Translations under genes and position numbers: made by a program
Source of the DNA: a bacterium
Lineage (GTDB): Bacteria > Patescibacteriota > Minisyncoccia > Phycocordibacterales > UBA918
Reading direction: 5' to 3'
Assembly (NCBI GenBank): GCA_043719295.1
Contig: JAYSUD010000012.1
Coordinates: 92,790 to 141,022 of the forward strand
Length of the DNA stretch: 48,233 nucleotides
The notes under the pieces: model-generated
Databases searched by the model: none
The model's input: the letters and a program-made list of their open reading frames with translations, nothing else
What the model was told of the DNA's origin: nothing
In this document: positions 1 to 48,233 of the stretch, one piece after another
Numbering within the stretch: position 1 is the stretch's first letter
Layout: each line of letters begins with the position of its first letter

Positions 1-355
1 ACTCAAGTAAACTGCGAATTTCTTTTCGTGGAATATCACTCCGAATTTCAGTTTCAAATAAGTACGCACGTTCTTCAGGCAGTGAGACGCGTACATTGGC
101 AATTCCTGTTTTTTCTTTAACCTCCTTAAGTGCTGCACTAAGCTTTGTACCATCGTTCACCACCCCTCGTGCAAGTGCTCCTTTCTCAATTGCGATATCA
201 CCCCACTGTGTTAAGTGAAGTGTTGTACCACTTCTGGTGTCGCGTTTAAACTGAACGTACTTCAACGACGTATCAGATACATCAACTCCAATACACGGAA
301 GTTGAATATACGAAGGTGGTGGAATTATTTTCCCTAACATTTCAAGAACACTCAT
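1..355 (-). CDS. pilM: PilM-like type IV pilus assembly ATPase (actin-like), N-terminal part; gene runs off the left edge
   Basis: Manual minus-strand translation from ATG at 355 (alternative ATG at 340): MSVLEMLGKIIPPPSYIQLPCIGVDVSDTSLKYVQFKRD...VRVSLPEERAYLFETEI. This fits the PilM N-terminal pattern (GxDxGsssxK...). Not in the ORF track because it is truncated by the window edge. Confidence 0.55.
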   Translation of the reverse strand, partial: MSVLEMLGKIIPPPSYIQLPCIGVDVSDTSLKYVQFKRDTRSGTTLHLTQWGDIAIEKGALARGVVNDGTKLSAALKEVKEKTGIANVRVSLPEERAYLFETEIRSDIPRKEIRSLLE

Positions 356-447
356 TGCAATAATTATACGCTGTATCTACAAAATGGTATACAAAAACAA
401 CCCACATGCACCTCTGTAACACATTTAAAATCGCGTACCCAAACTTG

Positions 448-786
448 CTAGTGCACCCGCGTACCTGAAGGTAGTTTAACTTCTGGCATAAGTAACGTGA
501 ATACATCTTCAGTATCACTTGCAAGGATCATCCCCTGACTTTCAAGACCACGGATTATTCGAGGTTCTAAGTTGAGTAAAAATGGACACTGTTTGCCCAC
601 GAGCACTTGAATGTCTTCAAAGTATTCTTTAATTCCTGAAAGAATTTGTCGTGGTTTTTCTTCCCCAACGTCCACCATAAGTTTAAGCAATTTGTCAGCT
701 CCTTCAATTTCTTCAACACTCAAAATTGTCCCGAGTGCAATATCGAGCTTTAAAAAATCAGCATACGTAATCATTTCCTTTTCCAT
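448..786 (-). CDS. tRNA-binding domain protein (CsaA / MetRS C-terminal EMAP-like OB fold)
   Basis: 112-aa ORF. It contains KLLKLMVDVGEE.PRQILSGIKEYF...LVGKQCPFLLNLEPRIIRGLESQGMILA, typical of stand-alone tRNA-binding OB-fold proteins. Confidence 0.8.
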   Translation of the reverse strand: MEKEMITYADFLKLDIALGTILSVEEIEGADKLLKLMVDVGEEKPRQILSGIKEYFEDIQVLVGKQCPFLLNLEPRIIRGLESQGMILASDTEDVFTLLMPEVKLPSGTRVH

Positions 787-790
787 ACAA

Positions 791-1171
791 TTATTTTTTA
801 CGCATCAAGTAACTATTAAGAATAATTGAAGCTGCTGCAGCGTCTGTTTTATCGGTACGACCCTGAAACCGAAGTGCTTCTTGTGTGGTGTACTGCTCTG
901 GTTCTAAGTGAACAGGGATACCTGTTTGTAGTGTTAAATCAGTTACTAGTTCAGTGACTTTGTTTTGTATTTTATTCGGAACTCCGTCTTTCCCTAAAGA
1001 AAGTCCAATAATAATTTCTCCAACTTGTTTCTCTTCAATAAGTGACACGAGTCGGTTTAACAAGTTCTCATCATTTGTGAGGGTATCATGAGGAAATGCC
1101 ATCATTCCCTTATCATCAGTAAAGGCAATCCCTACCCGCTTCTTCCCATAATCAATTCCCATTTTTCGCAT
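791..1171 (-). CDS. ruvX: Holliday junction resolvase-like protein RuvX/YqgF
   Basis: MRKMGIDYGKKRVGIAFTD... is the YqgF signature. Start trimmed to the ATG at 1171; the longer ORF (to 1270) would overlap the divergent HNH gene start. Confidence 0.85.
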   Translation of the reverse strand: MRKMGIDYGKKRVGIAFTDDKGMMAFPHDTLTNDENLLNRLVSLIEEKQVGEIIIGLSLGKDGVPNKIQNKVTELVTDLTLQTGIPVHLEPEQYTTQEALRFQGRTDKTDAAAASIILNSYLMRKK

Positions 1172-1235
1172 GTATCCTAGAATACCACAAAGGTGGATAA
1201 GTTTTATATATGGTTGACAGGTTAAATGATATAAT

Positions 1236-1697
1236 ATGAAAATGTTTCGTAATCCAAATTCTGCTTGCAAGATTTGCGGAAAAAGAGTGTACAGACGACC
1301 ATCTCAAATAACAGCTAGCGGCGTCTACTGTTCACTTATTTGTAATGGCCTCAGTCAACGTGTCGAAAAAAAGTGCAAAATTTGTTCAGAGAAATACATT
1401 GGAAATAAGAAAACTTGTTCCCGTTCATGTGCAAATAAGTCACGTACTGGCATAAACTATACAAAAGAAAATAAATTCAATAATGCATATAAGGGTACCC
1501 TACTTAAAGAAAAAGTCGCTCAAAAGCGTGGGGGTGTTTGCGAAAAATGTCACATGGAAAACTATGCGATTTTACAAATACACCATAAAAAGGAGCGATA
1601 TAAGGGCGGTGCTGATGCGATGATGAATTTAGAACTTTTGTGTCCTAACTGCCACACTGCACACCACCTTGGAAACAGTTTGTATAAAGAAAAATAA
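1236..1697 (+). CDS. HNH endonuclease with N-terminal Cys-rich (Zn-ribbon-like) region
   Basis: C-terminal HHKKERYKGG...NLELLCPNCHTAHH is an HNH motif. CKICGK...CSLIC and CKICSE...CSRSC are Cys clusters. Confidence 0.75.
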   Translation: MKMFRNPNSACKICGKRVYRRPSQITASGVYCSLICNGLSQRVEKKCKICSEKYIGNKKTCSRSCANKSRTGINYTKENKFNNAYKGTLLKEKVAQKRGGVCEKCHMENYAILQIHHKKERYKGGADAMMNLELLCPNCHTAHHLGNSLYKEK

Positions 1698-1726
1698 ATG
1701 ATATAGTTCTCACGCACATTCAATAT

Positions 1727-1814
1727 GGAGAGATGCCGGAGTGGTCGATCGGATTTGTCTTGAAAACAAACGTACTGAAAGGTACCGAGGGTTCGAATCC
1801 CTCTCTCTCCGCCA
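1727..1814 (+). tRNA. tRNA-Ser (anticodon UGA), CCA encoded
   Basis: Hand-folded cloverleaf. Acceptor GGAGAGA/TCTCTCC, anticodon stem TTTGT/ACAAA with loop CTTGAAA, long variable arm GTAC-TGAAAG-GTAC, T arm GAGGG-TTCGAAT-CCCTC, discriminator G plus CCA. Confidence 0.9.
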
Positions 1815-1850
1815 AGTCGTGCTAGCACGAGACGCGTCGTTGAGGCGTAC

Positions 1851-1883
1851 AAAAAGACCTGTCATAATGACAGGTCTTTTTGT
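1851..1883. terminator. Bidirectional rho-independent terminator (tRNA-Ser and the convergent minus-strand gene)
   Basis: aaaaAGACCTGTCataatGACAGGTCTtttt: a 9-bp perfect stem flanked by an A-run and a T-run. Confidence 0.8.
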
Positions 1884-1890
1884 TGGGTCT

Positions 1891-2499
1891 TTACTCCTCA
1901 ACAGTAGCAGAATCTATTTCTCTTCGGCGTTCATCTAGCGTCTGTTCACCATACTCCCAAAACACGGGACCTTGTACTGGATATGGCACTCCTAAAGCTT
2001 TCTGAGCAGCTTTGGACAAACTCATAACTTCGTTCCGATATGAAACGTTACCTCCGTCTACAACAGTGCAGAAAATCCTTTCGTCGCGCGTAAAAGTCAG
2101 CATGGCACCAACTGGGATTTCATAACGCACAAAATCAAAACGTTTCTTATGCCTCTTAACCCTTGCGAGTGCCTGTCGATCTCCTTCCTCTTCAACGAAA
2201 TCTTCTCTTGGAGTAATGTCCTTGAGCTGTCTTAGTTTGATCACGGCCACAACACGTTCTGGTGTTTCGGTAAAAAACTCTCGATTTGGTGCCACTCGAG
2301 TTCGACCAAATGCTTCGTGAATTTGTTTTTCAACAAAATCAACATCGTCAACTTCGGCGGCATAGAATACTTCAAATGGAAGAGGCACTCCGGTAGCTCG
2401 GGAAAGATCTTTCACTCTAGTACCTAAGTCACCCGTTTTACCAATCTTGATATAACCGGGCATAGCTTCATTGGTAAGTATATAGATTATTCCAATCAT
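1891..2499 (-). CDS. T5orf172 / GIY-YIG-like domain protein with C-terminal extension
   Basis: N-terminus GIIYILTNEAMPGYIKIGKTGDLGTRVKDL...EKQIHEAF...NREFF matches the T5orf172 (MUG113) GIY-YIG-like pattern. Confidence 0.65.
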   Translation of the reverse strand: MIGIIYILTNEAMPGYIKIGKTGDLGTRVKDLSRATGVPLPFEVFYAAEVDDVDFVEKQIHEAFGRTRVAPNREFFTETPERVVAVIKLRQLKDITPREDFVEEEGDRQALARVKRHKKRFDFVRYEIPVGAMLTFTRDERIFCTVVDGGNVSYRNEVMSLSKAAQKALGVPYPVQGPVFWEYGEQTLDERRREIDSATVEE

Positions 2500-2572
2500 A
2501 ATTATTTTGTTACGCTTCTTTCCATCAATAGACTCAAAATGTTGATCTATATACTGGTACAGTCATGTATTT

Positions 2573-5500
2573 TCACCGAGTATCTAGTAAGGATATTTCA
2601 AAATCTTCATAAAGCTTGTCTAGAATATCTTTGGTTTCAAGAATAAAGAATTCGCCCAATTTTTCTCTATTAAGGCGTACGTACTTTCTGTAGATTTTTT
2701 CAAAATCTACATATACCTCATCTTCGTTGAATCTAACTCCAATGTCTTTAATTTTAGCAATAAGAACTTGTCCATTTTCTGATTTGGGAATGTACTCAAA
2801 GAATGCATCTATCTTCTTTTCAAACTCAACAATTAACTGTTCAATTAGTGCTTCTTCCTCATTTTTCTTAGCGATTATAGCTAATATATTATACTTTTGT
2901 TTTTTACCTAATCCGCCACCTTCTTTCTCTTTCTTCTTTTTCTTACCTTTAACTTCTGGAGGTTCAACAATTCCTATTTTGTCATCAAAATAGATTTCCA
3001 CGTCATCTTTAACGTCATCAGGTTTATTTATATTGTTATATTCGTGGTTATATCTTTTCCAAAACTCTAAGAAGAAAACATCAACGAATTTCTTATCAAA
3101 ATCAATTAAATATTCTATCAAGTTAAGAATATGGAAGTAGTGATTTATCTGTTTTTTCAACTTCTTACTACGCTCAGGATTTCCGCGAATATGCTTAATT
3201 ATTGCATCTTCAAAATCTAAAAACTTTACAACATTTCTATCTTTTTCTTTCCAAATTTCAGAAAAGAAATCAAAATAGTTTGTATATAACTCACTTTGTT
3301 TCAATTCATCATAGATCTTATCAAGAAACTTTAACTCCCCGAATGGGTCAAAGTCGCTGACCACAACATCACTAAAGTGTTCAAACGCTTTCTTTATATT
3401 ACCTACGTTGATGTTTTTATAAGAGAAATCGACAATTTTACAATCGCTCTTATTTTTCATGGTTCTGTTCACTCTTGAAATAGTTTGAATAGCATTGATG
3501 TCACGTATTTCTTTATCAAGAAAGAGCGTATGCAAACGAGGCTCATCGTAGCCTGTTTGTAATTTGTCTACTACAATAATTAGACCGTTCTTAGCAAGAG
3601 CAAATTCTTGCAGAACCTTCTGCTCAGTTAGACCTTTATTGTAGTAGCTAGAACGAGACTGATCTTGTCCACCCCCACTGTATACAATATAGATAGGTGC
3701 CTCTTTATATTTGCTGTAGTTTGGATTTTTAACTATTTCCGCAAAATGCTTTTCAATTGCATCTTTATATTTTATTGCGTTCTTTATTGATGAAGTAGCA
3801 AGCATGGCCTTTGCTTGTCCACGAATTTTGTTATATGTAGTCTGCACTAGTCTATCGACAATAAACTTTGATACTGCTTCAATTCTGTCTTCGTTATCGT
3901 AAACCTTCTTTTTGATAATGCGATACTCTTTTTCCTTGTCCGTAACACCTTTTGTCAGATCATCTGGCAACTCATAAAACATTTTTGCAGAAACCGGCAC
4001 TATACCTTTAAGTGGATTTAAAATAAATCCATCTTCAATCGCTTCTCGCATCGTGTAACTGTCAAAAGGTACCCAGATTTTCTCCCCTTCAGCGTATTTA
4101 TTATATTCACCAAATCTAGCGAGAGTATGGTCACTTGGAGTTGCTGTAAAACCGATGATAAGATTCTTTTTCTTCTTCTCTTTTTTGTATGCATCACTCT
4201 TATCAAAAGAGTACTGTAGCTCATCAAAGAGGCTTACCATCTCTTCATTCTGGACACCACTATTTGAGCGGTGAATTTCGTCTATTAGAAAAACCACTCG
4301 TAATTTAGATAATTTTTTGATCGCTGAAGTATCAAGAATTTCTTTGATATCTGTAAATTTTTGGAGGTTAACAATAACTATTCTGGTATCAGATTTTAGT
4401 GCTTCCAAAAAAGTCTTTTTATTGTATGCCTCAATGAACATTTTATTCTCTATGTTCATATTAAACATCTTGGTATCAAGCTGGTCTCTAAGTTGAACAC
4501 GATCAACGACTAACATGACCTTGTCGTAGACATAAGAACCGTCTTTCTTCAGGTCTTTTAGTTGAAGCGCGGACCACCCAATGATGTTACTTTTACCGAA
4601 CCCAGCCGCGTACTGTAAAAGCAAAGAATACACAGTTCTATTGTTCTGGTATGCCATCCTTTTTTCTATCAGTTTTCTTTTTACGTCTTCGCTCACTCCA
4701 GAAAGTTCAGCTTCCAGTTTATTCAGGAAATAGTCATCGTCACCCTCGTGAACCAGAAACTCATCAATTTTTGCCATGATTTTATCTGTTCCGTATTTTT
4801 GCTTTGGTCGTGGACTAACCAAAACACCCTTAACGTTTTTGAGTGACTTCCCTGCACTTGTTCTAATAGCTTCTCGCTCGATGTAGTTGTAGTACAGAAT
4901 CTCCTTCTCAATCATCTTTTTTGAGTATAGAGCCGTAAAAATTTCTTTCATCTTATCGGCCTTTTTTAGACTGTCTCTATGAACCGGATATGGATAGAAA
5001 CTTTTTACAGTGGCTATTTCATAGGCATCAAAATTTCCTTTTCCTTCCGATGAAATACTTTTAATTTCATCAAAATTATTTGTTAAGTTTCTTATAATAT
5101 AGGTATCCTCGACATCAGTAGTTGTAATGTGAACGGCTTTCTCAAAAACTTTAAGGAAATCTTTTCGAATAGTCTGGCTTATATCATTCCCATCGGCTAT
5201 CTTCAGATATTCCAATACTGCTTCCTTGTAGTCTTTTACTACCTTACCTCGACCATTTTTTCGTGCATTTTGATTATTATAGTTCGATTTTAATTCGCTG
5301 TATCCAAAAAAAATACCATTTACAAACACGCAGATATCGGGCCTGAACGAAAAAACTCGTTTGTTGTGATGCTCAAAAAAATAAGGTAATTCTTGTACCA
5401 CTGAAAAAACGTTCTGTTCAAAAAGAGAGTCCCCGAACATCTCAGAACCACTTGTATAAAAAAGATGGAAACGAAGTCCTTCAAAAGTGACACTTTTATT

Positions 5501-5782
5501 ATCATTAATAAAAAGTGCCATGTTTCTGTAATTTTTTGCTCTTTCGATTATAAAGTCAACCAGGGCTTTCTTTAGCTTGGCGCTATCGTTCTTGTATTTT
5601 TTAAGTAGCTTTTCATAGTTCTTTTCATTGAGTTCAGTTGAGCTCAAAAATGAAATCAAATCCTCTTCAATGATGAGATTGCTTGTCACTGTATTCGCTT
5701 TAACTTCCTTATAGCCAAGCCCATTTACAACATCGGTAAAGAACGGTATGAGAAATTTTTCCTGTAATTGTTGTTCATTCAT
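2573..5782 (-). CDS. hsdR: Type I restriction enzyme R subunit (HsdR)
   Basis: 1069 aa. N-terminal PD-(D/E)xK-like FRPDICVFVNG..YSELK; helicase motifs AAGFGKSN (I), FLIDEIHRSN (II, DExH) and QTGYDEPRLHTLFLDK (VI-like). Last gene of the M-S-R operon. Confidence 0.9.
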   Translation of the reverse strand: MNEQQLQEKFLIPFFTDVVNGLGYKEVKANTVTSNLIIEEDLISFLSSTELNEKNYEKLLKKYKNDSAKLKKALVDFIIERAKNYRNMALFINDNKSVTFEGLRFHLFYTSGSEMFGDSLFEQNVFSVVQELPYFFEHHNKRVFSFRPDICVFVNGIFFGYSELKSNYNNQNARKNGRGKVVKDYKEAVLEYLKIADGNDISQTIRKDFLKVFEKAVHITTTDVEDTYIIRNLTNNFDEIKSISSEGKGNFDAYEIATVKSFYPYPVHRDSLKKADKMKEIFTALYSKKMIEKEILYYNYIEREAIRTSAGKSLKNVKGVLVSPRPKQKYGTDKIMAKIDEFLVHEGDDDYFLNKLEAELSGVSEDVKRKLIEKRMAYQNNRTVYSLLLQYAAGFGKSNIIGWSALQLKDLKKDGSYVYDKVMLVVDRVQLRDQLDTKMFNMNIENKMFIEAYNKKTFLEALKSDTRIVIVNLQKFTDIKEILDTSAIKKLSKLRVVFLIDEIHRSNSGVQNEEMVSLFDELQYSFDKSDAYKKEKKKKNLIIGFTATPSDHTLARFGEYNKYAEGEKIWVPFDSYTMREAIEDGFILNPLKGIVPVSAKMFYELPDDLTKGVTDKEKEYRIIKKKVYDNEDRIEAVSKFIVDRLVQTTYNKIRGQAKAMLATSSIKNAIKYKDAIEKHFAEIVKNPNYSKYKEAPIYIVYSGGGQDQSRSSYYNKGLTEQKVLQEFALAKNGLIIVVDKLQTGYDEPRLHTLFLDKEIRDINAIQTISRVNRTMKNKSDCKIVDFSYKNINVGNIKKAFEHFSDVVVSDFDPFGELKFLDKIYDELKQSELYTNYFDFFSEIWKEKDRNVVKFLDFEDAIIKHIRGNPERSKKLKKQINHYFHILNLIEYLIDFDKKFVDVFFLEFWKRYNHEYNNINKPDDVKDDVEIYFDDKIGIVEPPEVKGKKKKKEKEGGGLGKKQKYNILAIIAKKNEEEALIEQLIVEFEKKIDAFFEYIPKSENGQVLIAKIKDIGVRFNEDEVYVDFEKIYRKYVRLNREKLGEFFILETKDILDKLYEDFEISLLDTR

Positions 5783-5787
5783 AAAAT

Positions 5788-7089
5788 TTATGTAATTCGT
5801 AACTTGCCAATAACAACTTCGTTAATGAGTGTCTTCTGGTATTCAGATAGCAATGAAATTGTGGCCTCAATATTTTCTATCACCGAATCGACTTTATATA
5901 AATTGGCATCAAGATATTTAACGATTGCTTGTTGTTCTTCAAAGCTCGGTTTAATAACGGGAATTTCAAGTAAGCTTGAATAATTTAAAGTGGAACGGAC
6001 ACCACCCCCAAGATAATTAAATAAATTAATTTTATAGTAGTAATAGTATAGATAGTAATAGTATTTACTTGAAATGCCTGGATTTGCCTTAAGACGAATA
6101 TAAGCAGAACTCATAATTCCATTTTCGTGCACAATACCAACTCTACTTGTCTTAATGTTTTCTAAGTCAATAAGTTTAAACATAAGGTTGTCCTTCTCAA
6201 CAACTTGATAAGTTTCGTAGCTTTGCGGATTTAAACCTGCTGTAGTGTCAAAATCTTTATTAATAACACCTCCATAAGTAAGTGAAAGCACATTTTTACT
6301 ACGGAAACCTTTATTAATTTTTTTTAAATAACTAAAAACATCTTTTCCGCGAAGTATTTCCCACTCACTGGGTACGTTTCCGATAAAATCTATACCACTA
6401 CTTTGTAATTTTGAGGTGCTCAATAAACCCTTAGTCACTGTCTCACAAATAAGCGCTTGTTTATACTCTTTTAACTTTTCCTTCTTATCCTTGAGTAGTT
6501 GTATTTTATTATTAATTTTTATGACTTTAGCATCGAGATAACCTTCAATTGCTACTTGCTCTTGAAGTTCAGGAATTAAAACTGGTAAATTACTAAGAAT
6601 CCCCTGGCTCAGAGAAGTCCTTGTAACAATATTCATTTCTCTTCCGAAAAAATTTCTGTGACTAGCTGCATTGAAATAGTACTTTGAAAAACCACTATAA
6701 AGATAGCAACCTTTTTGTCTAAATCTAATTACGAATCCTGAAAAAACTGCTGTGGGAATTGTCTTCTGACAGGTTGCAGATATTCCTATTTCTGAAATCG
6801 TCTCTGACGTTCTTGTAAAGAAAACGTCACCTTCTTTGACAGAATATAATTTCTGATCTTGTTTTGTTGATTTAGCAAAAGTTTTAACGTCTTTAACTTC
6901 CAATTTGTTGTTGTATACATTACCGTAGCTTACAAACGGGAAACCTGAACCAAAATATTCCGCATCACTACTGACTCCATTCTGGAGAAATCCTAAATCC
7001 TTGAGTCTTTTTGTTGTCCAAATAGAATAAGGACCTTTCAATACTCGCTTGGATTCAGTTCTAGAGATTTTGTTAACTTTGAGTTTCAT
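5788..7089 (-). CDS. hsdS: Type I restriction enzyme specificity subunit (HsdS), two target-recognition domains
   Basis: 433 aa, lying between hsdM and hsdR. Two conserved spacer helices are present (LPVLIPELQEQVAIEGYLDAKV... and IPVIKPSFEEQQAIVKYLDANL...). Confidence 0.85.
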   Translation of the reverse strand: MKLKVNKISRTESKRVLKGPYSIWTTKRLKDLGFLQNGVSSDAEYFGSGFPFVSYGNVYNNKLEVKDVKTFAKSTKQDQKLYSVKEGDVFFTRTSETISEIGISATCQKTIPTAVFSGFVIRFRQKGCYLYSGFSKYYFNAASHRNFFGREMNIVTRTSLSQGILSNLPVLIPELQEQVAIEGYLDAKVIKINNKIQLLKDKKEKLKEYKQALICETVTKGLLSTSKLQSSGIDFIGNVPSEWEILRGKDVFSYLKKINKGFRSKNVLSLTYGGVINKDFDTTAGLNPQSYETYQVVEKDNLMFKLIDLENIKTSRVGIVHENGIMSSAYIRLKANPGISSKYYYYLYYYYYKINLFNYLGGGVRSTLNYSSLLEIPVIKPSFEEQQAIVKYLDANLYKVDSVIENIEATISLLSEYQKTLINEVVIGKLRIT

Positions 7090-7091
7090 AA

Positions 7092-9173
7092 CTAAATTTC
7101 AAGATCTAATTCAAGTCCTTGTAGCTGGGTATTTAAATTATGTAACTCTTTTGTAATCTCATTCAATGACCTTAAATGTTCAGGTTTATAAAAAACTTTG
7201 TTAAAACTCACCTCTACGCCCACAACAGATTCCGAGAGAGTATATGGTTTGGTGACAAACTTCTCCATAAAATCGATGACATTCTTCTGGTTTTGTTTTG
7301 GGTTTGAGCTATATGCAACAACTTCGTAATCTTTTTGATAATCCGGTGTAAGTTCACATGAAATAATAATTTTTTCAGAATCTTTTTTTGTTGATTTTTT
7401 AAAAGATGCTTTGATAACTATCTGACCACAACCAAGTGCTTCACTTTTAGTTCCTGCTTCTTTTACAAGAGTTTCCTTTTTAGGGTCGAAATAGTATTTT
7501 GCCTCGTCAGTATTTACAATGAGATCACCCTCTCGATAATCTAGTTCGGAAATTGATGACTTGAGCGAGTTCTCAAAAAAGTCTTGGAGATTAGTATATT
7601 TTTCTTTGTCAAAGGTAGTAATTTCGAACTCATTAAATGAAATATCACCTTGCGCAATTTTGCTAGGCTTTAACTTTATTGATTTTTCTCGTTTGTCTTC
7701 ACCCCCCTTATCAACCTTAAACGGTAAGACCGATTCGAAACTCTTGCCACTCTCATCAAGATTTGTGAGAATTAAACTTTGCTTATTATAATAGAAATAT
7801 TCTTTATTGAAGATTTTTGTATACTCGTTCTCTTTTAACGCATTAAGTGAACTTACAATCTTTAGGCGATTTGTTTCATCAATTTCTTTCCTTTTTTTGC
7901 CCTTATTCTTTTTGAGTAATGTGTACATATCACTTGCGTCGAGTAACATGACCTTATTCTTTAATTTTGGAGATTTGTTTTTATTTAGGACCCAGAGATA
8001 GGTATAAATATTGGTGTTAAAAAACTCGTCTGTCGGTAACTGAATAATTGCTTCGACAATATCACTCTCAAACAGCTCTTTGCGAATATTACTTTCACCA
8101 CTTCCAGCATCGCCGCTAAATAAAGAAGAACCATTATGCACTTCGATTGCAATTCCGTTTATCGCCATTTTTGATACAAGGTGTTGCATGAATAGCATCT
8201 GCCCGTCTGAAATAGAAGGTAGGTGAGTGTATCGACCCGTCTTATCGTTTTCAATATCACTTTTAAAGTCGCCCCAAGGAATTCCGTACGGAGGGTTTGC
8301 GACAATAACATCAAATGTCTTGTCGTAAAACTGTGTACCTGTGAGGGTGTTTCCATATTCAATATGGGAATCCGGGCGAAATCTACTTTCAATTTTTGCC
8401 AACGCGTACAACTCGTCATTCCAGTCCTGTCCATAAGTAGCCGTTGGTCTTTGGATACTCTTTTTCAATCTGTCTTCAACACCAAAAAGCATATTGCCTC
8501 CACCACAGGTAGAGTCATAAATTGTAATAAAACGATCGTTAACATCTTTCTTTTCGACCTTTGAAGCAACAATTTCCGAAATTAGTGAAATAACGTCATC
8601 AGGAGTGTATTGCTCACCCGCAGTTTCAGCGGAAATATCAGCCCACTTTCGCTTAATGTGTTCTTCAAGAGTTGTGATCTCACTGTTATTAAAAGGCTTT
8701 AGGTCAATTTCAGACCATTTCTTAACAAAAGAGAACAGGATTTTCTTCTTTCTAAGCTGACCTATAATTCCTGAAATATTCAAATACTTATCTTCATCAT
8801 TTCCTTTATCTATACCGAGCAAATCTCTGGTTTCACTATCGAAAGCTTTTAAATATGCGTCAAAGTCAATCTCAAAACCTTTATCATTTAAACAAACATC
8901 CTTAAGAGTCTTATTATTTTTAAATAGCTGACTATTGTATCCTTGCCCTTCATCTTTTGCAGCTTCAAGAAAATCTTTCGTATCAGCATTTTCTCCCAAC
9001 TCCTTTTTTAGACGTTCCGCCATTCTCACCAAACGGCTTTCAACCATCATGAGTGCAAAAAATGGCATCATGAACTTTGGAAAGTCACTTTGTTTGATGC
9101 CCGCACCAATGAGTGAGTCGGCTGTAGACCAAACTTTTGACTCGTACTGCATTATGTCGTTTTTCATATTCAT
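7092..9173 (-). CDS. hsdM: Type I R-M N6-adenine DNA methyltransferase (HsdM) with long C-terminal extension
   Basis: Motif I IYDSTCGGGNMLF and motif IV VIVANPPYG. At 693 aa it is longer than my recollection of typical HsdM. Confidence 0.9.
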   Translation of the reverse strand: MNMKNDIMQYESKVWSTADSLIGAGIKQSDFPKFMMPFFALMMVESRLVRMAERLKKELGENADTKDFLEAAKDEGQGYNSQLFKNNKTLKDVCLNDKGFEIDFDAYLKAFDSETRDLLGIDKGNDEDKYLNISGIIGQLRKKKILFSFVKKWSEIDLKPFNNSEITTLEEHIKRKWADISAETAGEQYTPDDVISLISEIVASKVEKKDVNDRFITIYDSTCGGGNMLFGVEDRLKKSIQRPTATYGQDWNDELYALAKIESRFRPDSHIEYGNTLTGTQFYDKTFDVIVANPPYGIPWGDFKSDIENDKTGRYTHLPSISDGQMLFMQHLVSKMAINGIAIEVHNGSSLFSGDAGSGESNIRKELFESDIVEAIIQLPTDEFFNTNIYTYLWVLNKNKSPKLKNKVMLLDASDMYTLLKKNKGKKRKEIDETNRLKIVSSLNALKENEYTKIFNKEYFYYNKQSLILTNLDESGKSFESVLPFKVDKGGEDKREKSIKLKPSKIAQGDISFNEFEITTFDKEKYTNLQDFFENSLKSSISELDYREGDLIVNTDEAKYYFDPKKETLVKEAGTKSEALGCGQIVIKASFKKSTKKDSEKIIISCELTPDYQKDYEVVAYSSNPKQNQKNVIDFMEKFVTKPYTLSESVVGVEVSFNKVFYKPEHLRSLNEITKELHNLNTQLQGLELDLEI

Positions 9174-9175
9174 AA

Positions 9176-9388
9176 TTAGTTCATTAGTTCATCAACAGTA
9201 GTACCTAAGGCTACTGCAATTTTGGTAAGCGTGTGGACTCGTGGGTCGGGGGTAACCCCCCGTTCAATTTTGGCTATCGTGTGATAGTCGAGTCCTGTTT
9301 CTCTCACGAGATCGCTTTTAGAGAGACCATTCTTTTTTAAGAGTTTTTTTATATTTGCTCCAATTTTCGAATCCATTTTGTCGTTCAT
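9176..9388 (-). CDS. XRE-family helix-turn-helix regulator (possible controller of the R-M operon)
   Basis: 70 aa. LKKNGLSKSDLVRETGLDYHTIAKIERG is an HTH_3 pattern. Its stop lies 2 nt before the hsdM start. Confidence 0.8.
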   Translation of the reverse strand: MNDKMDSKIGANIKKLLKKNGLSKSDLVRETGLDYHTIAKIERGVTPDPRVHTLTKIAVALGTTVDELMN

Positions 9389-9461
9389 GTAAAAGTTTTG
9401 CTTAGCATAATTATACCAAGCTAATACAAAAAGGTTTTCTACTTATGAACAAGTTCCCGAT

Positions 9462-10784
9462 TTAAGAAAGTGATACGCGCTTACTTTTAAGTAGAATTGG
9501 GGAATCAAAACAAGAAATAATCTCTCGCTTCTCTTCCAAAGTGCCATTTTTGAGGAGAAATTTAACGTAGTCCTTAACATCAATATCGCTGACAGCCATA
9601 TCAGACCCCTCGCCTAACAGAGATCTGTGGAATTTCTTATATCTGACTACCTCAGCCTCGACCTTCTTTTTGATGCTTGTTTCGTTGAGGTTAACAACAT
9701 CAATCAGATTTTGTAGTTGTATTATTAAATCATCTTCATTGATATACCCGCATAGACAGTGCGGATCTCTTGCCTTAGTACATCCGTAATAGACATGGGT
9801 CTTGATTGTGCCGTTCTTATGCTTTTTATACTTTGCGTCAGCGCTGATGCCTGAACCACAGAGTCCGCAGGTCATGAGTTTAGTAAACGCAAACTCTTTA
9901 TCCTGTCGTGTCTTTAGTTCATTACCCTTAAGTTGTACTTGAACAAGGTCGTACAATTCTTTTGTTATAAGTGGCTTATGTTTACCTTGATACCAATTAC
10001 CGCTATCTCTGGGGTATTCAAAGACGCCGTAGTAGAAGTGATTTTCAAGCAGGCGGTAAATGTTGCCTAGACTAAGTGGCTTCTTGCTCGGTAATGCTTT
10101 GAAATTAAGATCAAATTTAAGCCAGTGATACAGCTTCCTCCCACTCCATTTTTCGTAGGCTACTTTTTCAAACATCTGCTTTACAACATGTCCTCTTTCA
10201 GGATCGATAAGCGTCTCGCACTTTCGATCCATTCGTTTCTCTTTTAAATACCCAGTCGGTGCTGGTGCGGGCCATAGTCCCATTTCAACCCTAGTTTTTA
10301 AACCTCGTTTCACATTGATACTTTTGTTGTCGTTCTCGAGCTTTGCCTGAGAACAGAGGATCATAAGCAAAAACTTTTCGCTTGGTGTATTAGTGAATGT
10401 CTGTCCATACGTTCGTATCTCATGGAGTAAGTGTTGATCCATGAGATCGACAAGTGACCCTAAGTCGCCAGCGTTACGACTGAGGCGATCAGGATGCCAA
10501 ACGATGATGCCGTTGAAACGCTCACGTCTAATGTCTTCAAGTATTTCTTTAAAAACCGGACGTTGCCCTGAATCTTTTGCAGAATGTGACTCGCGCCTAA
10601 TCTCAACAATTTCAAGACCTTCACGTTCGGCGATAGCGAGCATCTCTTTAACTTGTGAATCAATTGAGAGCGCTTGCTTCTCATCAGACTCCGTACTTTT
10701 ACGTGCGTAGAGTAGATATTTAACTGGCACTTTTGGCACTTCGGTTTTTACCCCAAAGTTGTTCATCACTTGCATTTCCATCAT
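9462..10784 (-). CDS. Large serine recombinase (resolvase/invertase N-domain + recombinase domain + Zn ribbon)
   Basis: YLLYARKSTESDEKQALSIDSQ (catalytic Ser region), VWHPDRLSRN, and later CGLCGSG...YYGCTKA (Zn ribbon). Confidence 0.85.
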   Translation of the reverse strand: MMEMQVMNNFGVKTEVPKVPVKYLLYARKSTESDEKQALSIDSQVKEMLAIAEREGLEIVEIRRESHSAKDSGQRPVFKEILEDIRRERFNGIIVWHPDRLSRNAGDLGSLVDLMDQHLLHEIRTYGQTFTNTPSEKFLLMILCSQAKLENDNKSINVKRGLKTRVEMGLWPAPAPTGYLKEKRMDRKCETLIDPERGHVVKQMFEKVAYEKWSGRKLYHWLKFDLNFKALPSKKPLSLGNIYRLLENHFYYGVFEYPRDSGNWYQGKHKPLITKELYDLVQVQLKGNELKTRQDKEFAFTKLMTCGLCGSGISADAKYKKHKNGTIKTHVYYGCTKARDPHCLCGYINEDDLIIQLQNLIDVVNLNETSIKKKVEAEVVRYKKFHRSLLGEGSDMAVSDIDVKDYVKFLLKNGTLEEKREIISCFDSPILLKSKRVSLS

Positions 10785-10963
10785 TAATTAATGACAGAAC
10801 AATATGTGGTGCAAAGCTATGCAGAACTAGAAAAACATCACATACTCGCCTTTAAGCCTTAGCAAAACAGCTAATATGCGATAGGGTGAAAACGGTAGCG
10901 AAAACTGTTACTATGTTCGTTACAACACCTAAACCAGAGAGTAATTTCTGGCATGGTTAAAGA

Positions 10964-11117
10964 AAATCCTACGCAAATAGAAACGGCCACATAAGCCGGC
11001 ACTTATTTGCGTAGGTTCGCTCTCGAAAGGGAGCGGGATAATTCCGAAAGGAGTTGTCGTCGGTCTTGTGTGGCCATTTGTGTTACAGAAGAATTACTAG
11101 AAAAAATCCTACGCAAA
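10964..11117 (+). promoter_or_regulatory. Structured leader / operator region upstream of 11121 CDS
   Basis: The box aaaatcctacgcaaa occurs at 10964-10978 and 11103-11117, and as an inverted copy at 11004-11015. Two adjacent GAAA-tetraloop hairpins lie at 11018-11035 and 11040-11055. Confidence 0.45.
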
Positions 11118-11120
11118 AAT

Positions 11121-11657
11121 ATGAACCAAACTATACCGTCTCCCGTAAAGGAGACTGTTGAAACAAGCAAAAAATGTCCTGCTTGTCGAAAAGATGTTGA
11201 TACGAAAGCGACGAAGTGTCCGTACTGCCAGTCAGATACACGAAGTTGGGTGAAAAAGCATCAGATCGGATTAATCATTCTCGCTGTCATCTTTGTACCA
11301 ATATTTATGAGTGCGCTCACAGCAAGCCCAACAGCAAATGTTCCAGTTGAAAGAACAGCTGAAGAAATAGCATTTCAAAAGAAAAACGATTTTGCCTCAC
11401 TCGCCAAGATGAATGTAGAGATGATGCTTAAAGCTCCATCTACTGCAAAATTTAATACTTCACCAACAATTACAGAGGAGGACAGTATCTATTCAATCAA
11501 TTCGTGGGTAGATAGTGAGAATAGTTACGGAGCGAACGTTAGAAGTTCGTGGTCAGCAAAAGCTCACTACATCGGAGGAGACTCACTTGAAGAGACCGGG
11601 ACAGGTGCGAACTGGATCATTGACGAGTTTTACTTTGACGGCGAGAAGATAAAGTAG
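11121..11657 (+). CDS. Zn-ribbon membrane protein, unknown function
   Basis: Start moved to ATG 11121 (MNQTIPSP...). CPACRK..CPYCQ Zn ribbon, then a TM helix (IGLIILAVIFVPIFMSAL), then an extracytoplasmic domain. Confidence 0.65.
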   Translation: MNQTIPSPVKETVETSKKCPACRKDVDTKATKCPYCQSDTRSWVKKHQIGLIILAVIFVPIFMSALTASPTANVPVERTAEEIAFQKKNDFASLAKMNVEMMLKAPSTAKFNTSPTITEEDSIYSINSWVDSENSYGANVRSSWSAKAHYIGGDSLEETGTGANWIIDEFYFDGEKIK

Positions 11658-12120
11658 TTCCAGAATTATCTTTCTGCTTTGTCCATTTCTCCATAAAAGC
11701 AAGCGCTTTTATGGTATTGGCCTCAGCTTCCTCTCTCGTAATAGCACTGAGCGCTTTCTCTATATTCTTTCGGTTTCGATAGTAGTCTTCGATACGCTTC
11801 ATTTCAAAAATATCGCCTGTGGCATCACGATGCGTAAACGGCTTTTTGTATGATTCGTGTCTATGACTGAGCCAGTACTTGGTAGAAGCGAGATCCTTAT
11901 TTTTTATAGCATTGAGGATATTACTCTCTGCTACATCATTAACTAGATTCACTCCAGCACTGAGAGCTTTTTTCACGTCATTAAAATTCTCTTCGCTTTC
12001 ATTCATCCATCGATAGAATGTTTGCCGAGAAATTCCTAATTTTTCACAAACAACTTGAATAATCGGAGTTCGTTCGAGTTCTTCTAAAATGTTACTCCAT
12101 AAGACTTTAGTTTTCTTCAT
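11617..12120 (-). CDS. HTH DNA-binding protein, phage terminase-small-subunit-like
   Basis: N-terminus ...VCEKLGISRQTFYRWMNESEEN... is a homeodomain-like HTH as seen in phage small terminase/phBC6A51-type proteins. Overlaps the upstream ParB-MTase gene stop by 14 nt. Confidence 0.55.
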   Translation of the reverse strand: MKKTKVLWSNILEELERTPIIQVVCEKLGISRQTFYRWMNESEENFNDVKKALSAGVNLVNDVAESNILNAIKNKDLASTKYWLSHRHESYKKPFTHRDATGDIFEMKRIEDYYRNRKNIEKALSAITREEAEANTIKALAFMEKWTKQKDNSGTTLSSRRQSKTRQ

Positions 12121-13390
12121 GTGACTGTACCTTAGCTTTGAGACCAGTCAGCTTCTCATAACGATTGATAATCAGGTCACAGAAGGCTGGTTCAAGTTCA
12201 CAACCATACACTCTTCGACCAAGAGCGTTTCCTGCGATTAAGGTGCTCCCTGAGCCAAGGAAGCTATCAAGAATGATGTCGTTCACTTTAGTGCAACGTT
12301 TAATGGCTTTTTCGTGCAGACATGGCGGTTTAGAAGTAGCGTGCTTGTAGTCCTTTGCCGCCATGCGTTTGGCTGTCCAAACATCAATAAAATTATCAAC
12401 TTCACTAAGGAGATTGTTACCAGTAGTGAGTTCTTTATTTAAGACTTCGTTCAAATTAGTAATTGGTTCTGCCAAATGTGGTTTACCACGAGTTCCATAC
12501 ACTACTGGCTCGTAGACCTTATTGAAGGCTACTCCGGGTACGGGATTATGATTATTCTTTAACCACAAGCATACCCGCCTATTACTGATTCCAAGTTGTC
12601 TGTATATTTCCTGTACCACACCAATAAATACTTGGTCGGACCAGTAGAAGACATGTGTGTCTTTAGTCGATACCGCCAAAGCCGATTCCATACTATCTTT
12701 CAGGAACTTTTGATACTCCTCAAAGGTGCGCTTATCTTTTACGTTGCCCCCATAATCCTGTTTACCTCCGATACCTCCGTTGTAGTCGATGTCGATGTTA
12801 TAGACGGGGTCGGAGTAAATCATCGTTGCTCTCTCCTTGCCGAGTAGTCGCTGTAGTGTTTCGGGCTTTGTGGAATCGCCACAGATGACTCGGTGCTTGC
12901 CAAGCGTGATGAGATCACCGAGTTTCGTTCTCGGTTCTACAATCTTTTTTAATTCCTTTTGTTCGTCAAAATTATCGTCGGCGACTTCCGTCTCTTTATC
13001 GTAGATATCTGACAATTCGATATTGTCGAAACCTGCGAACTCAAGTGCACCCATATCGAATCCTTTGAGTAGATCGAAATCCCAATCGCCACCAAGCTTG
13101 TTAGAGGCAATTAAGTACTCGTCTGATTCTTCTTTGGTCAGCTTACGATTGGGTACTCGAACATCAATAATTTCTTCACCACGACCAAGGAGCTGAAGCG
13201 CTTTGATTCGCTGGTGACCCGCGAGAATAGAGCCGTTAGCATCTATAGCTGGTATCTCTACTAAATTGTATTTCTTCAAGCTTCGCTTCAAGTCCGACAT
13301 TTGTTTGTCGGTAATTGAGCGAGGATTAACGTCTTGAGGAGTAAGATCGTCGATTCGTTTCTGGACCGTAGTCCAAGATAGTTTTTTCAT
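12107..13390 (-). CDS. ParB-like nuclease domain fused to N4/N6 DNA methyltransferase
   Basis: ParB motif ILAGHQRIKAL. MTase motifs IYSDPVYN (DPPY-like) and ILDSFLGSGSTLIAG (FxGxG). Start set at MKKLSW (13390); the longer ORF reaches 13432. Confidence 0.85.
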   Translation of the reverse strand: MKKLSWTTVQKRIDDLTPQDVNPRSITDKQMSDLKRSLKKYNLVEIPAIDANGSILAGHQRIKALQLLGRGEEIIDVRVPNRKLTKEESDEYLIASNKLGGDWDFDLLKGFDMGALEFAGFDNIELSDIYDKETEVADDNFDEQKELKKIVEPRTKLGDLITLGKHRVICGDSTKPETLQRLLGKERATMIYSDPVYNIDIDYNGGIGGKQDYGGNVKDKRTFEEYQKFLKDSMESALAVSTKDTHVFYWSDQVFIGVVQEIYRQLGISNRRVCLWLKNNHNPVPGVAFNKVYEPVVYGTRGKPHLAEPITNLNEVLNKELTTGNNLLSEVDNFIDVWTAKRMAAKDYKHATSKPPCLHEKAIKRCTKVNDIILDSFLGSGSTLIAGNALGRRVYGCELEPAFCDLIINRYEKLTGLKAKVQSHEEN

Positions 13391-13425
13391 GATACACACA
13401 AAATGACTTAATAATTTTGTCATTT

Positions 13426-13451
13426 CACGCACCTGTTACCGCAGGTGCGTG
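13426..13451. promoter_or_regulatory. Perfect 10-bp inverted repeat in divergent promoter region (candidate operator)
   Basis: CACGCACCTG ttaccg CAGGTGCGTG lies between the divergent genes 12107-13390 (-) and 13565-14656 (+). Confidence 0.4.
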
Positions 13452-13564
13452 TATCTTGTTAGCTCCTATTTGAAATATATAGTCTTCGTAGGAATGTACA
13501 AGATGGTCGAGTGTGTATAAAGTCAGAATCTTTTCAAATCTGAGAAAAGGTATAGCATTTAGCT

Positions 13565-14656
13565 ATGAGGCATCTGAAAGAACGACAGGACTATATAGAC
13601 CGTTTTGACCGCCACACTGTGGAGGAATGTAGGCGTATTGAAGCGTCTACTACTGCCGAAGATATCAAACGTATTGCCGAAAAAGATCCCCCGAAAGAAG
13701 AGATTAACTATCATGGCTTTGCGGATTATGTAAATAACATACACATTTGGTGTTATCAAGGAGAGCGATACAAAAACATAGACAAAACCATTAACGAATG
13801 GATGGAGCGTGACCGCAAGATGGACGCATGTTATGACACGGCAGTAGCCCCGAATGTTTCGTGCCTTAGTTGTCGGCAACCAGTTATTGAGACCTTCAAG
13901 AATTTGGATTGGGACTATGACAAAGACACCTGTCGAGTGTTGTTTATGTGCGACTGCAAAAACGGATGTCTGCCTCGTCGGGCATTTTATGATAATGGCG
14001 AAGAGTGGATCTCTCCGCCTCGCCTATGTGTAAAGTGCAAAACTCCAACTACGCACGAGACTGAGAAAACCGAGATCAAGATTATATGGACTGACACTTG
14101 TCCTAGTTGCGGTCACATTGAAAAAGACGAGATGGACCTACACTCAGAGCCTAAAGAGGAGAAACCTGATCCCAACTATGTTGCCGACCGAGACCGATTC
14201 TGTGATCCAATGAAGGGGCAAGACTATGTGAACTGGATGGCAAACGCAAAGGAAGTTTTTGAAATGTTAGAGAAGCATAAAGAGCGAGAAGCTAAGAAAG
14301 AAGTCTATGACAAGGTATCTGCTCTGACCAAACTCTCCATACCCTCAGTGAAAGACAGGCTTGAAGAAGTAATTAGAAAGACCACCTACCGCAGTCTTAA
14401 ATTCAAAGAGCCAGACCTTGCTCGTATTGTTTCCGTTGAATTAACCGTGGAGGATCCAACCGACAACAAGCAATATGACAGCGAAAAAGGACTCAAGAAA
14501 CTTATCCAGAAAGCTCTGGAAGAAACCAACTGGCGACTCATGAGTGACGGTATCAGCTATAGACTGGGTATCCTTTCGGGCAGAATAAGAGTTTATGAAG
14601 ATGAGGACGAACTAGCAAAACTAATGGAAAATAAGCTCCCTAAGCGCAACAATTAG
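13565..14656 (+). CDS. Hypothetical protein with two Cys4 Zn-ribbon-like clusters
   Basis: 363-aa ORF. CLSCRQ...CDCKNGC and CVKCKT...CPSCGH. No recognised catalytic motif. Confidence 0.65.
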   Translation: MRHLKERQDYIDRFDRHTVEECRRIEASTTAEDIKRIAEKDPPKEEINYHGFADYVNNIHIWCYQGERYKNIDKTINEWMERDRKMDACYDTAVAPNVSCLSCRQPVIETFKNLDWDYDKDTCRVLFMCDCKNGCLPRRAFYDNGEEWISPPRLCVKCKTPTTHETEKTEIKIIWTDTCPSCGHIEKDEMDLHSEPKEEKPDPNYVADRDRFCDPMKGQDYVNWMANAKEVFEMLEKHKEREAKKEVYDKVSALTKLSIPSVKDRLEEVIRKTTYRSLKFKEPDLARIVSVELTVEDPTDNKQYDSEKGLKKLIQKALEETNWRLMSDGISYRLGILSGRIRVYEDEDELAKLMENKLPKRNN

Positions 14657-14694
14657 ACATTCAGGTCCATGCCGGTATACTCGAATATAAGAAT

Positions 14695-16488
14695 ATGGCG
14701 GCAAAAAAGACTCAACTTAAACTTTATAAAATCGATAGAACTTTGTTTACTGGCACAGCAGTGTCTGTTATTCCTCATGAGATTATCAAGAAAGCAAATA
14801 CCGGCGTTACAGGGAAAAGAAAATTCGTTGAACAGGCACTGGATGATGATATAAAAATACCCACAGGTTTTACACTTGAGGTATATCACGCATTAAAAGA
14901 AGGTAGTCCAGGGTGGGTGTCTGCATGGACCGATGCTCTGAAAGATTCAGAATCAATGCTTCGTGAGAAAAATACAATGTCCTCGTTTATCGCTTTCATT
15001 GCTCGAGGAAATAATTTGTACGCACTTACCGGAGGACAAGGTAACTTTGCAATAAGTCACTATGTGGAAAATTTCTTTGGTTTAGATGTAGTTGATTATC
15101 TTATTGACTCAACTCAAGCACGAGGAATCAGTGGAGCCAGTAAAAGTGGAATGACCGGTATTGTAAAGACCGAGCAACGCACATTCTATGATTTAACCGA
15201 CGCCTTCAGTCAGGACTCTTTTGAGACATTTTTCCGAAATCTAAAGTCACAAATCGATTCAGCAGTAGTGAAAAAATATTTCTCTGAGTTTCACCCCAAC
15301 AAGGACTACGGCTCTTTTTTTCAAGGAGGAAATTACTTTCTGTTGCGTAAATCAATAGCGGTCACGAAGGTGTTTGATCTAATCGTGGCAATAGAGTTGG
15401 TGTTTGCTGAACGTAAGACAAGTGGTCACAATAAACTAATTCCGATTGGATCTGTTAACTCCGCTAACGCACAAGTTAAACATTTAAACGAAGCTTTGTT
15501 AAAAGAGATATTTGATAACCAAAACAACCTCGACGTTCTCGATAATTATTATTTTGCACCAAAAGCAATTCCTGGCGAAGAAATAGATGGGTCAATTTTT
15601 GGTATTGCAGAACGTCAAAGTCATATAGGAGCAAGCGCTACTTATCCTGAGCTGCCCAAACTAAGCCAATATATTGAGGTGCTTCTTAACATAGGAGGGA
15701 GACGGCGCTTATATAGAAATACCAAAGACCTAAGCGATGCAATGCGTAGCTATAAGATTTATTGGAAACACTATGATGACAGTACCTATGAAGCGGTGGA
15801 ATCTTTTCCTTCACTAAATGGGGTGCTTGAAAGTAAGGGAAAAAGTTACTTACGATTTGAAAATGCGTGGTATGAAATGCGTCAAAATTTCAACGACATC
15901 ATCAATGCTGAGTTCACGAGTCTTGTTACAACTCCCGCCAAAGTTAGTCCCGCTCCCGCCTATCTATCAGCTTGGACGGGAGGAGATGAAAACGTATACA
16001 ACTACGATTATCTGACGAATGCTGCAGTGATGGTTACCCATAAAGTCATTAAGCAAACAGCGGCAACTGGTCAAATGGATCGTTATATTGAATATGCTGA
16101 CTTGATTCATTTGGAAGCTGCCGATCCGAAGTTGATTCATGTTAAGAAATCCTGCAACGGCGATATGCGAATAGCCAGTGCCCAAGTTGCCATGTGTGCC
16201 CAAAAATTTAATTTGAGCAACAACAAAGAGGCCTTCTTGCGTGAATACTACCGTCTTATTATGGCGACGACAGCGACTTCTTCTCAGAATACAAAAATAT
16301 CTGAAGACGACTTTGTGCAGCTCGGACTTAAAGATGATATCAAAATTTGCCTTGTCATATCAGACCCGCGTGTACTTGCTGACGATTCGACACTTTCACT
16401 ATGTGGAAAATTCTATTTTGTAAAAATGTTTCGAGAAATGGCAGGACTAGGTTTCGGCACTGGACGCTTTTCTGTTTTGAACGTTTAA
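14695..16488 (+). CDS. Hypothetical 597-aa protein (size and N-terminus reminiscent of sporadically distributed TIGR04141/DUF6119-type proteins; unverified)
   Basis: Long uninterrupted ORF 38 nt after the preceding gene. I could confirm no motifs. Confidence 0.65.
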   Translation: MAAKKTQLKLYKIDRTLFTGTAVSVIPHEIIKKANTGVTGKRKFVEQALDDDIKIPTGFTLEVYHALKEGSPGWVSAWTDALKDSESMLREKNTMSSFIAFIARGNNLYALTGGQGNFAISHYVENFFGLDVVDYLIDSTQARGISGASKSGMTGIVKTEQRTFYDLTDAFSQDSFETFFRNLKSQIDSAVVKKYFSEFHPNKDYGSFFQGGNYFLLRKSIAVTKVFDLIVAIELVFAERKTSGHNKLIPIGSVNSANAQVKHLNEALLKEIFDNQNNLDVLDNYYFAPKAIPGEEIDGSIFGIAERQSHIGASATYPELPKLSQYIEVLLNIGGRRRLYRNTKDLSDAMRSYKIYWKHYDDSTYEAVESFPSLNGVLESKGKSYLRFENAWYEMRQNFNDIINAEFTSLVTTPAKVSPAPAYLSAWTGGDENVYNYDYLTNAAVMVTHKVIKQTAATGQMDRYIEYADLIHLEAADPKLIHVKKSCNGDMRIASAQVAMCAQKFNLSNNKEAFLREYYRLIMATTATSSQNTKISEDDFVQLGLKDDIKICLVISDPRVLADDSTLSLCGKFYFVKMFREMAGLGFGTGRFSVLNV

Positions 16489-16531
16489 TGTAGAAGTGTC
16501 ACTTTTGTCACTTTTTATATAAAGTAAATCT

Positions 16532-16822
16532 ATGTATACAAAAGCAACCACTACTTACGACCTGAATTGTGACGCCTGTAGGAAAAACATACCTGCAGAT
16601 ACTGACTATTATGACGACAGTGTTTACAACTCTTTGTATGCCAAGATTGATATTCAAAAAACCCTATGTTGGGATTGTGGTACGAAATATTGGGCGGAAA
16701 AGGAGCGCAGGTATCAAGAATATGAGCGAAGAGAGGGGCCGAAAAGATTCAAAAGATTGATTGGAATACTTCTCCTCCTCGGAGCATTTATCGTTTTGCT
16801 TTCACATGTTCATTTTGATTAA
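16532..16822 (+). CDS. Small Zn-ribbon protein with C-terminal TM helix
   Basis: CDACRK...CWDCG followed by LIGILLLLGAFIVLL. Confidence 0.55.
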   Translation: MYTKATTTYDLNCDACRKNIPADTDYYDDSVYNSLYAKIDIQKTLCWDCGTKYWAEKERRYQEYERREGPKRFKRLIGILLLLGAFIVLLSHVHFD

Positions 16823-16952
16823 GGCGCACGAGACGCTTCGAATTGACATCGCTAAGAAGTAGCGAATCCGCCAAGCCCTGCTTAACCGTCCACGGTTCTA
16901 GCCCGAGACGGCCCGCAAACATATTTTGTACAAATTGTTTGTACTCAATTTC

Positions 16953-16981
16953 TAAAAAAACCACCTCTTGGTGGTATTTTT
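16953..16981 (-). terminator. Rho-independent terminator of the Excalibur-domain gene
   Basis: aaaaaaACCACCtcttGGTGGTatttt. Read on the minus strand, the hairpin is followed by a 7-T run. Confidence 0.75.
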
Positions 16982-17004
16982 AGTTTACGTATTTTTTAAA
17001 ATTA

Positions 17005-17442
17005 CTATCGAGTGCCTTGTGGTAAGGATTCACACACTAAGCCGTCTTTATCTCCGTCAAGCCGAAATACATCCATGTTTTTACCAAGCTCTCCGCAACG
17101 TTTATATACAGACATTGCTTCTGGTTGTGTTTTAAAATCTGTACAGTTGTAGTCCATCTTTTCTGCATTACAGAAGTTATCAATATTAATGATATTGCCA
17201 GTAGCTGCGTCACGTTCAATCTTCGATTCTGCAAACGACTTTGTTTCTATAAGTTTTTGTACATCATAATCATTTTGTGTTGCCTCCATACCAAATGCAC
17301 CAACAAGGAGGGCAATAACAACACCCAAGATTACTTTTGCAGTAGTTCCCTTGATAAAAAAGAATAAGATTCCACAGAGTACAATAAGGCCTCCAATAAT
17401 CCAAAGCCGTGCTTTGTGTGATTCACGAATTTTTTTAAGCAT
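17005..17442 (-). CDS. Membrane-anchored Excalibur calcium-binding domain protein
   Basis: C-terminal CTDF...RLDGDKDGLVCESL matches the DxDxDGxxCE Excalibur motif. Two N-terminal TM helices. Confidence 0.8.
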   Translation of the reverse strand: MLKKIRESHKARLWIIGGLIVLCGILFFFIKGTTAKVILGVVIALLVGAFGMEATQNDYDVQKLIETKSFAESKIERDAATGNIINIDNFCNAEKMDYNCTDFKTQPEAMSVYKRCGELGKNMDVFRLDGDKDGLVCESLPQGTR

Positions 17443-17525
17443 ATACCTACTATAGTAGTATGCTCTACCACCACTTGTCTATTCCCGTACTCACCAATAG
17501 CTTGCCCCCATGATATAATTTTCCT

Positions 17526-17996
17526 ATGGCAGAACAGGTACGTGCAATTTTATGGGAGGCGTATGAACACCAGCATGCTCCAAAAGAGAGTGATTGGTTT
17601 TGGATTTTGGGTATTATGACCCTTTCAATATCCATGGCGTCAATTCTCCTTGGTAATCCCCTTTTTGGTATCTTAACCTTTATTGGAGGACTCGTGGTTG
17701 CGATACTCGCAACCCGTGATCCTAAAATTGTTTCCTATGCAGTTACGCAACGTGGACTACAGATCGAAGATCGAATGTACCCCTACACTACGTTAGAATG
17801 TTTTTGTATAGACGAAGAAGCAGTCTCAGGACCTCAGTTGTTGGTAAAATCAACAAAACTATTCATGCCGTTACTGGTACTTCCCCTTCCGTTAGATACC
17901 ATGGAAGAAATTGAGGACCTTATTGCGCAACGTCTCCCTGAAGAACACATTGAGGAACCCTTCGCCCACAAACTCCTTGAATTTTTCGGCTTTTAA
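17526..17996 (+). CDS. Small membrane protein, unknown function (its 3' end is the target of the adjacent insertion)
   Basis: 156 aa with two TM helices (WFWILGIMTLSISMASILL, GILTFIGGLVVAILA). The C-terminal coding sequence is duplicated at 22112-22161. Confidence 0.7.
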   Translation: MAEQVRAILWEAYEHQHAPKESDWFWILGIMTLSISMASILLGNPLFGILTFIGGLVVAILATRDPKIVSYAVTQRGLQIEDRMYPYTTLECFCIDEEAVSGPQLLVKSTKLFMPLLVLPLPLDTMEEIEDLIAQRLPEEHIEEPFAHKLLEFFGF

Positions 17997-18001
17997 GCTA
18001 T
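17952..18001 (+). repeat. Direct repeat, left copy (attL-like), 50 nt with 2 mismatches to 22112-22161
   Basis: gaGgaacccTtcgcccacaaactccttgaatttttcggcttttaagctat versus gaAgaacccCtcgcccacaaactccttgaatttttcggcttttaagctat. Confidence 0.9.
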
Positions 18002-18006
18002 CAAGT

Positions 18007-18396
18007 ATGGAGAAGGATTTTAATAAGTGGAATACTAAGAAATCTTTAGTTAATAATACCCACAAAACACCTTTCTTTCATGAGCGTGAAATTTGGTTTT
18101 GTTTTCTTGGTGCAAACATCGGATTTGAGCAAGACGGCCGAGGTGACGATTTCCAGAGACCTGTGTTAATACTTAAAAAGTTTAATAATGAAATCTGCTG
18201 GGCAATTCCGCTTTCAAAGACAAGTCGGCGTGGAAAGTATTATTTTGCTTTTCAGTTTAATACCACGACAACAAGTGTTGCAATCCTGTCTCAAATTAAA
18301 CTGATTGATGCCCATCGACTTAGTAGAAAAATTGGAGACATAGATGAAACTAATTTCAAAAGTGTTATAGAAAAACTCAAGGCATTGTTGCCTTGA
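18007..18396 (+). CDS. PemK/MazF-like toxin family protein
   Basis: MEKDFNKWNTKK...REIWFCFLGANIGFEQDG...FQRPVLILKKFNN...AILSQIKLIDAHRL fits the MazF/PemK SH3-like barrel pattern (RPvlIl strand). Start trimmed to ATG 18007. Confidence 0.6.
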   Translation: MEKDFNKWNTKKSLVNNTHKTPFFHEREIWFCFLGANIGFEQDGRGDDFQRPVLILKKFNNEICWAIPLSKTSRRGKYYFAFQFNTTTTSVAILSQIKLIDAHRLSRKIGDIDETNFKSVIEKLKALLP

Positions 18397-18524
18397 GTTT
18401 TTCTTGTTCCTCTGCCTTGCGACAGAGTCGGGCCGAAGCCATTTGTTCATTCAGTATATTCTATCACCACAAAAAGTCAATATTTGAAACATAACTTATA
18501 ATGGAATATCTATAATATAACTAT

Positions 18525-18848
18525 ATGGCATTTTCTTTTTCACATCTGATTATTTATGAGTCAGACCGAATGACCTGTGAGAGCGCTTTTAGGCTAGTTA
18601 ACGAAGACCTTCCACAGGCTACGAAGCGGGGTACAGCTTCTTGTGTTGGAAAAATTGAAAGCTTTGACATATGGCTCGGTTTCAAGAAAGGAATACCTTC
18701 GTGGAAATGTTCCTGTACAAAGACCTTGTATGCAGAATCGAGTAATCCTTGCGTTCATGCAATTGCCTTAGCTATTTCGTGGGACAGAAATCGAGGCGTC
18801 CCTGACCCTTCAGATGAAGACATTGAGTTTCTTACGAAGAAGCATTGA
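18525..18848 (+). CDS. SWIM zinc-finger protein
   Basis: WKCSCTKTLYAESSNPCVHAIAL is a CxC...CxH SWIM signature. Converges on the helicase gene and overlaps it by 17 nt. Confidence 0.7.
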   Translation: MAFSFSHLIIYESDRMTCESAFRLVNEDLPQATKRGTASCVGKIESFDIWLGFKKGIPSWKCSCTKTLYAESSNPCVHAIALAISWDRNRGVPDPSDEDIEFLTKKH

Positions 18849-20961
18849 GACCGAACTCTTTTTCATATAGTCGCTGCCTCTTTTTGTAGTGCCTTTCCAG
18901 AAATGCAATCTGTGAATCATGGATATCAACGATATATTTCACTCCATTGCCTCGCAACCTTCCGATATATTGCTTGAGTTTTCCTTCAAATGAAATTGGA
19001 AAAGCGAGAACCAGTACATCAAATCCTTTGACATCTAGACCCTCTCCGAAGAGAGGTCCCGTTGCAATGAGGACTTTAAAATTACCCGCCGTTATCTGGT
19101 CATATTTCAATTTCCGCTGTCTGGCAGAATCGTCACCAGATAAAGTTATAATTTCAGCCACCTCACGCAGATGCAGTGCCAGTATTTCTATATGTTCCCT
19201 TCGCTCCGTTAGCAATAATATCTTTCGGTTTTGTCTTAGGTGGTCAAGCACTGCGTCAATAATAACCCTATTCCGTGCTGTGTCGAATGATATTGTCTTC
19301 GCTAGAATTTCATAATGATCGTTTTTATATCGAAAGGGCAGTTCCAAAAGAGAGGGAATAATCATAATGTTAAACGTTCCTGATTCCGCTCCCTGCGATG
19401 ACTTCATTTCTGCCAGTACTGGTCCTATGCAAAGTTCAGCAATGAGCTGTTGGTCAAACTTTCGCTCGTGAGTGGCAGTAAGTCCGTAACAGTATCTACT
19501 GTTAAATGAACGAATTGTCTCACGATATGTTTTTGCAGGAATATGGTGGCATTCGTCGATGACCATAACCCCAAACACATTTCTGATTTCATCAAAATTC
19601 TTATATCGAGCAAGACTCTGTAGTGACGCAACCGTAATTTGTTTACCCAGTTTCTTTTTCGTCCCCGAAATGACTCCGATATGAGCTTTCGGGATTCCAA
19701 GAAATTGCTCAATTCGTTCAACCCACTGATGAAGAAGTTGATTGCGATGAACAAGAATAATTGAAGGTAATGTAAGTCGAGTAATAATTTCAAGAGCCAT
19801 TATCGTTTTACCGCTCCCCGGTGGAGCGACGAGAATACCATTTGGCTTTTTAAGCACTTGGGTGACTACAATTTCCTGCTCCGCTTTCAACTCAATCAAG
19901 TTTGAAAAAGAAACATCGTCAAACTCACGTTTTGTTTGTGTGAACGTATAAGAGATATTATTTTCATCTAGAAATTCAGCGAACTGTGACAAAAATCCTC
20001 GAGGCAGAATAACCTTGTCGCTTACTTCCTCAATGAGGTGGAAATATCTCTCGGTGCTGAAGGTCGATTTCCCTAAACGCTTTTTCATCCCATATTCTTT
20101 GTTAAAAATGTTCAAATTTTCCTTAATAAAGTTTATGACGGGTTTTGAGAGTTCATTTCTGTTTAGGATAATGTTCCCGCCAACAGAAATATGAATGCCC
20201 GACACAGGACTAGCCCCACCCTGTATCGTAGCGCCTAAACATATTTTTTCATATGCGCTATCAAGATCAGAAACTGAGTGTCTATGAACATTTCTTAAAA
20301 ACTTCCATTGATCTGGGTAAATATCGTCGGCTTTTGTATCGTAAAACACCGTGCATTTTTCCATTACTCTTTGACCTTGTAGCGGAGCACCAATCAGATT
20401 ACCAAACCCACCATCTGAAACGGTGTCCTGATTTGGAAATAAACGATCAAAACTATCTTCTTTCTGAAATTCTGAATGCGGTGATATTCTTGCTATTAAG
20501 GTAAGCATAATTTCCCGAGATTTCCAGCAAGGGTATGCCCCGGCAAAAAATACCCATACGTGTACACCATTACCTCCCCGTGAGATTTCTGTATACGCCA
20601 ACAGACCATTCTCGGAGCACGTATCTACCAGATTTCTTGCGTCATCTTTCCATGAAGTCTCATCAAAATCAGCGACTATGAAATAGGATGTGTTATCTGG
20701 AAGTATCGGATATATCCCAATTGTTTCTTTGCCTGTAAGATGTCCTTCTATCACTCCATGAGTAAATGGCATGAGTGTCTTGTTCTTAAAGTCCTTAATG
20801 GTACCTCCGTGAGCTCTGTGTGCATTAAATTCGTCCCAGTCGAAAGCATACGCAGGCGACCATCCGCTTTTTGTATCTTTTTCCCATCTCCGTGCATATA
20901 CGTCATCACGACCTCTGAAAAGCGATTTGTACAAACCAATCTGTTCTGGAGTCATGCTCAT
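18832..20961 (-). CDS. Archaeo-eukaryotic primase (prim-pol) domain fused to SF2 DEAD/DEAH-box helicase
   Basis: AEP motifs LFRGRDDVYARRW, VADFDETSW (DxD) and GGNGVHVWVFF (sxH). Helicase motifs VAPPGSGKT, VIDECHHIPA and TGPLFGEGLDV. The architecture resembles AEP-helicase proteins annotated in conflict/defence systems. Confidence 0.8.
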   Translation of the reverse strand: MSMTPEQIGLYKSLFRGRDDVYARRWEKDTKSGWSPAYAFDWDEFNAHRAHGGTIKDFKNKTLMPFTHGVIEGHLTGKETIGIYPILPDNTSYFIVADFDETSWKDDARNLVDTCSENGLLAYTEISRGGNGVHVWVFFAGAYPCWKSREIMLTLIARISPHSEFQKEDSFDRLFPNQDTVSDGGFGNLIGAPLQGQRVMEKCTVFYDTKADDIYPDQWKFLRNVHRHSVSDLDSAYEKICLGATIQGGASPVSGIHISVGGNIILNRNELSKPVINFIKENLNIFNKEYGMKKRLGKSTFSTERYFHLIEEVSDKVILPRGFLSQFAEFLDENNISYTFTQTKREFDDVSFSNLIELKAEQEIVVTQVLKKPNGILVAPPGSGKTIMALEIITRLTLPSIILVHRNQLLHQWVERIEQFLGIPKAHIGVISGTKKKLGKQITVASLQSLARYKNFDEIRNVFGVMVIDECHHIPAKTYRETIRSFNSRYCYGLTATHERKFDQQLIAELCIGPVLAEMKSSQGAESGTFNIMIIPSLLELPFRYKNDHYEILAKTISFDTARNRVIIDAVLDHLRQNRKILLLTERREHIEILALHLREVAEIITLSGDDSARQRKLKYDQITAGNFKVLIATGPLFGEGLDVKGFDVLVLAFPISFEGKLKQYIGRLRGNGVKYIVDIHDSQIAFLERHYKKRQRLYEKEFGLNASS

Positions 20962-20972
20962 AAACCACTCAA

Positions 20973-22025
20973 TTATATTCTCCTATATCGAGTCGTCCTA
21001 CCTTGTCCAATACGCTCTATCTTTTTGAGTCGAAGCAGTGTGTCTATTGCCTGAGATACAGTTGGACGGGCGACACCAGTTACTTTTGCAATCAGACCTG
21101 GCGTTGCTTCTTCCGTAGTCAACAGATACTGCCACACGAGCAACTGCTTCGGTGAGAGGAGCTTTTCAATACTTTCTTTTGATATGAGCGCAAGCGCTTC
21201 TTTTGCCTGAGTCAATGAAACATATAAAAAAAATTCAAGCCATGGAGATACATCTTCAGACTCTGTGCCGAATGTTTTCTGACTCTTACGAAGTACAACA
21301 TAATACTCTGCCTTGTTATCTTCAATCAATTTTTCGTGTGAAACGTACGGTACATAATCATATCCAAGCTGGAGCATGAGCAAATTTGTAAGTATGCGAC
21401 TCATTCTGCCATTTCCATCTTGGAAGGGGTGAATCTTAAGAAATTCGACAATAAAATTAGCAATTACTATGAGTGTATGGATTTTCTTCTGTGTAATTGC
21501 TTTTTGTGTCCACTCTATTAATTCCTGCATTTCTTTTCCTGTAAGCCATGCTGGCGTTGTGGCAAATACGACTGCAACTGACGCACCTGTATCGTCCAGT
21601 ATTTCTACTTGATTCTCAACTTTTTTATAGCTACCTCGGTGGAGGCTATCTTTGTCTACATACTTGAGAAGCTCTCGGTGAAGATGTTGGATACTACTTT
21701 CAGAAAAAGAAATTTTTGTATACGCAGTAAATACATTTTCAAGAAGTTCGTAGTACCCCTGCACCTCCTGTTTATCTCTATCTTTAAACTTTTGCATGGA
21801 GAGTCCACGCATCAGTTTTTCAACATCTTCATCAGTCAGTTTCGCTCCCTCAATACGAGTAGACGCACCCGTAGAGGTGACAAGGACTGATTTCTTCAGT
21901 CGTCCTAATATCTGTGGATTAAGTAATGCTCCTCCTACAAATCGACCCTTGAGTTCATCGATCTGACTCACAAGTACCCAAAGATTTTGTGGTATATTTT
22001 TAACTCGTTTATCGAAGCGATTCAT
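20973..22025 (-). CDS. Fic/DOC family protein with N-terminal inhibitory motif and C-terminal winged HTH
   Basis: Active site HPFQDGNGRMSR. STRIEG matches the (S/T)xxxE(G/N) auto-inhibition helix. C-terminal ...ATPGLIAKVTGVARPTVSQAIDTLLRLKKIER is wHTH-like. Confidence 0.85.
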   Translation of the reverse strand: MNRFDKRVKNIPQNLWVLVSQIDELKGRFVGGALLNPQILGRLKKSVLVTSTGASTRIEGAKLTDEDVEKLMRGLSMQKFKDRDKQEVQGYYELLENVFTAYTKISFSESSIQHLHRELLKYVDKDSLHRGSYKKVENQVEILDDTGASVAVVFATTPAWLTGKEMQELIEWTQKAITQKKIHTLIVIANFIVEFLKIHPFQDGNGRMSRILTNLLMLQLGYDYVPYVSHEKLIEDNKAEYYVVLRKSQKTFGTESEDVSPWLEFFLYVSLTQAKEALALISKESIEKLLSPKQLLVWQYLLTTEEATPGLIAKVTGVARPTVSQAIDTLLRLKKIERIGQGRTTRYRRI

Positions 22026-22111
22026 AATATTTAATCTACTATGGATGATATATGAGATTATATTAGATTATACACTTTATAGCAAGCATGTGTACTTATA
22101 CTGAACATATC

Positions 22112-22161
22112 GAAGAACCCCTCGCCCACAAACTCCTTGAATTTTTCGGCTTTTAAGCTAT
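22112..22161 (+). repeat. Direct repeat, right copy (attR-like)
   Basis: See 17952-18001. Confidence 0.9.
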
Positions 22162-22209
22162 GCTGTTGCCACTAAAGGTACATAAGGGGACTTTAGTAAT
22201 TTAATACTC

Positions 22210-22281
22210 GCTCTCATAGTTTAATGGATAGAATGTCAGTTTGCGGAATTGACGATCCAGGTTCGATCCCTGGTGAGAGCA
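22210..22281 (+). tRNA. tRNA-Arg (anticodon GCG by hand folding), no encoded CCA
   Basis: Acceptor GCTCTCA/TGAGAGC, D loop AATGGATA, anticodon stem TCAGT/ATTGA with loop TTGCGGA, T arm CCAGG-TTCGATC-CCTGG. The isotype rests on my choice of anticodon-stem register. Confidence 0.7.
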
Positions 22282-22287
22282 CAAAAA

Positions 22288-22318
22288 TAAAAAGTCCCTT
22301 CGTGGACTTTTTATTTTT
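22288..22318 (+). terminator. Rho-independent terminator after tRNA-Arg
   Basis: AAAGTCC cttcgt GGACTTT followed by ttatttttgg. Confidence 0.7.
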
Positions 22319-22435
22319 GGGTTCTCACCAGTTGCAGGATTTTGATGAAAAAACCGTCGCAAGGATCGAAGAGGTTGCCAACTATTTCTTGAGGTAACGA
22401 AAAGAAATGGTGACAACCTGTACTGAACTCGTAGA

Positions 22436-22459
22436 GTTCGATCCCTGGTGAGAGCACAA
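22436..22459 (+). repeat. 24-nt exact duplicate of the tRNA-Arg 3' end (22261-22284)
   Basis: gttcgatccctggtgagagcacaa occurs twice, 175 nt apart. A more degenerate third copy (gattccctggtggca) lies at 22576-22590. Confidence 0.85.
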
Positions 22460-22604
22460 CGAACGAACACAGAACAGTCTGGGAGACTGTTCGTCAGGGA
22501 TCGAAACACAATTGAGCTAGTTTGTGAGTGAAACGAGACAAACTAGCCAATTGGGGTACCGTTCATGTAATTAAAGATTCCCTGGTGGCATTACCTGTAT
22601 CTCA

Positions 22605-23096
22605 CTATTGCAATTCTACTAGCTCTCCATTTGTATCTGACATATGAATATACAATGGTTGTGAACATAAAATCTCAATAACTCCAGTTTCTTGGTTTTG
22701 AGCTGTGACTTGCAATACATGTTTCCCTGGTCGTGATGTTGCGACACCTCTTGGAAAATTAAAAGTTGCATAATATCTATTCATTTCTTTTGGAATGACT
22801 ACATCCAGTTTCATATCTTCCATCACTATGTTGCCTTCTGGATCAATAAAATTGATGGCACAATTGAGGCTTACTTCATATCTAGTATCAGTCATAAATG
22901 GTGATCTATCGAAGATTAAAACCAGATCAAGTGGGGCCTTAATCCAACGCAACGTAGTACCAATACTTTCACTCTCTTCTGGAGAAATAGTTACGCCAAG
23001 GGTCGAAATAATATTTATAAATGAAAGGAAGCCCGTCTCCTTTTCCACTTGAGTTTTTTGACAAATTAACCCACAACAAGATATTTTCTGATTCAT
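22605..23096 (-). CDS. Hypothetical protein (163 aa)
   Basis: ORF lying 3 nt downstream of the adenylating-enzyme gene. No motif recognised. Confidence 0.6.
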   Translation of the reverse strand: MNQKISCCGLICQKTQVEKETGFLSFINIISTLGVTISPEESESIGTTLRWIKAPLDLVLIFDRSPFMTDTRYEVSLNCAINFIDPEGNIVMEDMKLDVVIPKEMNRYYATFNFPRGVATSRPGKHVLQVTAQNQETGVIEILCSQPLYIHMSDTNGELVELQ

Positions 23097-23099
23097 ATT

Positions 23100-24404
23100 T
23101 TAACTAGTTACTGCAGTTTGATTAGACTCATCAATATATACTAGCGTTTTACCTCTTCCCATTCTCGGTATTGACTCAAGAAACACCATATGGATGTTAA
23201 TTGTATTGCCTAAAATTTTCTTCATACACGACAACAAATCCTCAGTCATAAAATCAAAATATAAATTATTTTTCACTATTCGAACCTCTAGTTCGTGTTC
23301 ACTCTTCTTTACTATCTGGTATTGCACAATAGCTTCAGCATGTTCTGCAAAAAGACTATTGAGATCAAAGTGGCTTAACATTTTTTCTCCGAACATTACA
23401 AAACGATTCCTGCCGTGTAGCGAAAATCTAATATATGGACCTCTTTTTTCGTGTAGAATTGCAAGGTCTCCAAGTTCATATCGAATAAACGGTTGGGTAT
23501 AGTTAAGTAAATCTGTCACAAGCACTCTTCCTGTCTGTCCTACCTGTACACTTTTATTTTCATCATCTACAATCTCAATTATAAACGTCTCTGCACACGA
23601 GACAAGTCCTTGGCTTCCTGGTTCTTCAGCTCCAATTGTTGCAAACTCAGCTGTACCATAGCGATTATAGACTTTGCCTCCTAGGACACGTTCAATATAC
23701 TGCACTTGACCATCAAGTAATGCCTCACCACTATTAATAATATATGGGATTTTAATTTTTCCAGTATATCCATACTGTTCAACATAGTGACAAAATTCTA
23801 GAGTTGAAGTTGCATAACATCCAAAAATATGAGGTTCCAATTTTATTACTTTTTCAACAATTTCTTTAGATTCTGAACGCAAATTCGCGTAGTCAATAAA
23901 TAAATGTCTGCCTTCCGCATCTTCAATCCTGGTCGGTTCAAGAATGTCGGGTCTGCGGATTTCAGCTATTCGCAGTTTGTTTTGAATCTCTGACACTGAA
24001 TGACCTGCTTTTATAATCGAGCGAAATATATGAAAATACATGTACGATAACTGCAAATCAGGAAATTCAGTATCATACGCAGAATTATAAAAACGAACAG
24101 GCTCGCCTGTTGTGCCTGAAGTACCACCTTTACTTCGTCCGTACATCCATTTTGGTAAATGGTGATTTACCATGTCAAACCCATCTTCTCTAAGATTTTG
24201 CCGAGTTACAATAGGGAGTTTTTCAAAAGAAGATAATTCAAGAGACTCACCTTCAAAGACTTTTTTATAGTAGGAAGTATTAGCTCGTGCATAGTGCAAA
24301 AGTTTTTGAAGCTTTCTTTTTTGCAAGAAAAACAAAAGGGTATCTGGAAAATAAATACTTCTTGTTATCCAAAAAAAATCTAATTCGTCTTTAAGAAAAA
24401 GCAT
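23100..24404 (-). CDS. PaaK/CapK/F390-synthetase-like adenylate-forming enzyme
   Basis: GGTSGTTGEPVRF (the TSGTTGxP AMP-binding loop of phenylacetate-CoA-ligase-like enzymes) and a C-terminal RMGRGK lysine motif. Confidence 0.75.
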   Translation of the reverse strand: MLFLKDELDFFWITRSIYFPDTLLFFLQKRKLQKLLHYARANTSYYKKVFEGESLELSSFEKLPIVTRQNLREDGFDMVNHHLPKWMYGRSKGGTSGTTGEPVRFYNSAYDTEFPDLQLSYMYFHIFRSIIKAGHSVSEIQNKLRIAEIRRPDILEPTRIEDAEGRHLFIDYANLRSESKEIVEKVIKLEPHIFGCYATSTLEFCHYVEQYGYTGKIKIPYIINSGEALLDGQVQYIERVLGGKVYNRYGTAEFATIGAEEPGSQGLVSCAETFIIEIVDDENKSVQVGQTGRVLVTDLLNYTQPFIRYELGDLAILHEKRGPYIRFSLHGRNRFVMFGEKMLSHFDLNSLFAEHAEAIVQYQIVKKSEHELEVRIVKNNLYFDFMTEDLLSCMKKILGNTINIHMVFLESIPRMGRGKTLVYIDESNQTAVTS

Positions 24405-24607
24405 AATTTTCCAAAACTACAGGGAATATAAGTAAATATAACACAATTATCTCCCCTGTTGATAGCAAAGGGTCAACTGTTTCAACATGATATACTAATA
24501 AGGTACAAGATAATTAAAAAAATAATTATGGCAGCTGAATAATATTCGAATGGTTTGTTCAAGTAAAAACTCCGTAATAGGAGTTTTTATATGCTAAAAA
24601 TATGATA

Positions 24608-24636
24608 TGACAAAGGGGGCGGTTTTCCGCCCCCAT
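24608..24636 (-). terminator. GC-rich rho-independent terminator
   Basis: GGGGGCGG tttt CCGCCCCC immediately after the stop of 24646-25011. Confidence 0.75.
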
Positions 24637-24645
24637 CTTGATTTG

Positions 24646-25011
24646 TTAGTTGAGCGCCAGATCACTTCTGTAGATCCCGTCATCTGGGATGACGTTTGAA
24701 TCAACAGCGAAACATCCCCCTTTTTCAAAATATTTTGTCGGAGCGTTGATGCTTACACACCACTCAGTCATCTGCCCCAGTGAGGAAACATGCTCGGCAG
24801 GGATTTGATAGTAGTAGAACCCATCGTCCCTTCTTTCGACAATCGAGGTGAACCCCGCGTCGAAGAGCTTATTCTTTTCATCTTTTTTGACCGAAACCAT
24901 GACTTCCAATCCTTTTGGAGCCTTGAATGCCAAGAAGACATCTTGAGCTGCTGCTTGAAGGGGTACAAATGCGCACGCTCCAAGTGCAAAGTAACGAAGA
25001 ACCTTAATCAT
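24646..25011 (-). CDS. Small secreted protein, unknown function (visibly higher GC than neighbours)
   Basis: Signal peptide MIKVLRYFALGACAFVPLQAAAQD. 121 aa. Confidence 0.65.
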   Translation of the reverse strand: MIKVLRYFALGACAFVPLQAAAQDVFLAFKAPKGLEVMVSVKKDEKNKLFDAGFTSIVERRDDGFYYYQIPAEHVSSLGQMTEWCVSINAPTKYFEKGGCFAVDSNVIPDDGIYRSDLALN

Positions 25012-25074
25012 CTGTCATTCTCCTTTATATCGACAGTGTGTATTTATTATGTCTTATAACACTACTTTTGTCAA

Positions 25075-26292
25075 CTACTTTACCCACGCATCTGTGAACA
25101 TTACTTCAAACGCAAACTGGTTTAGAGAATAGGTATATACAATCTCTCTACTTTCAGTAGGTCGTATCTCAATGCGTGCGTTACTGCGCACATAGTCACC
25201 CTCTTTTAAAGAATCAATGGCTTGAACCGCGTAGTGTTTTCCATCCGGAGAAAATTGTGGCCAGTAATACTCTACCCCTTCTGTTTGGATTCTACCGATT
25301 TCTTTAATATCAAATGCTTCCCATGAAACAATACTGTATATGCTGATTATTCCACTTTTTGGAGTTGTCCATGCAAGATACTTACCATCTGGTGACACAT
25401 CAATCATTGAAGTGGAATTAACTTTCTGATTATTTTCAATCTCGATAACTTTACGCTCTTCTTTTGAATCTCTATTGTAAAAATAGAGACCATCTGGACG
25501 TAAATAGACAAGTATTTTTCCACTCGGTGACCAGCCTGGCTTGTATGCGCCACTAATAGATTCAACTAGCGCATCGCTTTTTGTGTCGACAATTGCTATT
25601 TCCCAATTTTCTAATGGTACGAAATCGAGATATGAGTTGTACTCTACACGAAGACGATTAAATGCAAAGAATTGCACTGCCTCAGACCAAGCAAAATTTC
25701 TTTCGGCTATACCTTTTGTATTGTTGTATTTTACAAACTTACTGCTTGTCGTATCGTATGTCTGAATTGACAGACCATCGGGCTCCTCATCTTTATTTGC
25801 TTGTGCAAGGGTGAAAAAGTTTTTTGGATTCTGTATACTTTCAAACTCTGCCATAAACATAGGAGCTTGAGCATCAAGGTATGGAACTGGTTGCGCAGTA
25901 CTACTTGCGACATCTAGTGAGAATATTTGTATACCATTTAAAAATGGCTTTTGCTTCGCACTAAAAACATATTTTCCTTTAGGGAGCGATGAATCGACTT
26001 TTTCTAGGCCAAAATTTCCGTTTTTAAGTTGTAAATTAGTTTTGGGAATTCCTTCAGTTTTATAGTGTTCAACTAATTTTTCTCCACGATTTAAAGCTTC
26101 TTGGGTAGCTTTCTCTTGTCTTTCTGCATCTTCATCTAGAAGACTAGGTGTTTGAATAGTTGAAATGTAGTATAGGAATACAACTCCAAAAAAAACCAAT
26201 GTACCCGCTAAACTGATTACTAATTTAGTAGAAAATACTGACTTTGGTTTTACTTTGTTTTCAGATAACAATGATTCATTATTTTGATTCAT
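25075..26292 (-). CDS. Membrane-anchored TolB-like (PD40/WD40-like) beta-propeller protein
   Basis: N-terminal TM helix (LVISLAGTLVFFGVVFLYYI) and repeated SPDGK motifs (SPSGKILVY, SPDGKYLAW, SPDGKHYAV). Confidence 0.7.
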   Translation of the reverse strand: MNQNNESLLSENKVKPKSVFSTKLVISLAGTLVFFGVVFLYYISTIQTPSLLDEDAERQEKATQEALNRGEKLVEHYKTEGIPKTNLQLKNGNFGLEKVDSSLPKGKYVFSAKQKPFLNGIQIFSLDVASSTAQPVPYLDAQAPMFMAEFESIQNPKNFFTLAQANKDEEPDGLSIQTYDTTSSKFVKYNNTKGIAERNFAWSEAVQFFAFNRLRVEYNSYLDFVPLENWEIAIVDTKSDALVESISGAYKPGWSPSGKILVYLRPDGLYFYNRDSKEERKVIEIENNQKVNSTSMIDVSPDGKYLAWTTPKSGIISIYSIVSWEAFDIKEIGRIQTEGVEYYWPQFSPDGKHYAVQAIDSLKEGDYVRSNARIEIRPTESREIVYTYSLNQFAFEVMFTDAWVK

Positions 26293-26301
26293 ACTAGTTA
26301 A

Positions 26302-27984
26302 TTATTGTGCTTTATTGTGTACCACTACTCCGTTTACGAGATAGTTTGCAGGGCCTTGCTTCATATGTAGGTTGTATACATCAACATATTCTTGTTCATA
26401 TGAGTTTGTGCCATCTATAACAACTTCTGAACTAACAATACTTCCAAGACCATCGTGCAATAGTACAGAGTCACCAATAGCAAACAAACCAATTTCTTTG
26501 TATGACTTTGAAACTGGATCAAAGTATGGGTGATTACTTGTCACAAACGTTTCTACACTATGTTGCTGCCCATCAATAATAGAAACTTTTAGGAGTGGGT
26601 AATCTCCGAAATTAGCAGGATTATGAAGTTGCGAATGGACAATTAATTCACCAACAACCGATGTTACAAAGCTATTTGTATTTTGATCATAAGATACAAC
26701 GGTATCCCCTTCTTTAATACTTGCAATGGCAACCTCACCATTTAAAGTTGTAACTAATTGATCTGCAGTGAAGCATGAGTAACTACTTTGTGAATATGAC
26801 CTATAGCTACTTTGTGAATAAGTAGATCTATAGCTACTTTGGCTATAGTAACCACCTTGGCTATAGTAACCACCTTGAGAATAGTAACCACCTTGGCTAT
26901 AATACCCACCTTGAGAATAGTAACTACTTTGTGAATAGTACCTACTTTGACTATATCCTTTGCCAGCATAACTACTTTGAGTATAGTACCCACCTTGACC
27001 ATAGTAACTACTTTGGCTATACGATTTACCCCCATAACTACTTTGAGAGTATGTAGTTCTGTAACTACTTTGGCTGTAGTAACTACTTTGGCTGTAGTAA
27101 CTACTTTGGCTGTATGCTTTACCTCCATAGCTACTTTGCGAGTATGTTCTGTAGCTACTTTGGCTATATGTAGGGGTTGAAGGAACTCCATACGCATCCT
27201 TAACAGATTGTGGAAGATCTTGAACATTATTGAATGGATGTGTAGTACCATTAGAATCTGTATACGTTCCAGTACCTGAGGTATGAACAACAATATTTCC
27301 TCCATTATTACACTCATACACTACTATTCCAGATGGGAGCGTTAGACCAGATGAGGTATAACTACTTTGGGTATATCCAGGGGTATAACTACTTTGGGTA
27401 TATCCAGGGGCATAAGAACTTTGACTGTATCCTGGTGCGTAGCTTGATTGAGAGTAGGCTGGACCATAACTTGACTGAACGTATCCAGGTCCAGTGTAAG
27501 AACTTTGACTATATCCTGGGACATAACTACTTTGAGAGTATCCTGGTGCGTAACTACTCTGACTGTACCCTGGAGCGTAGCTTGATTGAGAGTAGGCTGG
27601 GCCACCGTAAGAACTCTGACTGTAAGCAGGTCCATAGCTTGATTGAGAATATGGCGCAGGAACGTCAGCATATACAGTCTTAATAAATACAACCTGACCT
27701 ATCATTGAACGTAAGTCGAAATTATTAATTTTGGAGTACACATGAATTCCTGCTAATGCAAAAACCAAAATTGTCGCAACAACAGGCAATGACTTATTCT
27801 TTAGAAAAAAACTACTTCTGGAGCTTTCCACATTAAACAATGGGGACAATATTTCAGCATTAGTTGTAATTTCTGAACTAATTACATCAAACGACTTCAA
27901 TTCATTTTCATTATTATAAATGAATGTAGTGTCGTGTTTTTTTACACTCGAACTGTTCGCACTTAAGATAGCGTCTTTTCCCAT
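26302..27984 (-). CDS. Membrane-anchored Tyr/Ser/Gln/Gly-repeat protein ending in a C-terminal Hint (bacterial intein-like) domain
   Basis: TM helix at about aa 66-84. About 11 copies of Y(S/T/V)QSSY plus xPG (aa 112-212), a 60-aa non-repeat insert, then about 20 more YSQSSY/YSQGGY units (aa 273-403). The Hint domain follows: Cys404 (CFTADQLV), block B TSNHP, and VYNLHM..GPANYLVNGVVVHN-KAQ-stop. Confidence 0.85.
   Translation of the reverse strand: MGKDAILSANSSSVKKHDTTFIYNNENELKSFDVISSEITTNAEILSPLFNVESSRSSFFLKNKSLPVVATILVFALAGIHVYSKINNFDLRSMIGQVVFIKTVYADVPAPYSQSSYGPAYSQSSYGGPAYSQSSYAPGYSQSSYAPGYSQSSYVPGYSQSSYTGPGYVQSSYGPAYSQSSYAPGYSQSSYAPGYTQSSYTPGYTQSSYTSSGLTLPSGIVVYECNNGGNIVVHTSGTGTYTDSNGTTHPFNNVQDLPQSVKDAYGVPSTPTYSQSSYRTYSQSSYGGKAYSQSSYYSQSSYYSQSSYRTTYSQSSYGGKSYSQSSYYGQGGYYTQSSYAGKGYSQSRYYSQSSYYSQGGYYSQGGYYSQGGYYSQGGYYSQSSYRSTYSQSSYRSYSQSSYSCFTADQLVTTLNGEVAIASIKEGDTVVSYDQNTNSFVTSVVGELIVHSQLHNPANFGDYPLLKVSIIDGQQHSVETFVTSNHPYFDPVSKSYKEIGLFAIGDSVLLHDGLGSIVSSEVVIDGTNSYEQEYVDVYNLHMKQGPANYLVNGVVVHNKAQ
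26776..27651 (-). repeat. In-frame degenerate tandem coding repeats (18-30 nt units) encoding YSQSSY-type units, split by a unique segment at 27169-27348
   Basis: Recurrent gtaactactttggctgtagtaactactttg... on the plus strand. It produces long shadow ORFs in several frames. Confidence 0.85.
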
Positions 27985-28280
27985 ATAGTACTATTAGTAT
28001 AATACACATTTATTAAAAATAATGTGCCCCTGTGCACAAATATCTCTACCATCTAGCCCATTTTACTTTTTAATAAAGTTTTAAAAGATCAAATCTTGAA
28101 GTGTGCTAAATTTTTCTTAACATTCCTAAAATAATTACTCCAGTGCAGTTGAATTAAAGCCTGTTTGAAAGCTCTCAAACAAAAAAACTTTCAAATAACA
28201 AAATAATATAGCCATCCATTTACTTACTAATGCTTTAACATACTGTCTTTTGAATACCGGAATTAGCCATAAATGCACAT

Positions 28281-29462
28281 TCACTTAAAATATATCCCCT
28301 TCTTGTTCAACATTTCTTCAAAAGACGGACTGAAACTTACTACTTCTTCTAGCGCATTGAATATTAAAGGACTTTGTTCCCGAGCTTTGTCCTGATTGAA
28401 TTGAAATCTAAATATAGTCTGAGAAAGAGCGTCGTATGGCAAGTTTTGATTTAAATGCTCTAGAGCCAAATTTATATGACTTTCTACAATAGTTTCGTAT
28501 ACTTCCTTGTTTATTCGATGTAGGTAGAGTGCACTATAGAAATGAATGGAGCTTTCATAGTTGGCAAATACATTATTTTCTTTATAACTTTCAGATTGAG
28601 AAATTTGCATTGCTTCGGCAAAAACAGTTTCGAAGTCTTGCTCAGTTGGTTTTGGCACTTTGGTTACAATATCTCCAAGCACCTTGCCCTTCCAGTATAA
28701 ATGTGTGACAAGCGCACTAGATTTAAGAGATATCGGGGTATTTATAGGATCTTTTATTCTTTCATCGGCGCTGGCTATGTATGTCTCAATTTTATTCTGA
28801 ATTTGAACATTAGAAAGTTGTTCTACGTTTGGTCTATATTTGTTTTCATTCAGTGTATCAGCATATACATTTGCTAAAAACATACTCGTGAATGGAATTG
28901 GTTCAAGACTTTCGGCAAATAGTGCCAACTTTTTCATCAGCTCATGCCGAGCAATTAAGTCACCATTTTTTGCAAGTTCTAATGTCTCTAAATATTTTTT
29001 ATCAAACGATATTATTGCTTGTGTCTGAATATAAAAAGGGAAATCTCCAGCATAAAATGAGGCAGGGTCAGTGTACGCATATCTAATAAGCATTGCTATG
29101 GCTGATGACCTACCCCAAGCTGGCACACTCTCATCATCAGCTACACCTCGCAACATATTTATGGCTTCTAAAGATGCTTCAGTAGTGTTTTTTTTATGCA
29201 ATGCACTTATATATGAAAAAGTAAGTGACAGATATTCAAGAGATTTTTTATTATTCATATTGTTTATAAGACTCTTTGCATTTTGTAAATCAGTATCTGC
29301 AGCGCTTGTAAGCAACACACTAGCTAGTTCAGGCCCATTTTTTGACTCTCTATTTATTTGTATCTCATTATTGCCATCATTTCTGGGGTAGAAAAAAAAT
29401 ATACACAGTGTAATACCCAGTGTCAGAAAAAAAAGAAGTAGTGGTAGTATTTTAATTTTCAT
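28281..29462 (-). CDS. Membrane-anchored all-alpha protein, unknown function; translationally coupled to the upstream Hint-repeat gene
   Basis: N-terminal TM helix (ILPLLLFFLTLGITLCIFFF). TAATG stop/start overlap at 29460-29464. Confidence 0.7.
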   Translation of the reverse strand: MKIKILPLLLFFLTLGITLCIFFFYPRNDGNNEIQINRESKNGPELASVLLTSAADTDLQNAKSLINNMNNKKSLEYLSLTFSYISALHKKNTTEASLEAINMLRGVADDESVPAWGRSSAIAMLIRYAYTDPASFYAGDFPFYIQTQAIISFDKKYLETLELAKNGDLIARHELMKKLALFAESLEPIPFTSMFLANVYADTLNENKYRPNVEQLSNVQIQNKIETYIASADERIKDPINTPISLKSSALVTHLYWKGKVLGDIVTKVPKPTEQDFETVFAEAMQISQSESYKENNVFANYESSIHFYSALYLHRINKEVYETIVESHINLALEHLNQNLPYDALSQTIFRFQFNQDKAREQSPLIFNALEEVVSFSPSFEEMLNKKGIYFK

Positions 29463-30304
29463 TACATTCCAAATTTATTATGTACAAGGATCCCGTTAAC
29501 AAAATAGTTAGCAGGGCCACTAGACATGTGTAAATTATATACTGTTGCTATTACTGAGGATTCAGTCAATACATCTCTACTTATAATCTTAATAGGTCCA
29601 GATTGTGTAAAAAGGCTATCGCCTATATTAAACTCCCCAATCGCCTTGTATGCACCCGAGACTACGTCATAGTAAGGATGGTTACTTGTAACACGCGTTA
29701 TACTCCCATCAGAGCACGTTAGTTCTACTAGCGGCATATTCACAAAATCATGAGGGTTTGTTTGTTCATCATGAATAATAACTTCACCAACGGTAGATGT
29801 TACAAATTCTTCTGACTCTTCATCATATGACCGAACCTTAGCCCCTACACATACACGCTCAATAGAAACACCCCCATCTTCAGTCAGGACTACCTCCCCC
29901 GCAGTAAAGCAGGAACCTCCACAACTACCCCCGGAGCCCCCTGAACTTGCATAACTGCTTTGGCTGTAGTACCCACTTTGAGAATATGACCTGTAACTGC
30001 TTTGGCTGTAGTACCCACTTTGAGAATATGACCTGTAGCTGCTTTGAGAATATGAACCATAGCTACTTTGGCTGTAGTACCCACTTTGAGAATATGAACC
30101 ATAGCTACTTTGTAGATATGGGGTATCAGCATGTGCTACTTGAAAGTTTGAAATGTTCTTTATAAAGCCCAATATCTGAAGTTTTGGATATTGCTCTTTA
30201 TTAAAAAGATCTAAGCCAAAAAATTTACAAGTAAAAACTACGATCGTCAACAAAAGGAAGAGCGCTATTTTAATTGGATTTAAAAAAGTATTCTTATGCG
30301 ACAT
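29462..30304 (-). CDS. Membrane-anchored YSQSSY/YSQSGY-repeat protein with Gly/Ser/Cys tract and C-terminal Hint domain (short paralogue of 26302-27984)
   Basis: TM helix at aa 11-31, repeats at aa 63-119, SSGGSGGSCGGS, then Hint Cys132 (CFTAGEVV), TSNHP, and VYNLHMSSGPANYFVNGILVHN-KFGM-stop. Confidence 0.85.
   Translation of the reverse strand: MSHKNTFLNPIKIALFLLLTIVVFTCKFFGLDLFNKEQYPKLQILGFIKNISNFQVAHADTPYLQSSYGSYSQSGYYSQSSYGSYSQSSYRSYSQSGYYSQSSYRSYSQSGYYSQSSYASSGGSGGSCGGSCFTAGEVVLTEDGGVSIERVCVGAKVRSYDEESEEFVTSTVGEVIIHDEQTNPHDFVNMPLVELTCSDGSITRVTSNHPYYDVVSGAYKAIGEFNIGDSLFTQSGPIKIISRDVLTESSVIATVYNLHMSSGPANYFVNGILVHNKFGM
29948..30118 (-). repeat. In-frame tandem coding repeats (YSQSSY / YSQSGY units)
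   Basis: Same nucleotide motif family as 26776-27651. Confidence 0.8.
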
Positions 30305-30401
30305 AATATATCAATATATTCTACAGTAAGTAGAACCTTAGTAAAGGCTATTGTTAACATTTGCTAAACTATACCTGACACAAACTGTGTATACTTCTTT
30401 A

Positions 30402-31829
30402 ATGGATGCAGAAGAGAATTCATATGTATTTGGAAAAGTAGTCGATCTTTACACATACATTTCTAAATCAAATCTCGGGGAGATTACAAAAGCAGGTGTA
30501 CTTTTCATTGTTAACATCCTAAATACGTACCTTCTGTTGCGTACCCAATTTGTAATTCAATATACAGAGGACTTTCGAGATGGTATAGACGTTGATTTAA
30601 AAGAAAAAATCAGGTTTCTTAAAGAAAAAAGAATTATTGATCAACTCATAATTCATTCCCATATATTTTCTGATGAACCATTTCAATTTAGTGCCACGGC
30701 AGTACCTAGTGGATATGGACATGACTTTTTTGATCAGCAAAAAACAATAAGAAAATCTTTGAGTGAAGCTGTTGAGCGCTACCTATGGGAAAATACAACA
30801 GCTCCGTATAAAAATAGACAAATATTTTCTTCTTATAATGAATTAAAGTATAAAAAACTAGATATTTTTTCACTACAAGGATTTACACAAGATCAAAAAA
30901 AAAGCACCATAAAGCTCCAATTTACTTCTGAAACTATTTTTTCATGGTTGCCTGGATTTTCTCTGACTGGTAATAAAACACTCTATTGCCCAACAAGTTT
31001 AGTTAGCTTAAATTATTTTAGATCAAGTGACGAACCAATGCTTCGTTGGAACATTACAACAGGTCAGGCAACCAGACCAAGCCTTGCTGAAGCGAAACTT
31101 CAAGCAATTCTTGAAATTATTGAGCGAGATGCTTTTATGATAAGTTATCTTAATAAACTAACCCCAAAAAAAATATCAATCTCACATTATTCTGATCTAG
31201 ATAAAGATATCGCTAGTATTTACGATGACTGCATGCGATATAATCTCGAGCTTCATTTATTGGCTCTACCTACTGATTTTCCTGTACACTGTATAATTGC
31301 TGTCATAATTGACAGATCGGGACTAGGACCAGCTCTCACTGTCGGTGCTTCGTGTAGTTTCGATATAGAAAATTGTATAAAACATGCTACATCTGAAGCT
31401 CTCTCTGTACGTTTTTACCTCAAAGATAAATTCCAAAAAGAACATTGCGGAAAAAATTTTGACAGACTTGAGCGATTAATCTACTGGAGTAAACCTGAAA
31501 ATATTGATAAACTTAATTTTTTTCTGGAAGGTACTGATACGATACAAGTTCCATTACTTGAATCTAAATTCAATATAGAAGAAAAGCTATGCATACTTAT
31601 ATCTGCATTTAGATCAAAAAAATATGAACTATGTTGTATTGATATGTCAGATAAAGAGCTGAAAAATGCTGGTTTTGAAAGTGTTTCAATTATCTCGCCA
31701 GAAATGCAACCTTTGCACCTCAATGAAGAAATTCCATACTTTGGTGGAAAAAGACTTAAAGAAGTGCCACTTATGTTTGGATATGATGCCGCAAGTATAA
31801 TTAATACAATACCTCATCCATTCCCATAA
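30402..31829 (+). CDS. YcaO-domain cyclodehydratase-like protein with about 130-aa N-terminal extension
   Basis: LSEAVERYLW and EAKLQAILEIIERDAF are YcaO ATP/Mg-binding glutamate motifs. The C-terminal IPHPFP-stop is the Pro-rich PxPxP tail of azoline-forming YcaOs. Start is ATG 30402 or TTG 30351. Confidence 0.85.
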   Translation: MDAEENSYVFGKVVDLYTYISKSNLGEITKAGVLFIVNILNTYLLLRTQFVIQYTEDFRDGIDVDLKEKIRFLKEKRIIDQLIIHSHIFSDEPFQFSATAVPSGYGHDFFDQQKTIRKSLSEAVERYLWENTTAPYKNRQIFSSYNELKYKKLDIFSLQGFTQDQKKSTIKLQFTSETIFSWLPGFSLTGNKTLYCPTSLVSLNYFRSSDEPMLRWNITTGQATRPSLAEAKLQAILEIIERDAFMISYLNKLTPKKISISHYSDLDKDIASIYDDCMRYNLELHLLALPTDFPVHCIIAVIIDRSGLGPALTVGASCSFDIENCIKHATSEALSVRFYLKDKFQKEHCGKNFDRLERLIYWSKPENIDKLNFFLEGTDTIQVPLLESKFNIEEKLCILISAFRSKKYELCCIDMSDKELKNAGFESVSIISPEMQPLHLNEEIPYFGGKRLKEVPLMFGYDAASIINTIPHPFP

Positions 31830-31831
31830 AT

Positions 31832-32578
31832 ATGTACAAATATTTTGCAAAAACTTTTCATAAGAAAATATTCAACCAATATCTAGACAGATTGCCAATT
31901 TTAGTGGATTCAAAAGTATGGCCAAAGGAGTGGTCAACGATTGATTATAAAGAATATCCACGCATGAAAAAAATAGAGCTCAAGCGAGCATCTTTTATAT
32001 TTCCACCATTAGACTCAATTCTCAAAATGCGACATACGACCAGAGAATTTCTAACACTACCAATTTCACTAGATAAAATTTCTTCTCTCCTTGAATATAG
32101 TGTTGGGTTAAATGTTACTCGAAATAAGAATTCAAACAATGAACGCCGATATTATCCTTCCGGTGGAGCACTTTATCCTCTTGAGGTTTATGTATACGTT
32201 CAATACTCAAAGGAAATAAGCGCTGGTCTATATCATTACAATGTAAAAAATCACTTGCTGGAAAATTTATTACCAAGTTCAGCAATTACTACTCTAAAAG
32301 AGAGCATCTATCCATGGGCAACAGATGCCCCAGTGACATTTTTTATTTCAAGTATTTGGAATAGAAATTTTAAAAAATATGACGACTACGGGTATCCAAT
32401 CGTACTTCTAGAAGCTGGGCATATTGGGCAAAATATGCAGCTTGTAGGTGAGGCGTTAGGACTGCGCTACTGTACATATGTTGGATTTAATATGAAAAAA
32501 ATTAATAATCTATTTAACTTTGAAAAAGCTGATGAAGAATGTGTACTCTATGTAGCTTCTTTCGGAGAAAGCAAATGA
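31832..32578 (+). CDS. SagB-type (nitroreductase-fold, FMN) dehydrogenase
   Basis: RRYYPSGGALYPLEVYV and LEAGHIGQNMQL are typical of SagB/ThcOx azoline oxidases. Begins 2 nt after the YcaO stop. Confidence 0.8.
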   Translation: MYKYFAKTFHKKIFNQYLDRLPILVDSKVWPKEWSTIDYKEYPRMKKIELKRASFIFPPLDSILKMRHTTREFLTLPISLDKISSLLEYSVGLNVTRNKNSNNERRYYPSGGALYPLEVYVYVQYSKEISAGLYHYNVKNHLLENLLPSSAITTLKESIYPWATDAPVTFFISSIWNRNFKKYDDYGYPIVLLEAGHIGQNMQLVGEALGLRYCTYVGFNMKKINNLFNFEKADEECVLYVASFGESK

Positions 32579-32646
32579 CATTAAGAGTGCAGCATCAGTT
32601 ATAATATATACAGCCCGCCTCCTTAAAGAGACGGGCCGGGTGATAT

Positions 32647-33009
32647 CTACTGCTTCACGAACTTTAGACCAGAATGTTTGTAGTCAAACAGGGTCCAATT
32701 GCCAGTTATTTTAGATGGTGTAATTTTGGTTATCTCGAACGTCGCAACATCAAAACTGATGGTATCTCCCTGCCGACGGACGCTCTGGGCTACATATTGT
32801 TCTCCTCCAGTAGGAGGATTTGTGCTACAATCAGCCCCAGTTCTATACGTCATCACGCCAGTTGGTAAAACAGTTAAGACTCCACACTGGTTGCCTGGAA
32901 AATCTGCAACCCACCAGCCAACCCCCAGCTCAGACTGACCTGCCATTGCTGTAGAAGCAAAAATGGCACAAACAAGAACGAACATGGTACGACGAAGACT
33001 TTTTTCCAT
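32647..33009 (-). CDS. Small secreted protein, unknown function (visibly higher GC than neighbours)
   Basis: Signal peptide MEKSLRRTMFVLVCAIFASTAMAGQ. 120 aa. A GC-rich hairpin lies downstream at 32613-32636. Confidence 0.65.
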   Translation of the reverse strand: MEKSLRRTMFVLVCAIFASTAMAGQSELGVGWWVADFPGNQCGVLTVLPTGVMTYRTGADCSTNPPTGGEQYVAQSVRRQGDTISFDVATFEITKITPSKITGNWTLFDYKHSGLKFVKQ

Positions 33010-33326
33010 AGTACTCTCCTATTACCTGACGAAATGCCAGACATTTCTTACTGTACAACATATAATATTATATGTCCAGTAATCGACCATTGTAGCCTTT
33101 GCTATAGGGAGTAGTGAAATGTAAAGTGCTACTATCTTCTCATGAAATTCTTTGATAATACTTGAAGTCGTATCGGTTGTATTATTATCAACAATAATAC
33201 ATTCACACATACGATATACTTTGGGTAGGAACGTAATTAAGGCATTATACCAAAGACCGCGATTAGTTACGTGCTGAAATAACTATTGATATAGTACATC
33301 CGTTTAACCCCAAGGTATATCTGAAA

Positions 33327-33725
33327 TTATTCCACAACAGTAACAGTCCCAACCTTATTAGCTCTAATATGGTCATGAAATTTCCAAACGCCTACTTTAT
33401 CAAACTTAAATTTCCAAATGTCTCCAGAAGCAATTGGCTTTAATGGATCAAATTCTGGATAAATGCCATGGGTTGGATGTAGGTCAGATGCTGGCCAATG
33501 GAATTCCCCACTTTCATTTGTCCATAGAACTACGTCACCCTTTTTAACGGTTACTTCTTTTGGTTCATAGCCATTTTCAGTGCGCACAATAGTAACGGTC
33601 GTTTCCTCAAGTATTTCTGTAGCTCCCACAATGCTTTTAATTTCAGTATCTTTTGTTAAGAAAAGGTAGCTACCTCCAACTACCGCTAAGACGATAACTA
33701 CAACAATCAAATTTTTTGTATTCAT
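33327..33725 (-). CDS. Membrane-anchored stand-alone cupredoxin-like domain lacking the type-1 Cu cysteine
   Basis: ...YEPKEVTVKKGDVVLWTNESGEFHWPASDLHPTHGIYPEFDP...WKFKFDKVGVWKFHDHIRANKVGTVTVVE. The strand pattern is cupredoxin-like but has FHDH where CxxH...M is expected. Confidence 0.7.
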   Translation of the reverse strand: MNTKNLIVVVIVLAVVGGSYLFLTKDTEIKSIVGATEILEETTVTIVRTENGYEPKEVTVKKGDVVLWTNESGEFHWPASDLHPTHGIYPEFDPLKPIASGDIWKFKFDKVGVWKFHDHIRANKVGTVTVVE

Positions 33726-33726
33726 A

Positions 33727-34245
33727 TTATTTTTTAACTTTTTTAGGTACTAAGAATCCAATACACAGCCCAATACACAAACTTCCAAAACTAAATAATG
33801 CATATAGTGGAATCGGATTAACTTCTTTTTCAACATCAAGAGGCGCAATTATTTCGAGTGGAAATTCTGATTTTATCACTGTTTCGCCGTCTTTTTGAAA
33901 GCGAGTTGCAATGGTATACACCCCCTCTTCTGGAAACACAAACGTGAAGCCAGTTGCACCAAACACCGGTTTATCAACTGCACCTCCAAAAAAGAGTTTT
34001 TTATCTTTTGTGATGGTGACCCATGCATCAGTAAATACCTCACCTTCAACTTTAGACACATCCTCAGGGTACAATGCAAAATCAAATCGAGTTGATTCTA
34101 ACGCTGCAATAAATTCATCGTGTCCAATATCAATTTTATATCCCTCTTTTACTTCTTCAAACGAGACTCCAGTACCGTGAGCATACACAGAAATTGCACC
34201 AGTTACAAAGATTACTCCAAAAATTAATACTGCCAAATACCTCAT
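33727..34245 (-). CDS. Secreted beta-rich protein with predicted N-terminal His after signal cleavage and C-terminal TM anchor
   Basis: Signal peptide ...GAISVYA followed by HGTGVSFEE. C-terminal LYALFSFGSLCIGLCIGFLV-PKKVKK. Confidence 0.65.
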   Translation of the reverse strand: MRYLAVLIFGVIFVTGAISVYAHGTGVSFEEVKEGYKIDIGHDEFIAALESTRFDFALYPEDVSKVEGEVFTDAWVTITKDKKLFFGGAVDKPVFGATGFTFVFPEEGVYTIATRFQKDGETVIKSEFPLEIIAPLDVEKEVNPIPLYALFSFGSLCIGLCIGFLVPKKVKK

Positions 34246-34270
34246 ATTTTAAAAGTATACCATGTACGTT

Positions 34271-35488
34271 TTATTCTCCATTACATTCTTGTTTAAACTT
34301 TGCAGGAAGTAACGAGCAGAGTTTTTCAAACGGTTCTGAACCAGGATGAAAATTAAACGAGGCTACATTTGCAAGAAAGCTATAACACTCGTCTTGTGCG
34401 GATCCTGTATTTGCCCGAGCACACATTGCAATTCCCTCCTCTACAAGATTTTGATCTTCTTCAGGATATGCATTTGCACCTCGGGAGAAACAGTTACCTT
34501 TATAGGTTTCAGGTAGCCCATTGCAGGTAGTTGCCATCTTCTCTGGATTTTCTAAATTGTGACGTCCATTAATTGTAAACGCTGAAACATAACACAAGTC
34601 TCTACTTTGTGAGGCTGAGAGTACTGAACAGTAAGAAGTAATACCTTCACTTGTGTACACATCAGCACCAAAAAATGGCCATGCTTCTCTCCAACAAGCA
34701 CCATACTGTGCATCATTTTGTGAACTTTTTGTACAGAACTCTTCAAGATTCTCCCGTGAGGGTTTTAGGTGTAACATATCAACGAGTGCATAGTCTTCGG
34801 GTTCAAGTGGTTGAAAGAGTTGCATGTACACCCCTTCTGTACAAAGCTGACGATAATCTCTCCCATCTTCTTTTTTACCAATTACTTCACAAGCCTGTAC
34901 TGATTCGGCTACTTCTGCCAGCGTCATGTGTATGAGCACATGACCAATACCGTGATAACAGATTGCCTTCGTTAAGTCAGTTGGGTCAAAACCCTCACGC
35001 GTTTCACAGGCTATCGATAAATCAGTTAACGCAGAATCAAATTCTTCTTTTGATAAGTCTTCATCGTTAAAACGGGTAACGATCGCTCCGTGTGCGAAAC
35101 CGTTTGAGCAAAGACCATCAGTCGGACCTTTTGCTATCACATCAAGCCACTTATTTGGGTCTAAAGAGACTTCATATCTTCCAAGTTCGTGTGCGAGCAC
35201 ATGGCAATACAAATACTTTGGATCTTCTCTTCTGATTTCACGGACGACATTAAAAATTTCTTCAGTTGGCAACTCTCGTACTAATTTGGGAACCTCTGTC
35301 TCATAACAAGTTGGTTTATACTCACTATCCTTACAAGCTTCAATCATCAAACTAGCAAACTCTTTGATACTTTTCTGTGGAGAAGATTTTGTTGTTTGTA
35401 CATAGACATATGTGCCCACAGTTAAAATCAAAAATACAGCAGCACTTAGAATCAGAATTGTATTTTTTTTCTTCATACGTAATTTCAT
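34271..35488 (-). CDS. Membrane-anchored Cys/His-rich domain protein (paralogue family, no cupredoxin domain)
   Basis: Motifs YCHVLAHELG, LCSNGFAHG and ICYHGIGHV, followed by recurrent xC(Y/F)xxG units. Confidence 0.7.
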   Translation of the reverse strand: MKLRMKKKNTILILSAAVFLILTVGTYVYVQTTKSSPQKSIKEFASLMIEACKDSEYKPTCYETEVPKLVRELPTEEIFNVVREIRREDPKYLYCHVLAHELGRYEVSLDPNKWLDVIAKGPTDGLCSNGFAHGAIVTRFNDEDLSKEEFDSALTDLSIACETREGFDPTDLTKAICYHGIGHVLIHMTLAEVAESVQACEVIGKKEDGRDYRQLCTEGVYMQLFQPLEPEDYALVDMLHLKPSRENLEEFCTKSSQNDAQYGACWREAWPFFGADVYTSEGITSYCSVLSASQSRDLCYVSAFTINGRHNLENPEKMATTCNGLPETYKGNCFSRGANAYPEEDQNLVEEGIAMCARANTGSAQDECYSFLANVASFNFHPGSEPFEKLCSLLPAKFKQECNGE

Positions 35489-35490
35489 TA

Positions 35491-36987
35491 TTATTTTGGA
35501 CAGTACAATTGCCTATACTCTTCTGGAACTTGAGCGCAAATCATTTGTGTGTCTTGTAAGGTATACCTTCCACTCATTCGAGGAAGAGTGTATTTATAAC
35601 AGCTATTTCGTTCTTCTTTAGTTAATATACCATTTGCACAAAAGGTGAGGTTCTCTACATATTCTACTCCAGGTTTACCGTACTTAATGTGTCCACCTGA
35701 AAGCCCTTCAATACAAGCTAATCTATCTTCTCCCTGAGTCCTACAAAATTCAATTCCCTTTTCTTGATACCCTTCTGTTTGTCCATACATACGAATATAT
35801 TCAAACATAATACCTAGTGTAGTGAGCTCATCAACAGTATGTCCATCAATTGCAATGACGTCACCATCAATCATATTTTTATTTACGTATTGTGTAATTT
35901 TATCAAAATCATCATTGTACAGCTTAAAGACAATCGGCATCATGTTTGCGTAACATCCTTCTCGTCTGTGTACCGGTTGTTTGTTACACATAAGAAATGG
36001 ATCTTTTTGTAACTCTTGGATTTGATATTTTGGGTCTGCTGAGAGTATTTCAATAGCATTAAAAACACCTGTGTCACAGAGATACGTTTCAAGCTCATTT
36101 TTTGCCAGCTGTGCGCAAATTTTAAATCCTGGTTCCATCATTGCTTCGACGTCCCCCCACTGTGTTGGGTCACTTCCATCGATAGCACCATGGCCCGTAC
36201 CATGATAACAAGCTGTTGCTGCTTGCGACGCTTGTCCACTTAATTTTTGATCTACAAGTTCACAAAATGCACGAGCTTCAGCAATGTCTCCTGTTGCCAG
36301 CAACATTGTTTCCATAAAACCGTGATAAAAGCCATATCCACAAAGTGCAGTAGCCGGCGTTAACTCAAAATTCTCTTGTGCAACATACTGTGCATACGCT
36401 TTTTCTCCAATAAGGTGAGATTGGCCGTGACAGTCGTTAGCAAACGCTGGCTCTGTCTCCGACAGCTCAACAATTTTATCAAACGACGCTTTTACACCTT
36501 CAACTTTGAGTGTTTCCAGAATAAGTTTTTCCCAACATTGTTGATTTTTTTCAACCGTACAGTCGGTTACGACTTTCGTTCCGTCTTTCTTTAATACCGT
36601 TATTTCACCTTCAAAAGTAGAGTTGATATGATCGTGGAATTTGTAACTTCCAGCTTTAGTAAAGGTAAATGACCATTTTTCATCAGCTGAAAGTGGCTTA
36701 CGCGGATCAAAATCAGGAAAACTTGAATGTGTTGGATGCACGTTTGATGCTGGCCAAAATGCTTCACCTGTTTTTGAACTAAAAGTTACCGTATCACCTT
36801 CATAAATTGTCAAGTTTGGAGGCGTAAAACCATTTTCGGTAAAAACAATAGTTTGTAGGGCAGTATTAAATGAAGTCTGAAATAAAAAAAATCCGTATAC
36901 AACAAAGATGATAAGACCTACGACAGCAATGCCATACGCCTGCGCATACTTGCATAAGTTTTGTACAACAAAATTCATACTATGCAC
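35491..36987 (-). CDS. Membrane-anchored Cys-less cupredoxin-like domain fused to Cys/His-rich domain
   Basis: EAFWPASNVHPTHSSFPDFDP...WSFTFTKAGSYKFHDH, then DCHGQSHLIG, LCGYGFYHG and ACYHGTGHG. Confidence 0.75.
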   Translation of the reverse strand: MHSMNFVVQNLCKYAQAYGIAVVGLIIFVVYGFFLFQTSFNTALQTIVFTENGFTPPNLTIYEGDTVTFSSKTGEAFWPASNVHPTHSSFPDFDPRKPLSADEKWSFTFTKAGSYKFHDHINSTFEGEITVLKKDGTKVVTDCTVEKNQQCWEKLILETLKVEGVKASFDKIVELSETEPAFANDCHGQSHLIGEKAYAQYVAQENFELTPATALCGYGFYHGFMETMLLATGDIAEARAFCELVDQKLSGQASQAATACYHGTGHGAIDGSDPTQWGDVEAMMEPGFKICAQLAKNELETYLCDTGVFNAIEILSADPKYQIQELQKDPFLMCNKQPVHRREGCYANMMPIVFKLYNDDFDKITQYVNKNMIDGDVIAIDGHTVDELTTLGIMFEYIRMYGQTEGYQEKGIEFCRTQGEDRLACIEGLSGGHIKYGKPGVEYVENLTFCANGILTKEERNSCYKYTLPRMSGRYTLQDTQMICAQVPEEYRQLYCPK

Positions 36988-37082
36988 CCAGTATACTATA
37001 CTGATAGAATACTCGATTCACTAAGTGTATAGTGAACTTTATTTTTTAGTTATTGTACTCGTCTAAAACTCTATATAGCTTT

Positions 37083-38240
37083 ATGATCTCAAAAAACATA
37101 CTCTTGATAATAGTGTTGAGTATTCTATTCAGCATTACTCTTGTCTATGTATTCAAGCAGAATGCTTCTTTTAATGAACCAGCTCGGCCTATTTCATATA
37201 TAAAAGAAGAATATTTACGTTGTATCACATTACCCACAGATTCAGAAAAAGGTGAGTGTTTGAATGTGCTTGCCGAATATGCATATGATATGTATGGTCC
37301 TGAAATTATTTCAGAAGAGCTTGATACTCTCACAATGCAAGATCGAAATTTATGGTGCCATGAGACAATGCATTACGTTGGATGGCAGGCATACCAGCAT
37401 GAACAATCTGTTGCCAAAGCATTCATGCAGGCAACTGAACTTTGTGACAGCGCTATGTACCATGGGATTATGGAAGAGTATTTAAGACAAAACGGTCTAG
37501 AGGAAAATATAGAAAGTTTAATTAAAACTGTCTGTACTGACGCTCTTGCTGAACGTCCTGATTTCTCAGAAGGGACTCGTTCACTTTGTTACCACGGAAT
37601 TGGTCACGGACTAATGTACATCACTACTTCCAATTTAGGTCGTTCACTAGATTATTGTGATGTTTTACAAGATGGTGAGAGACAGAGTTGTTATGGTGGT
37701 GCGTTTATGGAACATACCGCGAGCAAACAAGTTGGGCCAACTAGAAACAATAAAGACTTACGGGATTTTAGTTATTGCGAATCACTTAAAGAACACCAGA
37801 AGATTGATTGTTATGTGCGACAAGGTTCAAACAATTTTTCATTCACCGGTGGAGAAGTGAAGCCGGCAATGGAACTATGTCTTGAGCTTGAAGCGCAGTA
37901 TCAAAAAGTCTGTTTTGAAGGAGTAGGTATCAATAACCCCACGCCGTCGAAATCACATACACAAGCAAGTATTGATTGTCATGAAGCGCTTGAAGTGTCA
38001 CCTGCTTCCTATCAATCATGTATTAAAGGTAGCTTAGGTTTTGTCATACAACTTGATCGTGGTGAATCTCAAGGTGCTTATGATTTTTGTAAAGCAACTC
38101 TTGGTGAGTATCAAAATTATTGTTATACACAAATGGGTCAAAACCTTAAGAATTGGCTTTCACAAGGAGAAACACTTGAAACTAAGTGTAGCGTCATTGA
38201 AGACAAAAAGTTTCAGGAATTTTGTGGCATTAAAAATTAG
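37083..38240 (+). CDS. Membrane-anchored Cys/His-rich domain protein (paralogue family)
   Basis: WCHETMHYVG, LCDSAMYHG and LCYHGIGHG. Start set at ATG 37083; the ORF track starts at TTG 37053. Confidence 0.7.
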   Translation: MISKNILLIIVLSILFSITLVYVFKQNASFNEPARPISYIKEEYLRCITLPTDSEKGECLNVLAEYAYDMYGPEIISEELDTLTMQDRNLWCHETMHYVGWQAYQHEQSVAKAFMQATELCDSAMYHGIMEEYLRQNGLEENIESLIKTVCTDALAERPDFSEGTRSLCYHGIGHGLMYITTSNLGRSLDYCDVLQDGERQSCYGGAFMEHTASKQVGPTRNNKDLRDFSYCESLKEHQKIDCYVRQGSNNFSFTGGEVKPAMELCLELEAQYQKVCFEGVGINNPTPSKSHTQASIDCHEALEVSPASYQSCIKGSLGFVIQLDRGESQGAYDFCKATLGEYQNYCYTQMGQNLKNWLSQGETLETKCSVIEDKKFQEFCGIKN

Positions 38241-38284
38241 TTAATCTAAAAGTAAGTACGGTCATTGTGCTATGATAAAAAATA

Positions 38285-39202
38285 ATGTTTCATAGATCTG
38301 ACATCATAATGCTCCCAATAGTGTTAGTAATATTTACTTCCATATATCTAGTTGCAAACTCTGCAGCACTGTCTAAATTTGAGCCCTCAGTTAACAGTAG
38401 CGAAAAAATTAATACCGCTACAGAAGAGCAACAAGCTTATTCTGCATCAACAAAAGAACTTATGGAAAGCGCAGAAGCTTTTTTTACAAAAGGAGAATAT
38501 CAAAAAACTATAAATATTTACAAGGAGATCATCTCTCGCGAACCCTCAAACGTTGAAGCACATCAGCAAATTGCCCATACTTATAGATATTGGTATAAAC
38601 ATGAAGAATCTGAAATCTGGTTTAAAAAAGCTATTGCGCTGAACCCCAGTAACGCATTTTTATATACAGACATTGGCAAGCTGTACAGAAACATGAACGA
38701 ACCAGAAAAAGCTGAGGCTGTTTTCAAAAAAGCTATCGAACTTAACCCAAACGATGATTCTGTATACAGCTATGGACTTGGATATTTGTATTTCGACCAA
38801 AAGAGATACGAAGACTCTGAGGCCATGTTTTTAAAAGCGCTTGAAATAAATCCAGAAAGTGATTTGGGAAATAGTGGACTAGCAGATCTTTATAGAGAAA
38901 TGGGAAGATATGAAGAATCAGAAGCAATGTACAAAAAAGTCTTCGAAATTAACCCTAACAGTGAAGCATATCTTGGACTCGGTTGGTTATACATCTACCA
39001 AGGAAAATATGAGGAAGCATTAGTTCCACTGCAGGCTTTTCTCACGAAAATTCGGGAGAAAGGTGAAGTGTATTATACTTTGGGACAAGCTTACTCAAAA
39101 CTTGGGCGTAACGATGAAGCAAAAAATGCTTTTAAGAGGGCTGTGGAGCTGGTCCCTGATAACCCTCTTTTTATTGAGGCATATACACAAGCACAACTTT
39201 AA
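38285..39202 (+). CDS. Membrane-anchored TPR repeat protein
   Basis: Repeated A..FKKAIELNP / FLKALEINP / YKKVFEINP units. Confidence 0.8.
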   Translation: MFHRSDIIMLPIVLVIFTSIYLVANSAALSKFEPSVNSSEKINTATEEQQAYSASTKELMESAEAFFTKGEYQKTINIYKEIISREPSNVEAHQQIAHTYRYWYKHEESEIWFKKAIALNPSNAFLYTDIGKLYRNMNEPEKAEAVFKKAIELNPNDDSVYSYGLGYLYFDQKRYEDSEAMFLKALEINPESDLGNSGLADLYREMGRYEESEAMYKKVFEINPNSEAYLGLGWLYIYQGKYEEALVPLQAFLTKIREKGEVYYTLGQAYSKLGRNDEAKNAFKRAVELVPDNPLFIEAYTQAQL

Positions 39203-39240
39203 AAAAGTTTGCATACAATGTAATTTAGATTTTTGGATAT

Positions 39241-40686
39241 TCACTGCAGAAGTGTCGTGCACTCCTGTATATGAGGATGATAGATTTTAGGTATTGTGTT
39301 ACACACTTCAACTATTTTTTTCGGTGGATACACTGATTGCGCATGCGACACAACTTCTTGGAAGCATTTAATTTCTTCTTCGGTTTGTATCCAGGCACTT
39401 GAACAAAATAGAACTGCTTTTTGGTATTCAATTCCTGGGATGCCATTGTTATAGAGCTTATTAATCACCGCAGAAATACAAGGTAAACGAAGGCTATCAT
39501 TTTGTACTCCACAACTTTCTACAAAATTTCCTATTTCTTCAATAGGTGCCTCTGCTTGGACAAATAGTATGGCGGCGTGAAAAAAAATATCAGAGAATAG
39601 GTACGGTGGTGTGCTTTTTTGGATTATTGATACTGTGCGTGTAAGATCAAAATCTGTACTTGCGGGTAGTGCAGCAATAAGTGTAACAAAACAGTCTTTT
39701 TGATATATTTTTACTTGCTCTGCACAAAGTATGATTGAATCATCATCGAAGGCAAACCCATAAAGTTCATTTAGCATATAGTCCGTCATTGCATGAAAGA
39801 CTCCCGTCATACAACGCTCTCTGTAGAGTGGATTACCCTGCACTGTTTCACAAAAAGCTACAGCAGGATCAACAAGTAACTGAAACTCTCCCCAGAGATG
39901 AGGAGGTGGAGGATCAGGGATGAGACCGATGCCGATACCATGGTAACAATTCATACGATTATCATCCTGCAGCGCATCTGTTTTACCATTTAATGATGCG
40001 CAAAATTCCTTTGCAGCTTCAATACCACTATGCGCTTGCATTGCTGTAGTAAAGCCATGCCAAAAACCATTCCCACAGGATACAGTTTCTTGTCCAAGGT
40101 CTACTAGACTGCTTTCAAGATGAGCGGTGTACGCATTTTTTCCTAAATCGTGTGCAAATGTATGACAGCTTCGCTGGTAGCTATTCGAAAGATCGTTGAA
40201 TAATTCCCGAGCTTGATCGTATGGTAATTCACTTGATACATTCCTGAAGTAGATTTCCATACACGATGCCTGTTCGAGTGAATCTGAAAGTATAGTGCAT
40301 GTAGTCTGGTCTGTAACTTTTGAAATATCGTTTGAACCTGAAACGACAATTCCATTCATTTCTGGAGCATAATGGTCATGAAAAGTATATGTACCCTTTT
40401 TTAAAAAAGTGAATACCCACGTATGTAATGGAGCAATTCCTTTAAGAGAATCAAAATCTGAATAAGTAATATGGCTAGGATGCGGGCCTGCTGCAGGCCA
40501 TATAGGGCGAAGGGTTAAATTAATAAATCTAAGAGATTCATTTTCATCAACTTGTACCACTTTTGGAAAAAAGCCTGAAGGAAGTCGTAATATGACATGC
40601 TGCTCTATATCATTTTGCACATACCAAAATATAAGAGCAATAAAGACACAGAAAATTATCAGAATAAACCAACCTAATCTTTTCAT
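39241..40686 (-). CDS. Membrane-anchored Cys-less cupredoxin-like domain fused to Cys/His-rich domain (divergent copy)
   Basis: IWPAAGPHPSHITYSDFD...WVFTFLKKGTYTFHDH, then SCHTFAHDLG, SCGNGFWHG and NCYHGIGIG. Confidence 0.7.
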   Translation of the reverse strand: MKRLGWFILIIFCVFIALIFWYVQNDIEQHVILRLPSGFFPKVVQVDENESLRFINLTLRPIWPAAGPHPSHITYSDFDSLKGIAPLHTWVFTFLKKGTYTFHDHYAPEMNGIVVSGSNDISKVTDQTTCTILSDSLEQASCMEIYFRNVSSELPYDQARELFNDLSNSYQRSCHTFAHDLGKNAYTAHLESSLVDLGQETVSCGNGFWHGFTTAMQAHSGIEAAKEFCASLNGKTDALQDDNRMNCYHGIGIGLIPDPPPPHLWGEFQLLVDPAVAFCETVQGNPLYRERCMTGVFHAMTDYMLNELYGFAFDDDSIILCAEQVKIYQKDCFVTLIAALPASTDFDLTRTVSIIQKSTPPYLFSDIFFHAAILFVQAEAPIEEIGNFVESCGVQNDSLRLPCISAVINKLYNNGIPGIEYQKAVLFCSSAWIQTEEEIKCFQEVVSHAQSVYPPKKIVEVCNTIPKIYHPHIQECTTLLQ

Positions 40687-40823
40687 ATATACCCTATACT
40701 ACAACATTGTTCTGACTTGAACTGGAAAATTAGCAACACGTAAACATTCATAAATGGAGATTGTACCTAAAAGTGAAAATATCGATGTAGAGATGCAAGT
40801 ACTTTAAATATTAATTTAAGATA

Positions 40824-42308
40824 TTAATATTTATCGCATGTCGGTATCTTTTGAATAGCCTGGATGTACTCACATGATTTTTTCATTTGTTCAAGTGTAT
40901 AGACGTTTTCAAGATGTTCGGTGTACTTTTCACGGCAATTACTTTGCTGCATTTGTGTAAGACCATTTTCGCCACAAAAAGCATATCCCTTTTCGTGTAA
41001 ATTGAGTGGATTACCGTGCTGGATAAAACCATTTAAAATACCTCCAAAGCATGATTCGTATAAATGCTCTGGAACAAGGTCGCATGCAACGATGCTGTCA
41101 GAGTGATCATTAGATACAATTGTGGTTTGTATGTGATCTGCTGAAATTTTTGACACTAATTTTGCTCCACTAACATCAAGATTTTGTATGTTTTTTAAAG
41201 CATAATCCATAATAGTTACTACATCATCACCAAATACGGCAGCAGCAATCCCGATAAACTCAAAATAACAAGATTTTTTATAAACATCGGGCTGTCTCTG
41301 ACAATATAAAAATAAATCTAATTTTTTAAACTCCTCAAAATTTAGACCATACTGACTTTGGAGTAATACTTGTTGGGATTCATTAAATACACCGTCATAA
41401 CAATTCTCAAGATCGCTACTGTCACTAAATAACTTCTCACAGATATCTATTCCTTCATTCATCACTTTTTCAATCTGCCCATAATTTTCAGGTTCCTCTA
41501 TAAGCATTGACGTAGCGCCATGCCCAACTCCGTGAATGCAATTATCGTGAATCGAGGGCAACGCTGTACCTAATTTTTCCACAACATACCTACAAAATGA
41601 TTTGGTTTCTGTAATATCACCTGTCTGCCTGATAAGTTCTGCAATGAACCCGTGGAAGAAACCATATCCACAATAGGATGCTTCAGGACGCAAACCTGGA
41701 TCTTCACCTTTACTGTAAAGTTCATAACCTGCCTTACCTAAGATATGTCCCCACCCATGGCAGTTTTTAGGAACTTCAGGCTCGGTATTATATAGCTCAA
41801 CAAAATATTTAAACGCAGCATCAATCCCTTGCGTTTCTAACTCTTGTTTAAGTTGTTCATCCCAACACTGCTGTTTTTGAGATAAATCTGTAACTGAAAC
41901 GCATGCGTGTATATCACTCACAAAATCAATACTTTGACCGACTCCGGTTACAATAATCTTGCCTGTAAAATTTGCAAAAATATGATCATGAAAAGAATAT
42001 CTCCCTGCCTTTGAAAAAGTGAATGACCAGGTATCACTAGAGGCTATTGGCTTTTTGGGATCAAACTCTGGATAAAGAGTGTGGTCAGGATGAATGTTTG
42101 AAGCAGGCCAAAATGATTCACTCTGATCTGTGCTAAACACCACAGTTTCACCTTCCTTTATTTGCAAGACTGATGGGCTGAAACCTGTTTTAGTTAAAAC
42201 TATATGATTTTTGCCATTATTTCCAAATACAATCGAGGAAATAATCCAAGCTATACATAATCCTAATAATAAGAGGATCCCTAAAATAATAACTAACCTT
42301 CTAGGCAT
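40824..42308 (-). CDS. Membrane-anchored Cys-less cupredoxin-like domain fused to Cys/His-rich domain
   Basis: SFWPASNIHPDHTLYPEFDP...WSFTFSKAGRYSFHDH, then NCHGWGHILG, YCGYGFFHG and NCIHGVGHG. TAATG overlap with the upstream paralogue at 42306-42310. Confidence 0.75.
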   Translation of the reverse strand: MPRRLVIILGILLLLGLCIAWIISSIVFGNNGKNHIVLTKTGFSPSVLQIKEGETVVFSTDQSESFWPASNIHPDHTLYPEFDPKKPIASSDTWSFTFSKAGRYSFHDHIFANFTGKIIVTGVGQSIDFVSDIHACVSVTDLSQKQQCWDEQLKQELETQGIDAAFKYFVELYNTEPEVPKNCHGWGHILGKAGYELYSKGEDPGLRPEASYCGYGFFHGFIAELIRQTGDITETKSFCRYVVEKLGTALPSIHDNCIHGVGHGATSMLIEEPENYGQIEKVMNEGIDICEKLFSDSSDLENCYDGVFNESQQVLLQSQYGLNFEEFKKLDLFLYCQRQPDVYKKSCYFEFIGIAAAVFGDDVVTIMDYALKNIQNLDVSGAKLVSKISADHIQTTIVSNDHSDSIVACDLVPEHLYESCFGGILNGFIQHGNPLNLHEKGYAFCGENGLTQMQQSNCREKYTEHLENVYTLEQMKKSCEYIQAIQKIPTCDKY

Positions 42309-43567
42309 TATAAAAGAATTATATTACATTCTTTTAAATATTTCTCTGGAACAGACAAACAAATATTTTCTCTCACTTTTATATCTTGTTGATAGTACTT
42401 TGTAATATCAAACAAATGAGTAAAACATGCGCTTTTAGGTTCTCCGTCTTTGAGTAACGTACAATAGCGTACTGATACTTCAGGATCATTTTCTCCCCCC
42501 CAATACAGTGAATCAAGTATTGAAACAAGACAAGCAATTTGAGCTTCTTCTTTTTCTGCAAGCATACACCACGATGCTGATTTCTCGAGGAGTTCGTTTG
42601 GTGTATCTTCGATCTTTCTAATATCTCTGTCCTGAGAAAGTACAATAAACTCTTTCCCAAGACCTCCATAACAAGATCGGCGCTGATTTTCATCTTCTAC
42701 TACATCACAATAGCTAAAGCTTTTTTTATAAATATCGGGAGTTGGGTTACTGCCATCACTCGCTCCTGCAGCAGAGAATATATAAGGAGTAATATACGAA
42801 TAACAAAGTACCTTTGCTTCTTCGGGCATATAGTCACTTTGGCAAATACGTAACGGGTCATCTTTGCGTAAGTATTTGTCTTTCTTTTTTTCCCAAATCT
42901 CAGGATCGTGTACTCCTTGGAACATTTCCATCACCATTCCGCCAATACACTGCGAAGACTCTTCATTTCCGTAGGCTTGTGTCCCTACTTTCTGACAAAG
43001 CTTCACTGCCTCAGGAATTTCATATTCTGCAAATGCTAACACTCCATGTCCAAATCCATGAAAACACATCGTGTACGCACCAGGCCCTCCTGGTGCATTT
43101 TTGCAAACAGCATTTACCCTATCAAATACTGAGAGGCCTTCAGCAAGCAATGCTCCAACAACAATTGAGTGCGAGCATGCGTTGCGGAAATCGTGAGTAC
43201 AAAACTGCATTCCCTCTAAGCCCTCTTGTTTATAGAGTTCGTCTCCTACCGCATGCCCAAGAAGGTGTAGGTCAGTATTAGGTGGCAATACCGCACGTTT
43301 GAGTATTTCAAACGCATACAAACCGCCATCTTTTTTTGCCAAATCAACGAAGAATGCTCGTACCCCAATAAAGGTTTGTTCTACATCAGAAAGTTCTTCT
43401 AGAGTTACATTAAAATTTGCTTCAGTGAAACTTTTTTGCTGGTTGTCTTTCTCAGTTTTGAAATCGATAAACCCCATCTGTACTGCAGTATACAGACTTA
43501 TTCCAAGAACAAGCATCCCAACAATACCAATTCCAATTGTTCGTATTATTTTAAAAGACAACATCAA
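42308..43567 (-). CDS. Membrane-anchored Cys/His-rich domain protein (paralogue family)
   Basis: LHLLGHAVG, ACSHSIVVG and MCFHGFGHG, followed by xC(Y/I)xG units. Confidence 0.7.
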   Translation of the reverse strand: MMLSFKIIRTIGIGIVGMLVLGISLYTAVQMGFIDFKTEKDNQQKSFTEANFNVTLEELSDVEQTFIGVRAFFVDLAKKDGGLYAFEILKRAVLPPNTDLHLLGHAVGDELYKQEGLEGMQFCTHDFRNACSHSIVVGALLAEGLSVFDRVNAVCKNAPGGPGAYTMCFHGFGHGVLAFAEYEIPEAVKLCQKVGTQAYGNEESSQCIGGMVMEMFQGVHDPEIWEKKKDKYLRKDDPLRICQSDYMPEEAKVLCYSYITPYIFSAAGASDGSNPTPDIYKKSFSYCDVVEDENQRRSCYGGLGKEFIVLSQDRDIRKIEDTPNELLEKSASWCMLAEKEEAQIACLVSILDSLYWGGENDPEVSVRYCTLLKDGEPKSACFTHLFDITKYYQQDIKVRENICLSVPEKYLKECNIILL

Positions 43568-43596
43568 TACAGTCTACCATGTGTCCTTACTCAAAA

Positions 43597-43626
43597 TAAA
43601 AAGCGTAACCTTAGTTACGCTTTTTA
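43597..43626 (-). terminator. Rho-independent terminator of rpsT
   Basis: aaaaAGCGTAACcttaGTTACGCTtttt immediately after the rpsT stop. Confidence 0.8.
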
Positions 43627-43627
43627 T

Positions 43628-43891
43628 TTATGCTACTTTCTTGATAGAGGCACTTAATCGTGACTTTTTCCGGGCTGCAGTGTTCTCTTTGATAACTCCT
43701 CGTTTTGCTGCTTTATCAATTGCTTTATATGCTCCTGGAAGCATCTTTTGTGCCTCATCTTTGTTTCCTGCTTCAACCATCTTTCGCAGTTTCTTCACAG
43801 TGTCGTTCATTGCAGTCTTACGACGGATGTTAAAAACATGCTTTTTAAGTGATGCTCGGTGTGCTTTATGTGCTCCTTTAGTAATTGGCAT
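43628..43891 (-). CDS. rpsT: 30S ribosomal protein S20
   Basis: 87 aa and basic. AHKAHRASLKKHVFNIRRKTAMNDTVKK...AYKAIDKAAKRGVIKENTAARKKSRL. Confidence 0.9.
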   Translation of the reverse strand: MPITKGAHKAHRASLKKHVFNIRRKTAMNDTVKKLRKMVEAGNKDEAQKMLPGAYKAIDKAAKRGVIKENTAARKKSRLSASIKKVA

Positions 43892-43960
43892 ATATTGGTT
43901 TTATGTGGGCAAAACTATACAGTATTACCTCTAAAAAAGCAATGGAGCATGATTTTAATC

Positions 43961-44479
43961 CTAAGTCTCTTGGATTCTTGGGAGTACTTTTACCGTTACA
44001 GAATCAGAACCTCCAGTACAGGTTATTGTATATGTCTCTTGTCCGGTTAGAGTATCTGTACGACTTCCGCCTACTGAACCAATTGGTGGAGTGACTGGAT
44101 TAGGAGCACCTGTAAGTGAAATCAAGTTCGTGCTAAGAAGACAATCTGTATAACCGTTTGGATTCCACGTTATTACAACGTCATCACCGTAACGGACAAG
44201 GGGCTTATCGACAGTAATAATTGGCAATGCACCAGGAGGGCACCCTGTGTTCGGATGTGGAGGAATTGCACTACACCCACTGGCTGGCATTGCAAACCCA
44301 CCTTGCTCCCCTCTGGGAGAAGTCTCAGATAAACCAAGCTCAACAGATTCAACAATATTAATTTCTGGAGCTGGGTTTAGCTGTTCTGGTTGCGTACCTA
44401 AACCAAGTAGCGATGACACAAAAAGTAACGCCGGGGCAATGCTATTAAATATATTTTCCATACCACTATTATCACACAT
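43961..44479 (-). CDS. Secreted/membrane-anchored hypothetical protein (Ig-like C-terminal part)
   Basis: N-terminal hydrophobic helix (IAPALLFVSSLLGLG). Alternative start at 44461. Confidence 0.55.
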   Translation of the reverse strand: MCDNSGMENIFNSIAPALLFVSSLLGLGTQPEQLNPAPEINIVESVELGLSETSPRGEQGGFAMPASGCSAIPPHPNTGCPPGALPIITVDKPLVRYGDDVVITWNPNGYTDCLLSTNLISLTGAPNPVTPPIGSVGGSRTDTLTGQETYTITCTGGSDSVTVKVLPRIQET

Positions 44480-44524
44480 GAAGTCTTCTGTTGTACTTCC
44501 TTCTGTGTACTACTCCCATATGAC

Positions 44525-45361
44525 TTATTCTGTCAGAGCACGATTCTTTGCAATCATACTCTTAAATTCCTCCAACCCTTTCTCCCATATTTCAGGGTTA
44601 TTACCGGGGTACGATTTCCCCCAGTCTGTCACCGTCAGTTTCTCAGCCATTTCCTGTGCAAATATAAAGTACTCTCGTGCAAGATCTGTATCACCAGTAT
44701 TAAAAAGTGCGAGACCATACATATTAAGTAACCATGGATTATTAGAATCAACAGATAATCCTTTTTCAAGCACCGGTTTCATCTCCCCGAATTTGCCTTG
44801 TGAGAAATATATCCAGGCTAAGTCGACATACGCCCATGGAGCTTTGTTAAAAAACTCTACCGCTTTTATGAAATTATCTTCGGCTTGTTTCCAGTCTTGA
44901 GGATCATTAGTCAAGCGTGCTTTATAGCCATAGGTAAGGCCAATCATGTAGTATACATTTGGAACCTCGTCACCAAAGTACTCAATTTGTGTTGCAAACT
45001 TTTCTAGTGCTCTATCAAAATTTCCATTGATAAAATCAATTCTTCCTGATTGATACCATACCAACTTGTTTCCTCTTGGATTTAAAGCTATAGCTTCTTC
45101 ATAATACTGTTGTGCTTTTACAATATCGTATACACCACCTTCCTCATCATCGCTGTTGAAGTAATACTCCCCTTTTTCGAAGGCTGTTTTGCTCTCTAGT
45201 TCAAACGGTATTTCTTCAGTTGCTCTAGTAGCTACAGACTCATGTTGCTTTTGAGTAAAAAGATAGTATCCAAAACTTACAAAAAGACAGATTCCAAGAA
45301 AAATAGCTGCTCCAATTTTTAAAAACATATAGCAAAAGTATACCTTATGCAAATTGCTCAT
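44525..45361 (-). CDS. Membrane-anchored TPR repeat protein
   Basis: TM helix followed by TPR-like units (AQQYYEEAIALNP, ...). Confidence 0.7.
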   Translation of the reverse strand: MSNLHKVYFCYMFLKIGAAIFLGICLFVSFGYYLFTQKQHESVATRATEEIPFELESKTAFEKGEYYFNSDDEEGGVYDIVKAQQYYEEAIALNPRGNKLVWYQSGRIDFINGNFDRALEKFATQIEYFGDEVPNVYYMIGLTYGYKARLTNDPQDWKQAEDNFIKAVEFFNKAPWAYVDLAWIYFSQGKFGEMKPVLEKGLSVDSNNPWLLNMYGLALFNTGDTDLAREYFIFAQEMAEKLTVTDWGKSYPGNNPEIWEKGLEEFKSMIAKNRALTE

Positions 45362-45381
45362 TTATTAGTATAGTAGGTATC

Positions 45382-45975
45382 ATGATTCGCCACATTAAAG
45401 GAACAGTAGCTGACATACATCCCCTCTATGTTGTCATTGATGTAGCTGGCGTTGGGTATCTTGTGTACACAACTGCAAAAACAAGCTTTGAAATCAATGA
45501 GGAAATTAAACTACATACCCATCTTGCTGTCCGAGAAAATGCACTTGATTTGTATGGATTCACTACCGCAGAAGAACTATCTTTTTTTGCACTGCTCTTA
45601 ACACTTCCTAAGATTGGACCAAAATCTGCTTTACAGATTTTGTCACAAGCGGAAGTATCACTCCTTCAAAGCACCATATTGTCGCAAGACCCAGTGCATC
45701 TTTCTAAAATGTCAGGCATTACAAAAAAGACGGCCGAGAAAATCGTAACTGGACTTAAGGATGCATTTGATGCGGTCGCGTATTCCTACGGCACAGAAGC
45801 AAAACCCTCTACCTCTGAGCAGTCTGCGTTTACAAGCGACACTATTGATGCGCTTATTACGCTCGGCTACCCACAAGCTGATGCCCGAAAAGCGGTACAG
45901 CAACTTATGATTGAGAAGCCTGAGATTGTGAAAGTAACTGATGCAATACGAGAAGTATTAAAAATACTAGGATAG
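45382..45975 (+). CDS. ruvA: Holliday junction branch-migration complex subunit RuvA
   Basis: MIRHIKGTV......YVVIDVAGVGYLVYT and the HhH region LLTLPKIGPKSALQIL. Confidence 0.9.
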   Translation: MIRHIKGTVADIHPLYVVIDVAGVGYLVYTTAKTSFEINEEIKLHTHLAVRENALDLYGFTTAEELSFFALLLTLPKIGPKSALQILSQAEVSLLQSTILSQDPVHLSKMSGITKKTAEKIVTGLKDAFDAVAYSYGTEAKPSTSEQSAFTSDTIDALITLGYPQADARKAVQQLMIEKPEIVKVTDAIREVLKILG

Positions 45976-46044
45976 ACGAGCTCGTGTGCAAAACTGCATA
46001 GTTACTTTGTTTAAAAACGAGTATGCGGGGTATACTACTTATAT

Positions 46045-47337
46045 ATGAATACGTTACTGTACTGGGTTAAACGCATTATTCCTTCATCACTTCTTTCTAA
46101 GATACGACCGCTCTATCACTACACGCTTGCGCGACTTGGAAGCTCCTTATACAAACATCCATCAAAAGATTTGTTTGTAATTGCAGTAACCGGTACAAAA
46201 GGAAAATCAACAGTGACAGAACTTATTACTGCAATTCTAGAAGCTGACGGAAAAAAAGTTGCCTCAGCATCAACTATCAAATTTAAAATTGGTCCTATCA
46301 TACGACCAAATCTTTTTAAGATGACACTTCCAGGAAGATTTTTTTTGCAAAAGTTTTTACGTGAAGCGGTAGACGCAAAATGTACCCACGCAGTAGTTGA
46401 AATGACCTCAGAAGGAGCACGACAGTTTCGCCATCGTTTTGTTGAACTTAACGCATTGGTGTTTACAAACCTCTCCCCTGAGCATATTGAATCACATGGT
46501 TCATTTGAGCTTTATAAACAAGCAAAACTAGAAATTGCAAAACAACTTGAGGTGTCCGCAAAACAGCCAAAGTATATTGTTGCGAATACTGACGACGAAC
46601 ACGGAAAAGATTTCCTCAAGATTCGTGTTGAAGAGAAACTTCCCTATCAACTTTCTGATCTTAAACTATACACACTTCACAAAGACGGTATCGGACTCAT
46701 CTTTAACGACGGGAATGAAGAAGTAACTATCCGTGTTCCACTAGTAGGACTCTTTAATGTATACAATACCTTGGCCTCCATCACGCTTACGCGTGCTATG
46801 GGTGTTTCACTTTCTACAATTGAGCATGCCTTGAGAACACTTCCTCCTATTGCTGGGCGTGTTGAACACTTTTATAGTAAAAAAGGAGCAGAAAAGCAGG
46901 TGACTGCAATTGTTGATTATGCTCATACGCCAGATTCACTCGAACAGCTCTATAAGGCATTTAAAGATGTACCAAAGGTATGTATCTTAGGCAACACAGG
47001 AGGTGGCCGTGATACTTGGAAGCGACCCGAAATGGCTTCAATTGCAGAACGATACTGTGACCACGTCATCCTCACCAATGAAGACCCATATGATGAAGAC
47101 CCTCGAAAAATTGTTGATGAAATGGCAAAAGGAATTCAAAATCAAGCGAAACTCGATATCATCATGGATAGACGCATGGCAATAGCAAGTGCTTTAAAGA
47201 AAGCACCTCAAGGTGGCTACGTATTAATTTCAGGAAAAGGAACAGACCCATACATCATGGGTCCACACAATACTAAACAAGTCTGGAGTGACGCACAGGT
47301 AGTACAAGAGGAACTTGCGAAGCTATCTATGAAATAA
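46045..47337 (+). CDS. murE: Mur ligase, MurE-like (UDP-MurNAc-L-Ala-D-Glu:diamino acid ligase)
   Basis: VTGTKGKSTV (P-loop), DYAHTPDSLEQL and NTGGGRD. The amino-acid specificity cannot be read from the sequence. Confidence 0.8.
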   Translation: MNTLLYWVKRIIPSSLLSKIRPLYHYTLARLGSSLYKHPSKDLFVIAVTGTKGKSTVTELITAILEADGKKVASASTIKFKIGPIIRPNLFKMTLPGRFFLQKFLREAVDAKCTHAVVEMTSEGARQFRHRFVELNALVFTNLSPEHIESHGSFELYKQAKLEIAKQLEVSAKQPKYIVANTDDEHGKDFLKIRVEEKLPYQLSDLKLYTLHKDGIGLIFNDGNEEVTIRVPLVGLFNVYNTLASITLTRAMGVSLSTIEHALRTLPPIAGRVEHFYSKKGAEKQVTAIVDYAHTPDSLEQLYKAFKDVPKVCILGNTGGGRDTWKRPEMASIAERYCDHVILTNEDPYDEDPRKIVDEMAKGIQNQAKLDIIMDRRMAIASALKKAPQGGYVLISGKGTDPYIMGPHNTKQVWSDAQVVQEELAKLSMK

Positions 47338-47790
47338 CAGGATCCCTGTAGCGACCCCAACATTGAGCGATTCTTTTTGTCCTTGCATTTTAATCTCAAC
47401 AACAACGTCAGATAACTCCAATAGCTCTTTTGAAACTCCATCAATTTCGTTGCCTACAATATAAGCAACTTTTTCTGGCACATTAAACTCATACAGAGAA
47501 ATTGATTGTGCAGTTTGTTCTAAAGAAACAATGGTGAACCCATCTGCTTTAAGTTCAAAAATGCGCGCTATAATTTCTTGACCATTTTCTTTACTTTCAA
47601 ATGGAATCATTGTTGATGCGCCAAGTGACGTCTTTTTAATTTCAGGCTGCACTCTCCCAAAACGGTCAATTGGTGATGGTGTATAGCCAACTAAGATAAT
47701 CAGCTCAACCCCTGCTCCATCACTTGTTCTAAAAATAGAACCCACATTGTGGGCACTGCGGACATTGTCAATAATAATAATTTTTTGCAT
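47323..47790 (-). CDS. SpoU/TrmH-family RNA 2'-O-methyltransferase domain
   Basis: MQKIIIIDNVRSAHNVGSIFRTSDGAGV, IVGNEIDGVS and ESLNVGVATGILLF. It is in frame, with no intervening stop, with 47791-48171. Confidence 0.8.
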   Translation of the reverse strand: MQKIIIIDNVRSAHNVGSIFRTSDGAGVELIILVGYTPSPIDRFGRVQPEIKKTSLGASTMIPFESKENGQEIIARIFELKADGFTIVSLEQTAQSISLYEFNVPEKVAYIVGNEIDGVSKELLELSDVVVEIKMQGQKESLNVGVATGILLFHR

Positions 47791-48171
47791 AAAAAGTTGA
47801 GGAGGGCCTTGAGGCCCTCCTAGAGATGCTGTTTTAGAAGATTCATGAAATGGAAATAGTATCTTGGCCATAAAATACTGATACCCATCGATCAAAACGA
47901 TGTAGAAACCAAATTCAAGACCATTTCTGCGGGTTACCATTTGGTAGCTTGATCGCTCGCTTGAAGTTAGTTTCGCAAAGTCAAAATCAACTCGTTTACA
48001 AGGGGTGCGACTATCGTTTACCCACATGTCATAACCCACTGTGCCTTTGGAGAGGTACACATTCAACGCAGCTTTGAATCCAATGATGTGTGGACATACT
48101 GTTACCTCCGTTGCATTTACAATACCACCAATCCAAATCTGTACAAAGAACCAAAAGATCACTGCTCGCAT
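47791..48171 (-). other. In-frame upstream ORF segment (127 codons) with hydrophobic N-terminus and strong RBS, continuous with the SpoU domain
   Basis: GGAGGTAACAATG precedes the ATG at 48171 and the ORF begins MRAVIFWFFVQIWIGGIV. A GGAGGGCC/GGCCCTCC hairpin plus T-run lies at 47791-47820, just before the SpoU ATG. Confidence 0.5.
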
Positions 48172-48233
48172 TGTTACCTCCTTACGATGAATTTAATTCA
48201 TCATAGACTAGATTGAGTGTTTTGTCACAGAGA

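Follow-up and report, generated by a model that had tools for sequence, protein, structure and literature searches.

A recombinase-less conflict-gene island at the 3′ end of a Patescibacteria gene, an atypical member of a repeat-bracketed Fic/PrimPol-helicase module family

Genes of the island

In a Patescibacteria genome, of which a stretch of 48,233 nucleotides was analysed (the window), a 4,160-bp segment (18002–22161 or, equivalently, 17943–22102) is inserted between the gene of a putative membrane protein and tRNA-Arg(GCG). The upstream gene (17526–17996, plus strand) encodes 156 aa and belongs to a conserved Paceibacteria family. Its product has no Pfam or NCBIfam match, and the membrane assignment is suggested by two hydrophobic stretches seen by eye. 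The protein has 164 homologues, the closest being 92–94% identical, among which the C-terminus EEP[FL]AHKLLEFFGF is conserved. tRNA-Arg(GCG) (22210–22282, plus strand) is the downstream neighbour of this gene in the ancestral order: the two lie 17–264 nt apart in 30 of 35 Paceibacteria loci, in the same orientation in 26. Exact-sequence look-ups returned no record identical to the target protein or to the helicase of the island.

Four genes of conflict type fill the inserted interval, and domain searches bear out the identities given to them by the first-pass annotation (PemK/MazF, SWIM, AEP with helicase, Fic). None of the four encodes a recombinase and the four largest alternative-frame ORFs have no Pfam match, in agreement with the same annotation. 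The first gene (18007–18396, plus strand) encodes a solo MazF/PemK-like protein of 129 aa (PF02452, E 3.8e-10). It starts 5 nt after the left of the two repeats that bound the island, with 10 nt between the upstream stop and its own start. Homologues number more than 1200 and are 65–80% identical in many Patescibacteria. The protein shares the PemK/MazF fold of type II MazEF toxins but, unlike these, has no adjacent antitoxin: no antitoxin gene was found beside it here, where the next gene is SWIM, nor in the other contexts examined. The same solo layout occurs in loci L172–L178, and solo homologues occur in unrelated contexts. This type of MazF travels with a conserved, hairpin-rich non-coding 3′ tail (18397–18446, plus strand), which also follows the homologues in L172 and in L173–L178; an inverted repeat (18369–18384/18389–18404) spans the gene end and the tail. 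No repeats were found around the solo MazF units.

The second gene (18525–18848, plus strand) encodes a SWIM zinc-finger protein of 107 aa (PF04434) and is the first gene of a recurrent module. It is convergent with the helicase gene, with a 17-nt overlap at the helicase gene end. Its product is 74% identical in locus L004, and the gene is frameshifted in L006–L012.

The third gene (18832–20961, minus strand) encodes a 709-aa fusion of a CAPP-like PrimPol (AEP) and an XPB/Rad25-like SF2 helicase (PF22548, E 7.2e-76, plus ResIII/DEAD/Helicase_C). The protein matches PADLOC PrimPol (8e-67) and, among PDB entries, 7nqd with its AEP part (1e-11) and XPB with its helicase part. The catalytic motifs are intact: among 20 homologues D98, D100, H134, the GSGKT Walker A motif and D469 and C471–H473 of the DECHH motif are invariant, and E470 is nearly so. 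Replicative primase-helicases usually contain SF3, SF4 or MCM helicases, whereas the helicase here is SF2 and XPB-like. Partners of the helicase family elsewhere include DUF6119, DUF3800 and LSR (by Pfam) and others that are AbiE-like by eye; full-length homologues, 32–35% identical, occur as lone accessory genes on large proteobacterial plasmids. Of the conflict- or replication-type cargo first proposed, the conflict type stands. With its changing partners the AEP-helicase resembles a conflict-system protein more than a dedicated replicase, although a homologue is encoded on one apparently circular 4.2-kb contig. A phage or plasmid vehicle was rejected: IMG/VR and the GenBank phages give only helicase-domain matches (23–27%), and the plasmid homologues are lone accessory genes.

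The AEP domain falls into the Pfam AEP-TOTE family and resembles CRISPR-associated PrimPol (CAPP, PDB 7nqd), which recalls TOTE conflict systems (TPR, OB, TBP, Effector; Aravind et al., 2022, as cited in bioRxiv 10.1101/2025.09.15.676423). In contrast to these, its partners in the island are Fic and SWIM. TPR-CSD, OB, TBP and cas genes were found neither in the island nor among the ORFs scanned up to 10 kb to its left and right, and cas families are absent among the 50 window ORFs scanned. The TPR proteins of the window, at 38285 and 44525, lie more than 16 kb from the island. TOTE membership is therefore rejected: although the AEP is of the TOTE clade, there are no TPR, OB or TBP genes.

The fourth gene (20973–22025, minus strand) encodes a class-II-type Fic protein of 350 aa with a C-terminal winged helix (PF02661), matching PADLOC SoFic (E 1.8e-41) and PDB 8uqu (E 1.5e-30). 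Its translation contains the Fic motif HPFQDGNGRMSR and, towards the N-terminus, STRIEG, a motif of the inhibitory type. Together with the SoFic match, both motifs are shared with SoFic and the class II Fic AMP-transferases. The protein nevertheless falls below the NCBIfam SoFic cut-off, and SoFic is a single-gene candidate, whereas Fic here always occurs with the PrimPol-helicase. The Fic gene sits directly upstream of the helicase gene on the same strand and the two probably form an operon. This pairing holds in the closest relatives, where Fic lies 9–20 nt upstream on the same strand, and the gap is 8–56 nt in most other Fic-bearing loci. A promoter-like region (22057–22094, minus strand; TTGCTA-17-TATAAT and TACACA-16-TATAAT) precedes the pair, and sequence conservation among module copies ends within it, at 22086–22087.

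The direct repeat and the empty site

A repeat search of the window returns a 59-nt direct repeat (17943–18001 and 22103–22161) with a spacing of 4160 and 93% identity. The left, attL-like copy consists of the last 18 codons and stop of the target gene plus 5 nt beyond, and regenerates the 3′ end of this gene. The right, attR-like copy is a non-coding pseudo-copy of the gene end; its reading frame is kept and, as originally described, it still encodes the gene end and stop, translating as EHIEEPLAHKLLEFFGF-stop. All four mismatches fall within the first 19 nt (three synonymous and one F→L, a variant also present in natural orthologues), and the last 41 nt, TTCGCCCACAAACTCCTTGAATTTTTCGGCTTTTAAGCTAT, are identical. 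In 100 dinucleotide shuffles of 16500–23500, in which direct repeats of at least 90% identity were counted, the longest was 20 nt; the 59-nt repeat is therefore not due to chance. The repeat first reported, a 50-nt stretch holding two of the four mismatches, is thus real and longer than stated. As to transposon features, there is no inverted repeat at the island ends and no transposase, and the repeat is long (59 nt) and imperfect. Neither conserved junction motifs nor terminal inverted repeats were found at the window island, and no Rfam family matches the element ends.

The empty site named by the first-pass annotation, in which the target gene is directly followed by tRNA-Arg, exists: three related metagenome contigs (L001, L002 and L003) have the gene, a short spacer and the tRNA, with no island. 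The segment is therefore a true insertion. The closest hosts, in which the core protein is 92–94% identical, lack the module. No second occupied copy of the target-gene/tRNA-Arg site was found among 70 surveyed loci.

The repeat was first understood as a 3′ gene end. The target gene end is indeed regenerated, but by our reading the 59-mer also holds the putative −35 element, the spacer and half of the −10 element of the tRNA-Arg promoter. About 20 orthologous loci share this promoter-like pattern in aligned sequences read by eye; the promoter scan made no call at this position, where 8 of 12 matches fall below its threshold. We infer that the right copy still supplies −35, spacer and −10 to tRNA-Arg. 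Because the 59 bp would comprise both the ORF end and this promoter, only an insertion that duplicates them would spare both functions.

The clustering of the mismatches might be read as a trace of a crossover, and this was rejected. L001 and L002, which have no island, contain exactly the same 41-nt core, and L003 differs from it at one position; the core is identical even in relatives that are only 82% identical overall. Because the core is equally conserved in island-free relatives, the pattern proves neither a crossover nor a foreign origin of the right copy. Judged by outgroup comparison, an old duplication in situ would fit it too.

A recurring module family

The part of the island from 18504 to 22087 recurs elsewhere with 78–83% nucleotide identity over 3.3–3.6 kb, in copies that adjoin tRNA-Arg(GCG), tRNA-Arg(TCT), tRNA-Gly and tRNA-Lys. 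Its presence at different sites in different genomes shows that this core is mobile over evolutionary time. In locus L010 a module copy lies just downstream of the same tRNA-Arg; its Fic and helicase are 89% and 81% identical to those of the window while the flanking core protein is only 51% identical, which demonstrates horizontal transfer of the module. The insertion and the mobility of the core are supported, but the island is a composite rather than one element: the MazF unit and the SWIM/PrimPol-helicase/Fic module travel separately. A literature search found no description of this Fic/PrimPol-helicase element family. With thousands of homologues, the Fic-PrimPol-helicase combination is a putative defence candidate.

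Of 20 testable loci, 11 have the Fic+helicase unit between target-derived repeats, as against 1 of 183 control window pairs. The compact unit, with a repeat spacing of 3.5–3.9 kb, is found in at least 10 other loci, and no recombinase gene lies inside the repeat-bounded units examined. Its targets comprise at least 10 tRNA identities and two protein genes. A distant Fic+helicase homologue, for example, follows ddl, and its 62-nt repeat is made up of the last 62 nt of that gene. The long repeats measure 57–82 nt, a clustering seen at eight unrelated targets, and none is perfect, as expected if the two copies began as different alleles.

The window shares the topology of the family: the intact target lies on the side of SWIM and the helicase, the pseudo-copy on that of Fic. 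Compared with the local target, the copy beside Fic has the look of a foreign, element-borne sequence. In L004 it matches the 3′ end of the window tRNA-Arg in 23 of 24 positions and that of its own tRNA in 19 of 24. In L090, L107 and L131 the Fic-side copies are 3′ ends of pseudo-tRNA-Ser with one shared, conserved trailer behind them; the copies of L090 and L131 are closely alike. One 4.2–4.3 kb contig with a distant helicase homologue (L119) has a 127-nt terminal overlap, which suggests that it is circular.

The closest relatives define a canonical tRNA-end element (L004, L168, L170, L006, L010 and L085), with a conserved left end of about 157 nt directly after the tRNA 3′ end and a sub-terminal unit of about 45 nt on the Fic side. 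A sequence model of these ends, R1, scores 102–127 bits in the relatives and 44 bits in L085. In the window it finds no match at E≤5, so that the window copy was rejected as a canonical tRNA-end element. In gene content (SWIM/helicase/Fic with the conserved Fic promoter region) the copy conforms to the canonical set. The window copy is an atypical family member, without the conserved ends of its closest relatives.

A separate, repeat-flanked mini-insert of 175 nt at the 3′ end of tRNA-Arg resembles a mini-insert in L004. It was rejected as a deleted canonical element, model R1 having no match.

Routes of insertion

We consider the island, with a confidence balanced about evenly between belief and doubt, to be a non-autonomous integrative conflict cassette that entered by one crossover between an element-borne target copy and the chromosome, with the enzyme acting in trans. 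The cassette joins the solo MazF-like unit to the SWIM, PrimPol/XPB-like helicase and Fic module, which spreads horizontally among Patescibacteria and usually settles at a tRNA 3′ end and occasionally at a protein-gene 3′ end, between imperfect direct repeats derived from the local target. A copy in circular form, or able to circularise, would carry its own, slightly different 59-bp target copy, with the Fic promoter to one side of it and MazF/SWIM to the other. A single reciprocal crossover of the Campbell type with the chromosomal copy would give attL and attR, and the reverse reaction would excise the element. For the catalyst, which would act in trans, our slight preference is for homologous recombination by the host following DNA uptake, ahead of a resident site-specific recombinase. 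One sequence-specific recombinase would hardly account for closely related modules at no fewer than five different targets. In L004 the crossover would have to fall within the last 5 nt of the tRNA or past them, a short stretch for homologous recombination. The absence of any other occupied copy of the site in the 70 loci and of the conserved ends in the window copy also count against this reading; given its missing ends, that copy may have arrived by a different, one-off route.

Known derivatives of integrative elements that lack a recombinase include the streptococcal CIMEs and the ccr-less pseudo-SCC elements at the 3′ end of rlmH/orfX. Like these, the island occupies the 3′ end of a conserved gene between repeats that regenerate the gene end, carries no recombinase inside, and lies in a region that has a serine recombinase elsewhere, CcrB-like though below the family cut-off. 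It differs in its repeat (59 bp as against about 15–30 bp), in the range of targets used by related modules, in its Patescibacteria host and in its PrimPol-helicase/Fic cargo. [quoted passage not shown] In contrast, the units described here span 3.5–4.2 kb, hold two to four genes and have no integrase.

An alternative that we hold to be unlikely is a single event of illegitimate recombination, with or without facilitation by homology, once foreign DNA had been taken up; it would have left an island that is no longer mobile. The conserved gene would have anchored one end, and the other end would have been joined at random, 59 nt upstream of the anchor end, the duplication surviving only because it kept both the ORF end and the tRNA-Arg promoter. 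With both functions in the repeat, selection alone could explain why the duplication was retained. The lack of canonical ends in the window copy, its unrelated extra MazF unit, the absence of any other occupied copy of the site in the 70 loci, and the lack of terminal inverted repeats and of conserved junction motifs are all consistent with such an event. The same topology, however, recurs with repeats of about 60 nt at unrelated targets including another protein gene, and is improbable as a series of independent accidents. The target gene has a uniform identity of 72–88% to L001 and L003, with no mosaic break, a comparison that speaks formally against the one-off event and is itself uninformative.

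The first-pass annotation had pointed to a serine recombinase 7 kb from the island as a possible source of mobilisation in trans. This large, CcrB-like enzyme (9462–10784, minus strand; Resolvase, Recombinase and Zn_ribbon_recom domains) belongs to a neighbouring tRNA-Ser island and is the only recombinase among the window ORFs scanned; CcrB is its best NCBIfam match, at 113 bits against a cut-off of 900. If it mobilised the island, the latter would be a ccr-less, SCC-like passenger of the neighbouring island, a proposal that we find distinctly unlikely. Homologues of the recombinase, 55–57% identical, are neighbours of AEP-helicases in three loci (L090, L101 and L111). That of L111 stands in the place of Fic, directly upstream of the helicase and beside tRNA-Ser, and that of L090 lies just outside the repeat-bracketed Fic+helicase unit. 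Recombinase matches occur in 7 of 83 helicase loci; among L001–L082 they are confined to the helicase loci L010 and L011, with none in the 70 loci that were selected by the membrane-protein gene. The sites of large serine recombinases are short, with a 2-bp crossover, and these enzymes are not known to need or create 59-bp repeats, which speaks against the proposal. So do the recombinase-bearing unit of L111, which has no long repeat, and the many different targets of related modules. The ends of the recombinase island share with each other only a match of 11–21 nt, with a score inside the shuffle range, and by eye do not resemble the 59-mer.

Improbable, in our estimate, is a self-mobilising element of a new kind, in which the PrimPol/XPB-helicase, possibly with Fic and SWIM, would insert the unit at the 3′ ends of tRNA and protein genes without a recombinase or transposase. 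Gap filling across widely staggered breaks would then create target duplications of about 60 bp; in variants of this scheme, the unit would copy itself into such breaks, perhaps with the help of Fic-mediated nucleotidylation, or integration might use a short carried homology tag. The repeat-bounded units examined do lack a recombinase gene, repeat lengths keep to 57–82 nt at eight unrelated targets, a polymerase-primase and helicase with intact motifs is encoded, and L119 appears circular. Every long repeat is imperfect, however, and in L004, L090, L107 and L131 the distal copy is foreign or element-borne rather than a copy of the local target. The window copy moreover lacks the conserved termini, and the helicase family also occurs with other partners and alone on large plasmids, as conflict-system proteins do. 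Decay of a larger integrase-carrying island or satellite that lost its recombination module, the second option of the first-pass annotation, is very improbable: imperfect repeats, the frameshifted SWIM of some relatives and the repeat-flanked mini-insert at tRNA-Arg would fit it, but four intact genes with intact catalytic motifs fill the interval, and the same compact, repeat-bracketed unit without recombinase in at least 10 independent loci is unlike random decay.

The genomes of Patescibacteria (CPR) are tiny, and few of their mobile elements have been described. Across about 90 related loci, a compact conflict cassette (Fic, a CAPP-like PrimPol/XPB-like helicase and often SWIM) moves from lineage to lineage and inserts at the 3′ ends of genes, flanked by long repeats that derive from the target, carrying no recombinase. 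The present locus offers an experimentally tractable attL/attR pair, as well as a protein gene whose end would harbour a tRNA promoter. If the element supplied its own insertion chemistry, this would be a new transposition mechanism. If instead the repeats serve as homology tags for host recombination, or for a resident serine recombinase, they would provide a simple and general route for the spread of defence genes; the homology-tag route, if true, would suit naturally competent, reduced genomes.

The repeat pair and its target gene

The island lies between two direct copies of a 59-nt sequence (17943-18001 and 22103-22161, spacing 4160 nt), somewhat longer than the 50 nt reported in the first-pass annotation. 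Across 100 dinucleotide shuffles of 16500-23500, searched for direct repeats at ≥90% identity, the maximum was 20 nt. The repeat consists of the last 18 codons and stop of ORF 17526-17996, a 156-aa putative membrane protein, plus 5 nt past the stop. The two copies differ at four positions (three synonymous, one F to L), all within the first 19 nt, and agree throughout the last 41 nt. The second copy does still code for the gene end, as had been claimed, reading EHIEEPLAHKLLEFFGF-stop, and tRNA-Arg(GCG) starts 48 nt past it. The reported lack of a recombinase between the copies also holds. The interval is filled by four genes: MazF/PemK-like (18007-18396, +), SWIM (18525-18848, +), a fusion of an AEP-TOTE primase domain with an SF2 helicase (18832-20961, −) and a Fic protein carrying a winged helix at its C-terminus (20973-22025, −). 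In the alternative frames, none of the four largest ORFs gave a Pfam match.

The nearest homologues of the target protein (92-94% identical) are on three metagenome contigs, L001-L003. The empty site that the first-pass annotation had proposed to look for is present there: the same spacer and then tRNA-Arg come straight after the target gene, without the island, and the single 59-mer aligns with both window copies. In 35 genome loci encoding the target family, tRNA-Arg(GCG) lies on the same strand, 17-251 nt downstream, in 26 and is nearby but inverted in 4; a second copy of the gene end was seen in none. Because L001-L003 are unoccupied and adjacency to tRNA-Arg is general, with no second gene end in the 35 loci, the empty arrangement is ancestral and the island an insertion.

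Alignment of the gene ends of about 20 orthologous loci reveals a conserved TTGAAT/CTGGAA inside Leu-Glu-Phe codons and, right past the stop and at promoter spacing, a TGnTAnnnT-like element (TGTATGAT, TGTAGAAT, GCTATGCT). The tRNA-Arg(GCG) promoter appears to be embedded in the ORF end, its -35 falling within Leu-Glu-Phe codons and an extended -10 directly following the stop; a consensus promoter scanner did not call it there. The pattern is conserved across many Paceibacteria (window 17960-22170; loci L016-L039). The right boundary of the repeat lies within the putative -10 element. Because the repeat holds both the ORF end and this candidate promoter, duplication would keep both functions. 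Although the target genes of L001-L003 are only ~82% identical to that of the window overall, L001 and L002 match the 41-nt core exactly and L003 differs at one position; the apparent promoter would account for this nucleotide-level conservation. Mismatch clustering was rejected as evidence of a crossover, since the core is also conserved in these relatives.

A composite island and its mobile module

The island is a composite of a MazF unit and a separate module. The MazF gene and ~50 nt of hairpin-rich sequence behind it (18397-18446) recur jointly in unrelated contexts (L172, L173-L178), where neither an antitoxin gene nor a flanking repeat was found. The module (18504-22087) comprises SWIM, PrimPol-helicase and Fic together with the promoter region of Fic, and sequence conservation ends at the -35 element of that promoter. 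In the nearest relatives of the window copy, a conserved left end of ~157 nt begins exactly at the tRNA 3' end, and a sub-terminal unit of ~45 nt is common to the Fic side. A sequence model of the left end matches all relatives and nothing in the window, where the conserved promoter and the repeat are just 16 nt apart on the Fic side. The window copy is thus atypical: its module was transplanted with the customary ends missing and linked to a MazF unit, and its repeat comes from a different target. The SWIM gene is intact in the window and L004; in several of L006-L012 it matches in two frames (e.g., L010 5638-5957), reflecting a frameshift or sequencing error.

At 78-83% nucleotide identity, the module adjoins tRNA-Arg(GCG) in L004, tRNA-Arg(TCT) in L168/L169, tRNA-Gly in L170 and tRNA-Lys in L006-L009, and in L010-L012 it lies downstream of the same tRNA-Arg that trails the 156-aa gene. 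Fic and helicase are far more alike between window and L010 (89 and 81% identical) than the flanking core protein (51%), and the hosts nearest to the window lack the module, which indicates its horizontal transfer. In L168, the acceptor stem of the tRNA-Arg(TCT) (4360-4431) next to the module contains a U6-G67 wobble. This tRNA and the tRNA-Arg(GCG) of L004 have identical 3' halves, so the element may have contributed the L168 3' end.

The AEP domain is like that of CRISPR-associated PrimPol (PDB 7nqd, E 1e-11; PADLOC PrimPol, E 8e-67) and the helicase part resembles XPB/Rad25. Across 20 homologues, the catalytic Asp and His, Walker A and the DECHH box show no or almost no variation. The Fic protein has a canonical HPFQDGNGRMSR motif, an inhibitory-type STRIEG motif and a PADLOC SoFic match. 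More distant helicase homologues have other upstream partners, including DUF6119/TIGR04141, DUF3800 and serine recombinase (Pfam), some AbiE-like in appearance (translations, by eye). Homologues are also lone accessory genes on large plasmids; full-length ones were never found in phages. We infer a cargo role in defence or conflict rather than element replication. A DUF6119/TIGR04141 protein lies directly upstream of the PrimPol-helicase homologue in L104 (1839-3332) and the family recurs in the window's recombinase island (14695-16488), which suggests that helicase partners are interchangeable. Elsewhere in the window, two pretoxin-HINT proteins (26302-27984 and 29462-30304) adjoin a YcaO cyclodehydratase and a nitroreductase-family gene (30351-32578); this region (26302-32578) could be a polymorphic-toxin cluster with a RiPP-like cluster.

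Bracketing repeats across the family

A further survey covered 80 metagenome loci (helicase identity 43-73%). About two dozen have Fic immediately upstream of the helicase. At least 12 of these also have a convergent tRNA gene 90-220 nt from the helicase end, with 8 amino-acid identities represented (10 with closer relatives included). In a systematic test, significant direct repeats bracket 11 of 20 testable Fic+helicase units, compared with 1 of 183 control window pairs of the same geometry; bracketing repeats are a hallmark of the family. The window repeat (59 nt) spans a gene end and putative tRNA-Arg promoter, and that of L089 (62 nt, 95%; 6630-6691 and 10135-10196) corresponds to the final 62 nt, stop included, of a D-Ala-D-Ala ligase gene. 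Others measure 63 nt (L084, L137), 57 nt (L128), 82 nt (L085), 40 nt (L010) and 33+ nt (L131), as well as 75 nt in L107, where Fic is not adjacent to the helicase and which lies outside the systematic test. The repeats of L168 (26 nt) and L090 (18 nt) are perfect; none of the long ones is. The L089 Fic and PrimPol-helicase unit, inserted after the ligase gene, represents a second protein-gene target, in the opposite orientation to its target from the window's.

The Fic-side copy of L004 matches the window tRNA-Arg 3' end at 23/24 positions vs. 19/24 for its own tRNA. In L090, L107 and L131 the Fic-side copy is a pseudo-tRNA-Ser 3' end with one and the same conserved trailer behind it, and the L090 and L131 copies are closely similar. 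The foreign-like L004 copy and the shared trailer argue that the distal copy belongs to the element, attP-like, and is not duplicated from the local target. The window is arranged in the same way: the intact target flanks SWIM and the helicase, and the Fic side has a pseudo-copy that keeps the frame and carries a Leu variant, as in many natural orthologues.

Downstream of tRNA-Arg in the window, an exact 24-nt copy of its 3' end, from T-loop to acceptor end (22261-22284 and 22436-22459, 175 nt apart), encloses a 151-nt mini-insert. L004 (367-545) and L006 (8567-8756) have comparable mini-inserts (155-162 nt) between tRNA 3'-end copies, and motifs such as TACTGnnCTCGTAGAG are common to those of the window and L004. 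These inserts, which the canonical element-end model does not match, are possibly miniature or relic integrative elements.

Routes of integration

The best fit, at roughly even odds, is a non-autonomous cassette that would have integrated by a single reciprocal crossover between an element-borne target copy and the chromosomal copy, with the enzyme supplied in trans. Host homologous recombination after DNA uptake is slightly favoured over a trans recombinase, because closely related modules use at least 5 different targets, which is hard to reconcile with one sequence-specific enzyme, and the long repeats (57-82 nt) fall in the RecA-usable range. L004 speaks for a site-specific enzyme, since its crossover must lie in or past the last 5 nt of the tRNA. 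The first-pass annotation, which had read the island as a site-specific insertion mobilised in trans or as a decayed satellite-like element, is borne out in its observation and supported only in part in its interpretation.

A one-off illegitimate event kept by selection is improbable. Somewhat less probable is mobilisation in trans by the nearby large serine recombinase (9462-10784). It is the only recombinase among the window ORFs scanned (best NCBIfam match CcrB, under cut-off), and homologues lie beside helicase genes in L090, L101 and L111; however, large serine recombinases are not known to require or generate 59-bp repeats, and the recombinase-bearing L111 unit has no long repeat. A self-encoded insertion mechanism is more doubtful still, and decay of a larger element is very unlikely. 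Across the family, the repeat-bounded unit contains no recombinase gene in any locus examined; recombinase homologues are nearby in seven (L010, L090, L101, L102, L103, L111, L137).

The serine recombinase belongs to a second, larger island (1727-16919), extending from tRNA-Ser(TGA) to where L001 synteny resumes (16919), with a type I restriction-modification system (2573-9173), the DUF6119/TIGR04141 protein, a T5orf172 protein, an HTH protein and an N4/N6 methylase. A short repeat, GCACGAGACGC, of borderline significance lies near both ends (1825-1835, 16826-16836). A full-length Rfam LOOT RNA (10926-11058, +; 70 bits vs. gathering score 46) lies ~140 nt from the recombinase start codon, on the opposite strand.

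The ends of the 4.3-kb metagenome contig L119 (1-4335) overlap exactly over 127 nt, which implies a 4.2-kb circle. Its genes are a helicase homologue (47% identical), a DUF3800 gene and one further ORF. The contig, possibly a small replicon or an excised element, hints at circular forms in the wider family.

Among known systems, the island is most like recombinase-less derivatives of integrative elements, such as CIMEs and the ccr-less pseudo-SCC elements found at the rlmH 3' end. It differs from integrative elements in having no integrase of its own, shows no transposon feature and is not linked to cas genes. It also lacks the TPR, OB and TBP genes by which TOTE systems are defined (bioRxiv 10.1101/2025.09.15.676423), and AEP-carrying integrated elements described earlier have integrases (PMC5862659). 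A literature search found no description of a Fic/PrimPol-helicase cassette family. This is probably a non-autonomous, repeat-bracketed island, whose significance comes mainly from the family-wide pattern that it exposes in Patescibacteria.

Follow-up and report, generated by a model that had tools for sequence, protein, structure and literature searches.

A YcaO-SagB gene cluster of Patescibacteria and its putative Hint-tailed precursor protein

Results

Genes at the locus

The window (the entire stretch of 48,233 nucleotides analysed) contains a YcaO-SagB enzyme pair on the plus strand and, divergent to it, a minus-strand gene string headed by a 280-aa protein with a C-terminal Hint domain (Table 1). 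The source organism is an uncultured, ultra-small bacterium. A sequence-only reading had described positions 26302-32578, and its sequence-level statements were all confirmed on checking.

Table 1. Features of the locus, in window coordinates
Feature	Position	Strand	Evidence or content
163-aa protein	22605..23096	-	homologues directly beside SagB in L169, L170
PaaK/F390-synthetase-like adenylate-forming enzyme (family F10)	23100..24404	-	NCBIfam matches; F10 profile E 1.5e-72
PD40/TolB-like beta-propeller, 405 aa	25075..26292	-	Pfam PD40; conserved partner downstream of 560-aa type
560-aa paralogue	26302..27984	-	helix, VYADVP, 29 Ser/Tyr units, short non-repeat insert, Hint
F7-family membrane-anchored helical (TPR-like) protein, 393 aa	28281..29462	-	F7 profile
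280-aa protein	29462-30304	-	helix, AHADTP, 8 YSQSSY-type units, SSGGSGGSCGGS tract, BIL-like Hint
280-aa protein, BIL-type Hint domain, aa 132-280	29465..29911	-	Cys1, T-x-x-H block, C-terminal His-Asn
280-aa protein, Gly/Ser/Cys tract ASSGGSGGSCGGS, aa 119-131	29912..29950	-	
280-aa protein, Ser/Tyr repeat region, aa 63-118	29951..30118	-	8 units Y[SL]QS[SG]Y, predicted disordered
280-aa protein, leader-like region, aa 1-62	30119..30304	-	hydrophobic helix aa 9-27, linker, VAHADTP aa 56-62
YcaO cyclodehydratase, 492 aa	30351..31829	+	Pfam PF02624, TIGR03604, AF2 fold
SagB-type FMN-dependent dehydrogenase, 248 aa	31832..32578	+	TIGR03605, Pfam Nitroreductase

YcaO and SagB

The YcaO protein (475 aa if started at the ATG at 30402) consists of a folded N-terminal domain of ~100 residues (aa 27-125), the YcaO domain and a PHPFP end. 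It matches Pfam PF02624 (E 1.3e-45) and lies, at 203 bits, just below the 219-bit cutoff of TIGR03604 (SagD family). The AVERY and IIERD glutamate motifs are both present; all of 29 homologues keep H489, P490 and F491, and nearly all keep P488, E142 and E258. The AF2 model (pLDDT 89) found its best PDB matches in LynD (4v1v, E 1.6e-23), the YcaO peptidase 7u58, TruD and McbD. SagB begins 2 nt after the YcaO stop and scores 128.8 bits against TIGR03605 (cutoff 78.4) and E 2.7e-20 against Pfam Nitroreductase. Of 80 genome loci, 71 have a SagB homologue adjoining YcaO, nearly always immediately downstream.

The domains and catalytic motifs are thereby established, and the Pfam/TIGRFAM matches, the glutamate motifs, the PHPFP end, the modelled likeness to LynD, TruD and McbD and the SagB adjacency lead us to read the pair as intact and of the azoline/azole type. 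The sequence-only reading had called this azole-forming pair complete. Both enzymes are indeed present, with the ERY/ERD and PHPFP motifs and the spacing it gave, but no E1-like or Ocin-ThiF-like partner and no recognisable RRE was found in the window.

The 280-aa Hint protein

The 280-aa gene is separated by 46 bp from the YcaO TTG start and by 97 bp from the first ATG of YcaO, as had been described for a divergent, membrane-anchored protein built from YSQSSY/YSQSGY units and a Hint domain. AF2 predicted the helix at aa 9-27. In a six-frame translation of the whole window, A[HRKY]AD[ATVSI]P occurs once, as AHADTP at aa 57-62 of this protein; its distance from the start matches that in small precursors of related loci, and L001 and L009 carry the identical hexapeptide. 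Against an HMM of small-precursor leaders, the 280-aa leader scores 3.6 bits, with similarity confined to the motif. It resembles the leader of L168 (VVF..KFFG, AHAD.PY.QSSY), which itself scores 14.5 bits. Since the HMM match is confined to AHADTP, leader homology rests on architecture, the motif and the transitive link via L168.

Residues 34-127 were modelled at pLDDT < 50. The repeats of the 280-aa and 560-aa proteins are genuine tandem arrays at the DNA level. The two proteins hold 46 + 112 = 158 Ser, 105 of them within the repeat regions, in line with the "well over 100 Ser" claimed for the arrays. The Gly/Ser/Cys tract that one protein was said to add was located in the 280-aa protein, ahead of the Hint Cys1, and is the likeliest site of heterocyclisation. 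No other window ORF has a Cys-rich (at least 3 Cys in 20 residues) Gly/Ser-type tract and none matched the small-precursor leader model, which bears out the statement that no small precursor ORF lies near the enzymes.

The Hint domain begins at Cys132 and scores 36.8 bits against PT-HINT (cutoff 27.7), so that HMM searches recovered all three domain types proposed (YcaO, SagB and PT-HINT). Its His-Asn is followed by KFGM and a stop; therefore, there is no C-extein. Cys1, T..H and the His of the terminal His-Asn never vary, and the final Asn hardly does, while Ser occupies position -1 in all Hint copies of the window clade. The domain models at pLDDT > 90, with Tetrahymena BIL2 (6y75) and a Clostridium thermocellum BIL (2lwy) as best fold matches (TM 0.83-0.88). 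By these residues and this model it looks catalytically competent. A-type BILs self-cleave (PMC7765530), and Tetrahymena BIL2 passes its N-terminal flank to a Lys amine (PMC8616854).

Neighbouring genes

The start of the F7 gene overlaps the 280-aa stop by 1 nt (TAATG), and the two genes are translationally coupled. An F7 profile built from loci other than the window recovered this member at E 6.9e-20 (hmmsearch), and a profile search of the PDB gave TPR matches only. F7 genes lie 3' of the precursor gene in L016, L021, L023, L025, L029, L088, L137, L138, L117/L123, L081, L169 and L170. F10 genes adjoin YcaO-SagB in L003, L021, L025 and L026 and a Hint gene in L084; the F10 enzyme thus recurs in related clusters, and whether it is part of the window cluster is uncertain. 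The 163-aa protein matches its L169 and L170 homologues at blastp E 1e-17 to 1e-24.

The 560-aa paralogue was described correctly as a minus-strand repeat protein ending in a Hint domain (from Cys404, nt 26305-26775; 27.8 bits against PT-HINT, cutoff 27.7), and it has no Gly/Ser/Cys tract. Propeller homologues come after repeat or Hint genes in L007, L083, L169 and L170, and three relatives of the 560-aa protein (P0123, P0124 and the second Hint gene of L169) each have a PD40 propeller behind them. On the P0123 contig the cupredoxin set, the large repeat-Hint gene and the propeller are retained; missing, all four together, are YcaO, SagB, F7 and the small Hint gene. The 560-aa protein and the propeller are therefore probably a separate, related surface-protein module that is retained in the absence of the YcaO module, and the paralogue is not demonstrably a YcaO substrate.

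A putative precursor family beside YcaO

A set of 17 Patescibacteria loci at species level was defined by F7, F12 or F4 neighbours or by at least 35% YcaO identity (L001-L010, L016, L021, L023, L025, L026, L029 and L042). In 17 of 17 the slot beside YcaO holds a small protein with a helix, xHAD and a Cys/Gly/Ser-rich core, usually followed by a TPR-like membrane protein of family F7 or F12. A further eleven loci from metagenomes were recovered with the leader HMM, and another four by eye. This conserved gene order is observed directly; the precursor layout that the sequences suggest is an N-terminal hydrophobic helix, a linker, xHAD(A/T/V)P and a low-complexity Gly/Ser/Cys core.

In the window this slot is filled by the 280-aa Hint protein, followed by the F7 member. 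The gene had been called unlike any short leader-core precursor. This holds within the window, which has none, but the enzyme family does have short precursors, and the 280-aa protein has their AHAD(T/A/V)P, placed as in them. Therefore, we read it as an elaborated member of the precursor family. Its conserved slot and its coupling to the F7-family gene make it the best candidate for the YcaO/SagB substrate.

Among YcaO relatives the three closest are L168, L169 and L170 (42-47% identity, with L169 at 47% and L170 at 42%). Each carries a Ser/Tyr-repeat gene placed as in the window, divergent to the enzymes, and neighbouring genes in L168 and L170 are 58-67% identical. L169 and L170 carry YcaO, SagB, F7 and, divergent to the enzymes, a protein made of helix, [VA]YAD[VL]P, Ser/Tyr repeats, STGGSSGGSS or ETSCAGCSGCS, and Hint; the L168 contig stops inside its repeat gene at the equivalent place. 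Hint-tailed precursors are also found in five further lineages. The leader of the L081 Hint protein P0122 (NVIPYAYAE) recurs in small precursors beside YcaO (NVIPFAHADTP), and L138 and L096, small precursors with repeats, are of intermediate form. Co-occurrence was the test set beforehand, and Hint-terminated proteins do adjoin YcaO-SagB in about eight independent lineages.

Discussion

Our data point to the short tract, rather than the repeats, as the part of the precursor that goes with the enzymes. A Gly/Ser/Cys tract directly precedes the Hint Cys1 in all YcaO-slot Hint proteins (L169, L170, L007, L032, P0122/L081 and the L117 group); Hint proteins that occur without YcaO lack it. It is this tract, not the Ser/Tyr repeats, that goes with YcaO. 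The sequence-only reading had the enzymes modify the repeat region; spelled out, they would act mainly on the YSQSSY-repeat Ser of the 280-aa and 560-aa proteins, giving a poly-oxazole polymer, with the Hint domain as follower/recognition module. That the 280-aa protein is the best candidate stands; as a whole, we consider this version unlikely. It draws on the repeats that lie between leader motif and Hint in all three complete clade precursors (window, L169 and L170) and recur in a bona fide small precursor, the leader-HMM-positive 127-aa protein of L138 (AHAD, Ser/Tyr repeats, Cys tract, no Hint; L096 is similar), and on the L169 tract, which has Ser and no Cys besides the Hint Cys1, so that Ser, or Cys1 itself, would be the target there. 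However, most family precursors lack the repeats and always have a Cys/Gly/Ser-rich core; repeat-Hint proteins occur with no YcaO in the contig or within 10 kb (P0123 contig, P0125/L084 and P0126/L085); and the 560-aa type has no tract and pairs with the PD40 propeller instead. Moreover, microcin B17-type substrates prefer a Gly-flanked Ser context, into which repeat Ser with bulky Tyr/Gln flanks do not fit.

In the window clade the sequences suggest that Ser/Tyr repeats were inserted after the motif, that the core is the short Gly/Ser/Cys tract, and that a BIL-type Hint is fused directly behind it. We propose that YcaO (ATP-dependent) and SagB (FMN) would turn Cys128 into a thiazole, as in microcin B17, and probably the Gly-flanked Ser of SSGGSGGSCGGS likewise into oxazole. 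The Hint domain would then perform an N-to-S acyl shift at Ser131-Cys132, and attack by water or an acceptor nucleophile would resolve the thioester, removing the 149-residue Hint domain and freeing or ligating the modified C-terminus. The N-terminal helix may target or anchor the product at the membrane, and cleavage after AHA within the AHA-D motif may release it. The substrate, the modified residues, cytoplasmic modification and Hint-mediated transfer, with the fate of the thioester, are inferred.

The same junction allows a reading in which YcaO activates the Ser131-Cys132 amide via the hydroxythiazolidine intermediate common to the N-to-S acyl shift. The outcome would be ATP-dependent cleavage or thioester formation, or a thiazole cap that switches self-cleavage off; thus, the enzyme pair would regulate or replace Hint chemistry and not decorate a core. 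The YcaO 7u58, which ranks second among the structures matched by our YcaO model, has ATP-dependent peptidase activity, the Hint Cys1 is the only Cys near the L169 tract, and the clade-wide Ser at -1 agrees with such a role. We nevertheless judge it very improbable: most family precursors are Hint-free yet keep YcaO-SagB, the conserved SagB argues for stable azoles, and the conserved Hint catalytic residues suggest autonomous activity.

Several points count against our preferred explanation of a Hint-tailed YcaO/SagB substrate. The small-precursor leader HMM picks up nothing of the window leader beyond AHADTP, and the L169 tract offers Ser or Cys1 itself as the only targets. Many family leaders have a basic N-terminus, and the positive-inside rule then places core and Hint on the outer side, opposite the enzymes in the cytoplasm. 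Ser/Tyr-repeat Hint proteins also occur where no YcaO is near. Neither an E1-like or Ocin-ThiF-like partner nor an RRE was found in the window. The predicted outward core and the undetected RRE and partner would suit adjacency without a substrate relationship, as would the typical signal peptides ending at an Ala-Asp junction in the related P0126 and P0127 and the Hint, F4, F10 and propeller modules that occur without YcaO. Helix-AHAD proteins would then be exported surface proteins, with AHA-D as a signal-peptidase-like site and the low-complexity region as a stalk with a self-cleaving Hint end, and the YcaO/SagB target would be encoded elsewhere. We doubt this, because more than 30 diverged loci keep the gene order while the Cys/Gly/Ser cores next to the enzymes are hypervariable, the hallmark of precursor-enzyme pairs. 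Furthermore, YcaO, SagB, F7 and the small Hint gene come and go as a unit, the L162 Hint gene overlaps the SagB stop, and the window has no alternative precursor.

Among known systems, the cluster resembles those of linear azol(in)e-containing peptides (LAP/TOMM) and especially microcin B17 (McbA with McbBCD). Both have a YcaO cyclodehydratase with a SagB/McbC-type FMN dehydrogenase and a candidate Gly/Ser/Cys-rich core encoded beside the enzymes, and the window YcaO fold matches McbD as well as LynD and TruD. In contrast to microcin B17, an E1-like (McbB/SagC) or Ocin-ThiF-like partner was not found in the window, the YcaO has its own N-terminal domain, the leader has a hydrophobic membrane-type helix and xHAD, and the core of the clade stands between Ser/Tyr repeats and the Hint domain. 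The sub-cutoff TIGR03604 score also separates the enzyme from LAP/TOMM. Heterocycloanthracin/sonorensin-type TOMM precursors have repeated Cys-Xaa-Xaa cores and in this appear to resemble the highly repetitive Cys-rich cores adjoining YcaO/SagB here (DCASDCASDCAPDC in L026 and SCGSSCGSSCDSSC in L023). The small precursors differ from them in leader type and matched no NCBIfam or Pfam family above its cutoff. The heterocycloanthracin/sonorensin family is not known to have a membrane helix or a Hint domain.

The Hint domain shares with A-type BILs and Tetrahymena BUBL BIL2 the Cys1, T..H block and terminal His-Asn, the missing nucleophile after Asn and a place in variable, non-conserved proteins, and BIL2 sets a precedent for ligation by passing its flank to an amine. 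Unlike them, it sits at the extreme C-terminus, with just 3-4 residues past His-Asn, behind a putative RiPP core adjoining YcaO/SagB and without a known acceptor. The 280-aa and 560-aa proteins both score above the Pfam gathering cutoff for Pretoxin-HINT (PF07591) of polymorphic toxin systems, but no toxin domain follows, so that the name-giving architecture is missing. Hedgehog/Hog autoprocessing domains are likewise C-terminal Hints, whose sole possible job is thioester cleavage or transfer of the N-terminal part, and the window fold matches 1at0; however, it has no sterol-recognition region, its host is bacterial, and the fold is nearer BIL than Hog.

In the literature we found no account, for the YcaO class, of a membrane-anchored Ser/Tyr-repeat precursor ending in a self-cleaving intein-like domain. 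Taken together, the window probably contains one cluster of an azole-forming YcaO + SagB family specific to Patescibacteria, and in this cluster the 280-aa protein would be the elaborated, Hint-tailed precursor.

Results

The YcaO/SagB route to azole peptides is well studied: it normally acts on short leader-core peptides, which are recognized via an RRE-containing partner. Both enzymes of the window are ordinary members of their families, and the YcaO and SagB domains claimed in the sequence-only reading were borne out by the ORF list and by Pfam and TIGR HMM scans. The glutamate motifs AVERY and IIERD are present in YcaO, whose last residues are PHPFP. Across 29 aligned homologues, H489, P490 and F491 never vary, and P488, E142 and E258 hardly do. 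The AlphaFold model of YcaO (mean pLDDT 89) best matched the cyanobactin heterocyclases LynD and TruD, archaeal YcaOs, McbD and 7u58, a YcaO with ATP-dependent peptidase activity. Residues 27-125 make up a domain of their own in the AF2 model, modelled with confidence, to which structure comparison gave no assignment.

The window has the two enzymes of TOMM or linear azole peptide clusters, a YcaO with ATP/Mg-binding glutamates and a Pro-rich C-terminus and an adjacent SagB/McbC-type dehydrogenase, but not the leader-binding partner (E1-like C, Ocin-ThiF-like F, or a fused RRE) expected in such clusters. Pfam searches of 37 window proteins, including every neighbor of YcaO/SagB, and NCBIfam searches of the nine nearest detected no E1-like, ThiF-like (Ocin-ThiF-like) or TfuA partner and no fused RRE.

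Features of the window and of the compared YcaO/Hint loci (L handles; P handles are database relatives of the window Hint proteins)
Sequence	Coordinates	Strand	Feature	Details
Window	2573-5782		Type I R-M, R	
Window	5788-7089		Type I R-M, S	
Window	7092-9173		Type I R-M, M	
Window	9462-10784		Serine recombinase	
Window	10926-11058	+	LOOT RNA (Rfam RF03000)	70.4 bits, gathering threshold 46.4; just downstream of serine recombinase
Window	12107-13432		N4/N6 DNA methylase	
Window	14695-16488		DUF6119	
Window	17911-18396		MazF/PemK-like toxin	
Window	18832-20961		TOTE-system AEP-helicase protein	
Window	20973-22025		Fic protein	
Window	22210-22282		tRNA-Arg	At the right edge of the island, beside the YcaO/SagB cluster
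Window	25075-26292		PD40 propeller	
Window	26302-27984	-	560-aa paralogue	29 repeat units; Hint from Cys404; no Gly/Ser/Cys tract
Window	28281-29462		393-aa protein (orf393)	Family F7
Window	29462-30304	-	280-aa protein	Divergent to YcaO, 46 bp away; PT-HINT 36.8 bits vs 27.7
Window	30351-31829	+	YcaO	PF02624, E 1.3e-45; TIGR03604 (SagD family) 203 bits, below the 219-bit cutoff
Window	31832-32578	+	SagB, FMN dehydrogenase	TIGR03605 128.8 bits, cutoff 78.4; 2-nt gap after YcaO
Window	32611-32638		Strong terminator-like hairpin	Between SagB and the 120-aa gene
Window	32647-33009	-	120-aa protein	Signal-peptide-like start; directly after SagB, opposite strand
Window	33327-36987 and 40824-42308	-	Cupredoxin-like and other genes	132, 172, 405, 498 and 494 aa
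L001	7798-8697		Second paralogue	
L001	8716-9507		Protein with AHADTPPPPPPPGCGGGSGGGCS core	Non-Hint C-terminal domain
L081	1275-1623	-	Small precursor by YcaO	Seemingly split by a frameshift
L081	10001-11200		P0122	Tandem Hint pair
L084	9682-11043		P0125	Tandem Hint pair
L087	1151-2266		P0128	AQADVP and Ser/Tyr repeats; non-Hint C-terminal domain
L117	5740-6465		Tract-Hint protein	
L119	7432-8238		Tract-Hint protein	
L123	7088-7912		Tract-Hint protein	
L162	5870-6904		Tandem Hint pair	Start overlaps SagB stop
L170	2548-3015	-	155-aa Ser/Tyr-repeat protein	

The left part of the window (2573-22025) is a defense and mobile-element island. Promoter and terminator scans gave counts at shuffle level and were therefore uninformative. 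The 120-aa protein beyond SagB resembles, by eye, small proteins beside YcaO in L002, L027 and L008, a likeness that no search detected.

The 280-aa protein starts with a predicted helix (aa 9-27), followed by a disordered region (aa 34-127) holding VAHADTP (aa 56-62) and eight Y[SL]QS[SG]Y units (aa 63-118). The tract SSGGSGGSCGGS then leads into the Hint domain, which runs from Cys132 to the C-terminus. The Ser/Tyr repeats of the window proteins are true tandem arrays at the DNA level, and the earlier description of YSQSSY-type repeats running to a Hint domain, with a 560-aa paralogue, agrees with the ORF list and HMM scans.

YcaO loci came from a profile-guided scan in which each GTDB species was represented by one genome (80 loci) and from JGI metagenomes (80 more), and all ORFs neighboring YcaO were clustered into families. 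A SagB homologue adjoins YcaO in 71 of the 80 genome loci, nearly always directly downstream. The Patescibacteria loci closest to the window commonly contain the membrane-anchored TPR-like families F7 and F12, F4 (TPR/Cys-rich), F9 (PRTase-PQQ propeller) and F10 (PaaK-like adenylating enzyme), in place of which more distant loci have an M16 peptidase after SagB. All 17 species-level loci that share these families (L001-L010, L016, L021, L023, L025, L026, L029, L042) have a precursor-type protein beside YcaO, usually encoded divergently to YcaO and immediately upstream of F7 or F12. In these small precursors, a short N-terminus of basic character leads into a hydrophobic helix; a 20-30-residue linker, the conserved motif xHAD(A/T/V)P some 52-66 residues from the start and a low-complexity core rich in Cys, Gly, Ser and Asp (for example, AHADAPDCGDCGCGAPDCASDCASDC...) follow. 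A leader HMM built from 16 of them matched 17 loci in the first set of 80, among them L002, which was outside its training set, and 11 metagenome loci; four further loci were recognized by eye. Pfam and NCBIfam assigned the small precursors to no curated family, the sole match being the Cys-Xaa-Xaa-Xaa radical SAM target family, below threshold. Profiles of F7 and F12 returned TPR repeats alone from PDB sequences, and a word-index homologue search with orf393 found only itself. A C39-like peptidase motif suspected by eye in F12 was dropped, as no search backed it.

The 393-aa gene of the window is an F7 member (E 6.9e-20 with a profile made without it), and its start overlaps the stop of the 280-aa gene by one base (TAATG). 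The window order, F7 and the 280-aa protein divergent to YcaO-SagB, is therefore the core arrangement of the family, and the Hint protein fills its precursor slot, a position equivalent to that of the small Cys-rich precursors in the 17 related species. Its AHADTP is identical to the motif of L001 and L009 and lies at the same distance from the start; in six frames of the 48-kb window, A[HRKY]AD[ATVSI]P matched only there. We found no conventional small precursor among gap ORFs of at least 20 aa, in a six-frame scan for Cys/Gly/Ser tracts or in the motif scan, which upholds the earlier statement that the short gaps next to the enzymes contain no plausible small precursor ORF; nor does the window hold any leader-HMM-positive ORF or further Cys-rich Gly/Ser-type ORF. 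The leader HMM did not detect the 280-aa or the 560-aa protein, the sole local match being to AHADTP at 3.6 bits. We therefore claim no statistical leader homology; the link is architectural, and transitive through L168, a related locus.

Alignment A4, of the two window proteins and eight database relatives, shows no variation at Cys1, at the Thr and His of block B or at the His of the terminal His-Asn (C131/F132, T205, H208; numbering leaves out the initial Met), and almost none at the terminal Asn. The window proteins end in LVHNKFGM (280-aa) and VVHNKAQ (560-aa). Because only KFGM or KAQ follows His-Asn before the stop, a C-extein and a +1 nucleophile are absent; residue +1 is Lys. The modelled Hint domain (AF2 pLDDT above 90) best matched 6y75, the BIL2 domain of the Tetrahymena BUBL locus, and 2lwy, a Clostridium thermocellum bacterial intein-like (BIL) domain (Foldseek E ~2e-11, TM 0.83-0.88); mini-inteins and the Hedgehog autoprocessing domain scored below these.

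The window domains share these features with A-type BIL domains: a Cys/Ser nucleophile, block-B T-x-x-H, a His-Asn end lacking a +1 nucleophile and the Hint fold. Such domains self-cleave without canonical splicing, and the His-Asn end fits their description (PMC7765530). An intein, in contrast, is inserted in a host protein, has a C-extein starting with Cys, Ser or Thr and splices its exteins, whereas here three to four residues follow His-Asn. A pretoxin-HINT polymorphic toxin would carry a C-terminal toxin domain after Hint, whereas the 280-aa protein stops four residues past it, although both window proteins pass the pretoxin-HINT Pfam model. A terminal Hint domain of the BIL kind would be able only to cleave off its N-terminal part or to hand it over. 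For BIL2, an ATP-independent transfer of the N-terminal flank to a lysine amine has been reported (PMC8616854).

The three nearest YcaO proteins (42-47% identity over full-length alignments) were traced to contigs L168, L169 and L170, whose organisms are related to that of the window. In L169, a 330-aa protein is encoded ahead of the F7 gene (386 aa) and divergently to YcaO and SagB; it has a helix, KKVYADVPYSQSSYY..., many Ser/Tyr units, STGGSSGGSS and a Hint domain that starts with Cys and ends in ...VVHNKLISTAV; apart from the Hint nucleophile, this tract has no Cys. In L170, a 296-aa protein comes before the F7 gene (398 aa); it comprises KRAYADLPYSQSSY..., Ser/Tyr units, ETSCAGCSGCS and a Hint domain whose first residue is Cys. 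The L168 contig ends 536 bp upstream of YcaO, within a divergent Ser/Tyr-repeat gene, the leader of which (...VVFVAKFFGINIL...KKAHADVPYTQSSY) resembles that of the window (...VVFTCKFFGLDLF...VAHADTPYLQSSY) and scored 14.5 bits against the leader HMM. From these arrangements, YcaO-SagB pairs neighbor Hint-repeat genes in every judgeable case within the clade of the window, as the sequence-only reading had proposed to check.

A first tblastn search with the window Hint proteins found L032 alone among 80 loci; this picture of no co-occurrence was overturned by the closest-relative look-ups and by a Hint HMM (four sequences) run over all ORFs of all loci. The HMM added five lineages in which a Hint protein lies beside YcaO. 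L007 encodes ALADHSGGGDGGGGGSDGCGG...GGSC followed by Hint, divergent to YcaO and with F12 after it, and L032 encodes YAQSGGCGGSSSSKADV followed by Hint, downstream of SagB. P0122 of L081 has DCGDGGCAGCADCGDCGC before two Hint domains, and its leader (NVIPYAYAE...) is shared with small Cys-rich precursors by YcaO-SagB in the same locus (NVIPFAHADTP...). L162 likewise has two Hint domains. In L162 and P0122, a separate Gly- or Cys-rich tract stands before each Hint domain; as far as sequence can tell, this suggests release of more than one short peptide. In the population represented by L117, L119, L120, L123 and L124, a Gly/Cys tract whose length varies by sample precedes Hint, F7 and F4. The L117, L119 and L123 proteins come from different metagenomes and are near-identical in leader and Hint domain, differing by a few residues; the tract between differs in length and sequence (16 to ~50 residues) and is thus a hypervariable core.

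Hint-less forms also occur. L138 encodes a leader-HMM-positive 127-aa precursor (AHADIPPYDQASYYSQSAYYSQTSY... then GCGSCGGGCDSCSGG), and L096 an analogous one with Gly/Tyr repeats. Motif, then Tyr-rich repeats, then Cys/Gly/Ser tract, with or without Hint, is a recurring design. The L001 protein at 8716-9507 and P0128 have the same leader motif and core design and share a C-terminal domain of ~180 residues where Hint would sit. In the small precursor of L081, the leader (...NVIPFAQADTPHTDDD) and the Cys/Gly-rich core lie in different frames; the gene may be a pseudogene, or its low-complexity region may have been misassembled.

Database relatives of the window Hint proteins include Ser/Tyr-repeat proteins without the tract, such as P0125 and P0123 (...YRQSSYS before the Hint Cys); P0126, P0127 and P0129 have ordinary signal peptides. 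The contigs of these relatives showed no YcaO, either on the whole contig or over a 10-kb range. On the P0123 contig, synteny with the window covers cupredoxin-type genes (487, 402, 173 and 132 aa), the large repeat-Hint gene and a 404-aa protein; YcaO, SagB, the small Hint gene and F7 are missing from it together. A PD40 propeller regularly follows the large repeat type (window, L083, L169, L170). The P0123 contig, the tract-less proteins and the propeller pairing therefore split the data into two separate modules: module A, with YcaO, SagB, the tract-bearing precursor and F7, and module B, with a Ser/Tyr protein, with or without Hint, and the propeller. The 560-aa paralogue is a member of module B, and the Ser/Tyr repeats themselves do not track with YcaO/SagB. 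Of the repeat-Hint proteins once put forward as partners of the enzymes, the 280-aa protein is supported by slot and tract, and the 560-aa paralogue is not.

In L170, the position of the 560-aa type before the PD40 propeller is taken by a 155-aa protein that comprises a helix, AQADVP, Ser/Tyr repeats, an acidic spacer and a Cys-rich non-Gly C-terminus; module B can thus also lack Hint. The cupredoxin-like set of the window is syntenic with Ser/Tyr-repeat/Hint genes in L084, L085, L168, L170 and the P0123 contig, with or without YcaO; its genes in L168 and L170 are 58-67% identical to those of the window. It is conceivable, as a candidate idea, that copper proteins and Tyr-rich repeats are functionally linked, for example through oxidative cross-linking.

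Discussion

The best-supported reading, which we hold to be probable with moderate confidence, makes the 280-aa protein the cognate precursor of YcaO/SagB. The Gly/Ser/Cys tract would be heterocyclized as the core, as in microcin B17, and the BIL domain would then remove itself via a thioester at Ser131-Cys132. Given the BUBL BIL2 precedent, capture of the thioester by an acceptor, as against hydrolysis, is plausible by analogy. Situated 25-30 residues past the helix, the AHA-D motif resembles an Ala-X-Ala peptidase site; that it is cleaved is a guess.

Our confidence goes no higher because the window has no RRE-type partner, the basic N-termini of many leaders predict a core facing outward while the enzymes carry no export signal, the L169 tract has no Cys besides the Hint nucleophile, and the mechanism is drawn from sequence and models. 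These difficulties leave room for three alternatives. YcaO/SagB might modify the repeat serines, against which stands the failure of the repeats to track with the enzymes; they might act at the Hint junction; or the 280-aa protein might not be their substrate. If the 280-aa protein is the precursor, an extension of its role that we regard as rather unlikely is that YcaO/SagB form azoles in the tract of a membrane-tethered, disordered Ser/Tyr polymer, which the BIL thioester would ligate to a cell-surface or host acceptor, or cyclize.

As far as the sequences indicate, azole biosynthesis here is of the RiPP type, its precursor architecture is unprecedented, and the window yielded no canonical partner protein. 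Unlike usual YcaO/SagB systems, the family has no recognizable partner, its leaders carry a membrane-type helix and an xHAD motif, and in several lineages an intein-like domain, predicted to self-cleave, is fused right behind the core. A full-text literature search found no paper on helix-xHAD precursors or on YcaO with Hint or intein-like domains, and neither the precursor family nor its Hint-terminated form is covered by any curated model or paper found. The same holds for the genome-mining rule that follows, namely YcaO-SagB with a helix-xHAD protein and F7 or F12.

If the precursor assignment holds, the notion of a RiPP precursor would be widened to one of 280 residues that includes a folded autoprocessing domain, and the BIL domain would be a natural thioester-generating follower, potentially useful for engineering C-terminally activated azole peptides. 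Patescibacteria have very small genomes, and their ways of interacting with hosts are poorly understood. The assignment, if correct, would indicate a modified surface or secreted product in these bacteria. Should polymer ligation prove true, RiPP heterocyclization would be joined to intein-like, ATP-independent protein ligation in episymbiotic Patescibacteria, which would represent a new biosynthetic logic.

What the first reader, a model, noticed from the sequence alone, without database searches (positions are those of the whole stretch)
26305..26775. Terminal Hint domains with only 3-4 residues after the HN motif: Hedgehog-like rather than intein- or toxin-releasing architecture
Both Hint domains (26305-26775 and 29465-29911) keep Cys1, the block-B TxxH (TSNHP) and the terminal VHN. 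The residue after Asn is Lys, not Cys/Ser/Thr, and the protein stops 3-4 residues later (KAQ, KFGM). Splicing is therefore impossible, and there is no C-terminal cargo as in polymorphic-toxin HINT proteins. The only sizeable product is the N-terminal repeat polymer carrying a C-terminal thioester. That is the logic Hedgehog uses to attach cholesterol, so the repeat region may be released or ligated to an envelope, lipid or host acceptor.
Basis: partly seen in the sequence, partly recalled or inferred. Interest (0 to 1): 0.75.

Follow-up and report, generated by a model that had tools for sequence, protein, structure and literature searches.

The report
Self-cleaving tail on azole-cluster repeat proteins
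Two membrane-targeted Tyr/Ser-rich repeat proteins that end in a self-cleaving intein-like (BIL/Hint) domain sit in a conserved gene cluster of tiny uncultured (CPR) bacteria beside YcaO and SagB, the enzymes that turn Ser/Cys into oxazole/thiazole rings. They therefore look like protein-sized precursors of a modified surface polymer whose tail domain cuts itself off, a combination I found no description of in the papers searched.

Summary
ORF A (26302..27984, minus strand, 560 aa) and ORF B (29462..30304, minus strand, 280 aa) each end in a complete Hint domain with Cys1, TSNH and VHN. After the Asn come only KAQ or KFGM.

By sequence and predicted fold the domain is an A-type bacterial intein-like (BIL) domain, not a Hedgehog Hog domain. 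The best matches are the Tetrahymena BUBL BIL2 domain and the C. thermocellum BIL; Hedgehog ranks 20th. In 168 related domains Cys1 is invariant, HN is present in 161, and Lys follows Asn at +1 or +2 in 125. A short tail is the rule among close relatives.

B is divergent from a SagD-family YcaO and a SagB dehydrogenase. All 7 independent loci that carry this kind of protein and have enough flank also carry YcaO and/or SagB. The proteins share a leader that ends at an invariant Ala-Asp junction and have hypervariable Ser/Cys/Gly cores. Related clusters have the same leader and core without any Hint.

Best reading: these are RiPP-like substrates of an azole-forming system, and the BIL domain is an optional self-removing or ligating follower. 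The Hedgehog-like thioester logic remains possible but is untested.

The parts
26302..27984 (-). ORF A, 560 aa: leader + repeat core + BIL/Hint domain + KAQ tail
   Evidence: homologs with the same architecture are P0131, P0133, P0134 and the L036 gene at 7712..8587
27667..27984 (-). A leader, residues 1-106: long N-terminal region, hydrophobic segment (residues 65-83), linker, then the VYA-D junction
   Evidence: the Ala-Asp junction is invariant in 10 of 10 aligned precursors
26776..27666 (-). A core, residues 107-403: two blocks of YSQSSY-type repeats (19 exact YSQSSY; 28% Ser, 21% Tyr) around a short non-repeat module
26314..26775 (-). A-type BIL/Hint domain of A (Cys404 to Asn557)
26305..26313 (-). 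three-residue tail KAQ after the terminal Asn of A
29462..30304 (-). ORF B, 280 aa: leader + repeat core + BIL/Hint domain + KFGM tail
   Evidence: orthologs at L036 2016..3008 and L037 4863..5753
30128..30304 (-). B leader, residues 1-59: basic N-terminus, hydrophobic segment (residues 13-31), linker, then the AHA-D junction
29912..30127 (-). B core, residues 60-131: YSQS[SG]Y repeats, then SSGGSGGSCGGS (40% Ser, 22% Tyr)
29477..29911 (-). A-type BIL/Hint domain of B (Cys132 to Asn276)
29465..29476 (-). four-residue tail KFGM after the terminal Asn of B
30351..31829 (+). YcaO cyclodehydratase, SagD family, with the C-terminal PHPFP motif; divergent from B
   Evidence: Pfam YcaO 1.3e-45; TIGR03604 6e-60 at 203 bits, just under the 219-bit cutoff; the C-terminal motif is conserved in 26 homologs
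31832..32578 (+). SagB-family FMN dehydrogenase (azoline to azole)
   Evidence: TIGR03605 1.4e-37, above its cutoff
28281..29462 (-). 393-aa protein with an N-terminal hydrophobic segment and no family match; directly downstream of B
   Evidence: no family hit; homologs in the same position in L036 and L037 at 26-33% identity; weaker similarity to L040
25075..26292 (-). 405-aa protein with an N-terminal hydrophobic segment and a beta-propeller (PD40/TolB-like); directly downstream of A
   Evidence: homologs follow the A-type precursor in L036, L037 and L044 at 34-39% identity
24646..25011 (-). 121-aa ORF between the propeller gene and the terminator-like hairpin at 24615..24634; its N-terminus looks like a signal sequence by eye (no predictor was run)
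   Evidence: a 120-aa gene occupies the same position in L044, but homology was not tested
23100..24404 (-). PaaK/F390-synthetase-like adenylate-forming ligase
   Evidence: NCBIfam hits, all far below their cutoffs; a homolog lies inside the YcaO cluster of L040 at 8e-17
22605..23096 (-). 163-aa protein of unknown function
   Evidence: homologs lie directly after SagB in L035, L036 and L037; one homolog has a weak DUF6941 match

Best explanation
ORFs A and B are precursor (substrate) proteins of a YcaO/SagB azole-forming system found in CPR (Patescibacteria) bacteria.

Each protein has three parts:
1. An N-terminal leader: a basic N-terminus, one hydrophobic segment, a linker of about 20-30 residues, and a junction that fits A-x-A|D.
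2. A hypervariable core rich in Ser, Tyr, Gln and Gly, with Cys next to the Hint domain.
3. A C-terminal A-type BIL (Hint) domain.

Inferred sequence of events:
- YcaO (ATP-dependent cyclodehydration) and SagB (FMN-dependent oxidation) convert some core Ser/Cys residues into oxazol(in)es and thiazol(in)es in the cytoplasm.
- The hydrophobic leader takes the protein to or across the membrane. Several cluster partners with N-terminal hydrophobic segments (the 393-aa protein, the beta-propeller protein) would then meet it there.
- The leader is removed at the Ala-Asp junction.
- The BIL domain performs an N-S acyl shift at the core-Cys1 bond. The resulting thioester is resolved by water or by an amine. 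Candidate amines are the conserved Lys just after Asn, the new alpha-amine left by Asn cyclisation, or an external amine.
- The 17-kDa domain is thereby removed and the core ends in a defined, possibly ligated, C-terminus.

Shown here: the domain identities, the catalytic residues, the gene association and the shared leader. Inferred: every chemical step, the topology and the order of events.
For: BIL identity and intact catalytic residues. Across 168 related domains, Cys1 is present in 168, TxxH in 163 and HN in 161.

Cluster link. YcaO and SagB are divergent from B. The three closest YcaO homologs (L035, L036, L037; 42-47% identity) have the same set of genes: precursor, homolog of the 393-aa protein, homolog of the propeller protein, and homolog of the 163-aa protein. 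Hint proteins chosen only by Hint similarity also lie near YcaO/SagB: L001, L041, L043 and L044. That makes 7 of 7 loci with sufficient flank, and they differ in gene order. None of about 25 loci that encode large Cys-rich Hint-terminal proteins has YcaO.

RiPP-like logic. The leader is conserved, with an invariant Ala-Asp junction in 10 of 10 precursors. The cores are hypervariable (YSQSSY repeats in some, G/S/D/C-rich in others). More distant YcaO clusters have short precursors with the same leader and core but no Hint (L038 93 aa, L040 116 aa), or a different C-terminal domain (L039), or a Cys-rich tail (L037 155 aa).

Enzyme type. YcaO homologs keep the C-terminal PHPFP (PxPxP) end, and the SagB match is above its cutoff.
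Against: - There is no biochemical evidence for any step.
- No E1-like/Ocin-ThiF partner or RRE was found. The YcaO N-terminal 140 aa gives no fold match.
- TIGR03604 scores slightly below its cutoff.
- A leader with a hydrophobic segment predicts export. Modification by a cytoplasmic ATP-dependent enzyme would therefore have to come before translocation.
- The same BIL subfamily ends many secreted proteins that have no YcaO nearby. The BIL function is therefore generic and not tied to azole chemistry.
- Ser-only YSQSSY repeats are an unusual core for azole formation.
Confidence: 0.55

Rival explanations
1. Hedgehog-like transfer. The BIL thioester is resolved by a specific acceptor, such as a membrane lipid, a peptidoglycan amine or a Lys of another protein or host-surface molecule. 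The repeat polymer becomes covalently anchored or cross-linked through its C-terminus. This is compatible with the YcaO link, as a special case of the resolving step.
For: - The domain is terminal and follows signal- or membrane-targeted N-terminal regions in dozens of CPR and DPANN proteins.
- The closest structural relative, BIL2, ligates its N-terminal flank to Lys side chains without other enzymes.
- A has three Lys in GGK[AS]YSQ or AGKGYSQ repeats that could act as acceptors.
Against: - There is no sterol- or adduct-recognition extension after the Hint fold.
- His-Asn and a short tail are conserved, which a pure Hog-type mechanism does not need.
- Orthologous precursors work without any Hint, so anchoring through it cannot be essential to the pathway.
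- No acceptor has been identified.
Confidence: 0.2
2. A-type BIL 'splicing' onto its own tail. Asn cyclisation frees KAQ or KFGM. Its alpha-amine, or the Lys epsilon-amine, attacks the thioester, so the mature core ends in a short Lys-containing tag and the domain leaves without a trace.
For: - HN is kept in 161 of 168 domains, and Lys is at +1 in 92 and at +1 or +2 in 125 of those 161.
- This mechanism is documented for A-type BILs and for BIL2.
- Tandem arrays with K-G-G-G-(G)-C linkers between Hint domains fit repeated excision.
Against: - In the A-type BILs studied, cleavage products dominate over ligation.
- Beyond the Lys the tails are short and variable, so no obvious function is gained.
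- The Lys could simply be part of the fold or of the Asn-cyclisation site.
Confidence: 0.15
3. The YcaO/SagB pair is unrelated to A and B. The neighbours reflect shared ancestry of gene order, and A and B are ordinary surface repeat proteins whose BIL domain self-cleaves by hydrolysis.
For: - No recognition domain was found on YcaO.
- The BIL subfamily occurs mostly without YcaO.
- Window, L035, L036 and L037 may be related genomes, because further flanking genes are also syntenic.
Against: - The association holds at 30-50% YcaO identity and with rearranged gene order (L001, L041, L043), and in two prospective look-ups.
- In L038 and L040 the only candidate substrate next to YcaO is a short peptide with the same leader.
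Confidence: 0.1
4. Degenerate polymorphic-toxin or intein remnant: a PT-HINT module that lost its toxin, with no current function.
For: The best Pfam match is PT-HINT, only marginally above its cutoff for A.
Against: - Catalytic residues are intact and nearly invariant across 168 domains.
- The short tail is the dominant architecture among the closest relatives.
- Two paralogs are kept per locus in several genomes.
- No toxin or immunity genes lie downstream; the genes there are conserved cluster partners.
Confidence: 0.02

Closest known systems
A-type bacterial intein-like (BIL) domains, e.g. C. thermocellum BIL (PDB 2LWY)
   Same: Hint fold of about 140-155 aa; Cys1; block B TxxH; C-terminal His-Asn; no +1 Cys/Ser/Thr; no endonuclease; found in variable secreted proteins. 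This is the best sequence match among solved structures (6.6e-7) and rank 5 by fold.
   Different: Here the domain sits at the very C-terminus with only 3-4 residues after Asn, so there is essentially no C-flank to ligate. A Lys follows Asn in most relatives. The protein lies in a YcaO/SagB cluster.
BIL2 of the Tetrahymena thermophila BUBL (BIL-ubiquitin-like) locus (PDB 6Y75/6TMM)
   Same: Top structural match (1.5e-10, TM about 0.74). It uses its thioester to join the N-terminal flank to a Lys epsilon-amine without ATP or other enzymes (PMC8616854).
   Different: BIL2 is eukaryotic, is flanked by ubiquitin-like domains on both sides and shares 22% identity. Here the N-flank is a low-complexity repeat and the C-flank is 3-4 residues long.
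Hedgehog/Hog C-terminal autoprocessing domain
   Same: A secreted N-terminal part followed by a C-terminal Hint domain. The Cys thioester could be resolved by a non-protein nucleophile, and the only sizeable product is the N-terminal part.
   Different: The window domains have no sterol-recognition region and keep the terminal His-Asn that, to my knowledge, Hog domains lack. Hedgehog 1AT0 is only rank 20 by fold, and Pfam Hint PF01079 scores below its cutoff.
Linear azol(in)e-containing peptide (TOMM/LAP) clusters such as microcin B17 and streptolysin S
   Same: A SagD-family YcaO with a PxPxP end plus a SagB dehydrogenase, next to a gene with a conserved leader and a hypervariable Ser/Cys/Gly-rich core.
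   Different: No E1-like/RRE partner was found. The leader contains a hydrophobic membrane-type segment. The cores can be hundreds of residues of tandem repeats. A folded self-cleaving domain follows the core.
Polymorphic-toxin PT-HINT modules
   Same: Best Pfam family match (PF07591).
   Different: There is no toxin domain after HN and no immunity gene; the tail is 3-4 residues.
C-terminal Hint-like domains of secreted bacterial proteins noted by Burglin 2008 (PMC2362128)
   Same: The Hint-like domain lies at the C-terminus of proteins with signal peptides.
   Different: Those domains are described as conserving mainly motifs A and B and as divergent from BILs. The domains here are clear A-type BILs with His-Asn.

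Membership tests
A-type BIL domain | Hint (Hedgehog/intein) fold | tested here: met
   AlphaFold2 pLDDT 92.6; Foldseek gives 51 matches at E<=1e-3, and all 50 listed are BIL, intein or Hedgehog domains
A-type BIL domain | N-terminal Cys/Ser nucleophile and block B TxxH | tested here: met
   Cys404/Cys132 and TSNH; aligned to the equivalent positions of 2LWY; Cys1 in 168/168 and TxxH in 163/168 relatives
A-type BIL domain | C-terminal His-Asn, as in inteins | tested here: met
   VVHN and LVHN; present in 161/168 relatives
A-type BIL domain | no nucleophilic residue at +1; not inserted in a conserved host protein; no homing endonuclease | tested here: met
   +1 is Lys; the domain is about 145-155 aa; the flanks are hypervariable
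A-type BIL domain | autocatalytic N- and C-terminal cleavage or ligation | not testable with these tools
   needs expression of the wild-type protein and of the Cys1Ala and Asn-to-Ala mutants
Hedgehog/Hog domain | sterol/adduct-recognition region C-terminal to the Hint module | tested here: not met
   the protein ends 3-4 residues after the Hint fold
Hedgehog/Hog domain | closer to Hog domains than to inteins or BILs | tested here: not met
   PF01079 scores 23.0 and 19.7 bits against a cutoff of 29.7; 1AT0 is rank 20 by fold, behind BILs and many inteins
Hedgehog/Hog domain | transfer of the N-terminal part to a non-protein nucleophile | not testable with these tools
   needs mass spectrometry of the processed product
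Intein | +1 Cys/Ser/Thr and insertion in a conserved host protein, so that two exteins are spliced | tested here: not met
   Lys at +1 and a 3-4 residue C-flank
Polymorphic-toxin PT-HINT protein | toxin domain C-terminal to the Hint, with an immunity gene downstream | tested here: not met
   no domain follows HN; the downstream genes are the conserved 393-aa and propeller proteins
TOMM/LAP azole RiPP cluster | YcaO cyclodehydratase of the azoline-forming type | tested here: inconclusive
   PF02624 1.3e-45; TIGR03604 at 203 bits, just under the 219-bit cutoff; C-terminal PHPFP conserved
TOMM/LAP azole RiPP cluster | SagB-type FMN dehydrogenase adjacent to YcaO | tested here: met
   TIGR03605 at 128.8 bits against a cutoff of 78.4; the gene starts 3 bases after the YcaO stop
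TOMM/LAP azole RiPP cluster | E1-like (C protein/Ocin-ThiF) partner or RRE for leader binding | tested here: not met
   no such gene in the window cluster; the model of the YcaO N-terminal 140 aa has no significant fold match
TOMM/LAP azole RiPP cluster | adjacent precursor with a conserved leader and a variable Cys/Ser/Thr-rich core | tested here: met
   10 aligned precursors share the leader and the invariant Ala-Asp junction, while the cores differ. Seven loci with a Hint-bearing precursor, plus L038, L039 and L040 with Hint-less ones, all carry YcaO and/or SagB.
TOMM/LAP azole RiPP cluster | azol(in)e rings present in the mature product | not testable with these tools
   needs co-expression and mass spectrometry

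The most novel reading that the evidence does not exclude
CPR bacteria make a protein-sized, azole-decorated Tyr/Ser-rich polymer. They use a terminal BIL domain as a built-in, enzyme-free ligase. The thioester at the core's C-terminus would be captured by an amine on the cell envelope, on a neighbouring polymer chain (Lys in the GGKxYSQ repeats) or on the host cell. That would give a covalently anchored or cross-linked surface material: a prokaryotic counterpart of Hedgehog lipidation or BUBL conjugation, coupled to RiPP chemistry. The same module at the end of many CPR and DPANN surface proteins would then be a general sortase-independent anchoring device.
Probability: 0.2. Interest if true: 0.9.

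Novelty: new variant of a known kind. Interest (0 to 1): 0.72.

Why it matters
- BIL domains have been known for two decades without a clear natural role. Here an A-type BIL is tied to a defined pathway with a predicted substrate, which makes its function directly testable.
- It would extend RiPP logic in three ways: a leader with a membrane-type hydrophobic segment, cores made of long tandem repeats, and a folded self-cleaving follower domain that could set or activate the C-terminus without a protease.
- CPR and DPANN organisms live attached to host cells and have very few characterised surface or secondary-metabolite systems. A conserved cluster that makes a modified Tyr/Ser-rich surface polymer is a candidate for attachment or for metal handling.
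- The terminal 'VHNK' BIL module is widespread: 3630 cluster representatives at E<=1e-3. It could be a natural tool for enzyme-free C-terminal ligation.

Tried and rejected
1. RRE or E1-like domain in the YcaO N-terminus. The AlphaFold2 model of residues 1-140 reached only pLDDT 75.8, and Foldseek found nothing below E = 0.86. There is no support for this.
2. By eye, the 376-548 aa TM+TPR proteins next to the precursors in L001, L006, L038 and L039 looked like C39-type leader peptidases. A profile search of solved structures found only TPR matches. I dropped the idea. The window's 393-aa protein is not detectably related to them, and its own profile hits nothing.
3. Hedgehog membership was rejected (see the membership test).
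4. Toxin cargo: none is present in the window or in close relatives.
5. P0005 and P0006 seemed to have a Cys-rich 'core' after HN. This comes from reading a code-25 genome with code 11. All 12 in-frame stops in L003 are TGA, and with TGA read as Gly the Hint there is internal to a large Cys-rich protein.
6. Literature searches for YcaO with Hint domain, Hint with Candidate Phyla Radiation, and YSQSSY found nothing relevant. Papers that hold both YcaO and Patescibacteria mention YcaO only once each; one of them counts YcaO-type RiPP clusters in CPR genomes with antiSMASH.
7. The promoter/terminator scan was not enriched over shuffles. Only the hairpin at 24615..24634 is notable.
8. The third homologous-protein search was not used. 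The window's taxonomy rests on YcaO relatives named Patescibacteria or Parcubacteria at 50% identity or less.
Full report
THE OBSERVATION. The window carries two minus-strand ORFs: A (26302..27984, 560 aa) and B (29462..30304, 280 aa). Each ends in a Hint domain. In A, Cys1 is residue 404, block B reads TSNH, His-Asn are residues 556-557 and the protein ends KAQ. In B, Cys1 is residue 132, block B is again TSNH, His-Asn are 275-276 and the protein ends KFGM. Pfam finds PT-HINT at 3.4e-6 and 5.6e-9, just over the gathering score, while the Hog-type Hint family stays below its cutoff.

WHAT KIND OF HINT DOMAIN. A profile of the domain and its relatives matches the solved C. thermocellum bacterial intein-like (BIL) domain 2LWY at 6.6e-7 over its whole length. 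Cys1 (Ala in the deposited chain), T..H and VHN fall at equivalent positions. The Tetrahymena BUBL BIL2 domain comes next. An AlphaFold2 model of the A domain is confident (pLDDT 92.6). Foldseek ranks BIL2 first (1.5e-10), 2LWY fifth, then many inteins; the Hedgehog autoprocessing domain 1AT0 comes twentieth. A-type BILs are defined by a Cys/Ser at position 1, His-Asn at the end and no +1 nucleophile. They cleave at both ends and can ligate their flanks by aminolysis (PMC4031507). BIL2 joins its N-terminal flank to a Lys epsilon-amine (PMC8616854). The domain is therefore an A-type BIL. It works on the same thioester principle as Hedgehog but is not a Hog domain: it has no sterol-recognition extension and it retains His-Asn.

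HOW GENERAL IS THE TERMINAL POSITION. An exhaustive profile search of 1.84 billion cluster representatives found 3630 proteins at E<=1e-3 and 55 at E<=1e-30. Among the 55, 39 have a single complete domain; 23 of these have 5 or fewer residues after the match and 32 have 20 or fewer. In 168 complete domains from the best 150 proteins plus five sequences taken from the window and related loci, Cys1 is present in 168, TxxH in 163 and HN in 161. The +1 residue is Lys in 92 and Cys/Ser/Thr in only 8. Lys lies at +1 or +2 in 125 of the 161 domains with HN.

Named genomes that carry relatives are Peribacteria, Moraniibacteriota and Gracilibacteria (CPR bacteria), and Nanoarchaeales and another archaeon. 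In all of them an N-terminal signal or hydrophobic segment precedes a variable region (Cys-rich repeats, Gly-rich low-complexity sequence or other repeats), followed by the Hint domain and a short tail. Tandem Hint arrays joined by K-G-G-G-(G)-C linkers are also common.

Forty-six bases upstream of B, on the other strand, lies a YcaO (PF02624 1.3e-45; TIGR03604 SagD family 6e-60). It is followed by a SagB-family dehydrogenase (TIGR03605 1.4e-37). YcaO homologs keep the C-terminal PHPFP end. From established knowledge of the YcaO family, this Pro-rich end is typical of azoline-forming enzymes.

The closest YcaO homologs come from Patescibacteria and Parcubacteria metagenome bins. I fetched the loci of the three closest (42-47% identity). 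All three repeat the window's arrangement:
- a leader-YSQSSY-repeat protein lies divergent from YcaO; in L036 and L037 it ends in a Hint domain, and in L035 it is cut by the contig end;
- a homolog of the window's 393-aa protein follows it in L036 and L037;
- L036 and L037 also have a second repeat protein followed by a homolog of the 405-aa beta-propeller protein;
- a homolog of the 163-aa protein lies after SagB in all three.

Hint proteins picked only by Hint similarity give the same result:
- L001 has YcaO and nitroreductase divergent from the Hint gene.
- L041 has nitroreductase and YcaO about 2 kb downstream, in the opposite order.

As a prospective test I looked up two more:
- L043, on a 1.08-Mb contig, has nitroreductase and YcaO 3 kb away.
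- L044 has the propeller homolog and a SagB homolog (42% identity) at the contig end.

So 7 of 7 loci with enough flank show the link, at 30-50% YcaO identity and with different gene orders. By contrast, none of about 25 loci with large Cys-rich Hint-terminal proteins has YcaO nearby. As an inference, a gene present about once per ~1-Mb genome has roughly a 2% chance of lying within 10 kb of any given gene. Seven out of seven is therefore far beyond chance.

PRECURSOR LOGIC. Ten precursors aligned from these loci share the same layout: a basic N-terminus, one hydrophobic segment, a linker, and an invariant Ala-Asp junction that fits A-x-A|D (VYA-D, AHA-D, AQA-D, ASA-D, ARA-D, VNA-D). What follows is hypervariable: YSQSSY-type repeats in one group, G/S/D/C-rich sequence in the other.

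In more distant YcaO clusters the adjacent gene has the same leader and core but ends differently:
- with a stop codon and no Hint (L038, 93 aa; L040, 116 aa);
- with an unrelated C-terminal domain (L039);
- with a Cys-rich tail (L037, 155 aa).

A conserved leader with a variable Ser/Cys-rich core next to YcaO/SagB is the signature of azole-type RiPP precursors. The Hint domain is thus an optional follower module. A PaaK-like adenylating enzyme is shared between the window cluster and L040 (8e-17).

MOST LIKELY MECHANISM. The steps below are inferred unless marked as shown.
- YcaO and SagB install azol(in)es on core Ser/Cys residues.
- The hydrophobic leader directs the protein to or across the membrane, where partners with N-terminal hydrophobic segments reside.
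- The leader is removed at Ala-Asp.
- The BIL domain shifts the core-Cys1 peptide bond to a thioester. The residues needed for this are shown to be present.
- The thioester is resolved by water or by an amine, removing the 17-kDa domain.

The conserved His-Asn and Lys speak for classic A-type BIL chemistry. The generic use of the module at the ends of surface proteins keeps the anchoring idea alive.

WEAK POINTS.
- No E1-like or RRE partner was found, and the YcaO N-terminal domain has no recognisable fold.
- An exported substrate of a cytoplasmic enzyme requires modification before translocation.
- YSQSSY cores are nearly Cys-free.
- Nothing has been tested biochemically.

NOVELTY. BIL domains, C-terminal Hint-like domains in secreted bacterial proteins (PMC2362128) and YcaO/SagB clusters are each known. 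I found no paper that links a Hint/BIL domain to a YcaO cluster or to a RiPP precursor. Among the papers found, CPR YcaO genes are mentioned only as an antiSMASH count. I therefore rate this a new variant of known kinds, with high interest.

Noticed in passing
window 33327..36987 and 39241..42308 (minus strand): Four proteins with weak cupredoxin-like N-terminal domains (132, 498, 481 and 494 aa) flank the cluster. L037 has genes of matching sizes in the same order after SagB, two of them with weak cupredoxin hits. In L043 a multicopper oxidase sits next to the YcaO cluster. This hints at a copper link (metal-binding azole/Cys peptides, or Tyr cross-linking).
   Followed up: partly
window 1..22300: The left half is a defence/mobile island that ends at tRNA-Arg (22210..22282). 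It holds type I R-M genes (2573..9173), a serine recombinase (9462..10784), a DNA methylase (12107..13432), a DUF6119 protein (14695..16488), a TOTE-type AEP primase-helicase (18832..20961) and a Fic protein (20973..22025).
   Followed up: partly
L003, L004, L009, L010, L016: These relatives come from genomes that read TGA as a sense codon (code 25, Gracilibacteria-type). All 12 in-frame stops of the L003 gene are TGA. Standard gene calls therefore truncate the Hint proteins (P0005, P0006) and create false 'tails'.
   Followed up: yes
family-wide (P0127-P0273); window A residue 558, B residue 277: Lys is strongly conserved right after the terminal Asn (VHNK): at +1 in 92 and at +1 or +2 in 125 of 161 domains. 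It could be a nucleophile, as in BIL2, or part of the Asn-cyclisation site. This is unexplained.
   Followed up: partly
P0178, P0181, P0187, P0206, P0222 and others: Some proteins are made of 3-6 tandem BIL domains joined only by K-G-G-G-(G) linkers, so almost nothing lies between one domain's Asn and the next domain's Cys1. What such arrays release or ligate is unclear.
   Followed up: no
P0127, P0132, P0137, P0149, P0152, P0155; locus L042: A sister group has an N-terminal HxsD-family domain (PF27806, on record for P0127), a hydrophobic segment, an 'ASH' motif, a G/S/D/C-rich stretch and one or two BIL domains. No YcaO lies within the 6-kb contig L042.
   Followed up: partly
L037 2548..3015 (minus strand): This is a paralog of the A-type precursor with the same leader (AQA-D) and YSQSSY repeats. 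A Cys-rich 45-residue C-terminus replaces the Hint domain, and the propeller gene still follows. The Hint is therefore dispensable in that position.
   Followed up: partly
window A residues ~215-275 (about 27160..27340): A short non-repeat module lies between the two repeat blocks (…GIVVYECNNGGNIVVHTSGTGTYTDSNGTTHPFNNVQDLPQSVKDAYG…). It recurs in P0133 and, more loosely, in P0131, P0134 and the second precursor of L036. Its function is unknown.
   Followed up: no
P0157, P0176: YSQSSY-like repeats also occur after or between Hint domains (e.g. …LVHN-YGQSGYYSQSSYKYSQSSY…). The repeat and the BIL module are therefore combined in both orders.
   Followed up: no
window 24615..24634: A perfect 8-bp G+C hairpin (GGGGGCGG-TTTT-CCGCCCCC) reads as a terminator on both strands. 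It lies between the 121-aa gene and the PaaK-like gene and probably splits the minus-strand genes into two transcription units.
   Followed up: no
L001, L038, L039, L040, L041, L043: In the G/S/D/C-core clusters YcaO/SagB are accompanied by a PQQ/ACSF4-type beta-propeller. It is fused to a different N-terminal enzyme domain in each lineage where one was detected: phosphoribosyltransferase in L001 and L038, formyltransferase in L041, and AMMECR1 on record for the L039 protein. It may be a conserved but uncharacterised partner of these YcaOs.
   Followed up: no

Follow-up and report, generated by a model that had tools for sequence, protein, structure and literature searches.

The described proteins that come closest to those studied here are solenoid and copper proteins. 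Hcp proteins (HcpB, HcpC) are secreted alpha/alpha repeat solenoids with disulfide-stapled repeats and with multiple paralogues per genome. Type-3 copper proteins (hemocyanin, tyrosinase) present an HxxxH...H histidine pattern on packed alpha-helices, while the multicopper oxidases (MCOs) have, like NirK, type-2/type-3 His sites, the MCO ligand motifs being an H-C-H triplet (domain 3) and W-Y-H-S-H (domain 1). YcnI, a copper protein with an N-terminal His and a C-terminal TM tether, binds Cu(II) via His27, Glu50 and Trp137 (PMC8424229).

In this report, we compare with these systems a nine-gene cluster of an ultra-small bacterium of the Patescibacteria (CPR), found in a 48,233-nucleotide stretch of DNA that is called, as a whole, the window hereafter. 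Our main finding is that six of these genes encode membrane-anchored paralogues of a Cys/His domain of about 350 aa, designated S, which is an undescribed domain family. In three of the paralogues (D, G and H) S is fused to a cupredoxin-like domain, designated U. The three remaining genes code for a U domain on its own (A), a TPR protein (F) and a small protein (B). The reading that we tentatively favor, at a probability of roughly 45%, is that the cluster encodes a metalloprotein system of several subunits outside the cytoplasm, which may depend on copper.

Gene order and relationships within the cluster

The open reading frames that an earlier note on this DNA had given for A and C to I are all present at the coordinates of Table 1, and the Cys/His motifs it quoted occur verbatim in the translations. 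The interleaved TPR protein that it described is F, and the TAATG coupling can be read directly in the sequence, where the stop codon of I overlaps the start codon of H; E and D are transcribed divergently. The six S proteins are indeed membrane-anchored paralogues: each has a single N-terminal hydrophobic anchor, and the BLASTP similarity among them is far beyond chance (D-H 1e-90, D-G 2e-53, G-H 2e-52, C-I 5e-12; among the weaker pairs, C-E 6e-10, E-H 1e-8, E-I 3e-7). Gene B, which is part of the conserved cluster, had been overlooked.

Table 1. Coordinates of the cluster and of its genes and domains in the window
Feature	Position	Strand	Length	Description
Cluster	33327-43567			nine genes
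A	33327-33725	-	132 aa	membrane-anchored stand-alone U, Cys-free; WPAS, HPxH and HDH motifs; A-D BLASTP 2.5e-32
B	33727-34245	-	172 aa	between C and A; signal peptide, ~120-aa beta-rich ectodomain, C-terminal TM
C	34271-35488	-	405 aa	TM anchor + S; 18 Cys after TM
D	35491-36987	-	498 aa	TM anchor + U + S
U domain of D	36583-36867	-		D residues 41-135
S domain of D	35494-36585	-		D residues 135-498; predicted disulfide-stapled alpha-repeat, 16 Cys
Three His-motif helices of D	36187-36432	-		D residues 186-267; CHxxxHxxG, CGYGFYHG, CYHGxGHG; H187, H191, H222, H262, H266
E	37053-38240	+	395 aa (internal ATG: 385 aa)	TM anchor + S; 18 Cys after TM
F	38285-39202	+	305 aa	TM-anchored TPR protein; TPR_1 E=5.5e-44 (Pfam)
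G	39241-40686	-	481 aa	TM anchor + U + S; H266 to Ile variant
H	40824-42308	-	494 aa	TM anchor + U + S
I	42308-43567	-	419 aa	TM anchor + S; 16 Cys; without C186

The window paralogues are mutually only 19-33% identical, whereas for each of them there are separate orthologues in numerous other genomes of Patescibacteria, where the gene order is often unchanged and identity reaches up to 60-68%. Their orthogroups spread across 39-55 loci (55 for the C type, 50 for the I type). The gene order H-I-(S+TPR)-D-C-B-A is kept in locus L001, with orthologues 33-56% identical: that of A (48% identity) holds an unchanged position in the cluster, and that of F (8153-9955; 56% identity) carries S at residues 34-341 fused to TPR at residues 352-596. 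The H orthologues in L001 and L002 show 43-46% identity. The gap between the two ranges of identity argues that the duplications are ancient and that the copies were retained as distinct subunits. Judged by these identities, the paralogues represent orthogroups of ancient origin that have kept their gene order, without recent local expansion, and the earlier suggestion of diversification through a local expansion is not supported.

S, an undescribed domain family

No match to S was found in Pfam, NCBIfam or PDB sequences, and Foldseek searches of PDB and BFVD gave at best E=0.07, with query TM-scores of at most 0.31 (at most 0.28 in PDB); the top matches were mostly generic TPR, HEAT, ARM and Sel1 solenoids. 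The domain that the earlier note could not assign to any family is thus an undescribed one. The family comprises 6717 representative clusters at 50% identity (E<=1e-3), and all informatively named members are Patescibacteria. U is fused to about half of all S domains; as S-only architectures are as common as U-fused ones (305 versus 288), U is not obligatory.

The AF2 model of the S domain of D is all-alpha, with 19 helices (pLDDT 94.4, pTM 0.91). Alignment of S segments against each other with hhalign (77-97% probability) shows internal helix-loop-helix repeats, the secondary structure of which is in register once every repeat is aligned at its second Cys. This agrees with the Cys-marked alpha-repeat proposed previously, and S would be an alpha-solenoid of about eight such repeats. 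The Cys count is even in 509 of 556 S domains (92%; mode 16), the six window copies having 16 or 18 each after the TM, and Cys tend to be lost in pairs (co-loss phi 0.93 for 368-381, 0.60 for 484-496, 0.57 for 151-186 and 0.49 for 186-216). At the sequence level, even counts and paired loss indicate that the Cys form structural disulfides, a pairing for which the note had proposed a test. Each repeat would be stapled from the end of helix A to the start of helix B, a connectivity that we infer from sequence and repeats.

Like the Sel1-like/Hcp proteins, S would be an extracytoplasmic alpha/alpha repeat solenoid with a disulfide per repeat and multiple paralogues in a genome. However, its repeat length and Cys spacing are not those of Hcp, which is without a five-His centre, TM anchor or cupredoxin fusion; S does not match Sel1 in Pfam even at E<=1-10, and its Sel1 matches in BFVD have E values of at least 0.36 and TM-scores of about 0.14-0.21. 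TPR/HEAT/ARM solenoids share the stacked helix hairpins, and LGN, PP2A-A and importins are the best, non-significant, Foldseek matches of S (E 0.07-0.5), but the TM-scores are only 0.2-0.28, no sequence match was found, and these folds are without disulfide stapling or invariant His motifs.

The five histidines of S

The six-way S alignment has 20 invariant columns, every one Cys, His or Gly. Over 555 S domains that are otherwise about 20-40% identical, five His are kept: H187 (99.6%), H191 (98.9%), H222 (99.6%), H262 (98.9%) and H266 (98.4%). Relative to the anchor Cys, they lie at +1/+5 (H187/H191), +6 (H222) and +2/+6 (H262/H266) on three consecutive B helices. Multiple His were lost jointly in 4 sequences, versus 0.41 expected, and H191, H262 and H266 disappeared together 3 times. 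By their conservation, joint loss and equivalent repeat positions, the His on which the earlier note had remarked form one conserved set. Covariation (Neff 537; pairs 186-216, 217-259, 195-227, 198-231, 225-263, 194-263, 191-262 and 191-266) puts the three His-bearing helices side by side, in parallel register. From sequence, repeat logic and this modest covariation, we infer that the five His cluster in space; located on helix B of repeats one to three, they would form one metal-binding centre. To our knowledge, five His are not a known canonical metal site, and S conserves neither acidic residues nor Met as ligands. In the spacing H187-x3-H191-x30-H222 and H262-x3-H266, S resembles type-3 copper proteins, but in pattern only: it has five His, not six, and shows no Foldseek or Pfam similarity to them.

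Could S instead be a non-catalytic, non-metal scaffold or adhesin, comparable to Sel1/Hcp or TPR proteins: a solenoid stabilised by disulfides that binds proteins or, on behalf of an episymbiotic cell, the surface of the host, with the His patch as a ligand-binding or pH-sensing surface? Its sole structural neighbours are interaction scaffolds of the TPR/HEAT/ARM/Sel1 type, it is fused to, or adjoins, TPR proteins, and other surface-type proteins recur beside S genes; moreover, giant proteins contain as many as 7 copies of S and the largest arrays have 16 genes, a pattern typical of surface proteins. Binding surfaces of adhesins usually vary, however, whereas S keeps its five His, with flanking Gly and Cys only, at 98-100% in more than 500 such divergent domains. 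Nor are its paralogues fast-diversifying copies, and a scaffold role would not explain why S is consistently fused to a cupredoxin fold rich in His. We regard this explanation as unlikely.

Conservation confined to a few His and Gly is also typical of active sites, and would suit a lyase, hydrolase, oxidase or other enzyme outside the cytoplasm that has envelope or host polymers as its substrates and uses the His as acid/base groups or catalytic-metal ligands in the solenoid groove. One family member, P0250, is fused to an alpha/beta-hydrolase (Abhydrolase_2, E=9e-9), and paralogue E contains an exact HExxHxxG string (CHETMHYVG). But the family consensus, CHGLAHEIG, does not keep the HExxH Glu, no Asp, Glu, Tyr, Asn or Arg is conserved alongside the S His, and by Foldseek S is structurally unlike alpha/alpha-toroid lyases or glycosidases, or zincins; such an enzyme seems quite improbable.

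The U domain, the B protein and the proposed system

In A, D, G and H, U matches Cupredoxin_1 in Pfam with 20.8-29.6 bits (family consensus versus PF13473, 39 bits), the amicyanin profile (E=3e-6) and, by Foldseek, plastocyanin/amicyanin (E~1e-4, target TM 0.65-0.79), as expected from the earlier description of three cupredoxin-like fusions and one lone domain. Despite this fold, the type-1 ligand set of amicyanin and plastocyanin is absent: amicyanin Cys92 aligns with D119 of U, the downstream type-1 His and Met are not kept, and 293 of 304 U sequences are Cys-free. The label 'plastocyanin' given by one source is therefore functionally misleading. The invariant residues in U of D are W78-P-A-S81, H84-P85, H87, F93-D94 and H118-D119-H120, and across 304 sequences W78PAS81, H84, H87, H118, D119 and H120 each show a conservation of 97% or more. 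From its sequences, U is a cupredoxin fold without type-1 ligands and with four invariant His instead. Its blue-copper site has been lost, and HPxH and the H-D-H triplet seem to make up a second metal site that resembles type 2.

As in the type-2/type-3 sites of MCOs and NirK, U has an H-x-H triplet, on the strand bearing H-C-H (MCO domain 3) or W-Y-H-S-H (MCO domain 1), and a further His pair about 31-36 residues upstream; in 13 of 90 members, the YHDH region is also weakly similar to Cu-oxidase_3 (best E=6.6e-5). The U proteins differ in having a single cupredoxin domain, no type-1 copper and a helical solenoid as partner, and no significant homology of U to MCOs was found. Both this similarity and the H-C-H position of HDH would fit an interdomain copper centre or electron-transfer couple, in which the four U His and five S His make a multinuclear T2/T3-like cluster, or two sites close enough for electron transfer, of a new surface oxidoreductase. 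Further, an insert of 8-10 residues directly follows His motif 3 in 261 of 268 U-fused versus 99 of 287 unfused S domains (uncorrected for phylogeny), and the two-domain AF2 model of D (pLDDT 92.6, falling below 50 only at residues 84-86; pTM 0.86) suggests a defined interface. However, the best U-S covariation pairs (82-232, 90-231) are weak and, rather than pointing to the His motifs, lie at the far end of helix B2; all five His are kept in S-only proteins, and a type-1 site that could supply electrons is missing, so that we consider this reading very unlikely. Last, 16-18 Cys in an all-helical domain could mean free thiols that store Cu(I), as those of Csp proteins do, or take part in thiol-disulfide exchange, but this is scarcely credible given even counts and paired loss, Cys that sit at the ends of helices with a spacing of 10-13 residues over the turn instead of i/i+3/i+4 ladders lining the bundle core, no CxxC motif in the window translations, an extracytoplasmic location and DsbA-like genes adjoining S arrays in 5 loci.

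B is like the Cu(II)-binding YcnI in architecture, by analogy: a small beta-rich ectodomain with a C-terminal TM tether, Glu and Trp residues that are conserved, and a signal peptide with predicted cleavage (VYA|HGTG) right before an invariant His. Among 87 clusters, H23 is conserved at 100%, E30 at 99%, and D39, W75 and R115 at 100%, with A, G or S at -1 of the cleavage site in 86. The distance between His and Glu is 7 residues in B but 23 in YcnI, and neither a Pfam match nor any resemblance in sequence to DUF1775 or CopC was detected for B.

The His sites of S and U, together with the YcnI-like B, lead us to the metalloprotein complex as the favored reading, which the gene order and S-TPR fusion of L001 and the range of the orthogroups also support. 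Metal, copper or redox chemistry of S, U and B is plausible from sequence features. One locus has a CopC-CopD gene beside B, which speaks for the favored reading, but no more than 1 of 73 loci shows such a link, and many members of the CPR live by anaerobic fermentation and have few cuproenzymes that are known; both of these points count against it. The cluster would be a Patescibacteria-specific cell-surface system of non-redundant S paralogues. The S and U proteins, B, exposing its N-terminal His upon signal-peptide cleavage and tethered by its C-terminal helix, and the TPR protein would assemble outside the cell into a membrane-anchored hetero-oligomeric metalloprotein complex, which would capture or pass on a metal ion, with copper as the likeliest, or would use the metal in surface redox chemistry.

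Gene cluster and its conservation

Positions 33327-43567 of the window hold nine ORFs, A to I, each with an N-terminal hydrophobic segment, and the topology of their products is signal-anchored or secreted. An earlier note had reported six paralogues of an unrecognised Cys/His-rich domain here, and the array is real rather than a chance pattern. C, D, E, G, H and I have in common a domain of about 350 aa, designated S, with BLASTP values from 1e-90 (D-H) down to about 1e-7 (C-H, E-I), some pairs being linked through intermediates only; the 20 invariant columns of the six-way alignment are Cys, His or Gly without exception. All Cys/His motifs quoted in that note were recovered in the ORF translations. 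A second domain, the cupredoxin-like U, constitutes A and the N-terminal part of D, G and H (residue numbers of S and U follow D). F is a true TPR protein, and B is a cluster member that had been overlooked. The genes form three operon-like strings, one of them TAATG-coupled, as had been described: I-H-G, with the TAATG overlap between I and H and 137 nt between H and G; E-F, on the strand opposite to the other two; and D-C-B-A, with intergenic gaps of 2, 25 and 1 nt. A promoter and terminator scan of the cluster gave no more sites than shuffled sequence.

Features of the window in and around the S cluster
Feature	Positions	Strand	Remarks
Defence/mobile island	1891-25011		whole extent
T5orf172 protein	1891-2499		
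HsdR	2573-5782		type I R-M
HsdS	5788-7089		type I R-M
HsdM	7092-9173		type I R-M
Serine recombinase	9462-10784		
N6/N4 DNA methylase	12107-13432		
DUF6119	14695-16488		
TOTE-system AEP primase-helicase	18832-20961		
Fic	20973-22025		
WD40/PD40-like protein	25075-26292		near pretoxin-HINT proteins
Two proteins with C-terminal pretoxin-HINT domain	26302-27984, 29462-30304	- (both)	polymorphic-toxin type
YcaO cyclodehydratase, then nitroreductase/SagB-like protein	30351-32578	+	just upstream of S cluster
A	33327-33725	-	132 aa
B	33727-34245	-	172 aa
C	34271-35488	-	405 aa
D	35491-36987	-	498 aa
E	37053-38240	+	395 aa
F	38285-39202	+	305 aa; TPR
G	39241-40686	-	481 aa
H	40824-42308	-	494 aa
I	42308-43567	-	419 aa
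rpsT	43628-43891		
Secreted protein, no family match	43961-44479	-	172 aa; just past rpsT
Second membrane-anchored TPR protein	44525-45361	-	278 aa; just past rpsT

The secreted protein and the second TPR protein past rpsT may or may not belong to the cluster. On the other side, the YcaO cyclodehydratase (PF02624, E=1.3e-45) and nitroreductase/SagB-like protein (PF00881, E=2.7e-20) make up a TOMM-type RiPP maturation pair; it is not conserved beside arrays in other loci and was rejected as a functional partner.

Gene order is conserved well beyond this genome. A 666-kb contig of another genome (locus L001) carries, on one strand throughout, the order H-I-(S+TPR fusion)-D-C-B-A, with identities to the window proteins of 43%, 46%, 56% (TPR part, compared with F), 50%, 50.5%, 33% and 48%, respectively. 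The fusion, a 600-aa protein (L001 8153-9955, + strand), contains an S domain at residues ~34-341 that occupies E's position, yet is not specifically E-like (24% identity to E, 26% to I); it provides a Rosetta-stone link of S to the TPR partner. On a Yanofskybacteria contig (L002), genes of I-, C-, H- and D-type occur together with further copies. Using the D-family alignment as query, a genome scan found 73 loci of other genomes with 385 S ORFs, 154 U ORFs and 25 B genes, in arrays of 2 to 16 genes; the longest run, on the 21-kb contig L057, counts 16 S or U-S genes without interruption. C-type orthologues were found in 55 loci and I-type ones in 50; D-type (39 loci), H-type (11) and E-type (6) orthologues are less widespread. 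Identities among orthologues reach 60-68%, versus 19-33% between the paralogues within the window, and the 'local paralogue expansion' proposed earlier is thus not supported: the cluster is ancient and conserved. That distinct paralogues are kept in fixed order, and that S and TPR are fused at L001, suggests that these are non-redundant subunits of a single assembly, not copies in the course of diversifying.

Unannotated genes recur beside the arrays, all without a Pfam match: a TM-anchored beta domain of ~178 aa in which two Cys are conserved (25 loci), surface proteins rich in Gly and Tyr ('YGQGYY'; 27 loci), and a pair of membrane proteins of 158 and 327 aa (10-12 loci). Examples of such neighbours are found at L008 3381-3911, L040 2777-3544 and L038 7648-9095.

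A repeat family with paired cysteines and five invariant histidines

The earlier note could not assign S to a described family, and neither could we. Neither Pfam nor NCBIfam gave a match to the six paralogues, eight multi-domain relatives, 90 members taken singly or the family consensus, and the S profile had no meaningful match among PDB sequences. As the AF2 model of full-length D (pLDDT 92.6, pTM 0.86) returned cupredoxin matches only in Foldseek, a domain-only model of S was made (pLDDT 94.4, pTM 0.91, 19 helices). It matched nothing significantly in PDB (best E=0.07, query TM at most 0.28) or BFVD (best E=0.14), the leading non-significant matches being mostly generic TPR, HEAT, ARM, PPR or Sel1 solenoids. 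Sel1 repeat profiles did not match any paralogue, the 90 family members or the family consensus at E<=1-10, and the TPR profile gave noise-level matches only (E 0.04-5), so that S does not qualify as a repeat domain of the 34-residue TPR type. LanC-like, alpha/alpha-toroid lyase, zincin (HExxH), hemerythrin/di-iron, P1-nuclease, Csp and type-3 copper memberships go no further than motif likeness, and were rejected because profile and fold support and the required Asp/Glu are missing.

The family is very large. A profile built from the six window copies and run on 1.84 billion representatives matched 6717 of the 50%-identity clusters at E<=1e-3; of these, 5116 also pass E<=1e-10, and 1001 pass E<=1e-30. 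Public annotation labels the members 'hypothetical protein', 'cupredoxin domain-containing protein' or 'plastocyanin', the last of which is misleading for S-family members. Informative organism names are all from Patescibacteria (Yanofsky-, Sung-, Kaiser-, Nomura-, Doudna- and Colwellbacteria, Spechtbacterales, Paceibacterota, Minisyncoccia); a few contigs are tagged Gammaproteobacteria, Saccharibacteria or Verrucomicrobiia, tags that come from automated MAG pipelines. Full-text literature searches, including motif strings and CPR (Patescibacteria) cupredoxins, did not find a description of the family. Its domain architectures are S alone (305), U-S (288) and S-S (21), with up to seven S domains, arranged in tandem in one protein of 3580 aa (P0121); other fusion partners, namely TPR and one alpha/beta-hydrolase, are rare.

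S is a repeat solenoid. When the alignment of 555 S sequences was cut into six segments and these were compared by hhalign, the four C-terminal segments matched one another with 77-97% probability (E 2e-5 to 4e-10), and the segment with the third His motif matched the following one with 83% probability. With the second Cys of every unit as the anchor, sequence and predicted secondary structure come into register: one Cys ends helix A, and 10-13 residues on comes the second, ~6 residues inside helix B, with an aromatic residue and a Gly after it. Segment similarity and this register, in line with the all-helical AF2 model, establish as correct the Cys-marked alpha-repeat suggested in the earlier note.

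The Cys are paired. Their number is even in 509/556 S domains (92%), with a mode of 16 (380 domains), and 16 or 18 follow the membrane anchor in each of the six window proteins. Variable Cys are gained or lost pairwise (368-381, phi 0.93; 484-496, 0.60; 151-186, 0.57; 186-216, 0.49). Proposed disulfide pairs are 242-260, 291-304, 334-345, 415-425, 450-463 and 484-496, with either 186-216 or 151-186. DsbA-like thioredoxin genes lie beside S arrays in five loci (Thioredoxin_4, E=1.6e-29), and the DsbA/VKOR system is reportedly widespread in CPR (bioRxiv 10.1101/335083). Even counts, pairwise loss and DsbA-like neighbours are most simply read as structural disulfides, not metal ligands. In Csp copper storage proteins, unpaired Cys thiolates line the core of a helical bundle, whereas those of S are even-numbered, lost pairwise and sited at helix ends, and S was therefore rejected as a Csp-type protein. 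Sel1/Hcp proteins consist of disulfide-stapled alpha/alpha repeats; S has repeats, and even, paired Cys that would staple them. S is a new domain family, and its putative general class, the disulfide-stapled alpha-repeat, is already known from Sel1/Hcp proteins; its sequence, five-His centre, fusion partner and lineage restriction are not known from elsewhere.

Besides Cys and Gly, the only residues at least 80% conserved in the 555 domains are five His, carried by three motifs (spelled here as in D): CHxxxHxxG (H187 99.6%, H191 98.9%), CGYGFYHG (H222 99.6%) and CYHGxGHG (H262 98.9%, H266 98.4%). They are located in the B helices of three consecutive repeats, at +1/+5, +6 and +2/+6 from the anchor Cys, which puts all five at one level of a common helical face. 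Mean-field DCA (555 domains, Neff 537) gave pairs between the His helices (186-216, rank 24; 217-259, rank 11; 195-227, 198-231, 225-263 and 194-263) that support a parallel, in-register packing of the three predicted helices, and also coupled the His themselves (191-262, rank 34; 191-266, rank 29). Flanking Gly (G194, G217/G219/G223, G263/G265/G267) would leave room around the His. Any of the five is missing in only 15/555 domains, and two or more are missing in 4, against 0.41 expected under independent loss; H191, H262 and H266 were lost together three times, in three unrelated family members. In G and in four relatives from other genomes, Ile replaces H266 and the other four His are kept. 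These losses hint at two sub-sites, H187/H222 and H191/H262/H266. From sequence and covariation, we conclude that the five His probably form one functional centre, for which a metal site is the most economical reading. The chance that it binds a metal at all appears slightly better than even; the chance that this metal is copper is below even. Type-3 copper proteins have six His in a four-helix bundle, whereas S has five, and as neither Pfam nor Foldseek gave a tyrosinase or hemocyanin match, membership was rejected.

The partner proteins U and B

The cupredoxin-like domain recognised in the earlier note is upheld by three lines of evidence. In Pfam, Cupredoxin_1 (PF13473, threshold 27 bits) scores D (29.6) and H (28.4) above and A (21.5) and G (20.8) below threshold; the family consensus reaches 39 bits, and 80/90 members match at E<=1. 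A profile of the four window copies matches amicyanin (E=3e-6) and plastocyanins (about 1e-4), and Foldseek aligns the D model with plastocyanin and amicyanin (E 5e-5 to 1e-3, target TM 0.65-0.79). By Foldseek and the amicyanin profile, U thus has the Greek-key beta-sandwich of type-1 blue copper proteins. The type-1 His-Cys-His-Met ligand set is absent: Asp119 stands at amicyanin Cys92, the His95 and Met98 positions are not His and Met, and 293 of 304 non-identical U domains have no Cys whatsoever. U is therefore not a blue copper protein.

What U conserves instead, at 97-100% in these 304 domains, is W78-P-A-S81, H84-P85, H87, F93-D94 and H118-D119-H120. With D119 at the Cys92 position, the conserved H-D-H triplet stands where multicopper oxidases have H-C-H. 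The family consensus aligns with the Cu-oxidase_3 profile over the YHDH region (E=0.033), and weak, below-threshold matches to this profile occur in 13/90 members (best E=6.6e-5). Multicopper oxidases and NirK contain at least two cupredoxin domains, between which HxH-ligated T2/T3 copper is shared, as well as a type-1 site, whereas U is a single domain with one HxH motif, no type-1 Cys and weak Cu-oxidase_3 likeness; it was rejected as a member. In the AF2 model of D, pLDDT falls below 50 only at residues 84-86, in the loop bearing H84 and H87. U varies a known fold in a new way, being His-rich and Cys-less, and from its conserved residues we infer that the lost type-1 site may be replaced by a four-His (+Asp) site of type-2-like character.

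B has no Pfam match, shows no relationship to U or S by hhalign, and as a profile finds among PDB sequences only weak filamin-type Ig-repeat matches (E=0.0018), YcnI not among them. Its gene adjoins a stand-alone U in 13/25 cases and an S gene in 14/25. In all 87 B clusters, an AxA-type signal-peptidase site precedes a His (H23); position -1 is A, G or S in 86/87, and position -3 is small or aliphatic. E30 (99%), D39 (100%), D55 (98%), D73 (99%), W75 (100%) and R115 (100%) are also conserved, and a C-terminal TM helix (hydrophobic residues 144-168) precedes the basic tail KKVKK. In YcnI (DUF1775), the N-terminal His27 together with Glu50 and Trp137 binds Cu(II) as a mono-histidine brace, and a helix at the C-terminus tethers the protein (PMC8424229). 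B likewise would expose an N-terminal His after signal-peptide cleavage and has a C-terminal TM tether, and its E30 and W75 may correspond to YcnI Glu50 and Trp137; that it works like YcnI is a reasonable hypothesis. Membership of DUF1775 or CopC was rejected, as the Pfam, PDB-sequence profile and hhalign comparisons gave no sequence similarity, and B would be an analogue, with no detectable homology, of N-terminal-His copper proteins. At locus L058, a gene ~1 kb downstream of B (13438-16191, + strand) encodes a 917-aa CopC-CopD-like protein (CopC E=6.7e-16) whose signal peptide precedes an N-terminal His; this association was seen in 1/73 loci only.

A possible metalloprotein complex of the cell surface

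We propose that the ectodomains are oxidised, with ~8 disulfides in each S domain, that the three His-bearing helices of S would create a metal site and U a second His-rich site, and that B would be a YcnI-like metal-handling partner. S paralogues, the TPR protein, A and B would then assemble outside the cytoplasm into a complex anchored in the membrane. This complex would bind a metal, most likely copper, or pass it on, or put it to use in redox chemistry at the cell surface. We give this overall reading a probability of roughly 0.45. Its most specific form, in which S is a metal centre unknown before (five His on three stacked helices) and makes up with U and B a Patescibacteria-specific surface copper relay or oxidoreductase, is improbable as matters stand.

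S might, alternatively, be a pure scaffold or adhesin. Its solenoid structural neighbours and its links to TPR proteins fit such a role, which would leave unexplained the cupredoxin fusion and why His/Gly motifs alone are conserved at 98-100%; we consider it unlikely. A hydrolase or lyase is harder still to accept, as S has no conserved acidic or Tyr residues and no fold match. Another arrangement would join the His of U and S in one interdomain cluster. Right after the third His motif, an insert of 8-10 residues is present in 261/268 U-fused S domains versus 99/287 unfused ones (odds ratio 71, relatedness of the sequences being ignored), as might be expected of a shared site. However, interdomain mean-field DCA in 263 U-S proteins is weak and scattered, with the best pairs (82-232, 90-231) at the distal end of helix B2, and the shared cluster is therefore kept at low probability. 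Finally, the even, paired Cys at helix ends contradict a role in thiol exchange or in copper storage by Cys thiolates, which is very improbable.

If the His centre of the proposed metalloprotein complex binds copper, it would be a new ligand architecture for bioinorganic chemistry, and would mean extracellular metal chemistry in organisms held to be metabolically minimal; a copper relay or oxidoreductase, if true, would have a cofactor architecture without counterpart among known cuproproteins and be a major unrecognised function of the CPR envelope. S itself is a large, uncharacterised and lineage-defining family whose function we infer: more than 5000 clusters (50% identity, E<=1e-10) are absent from Pfam, NCBIfam and PDB, and one genome can give 10-20 kb to arrays of 2-16 such genes. 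Patescibacteria make up a large share of bacterial diversity, with genomes of ~1 Mb or smaller and a surface proteome that is mostly unannotated. The definition of S, by its repeats, disulfide pattern, five-His signature and partners U, B and TPR, opens to concrete tests a function of the envelope that seems to be confined to these episymbionts.
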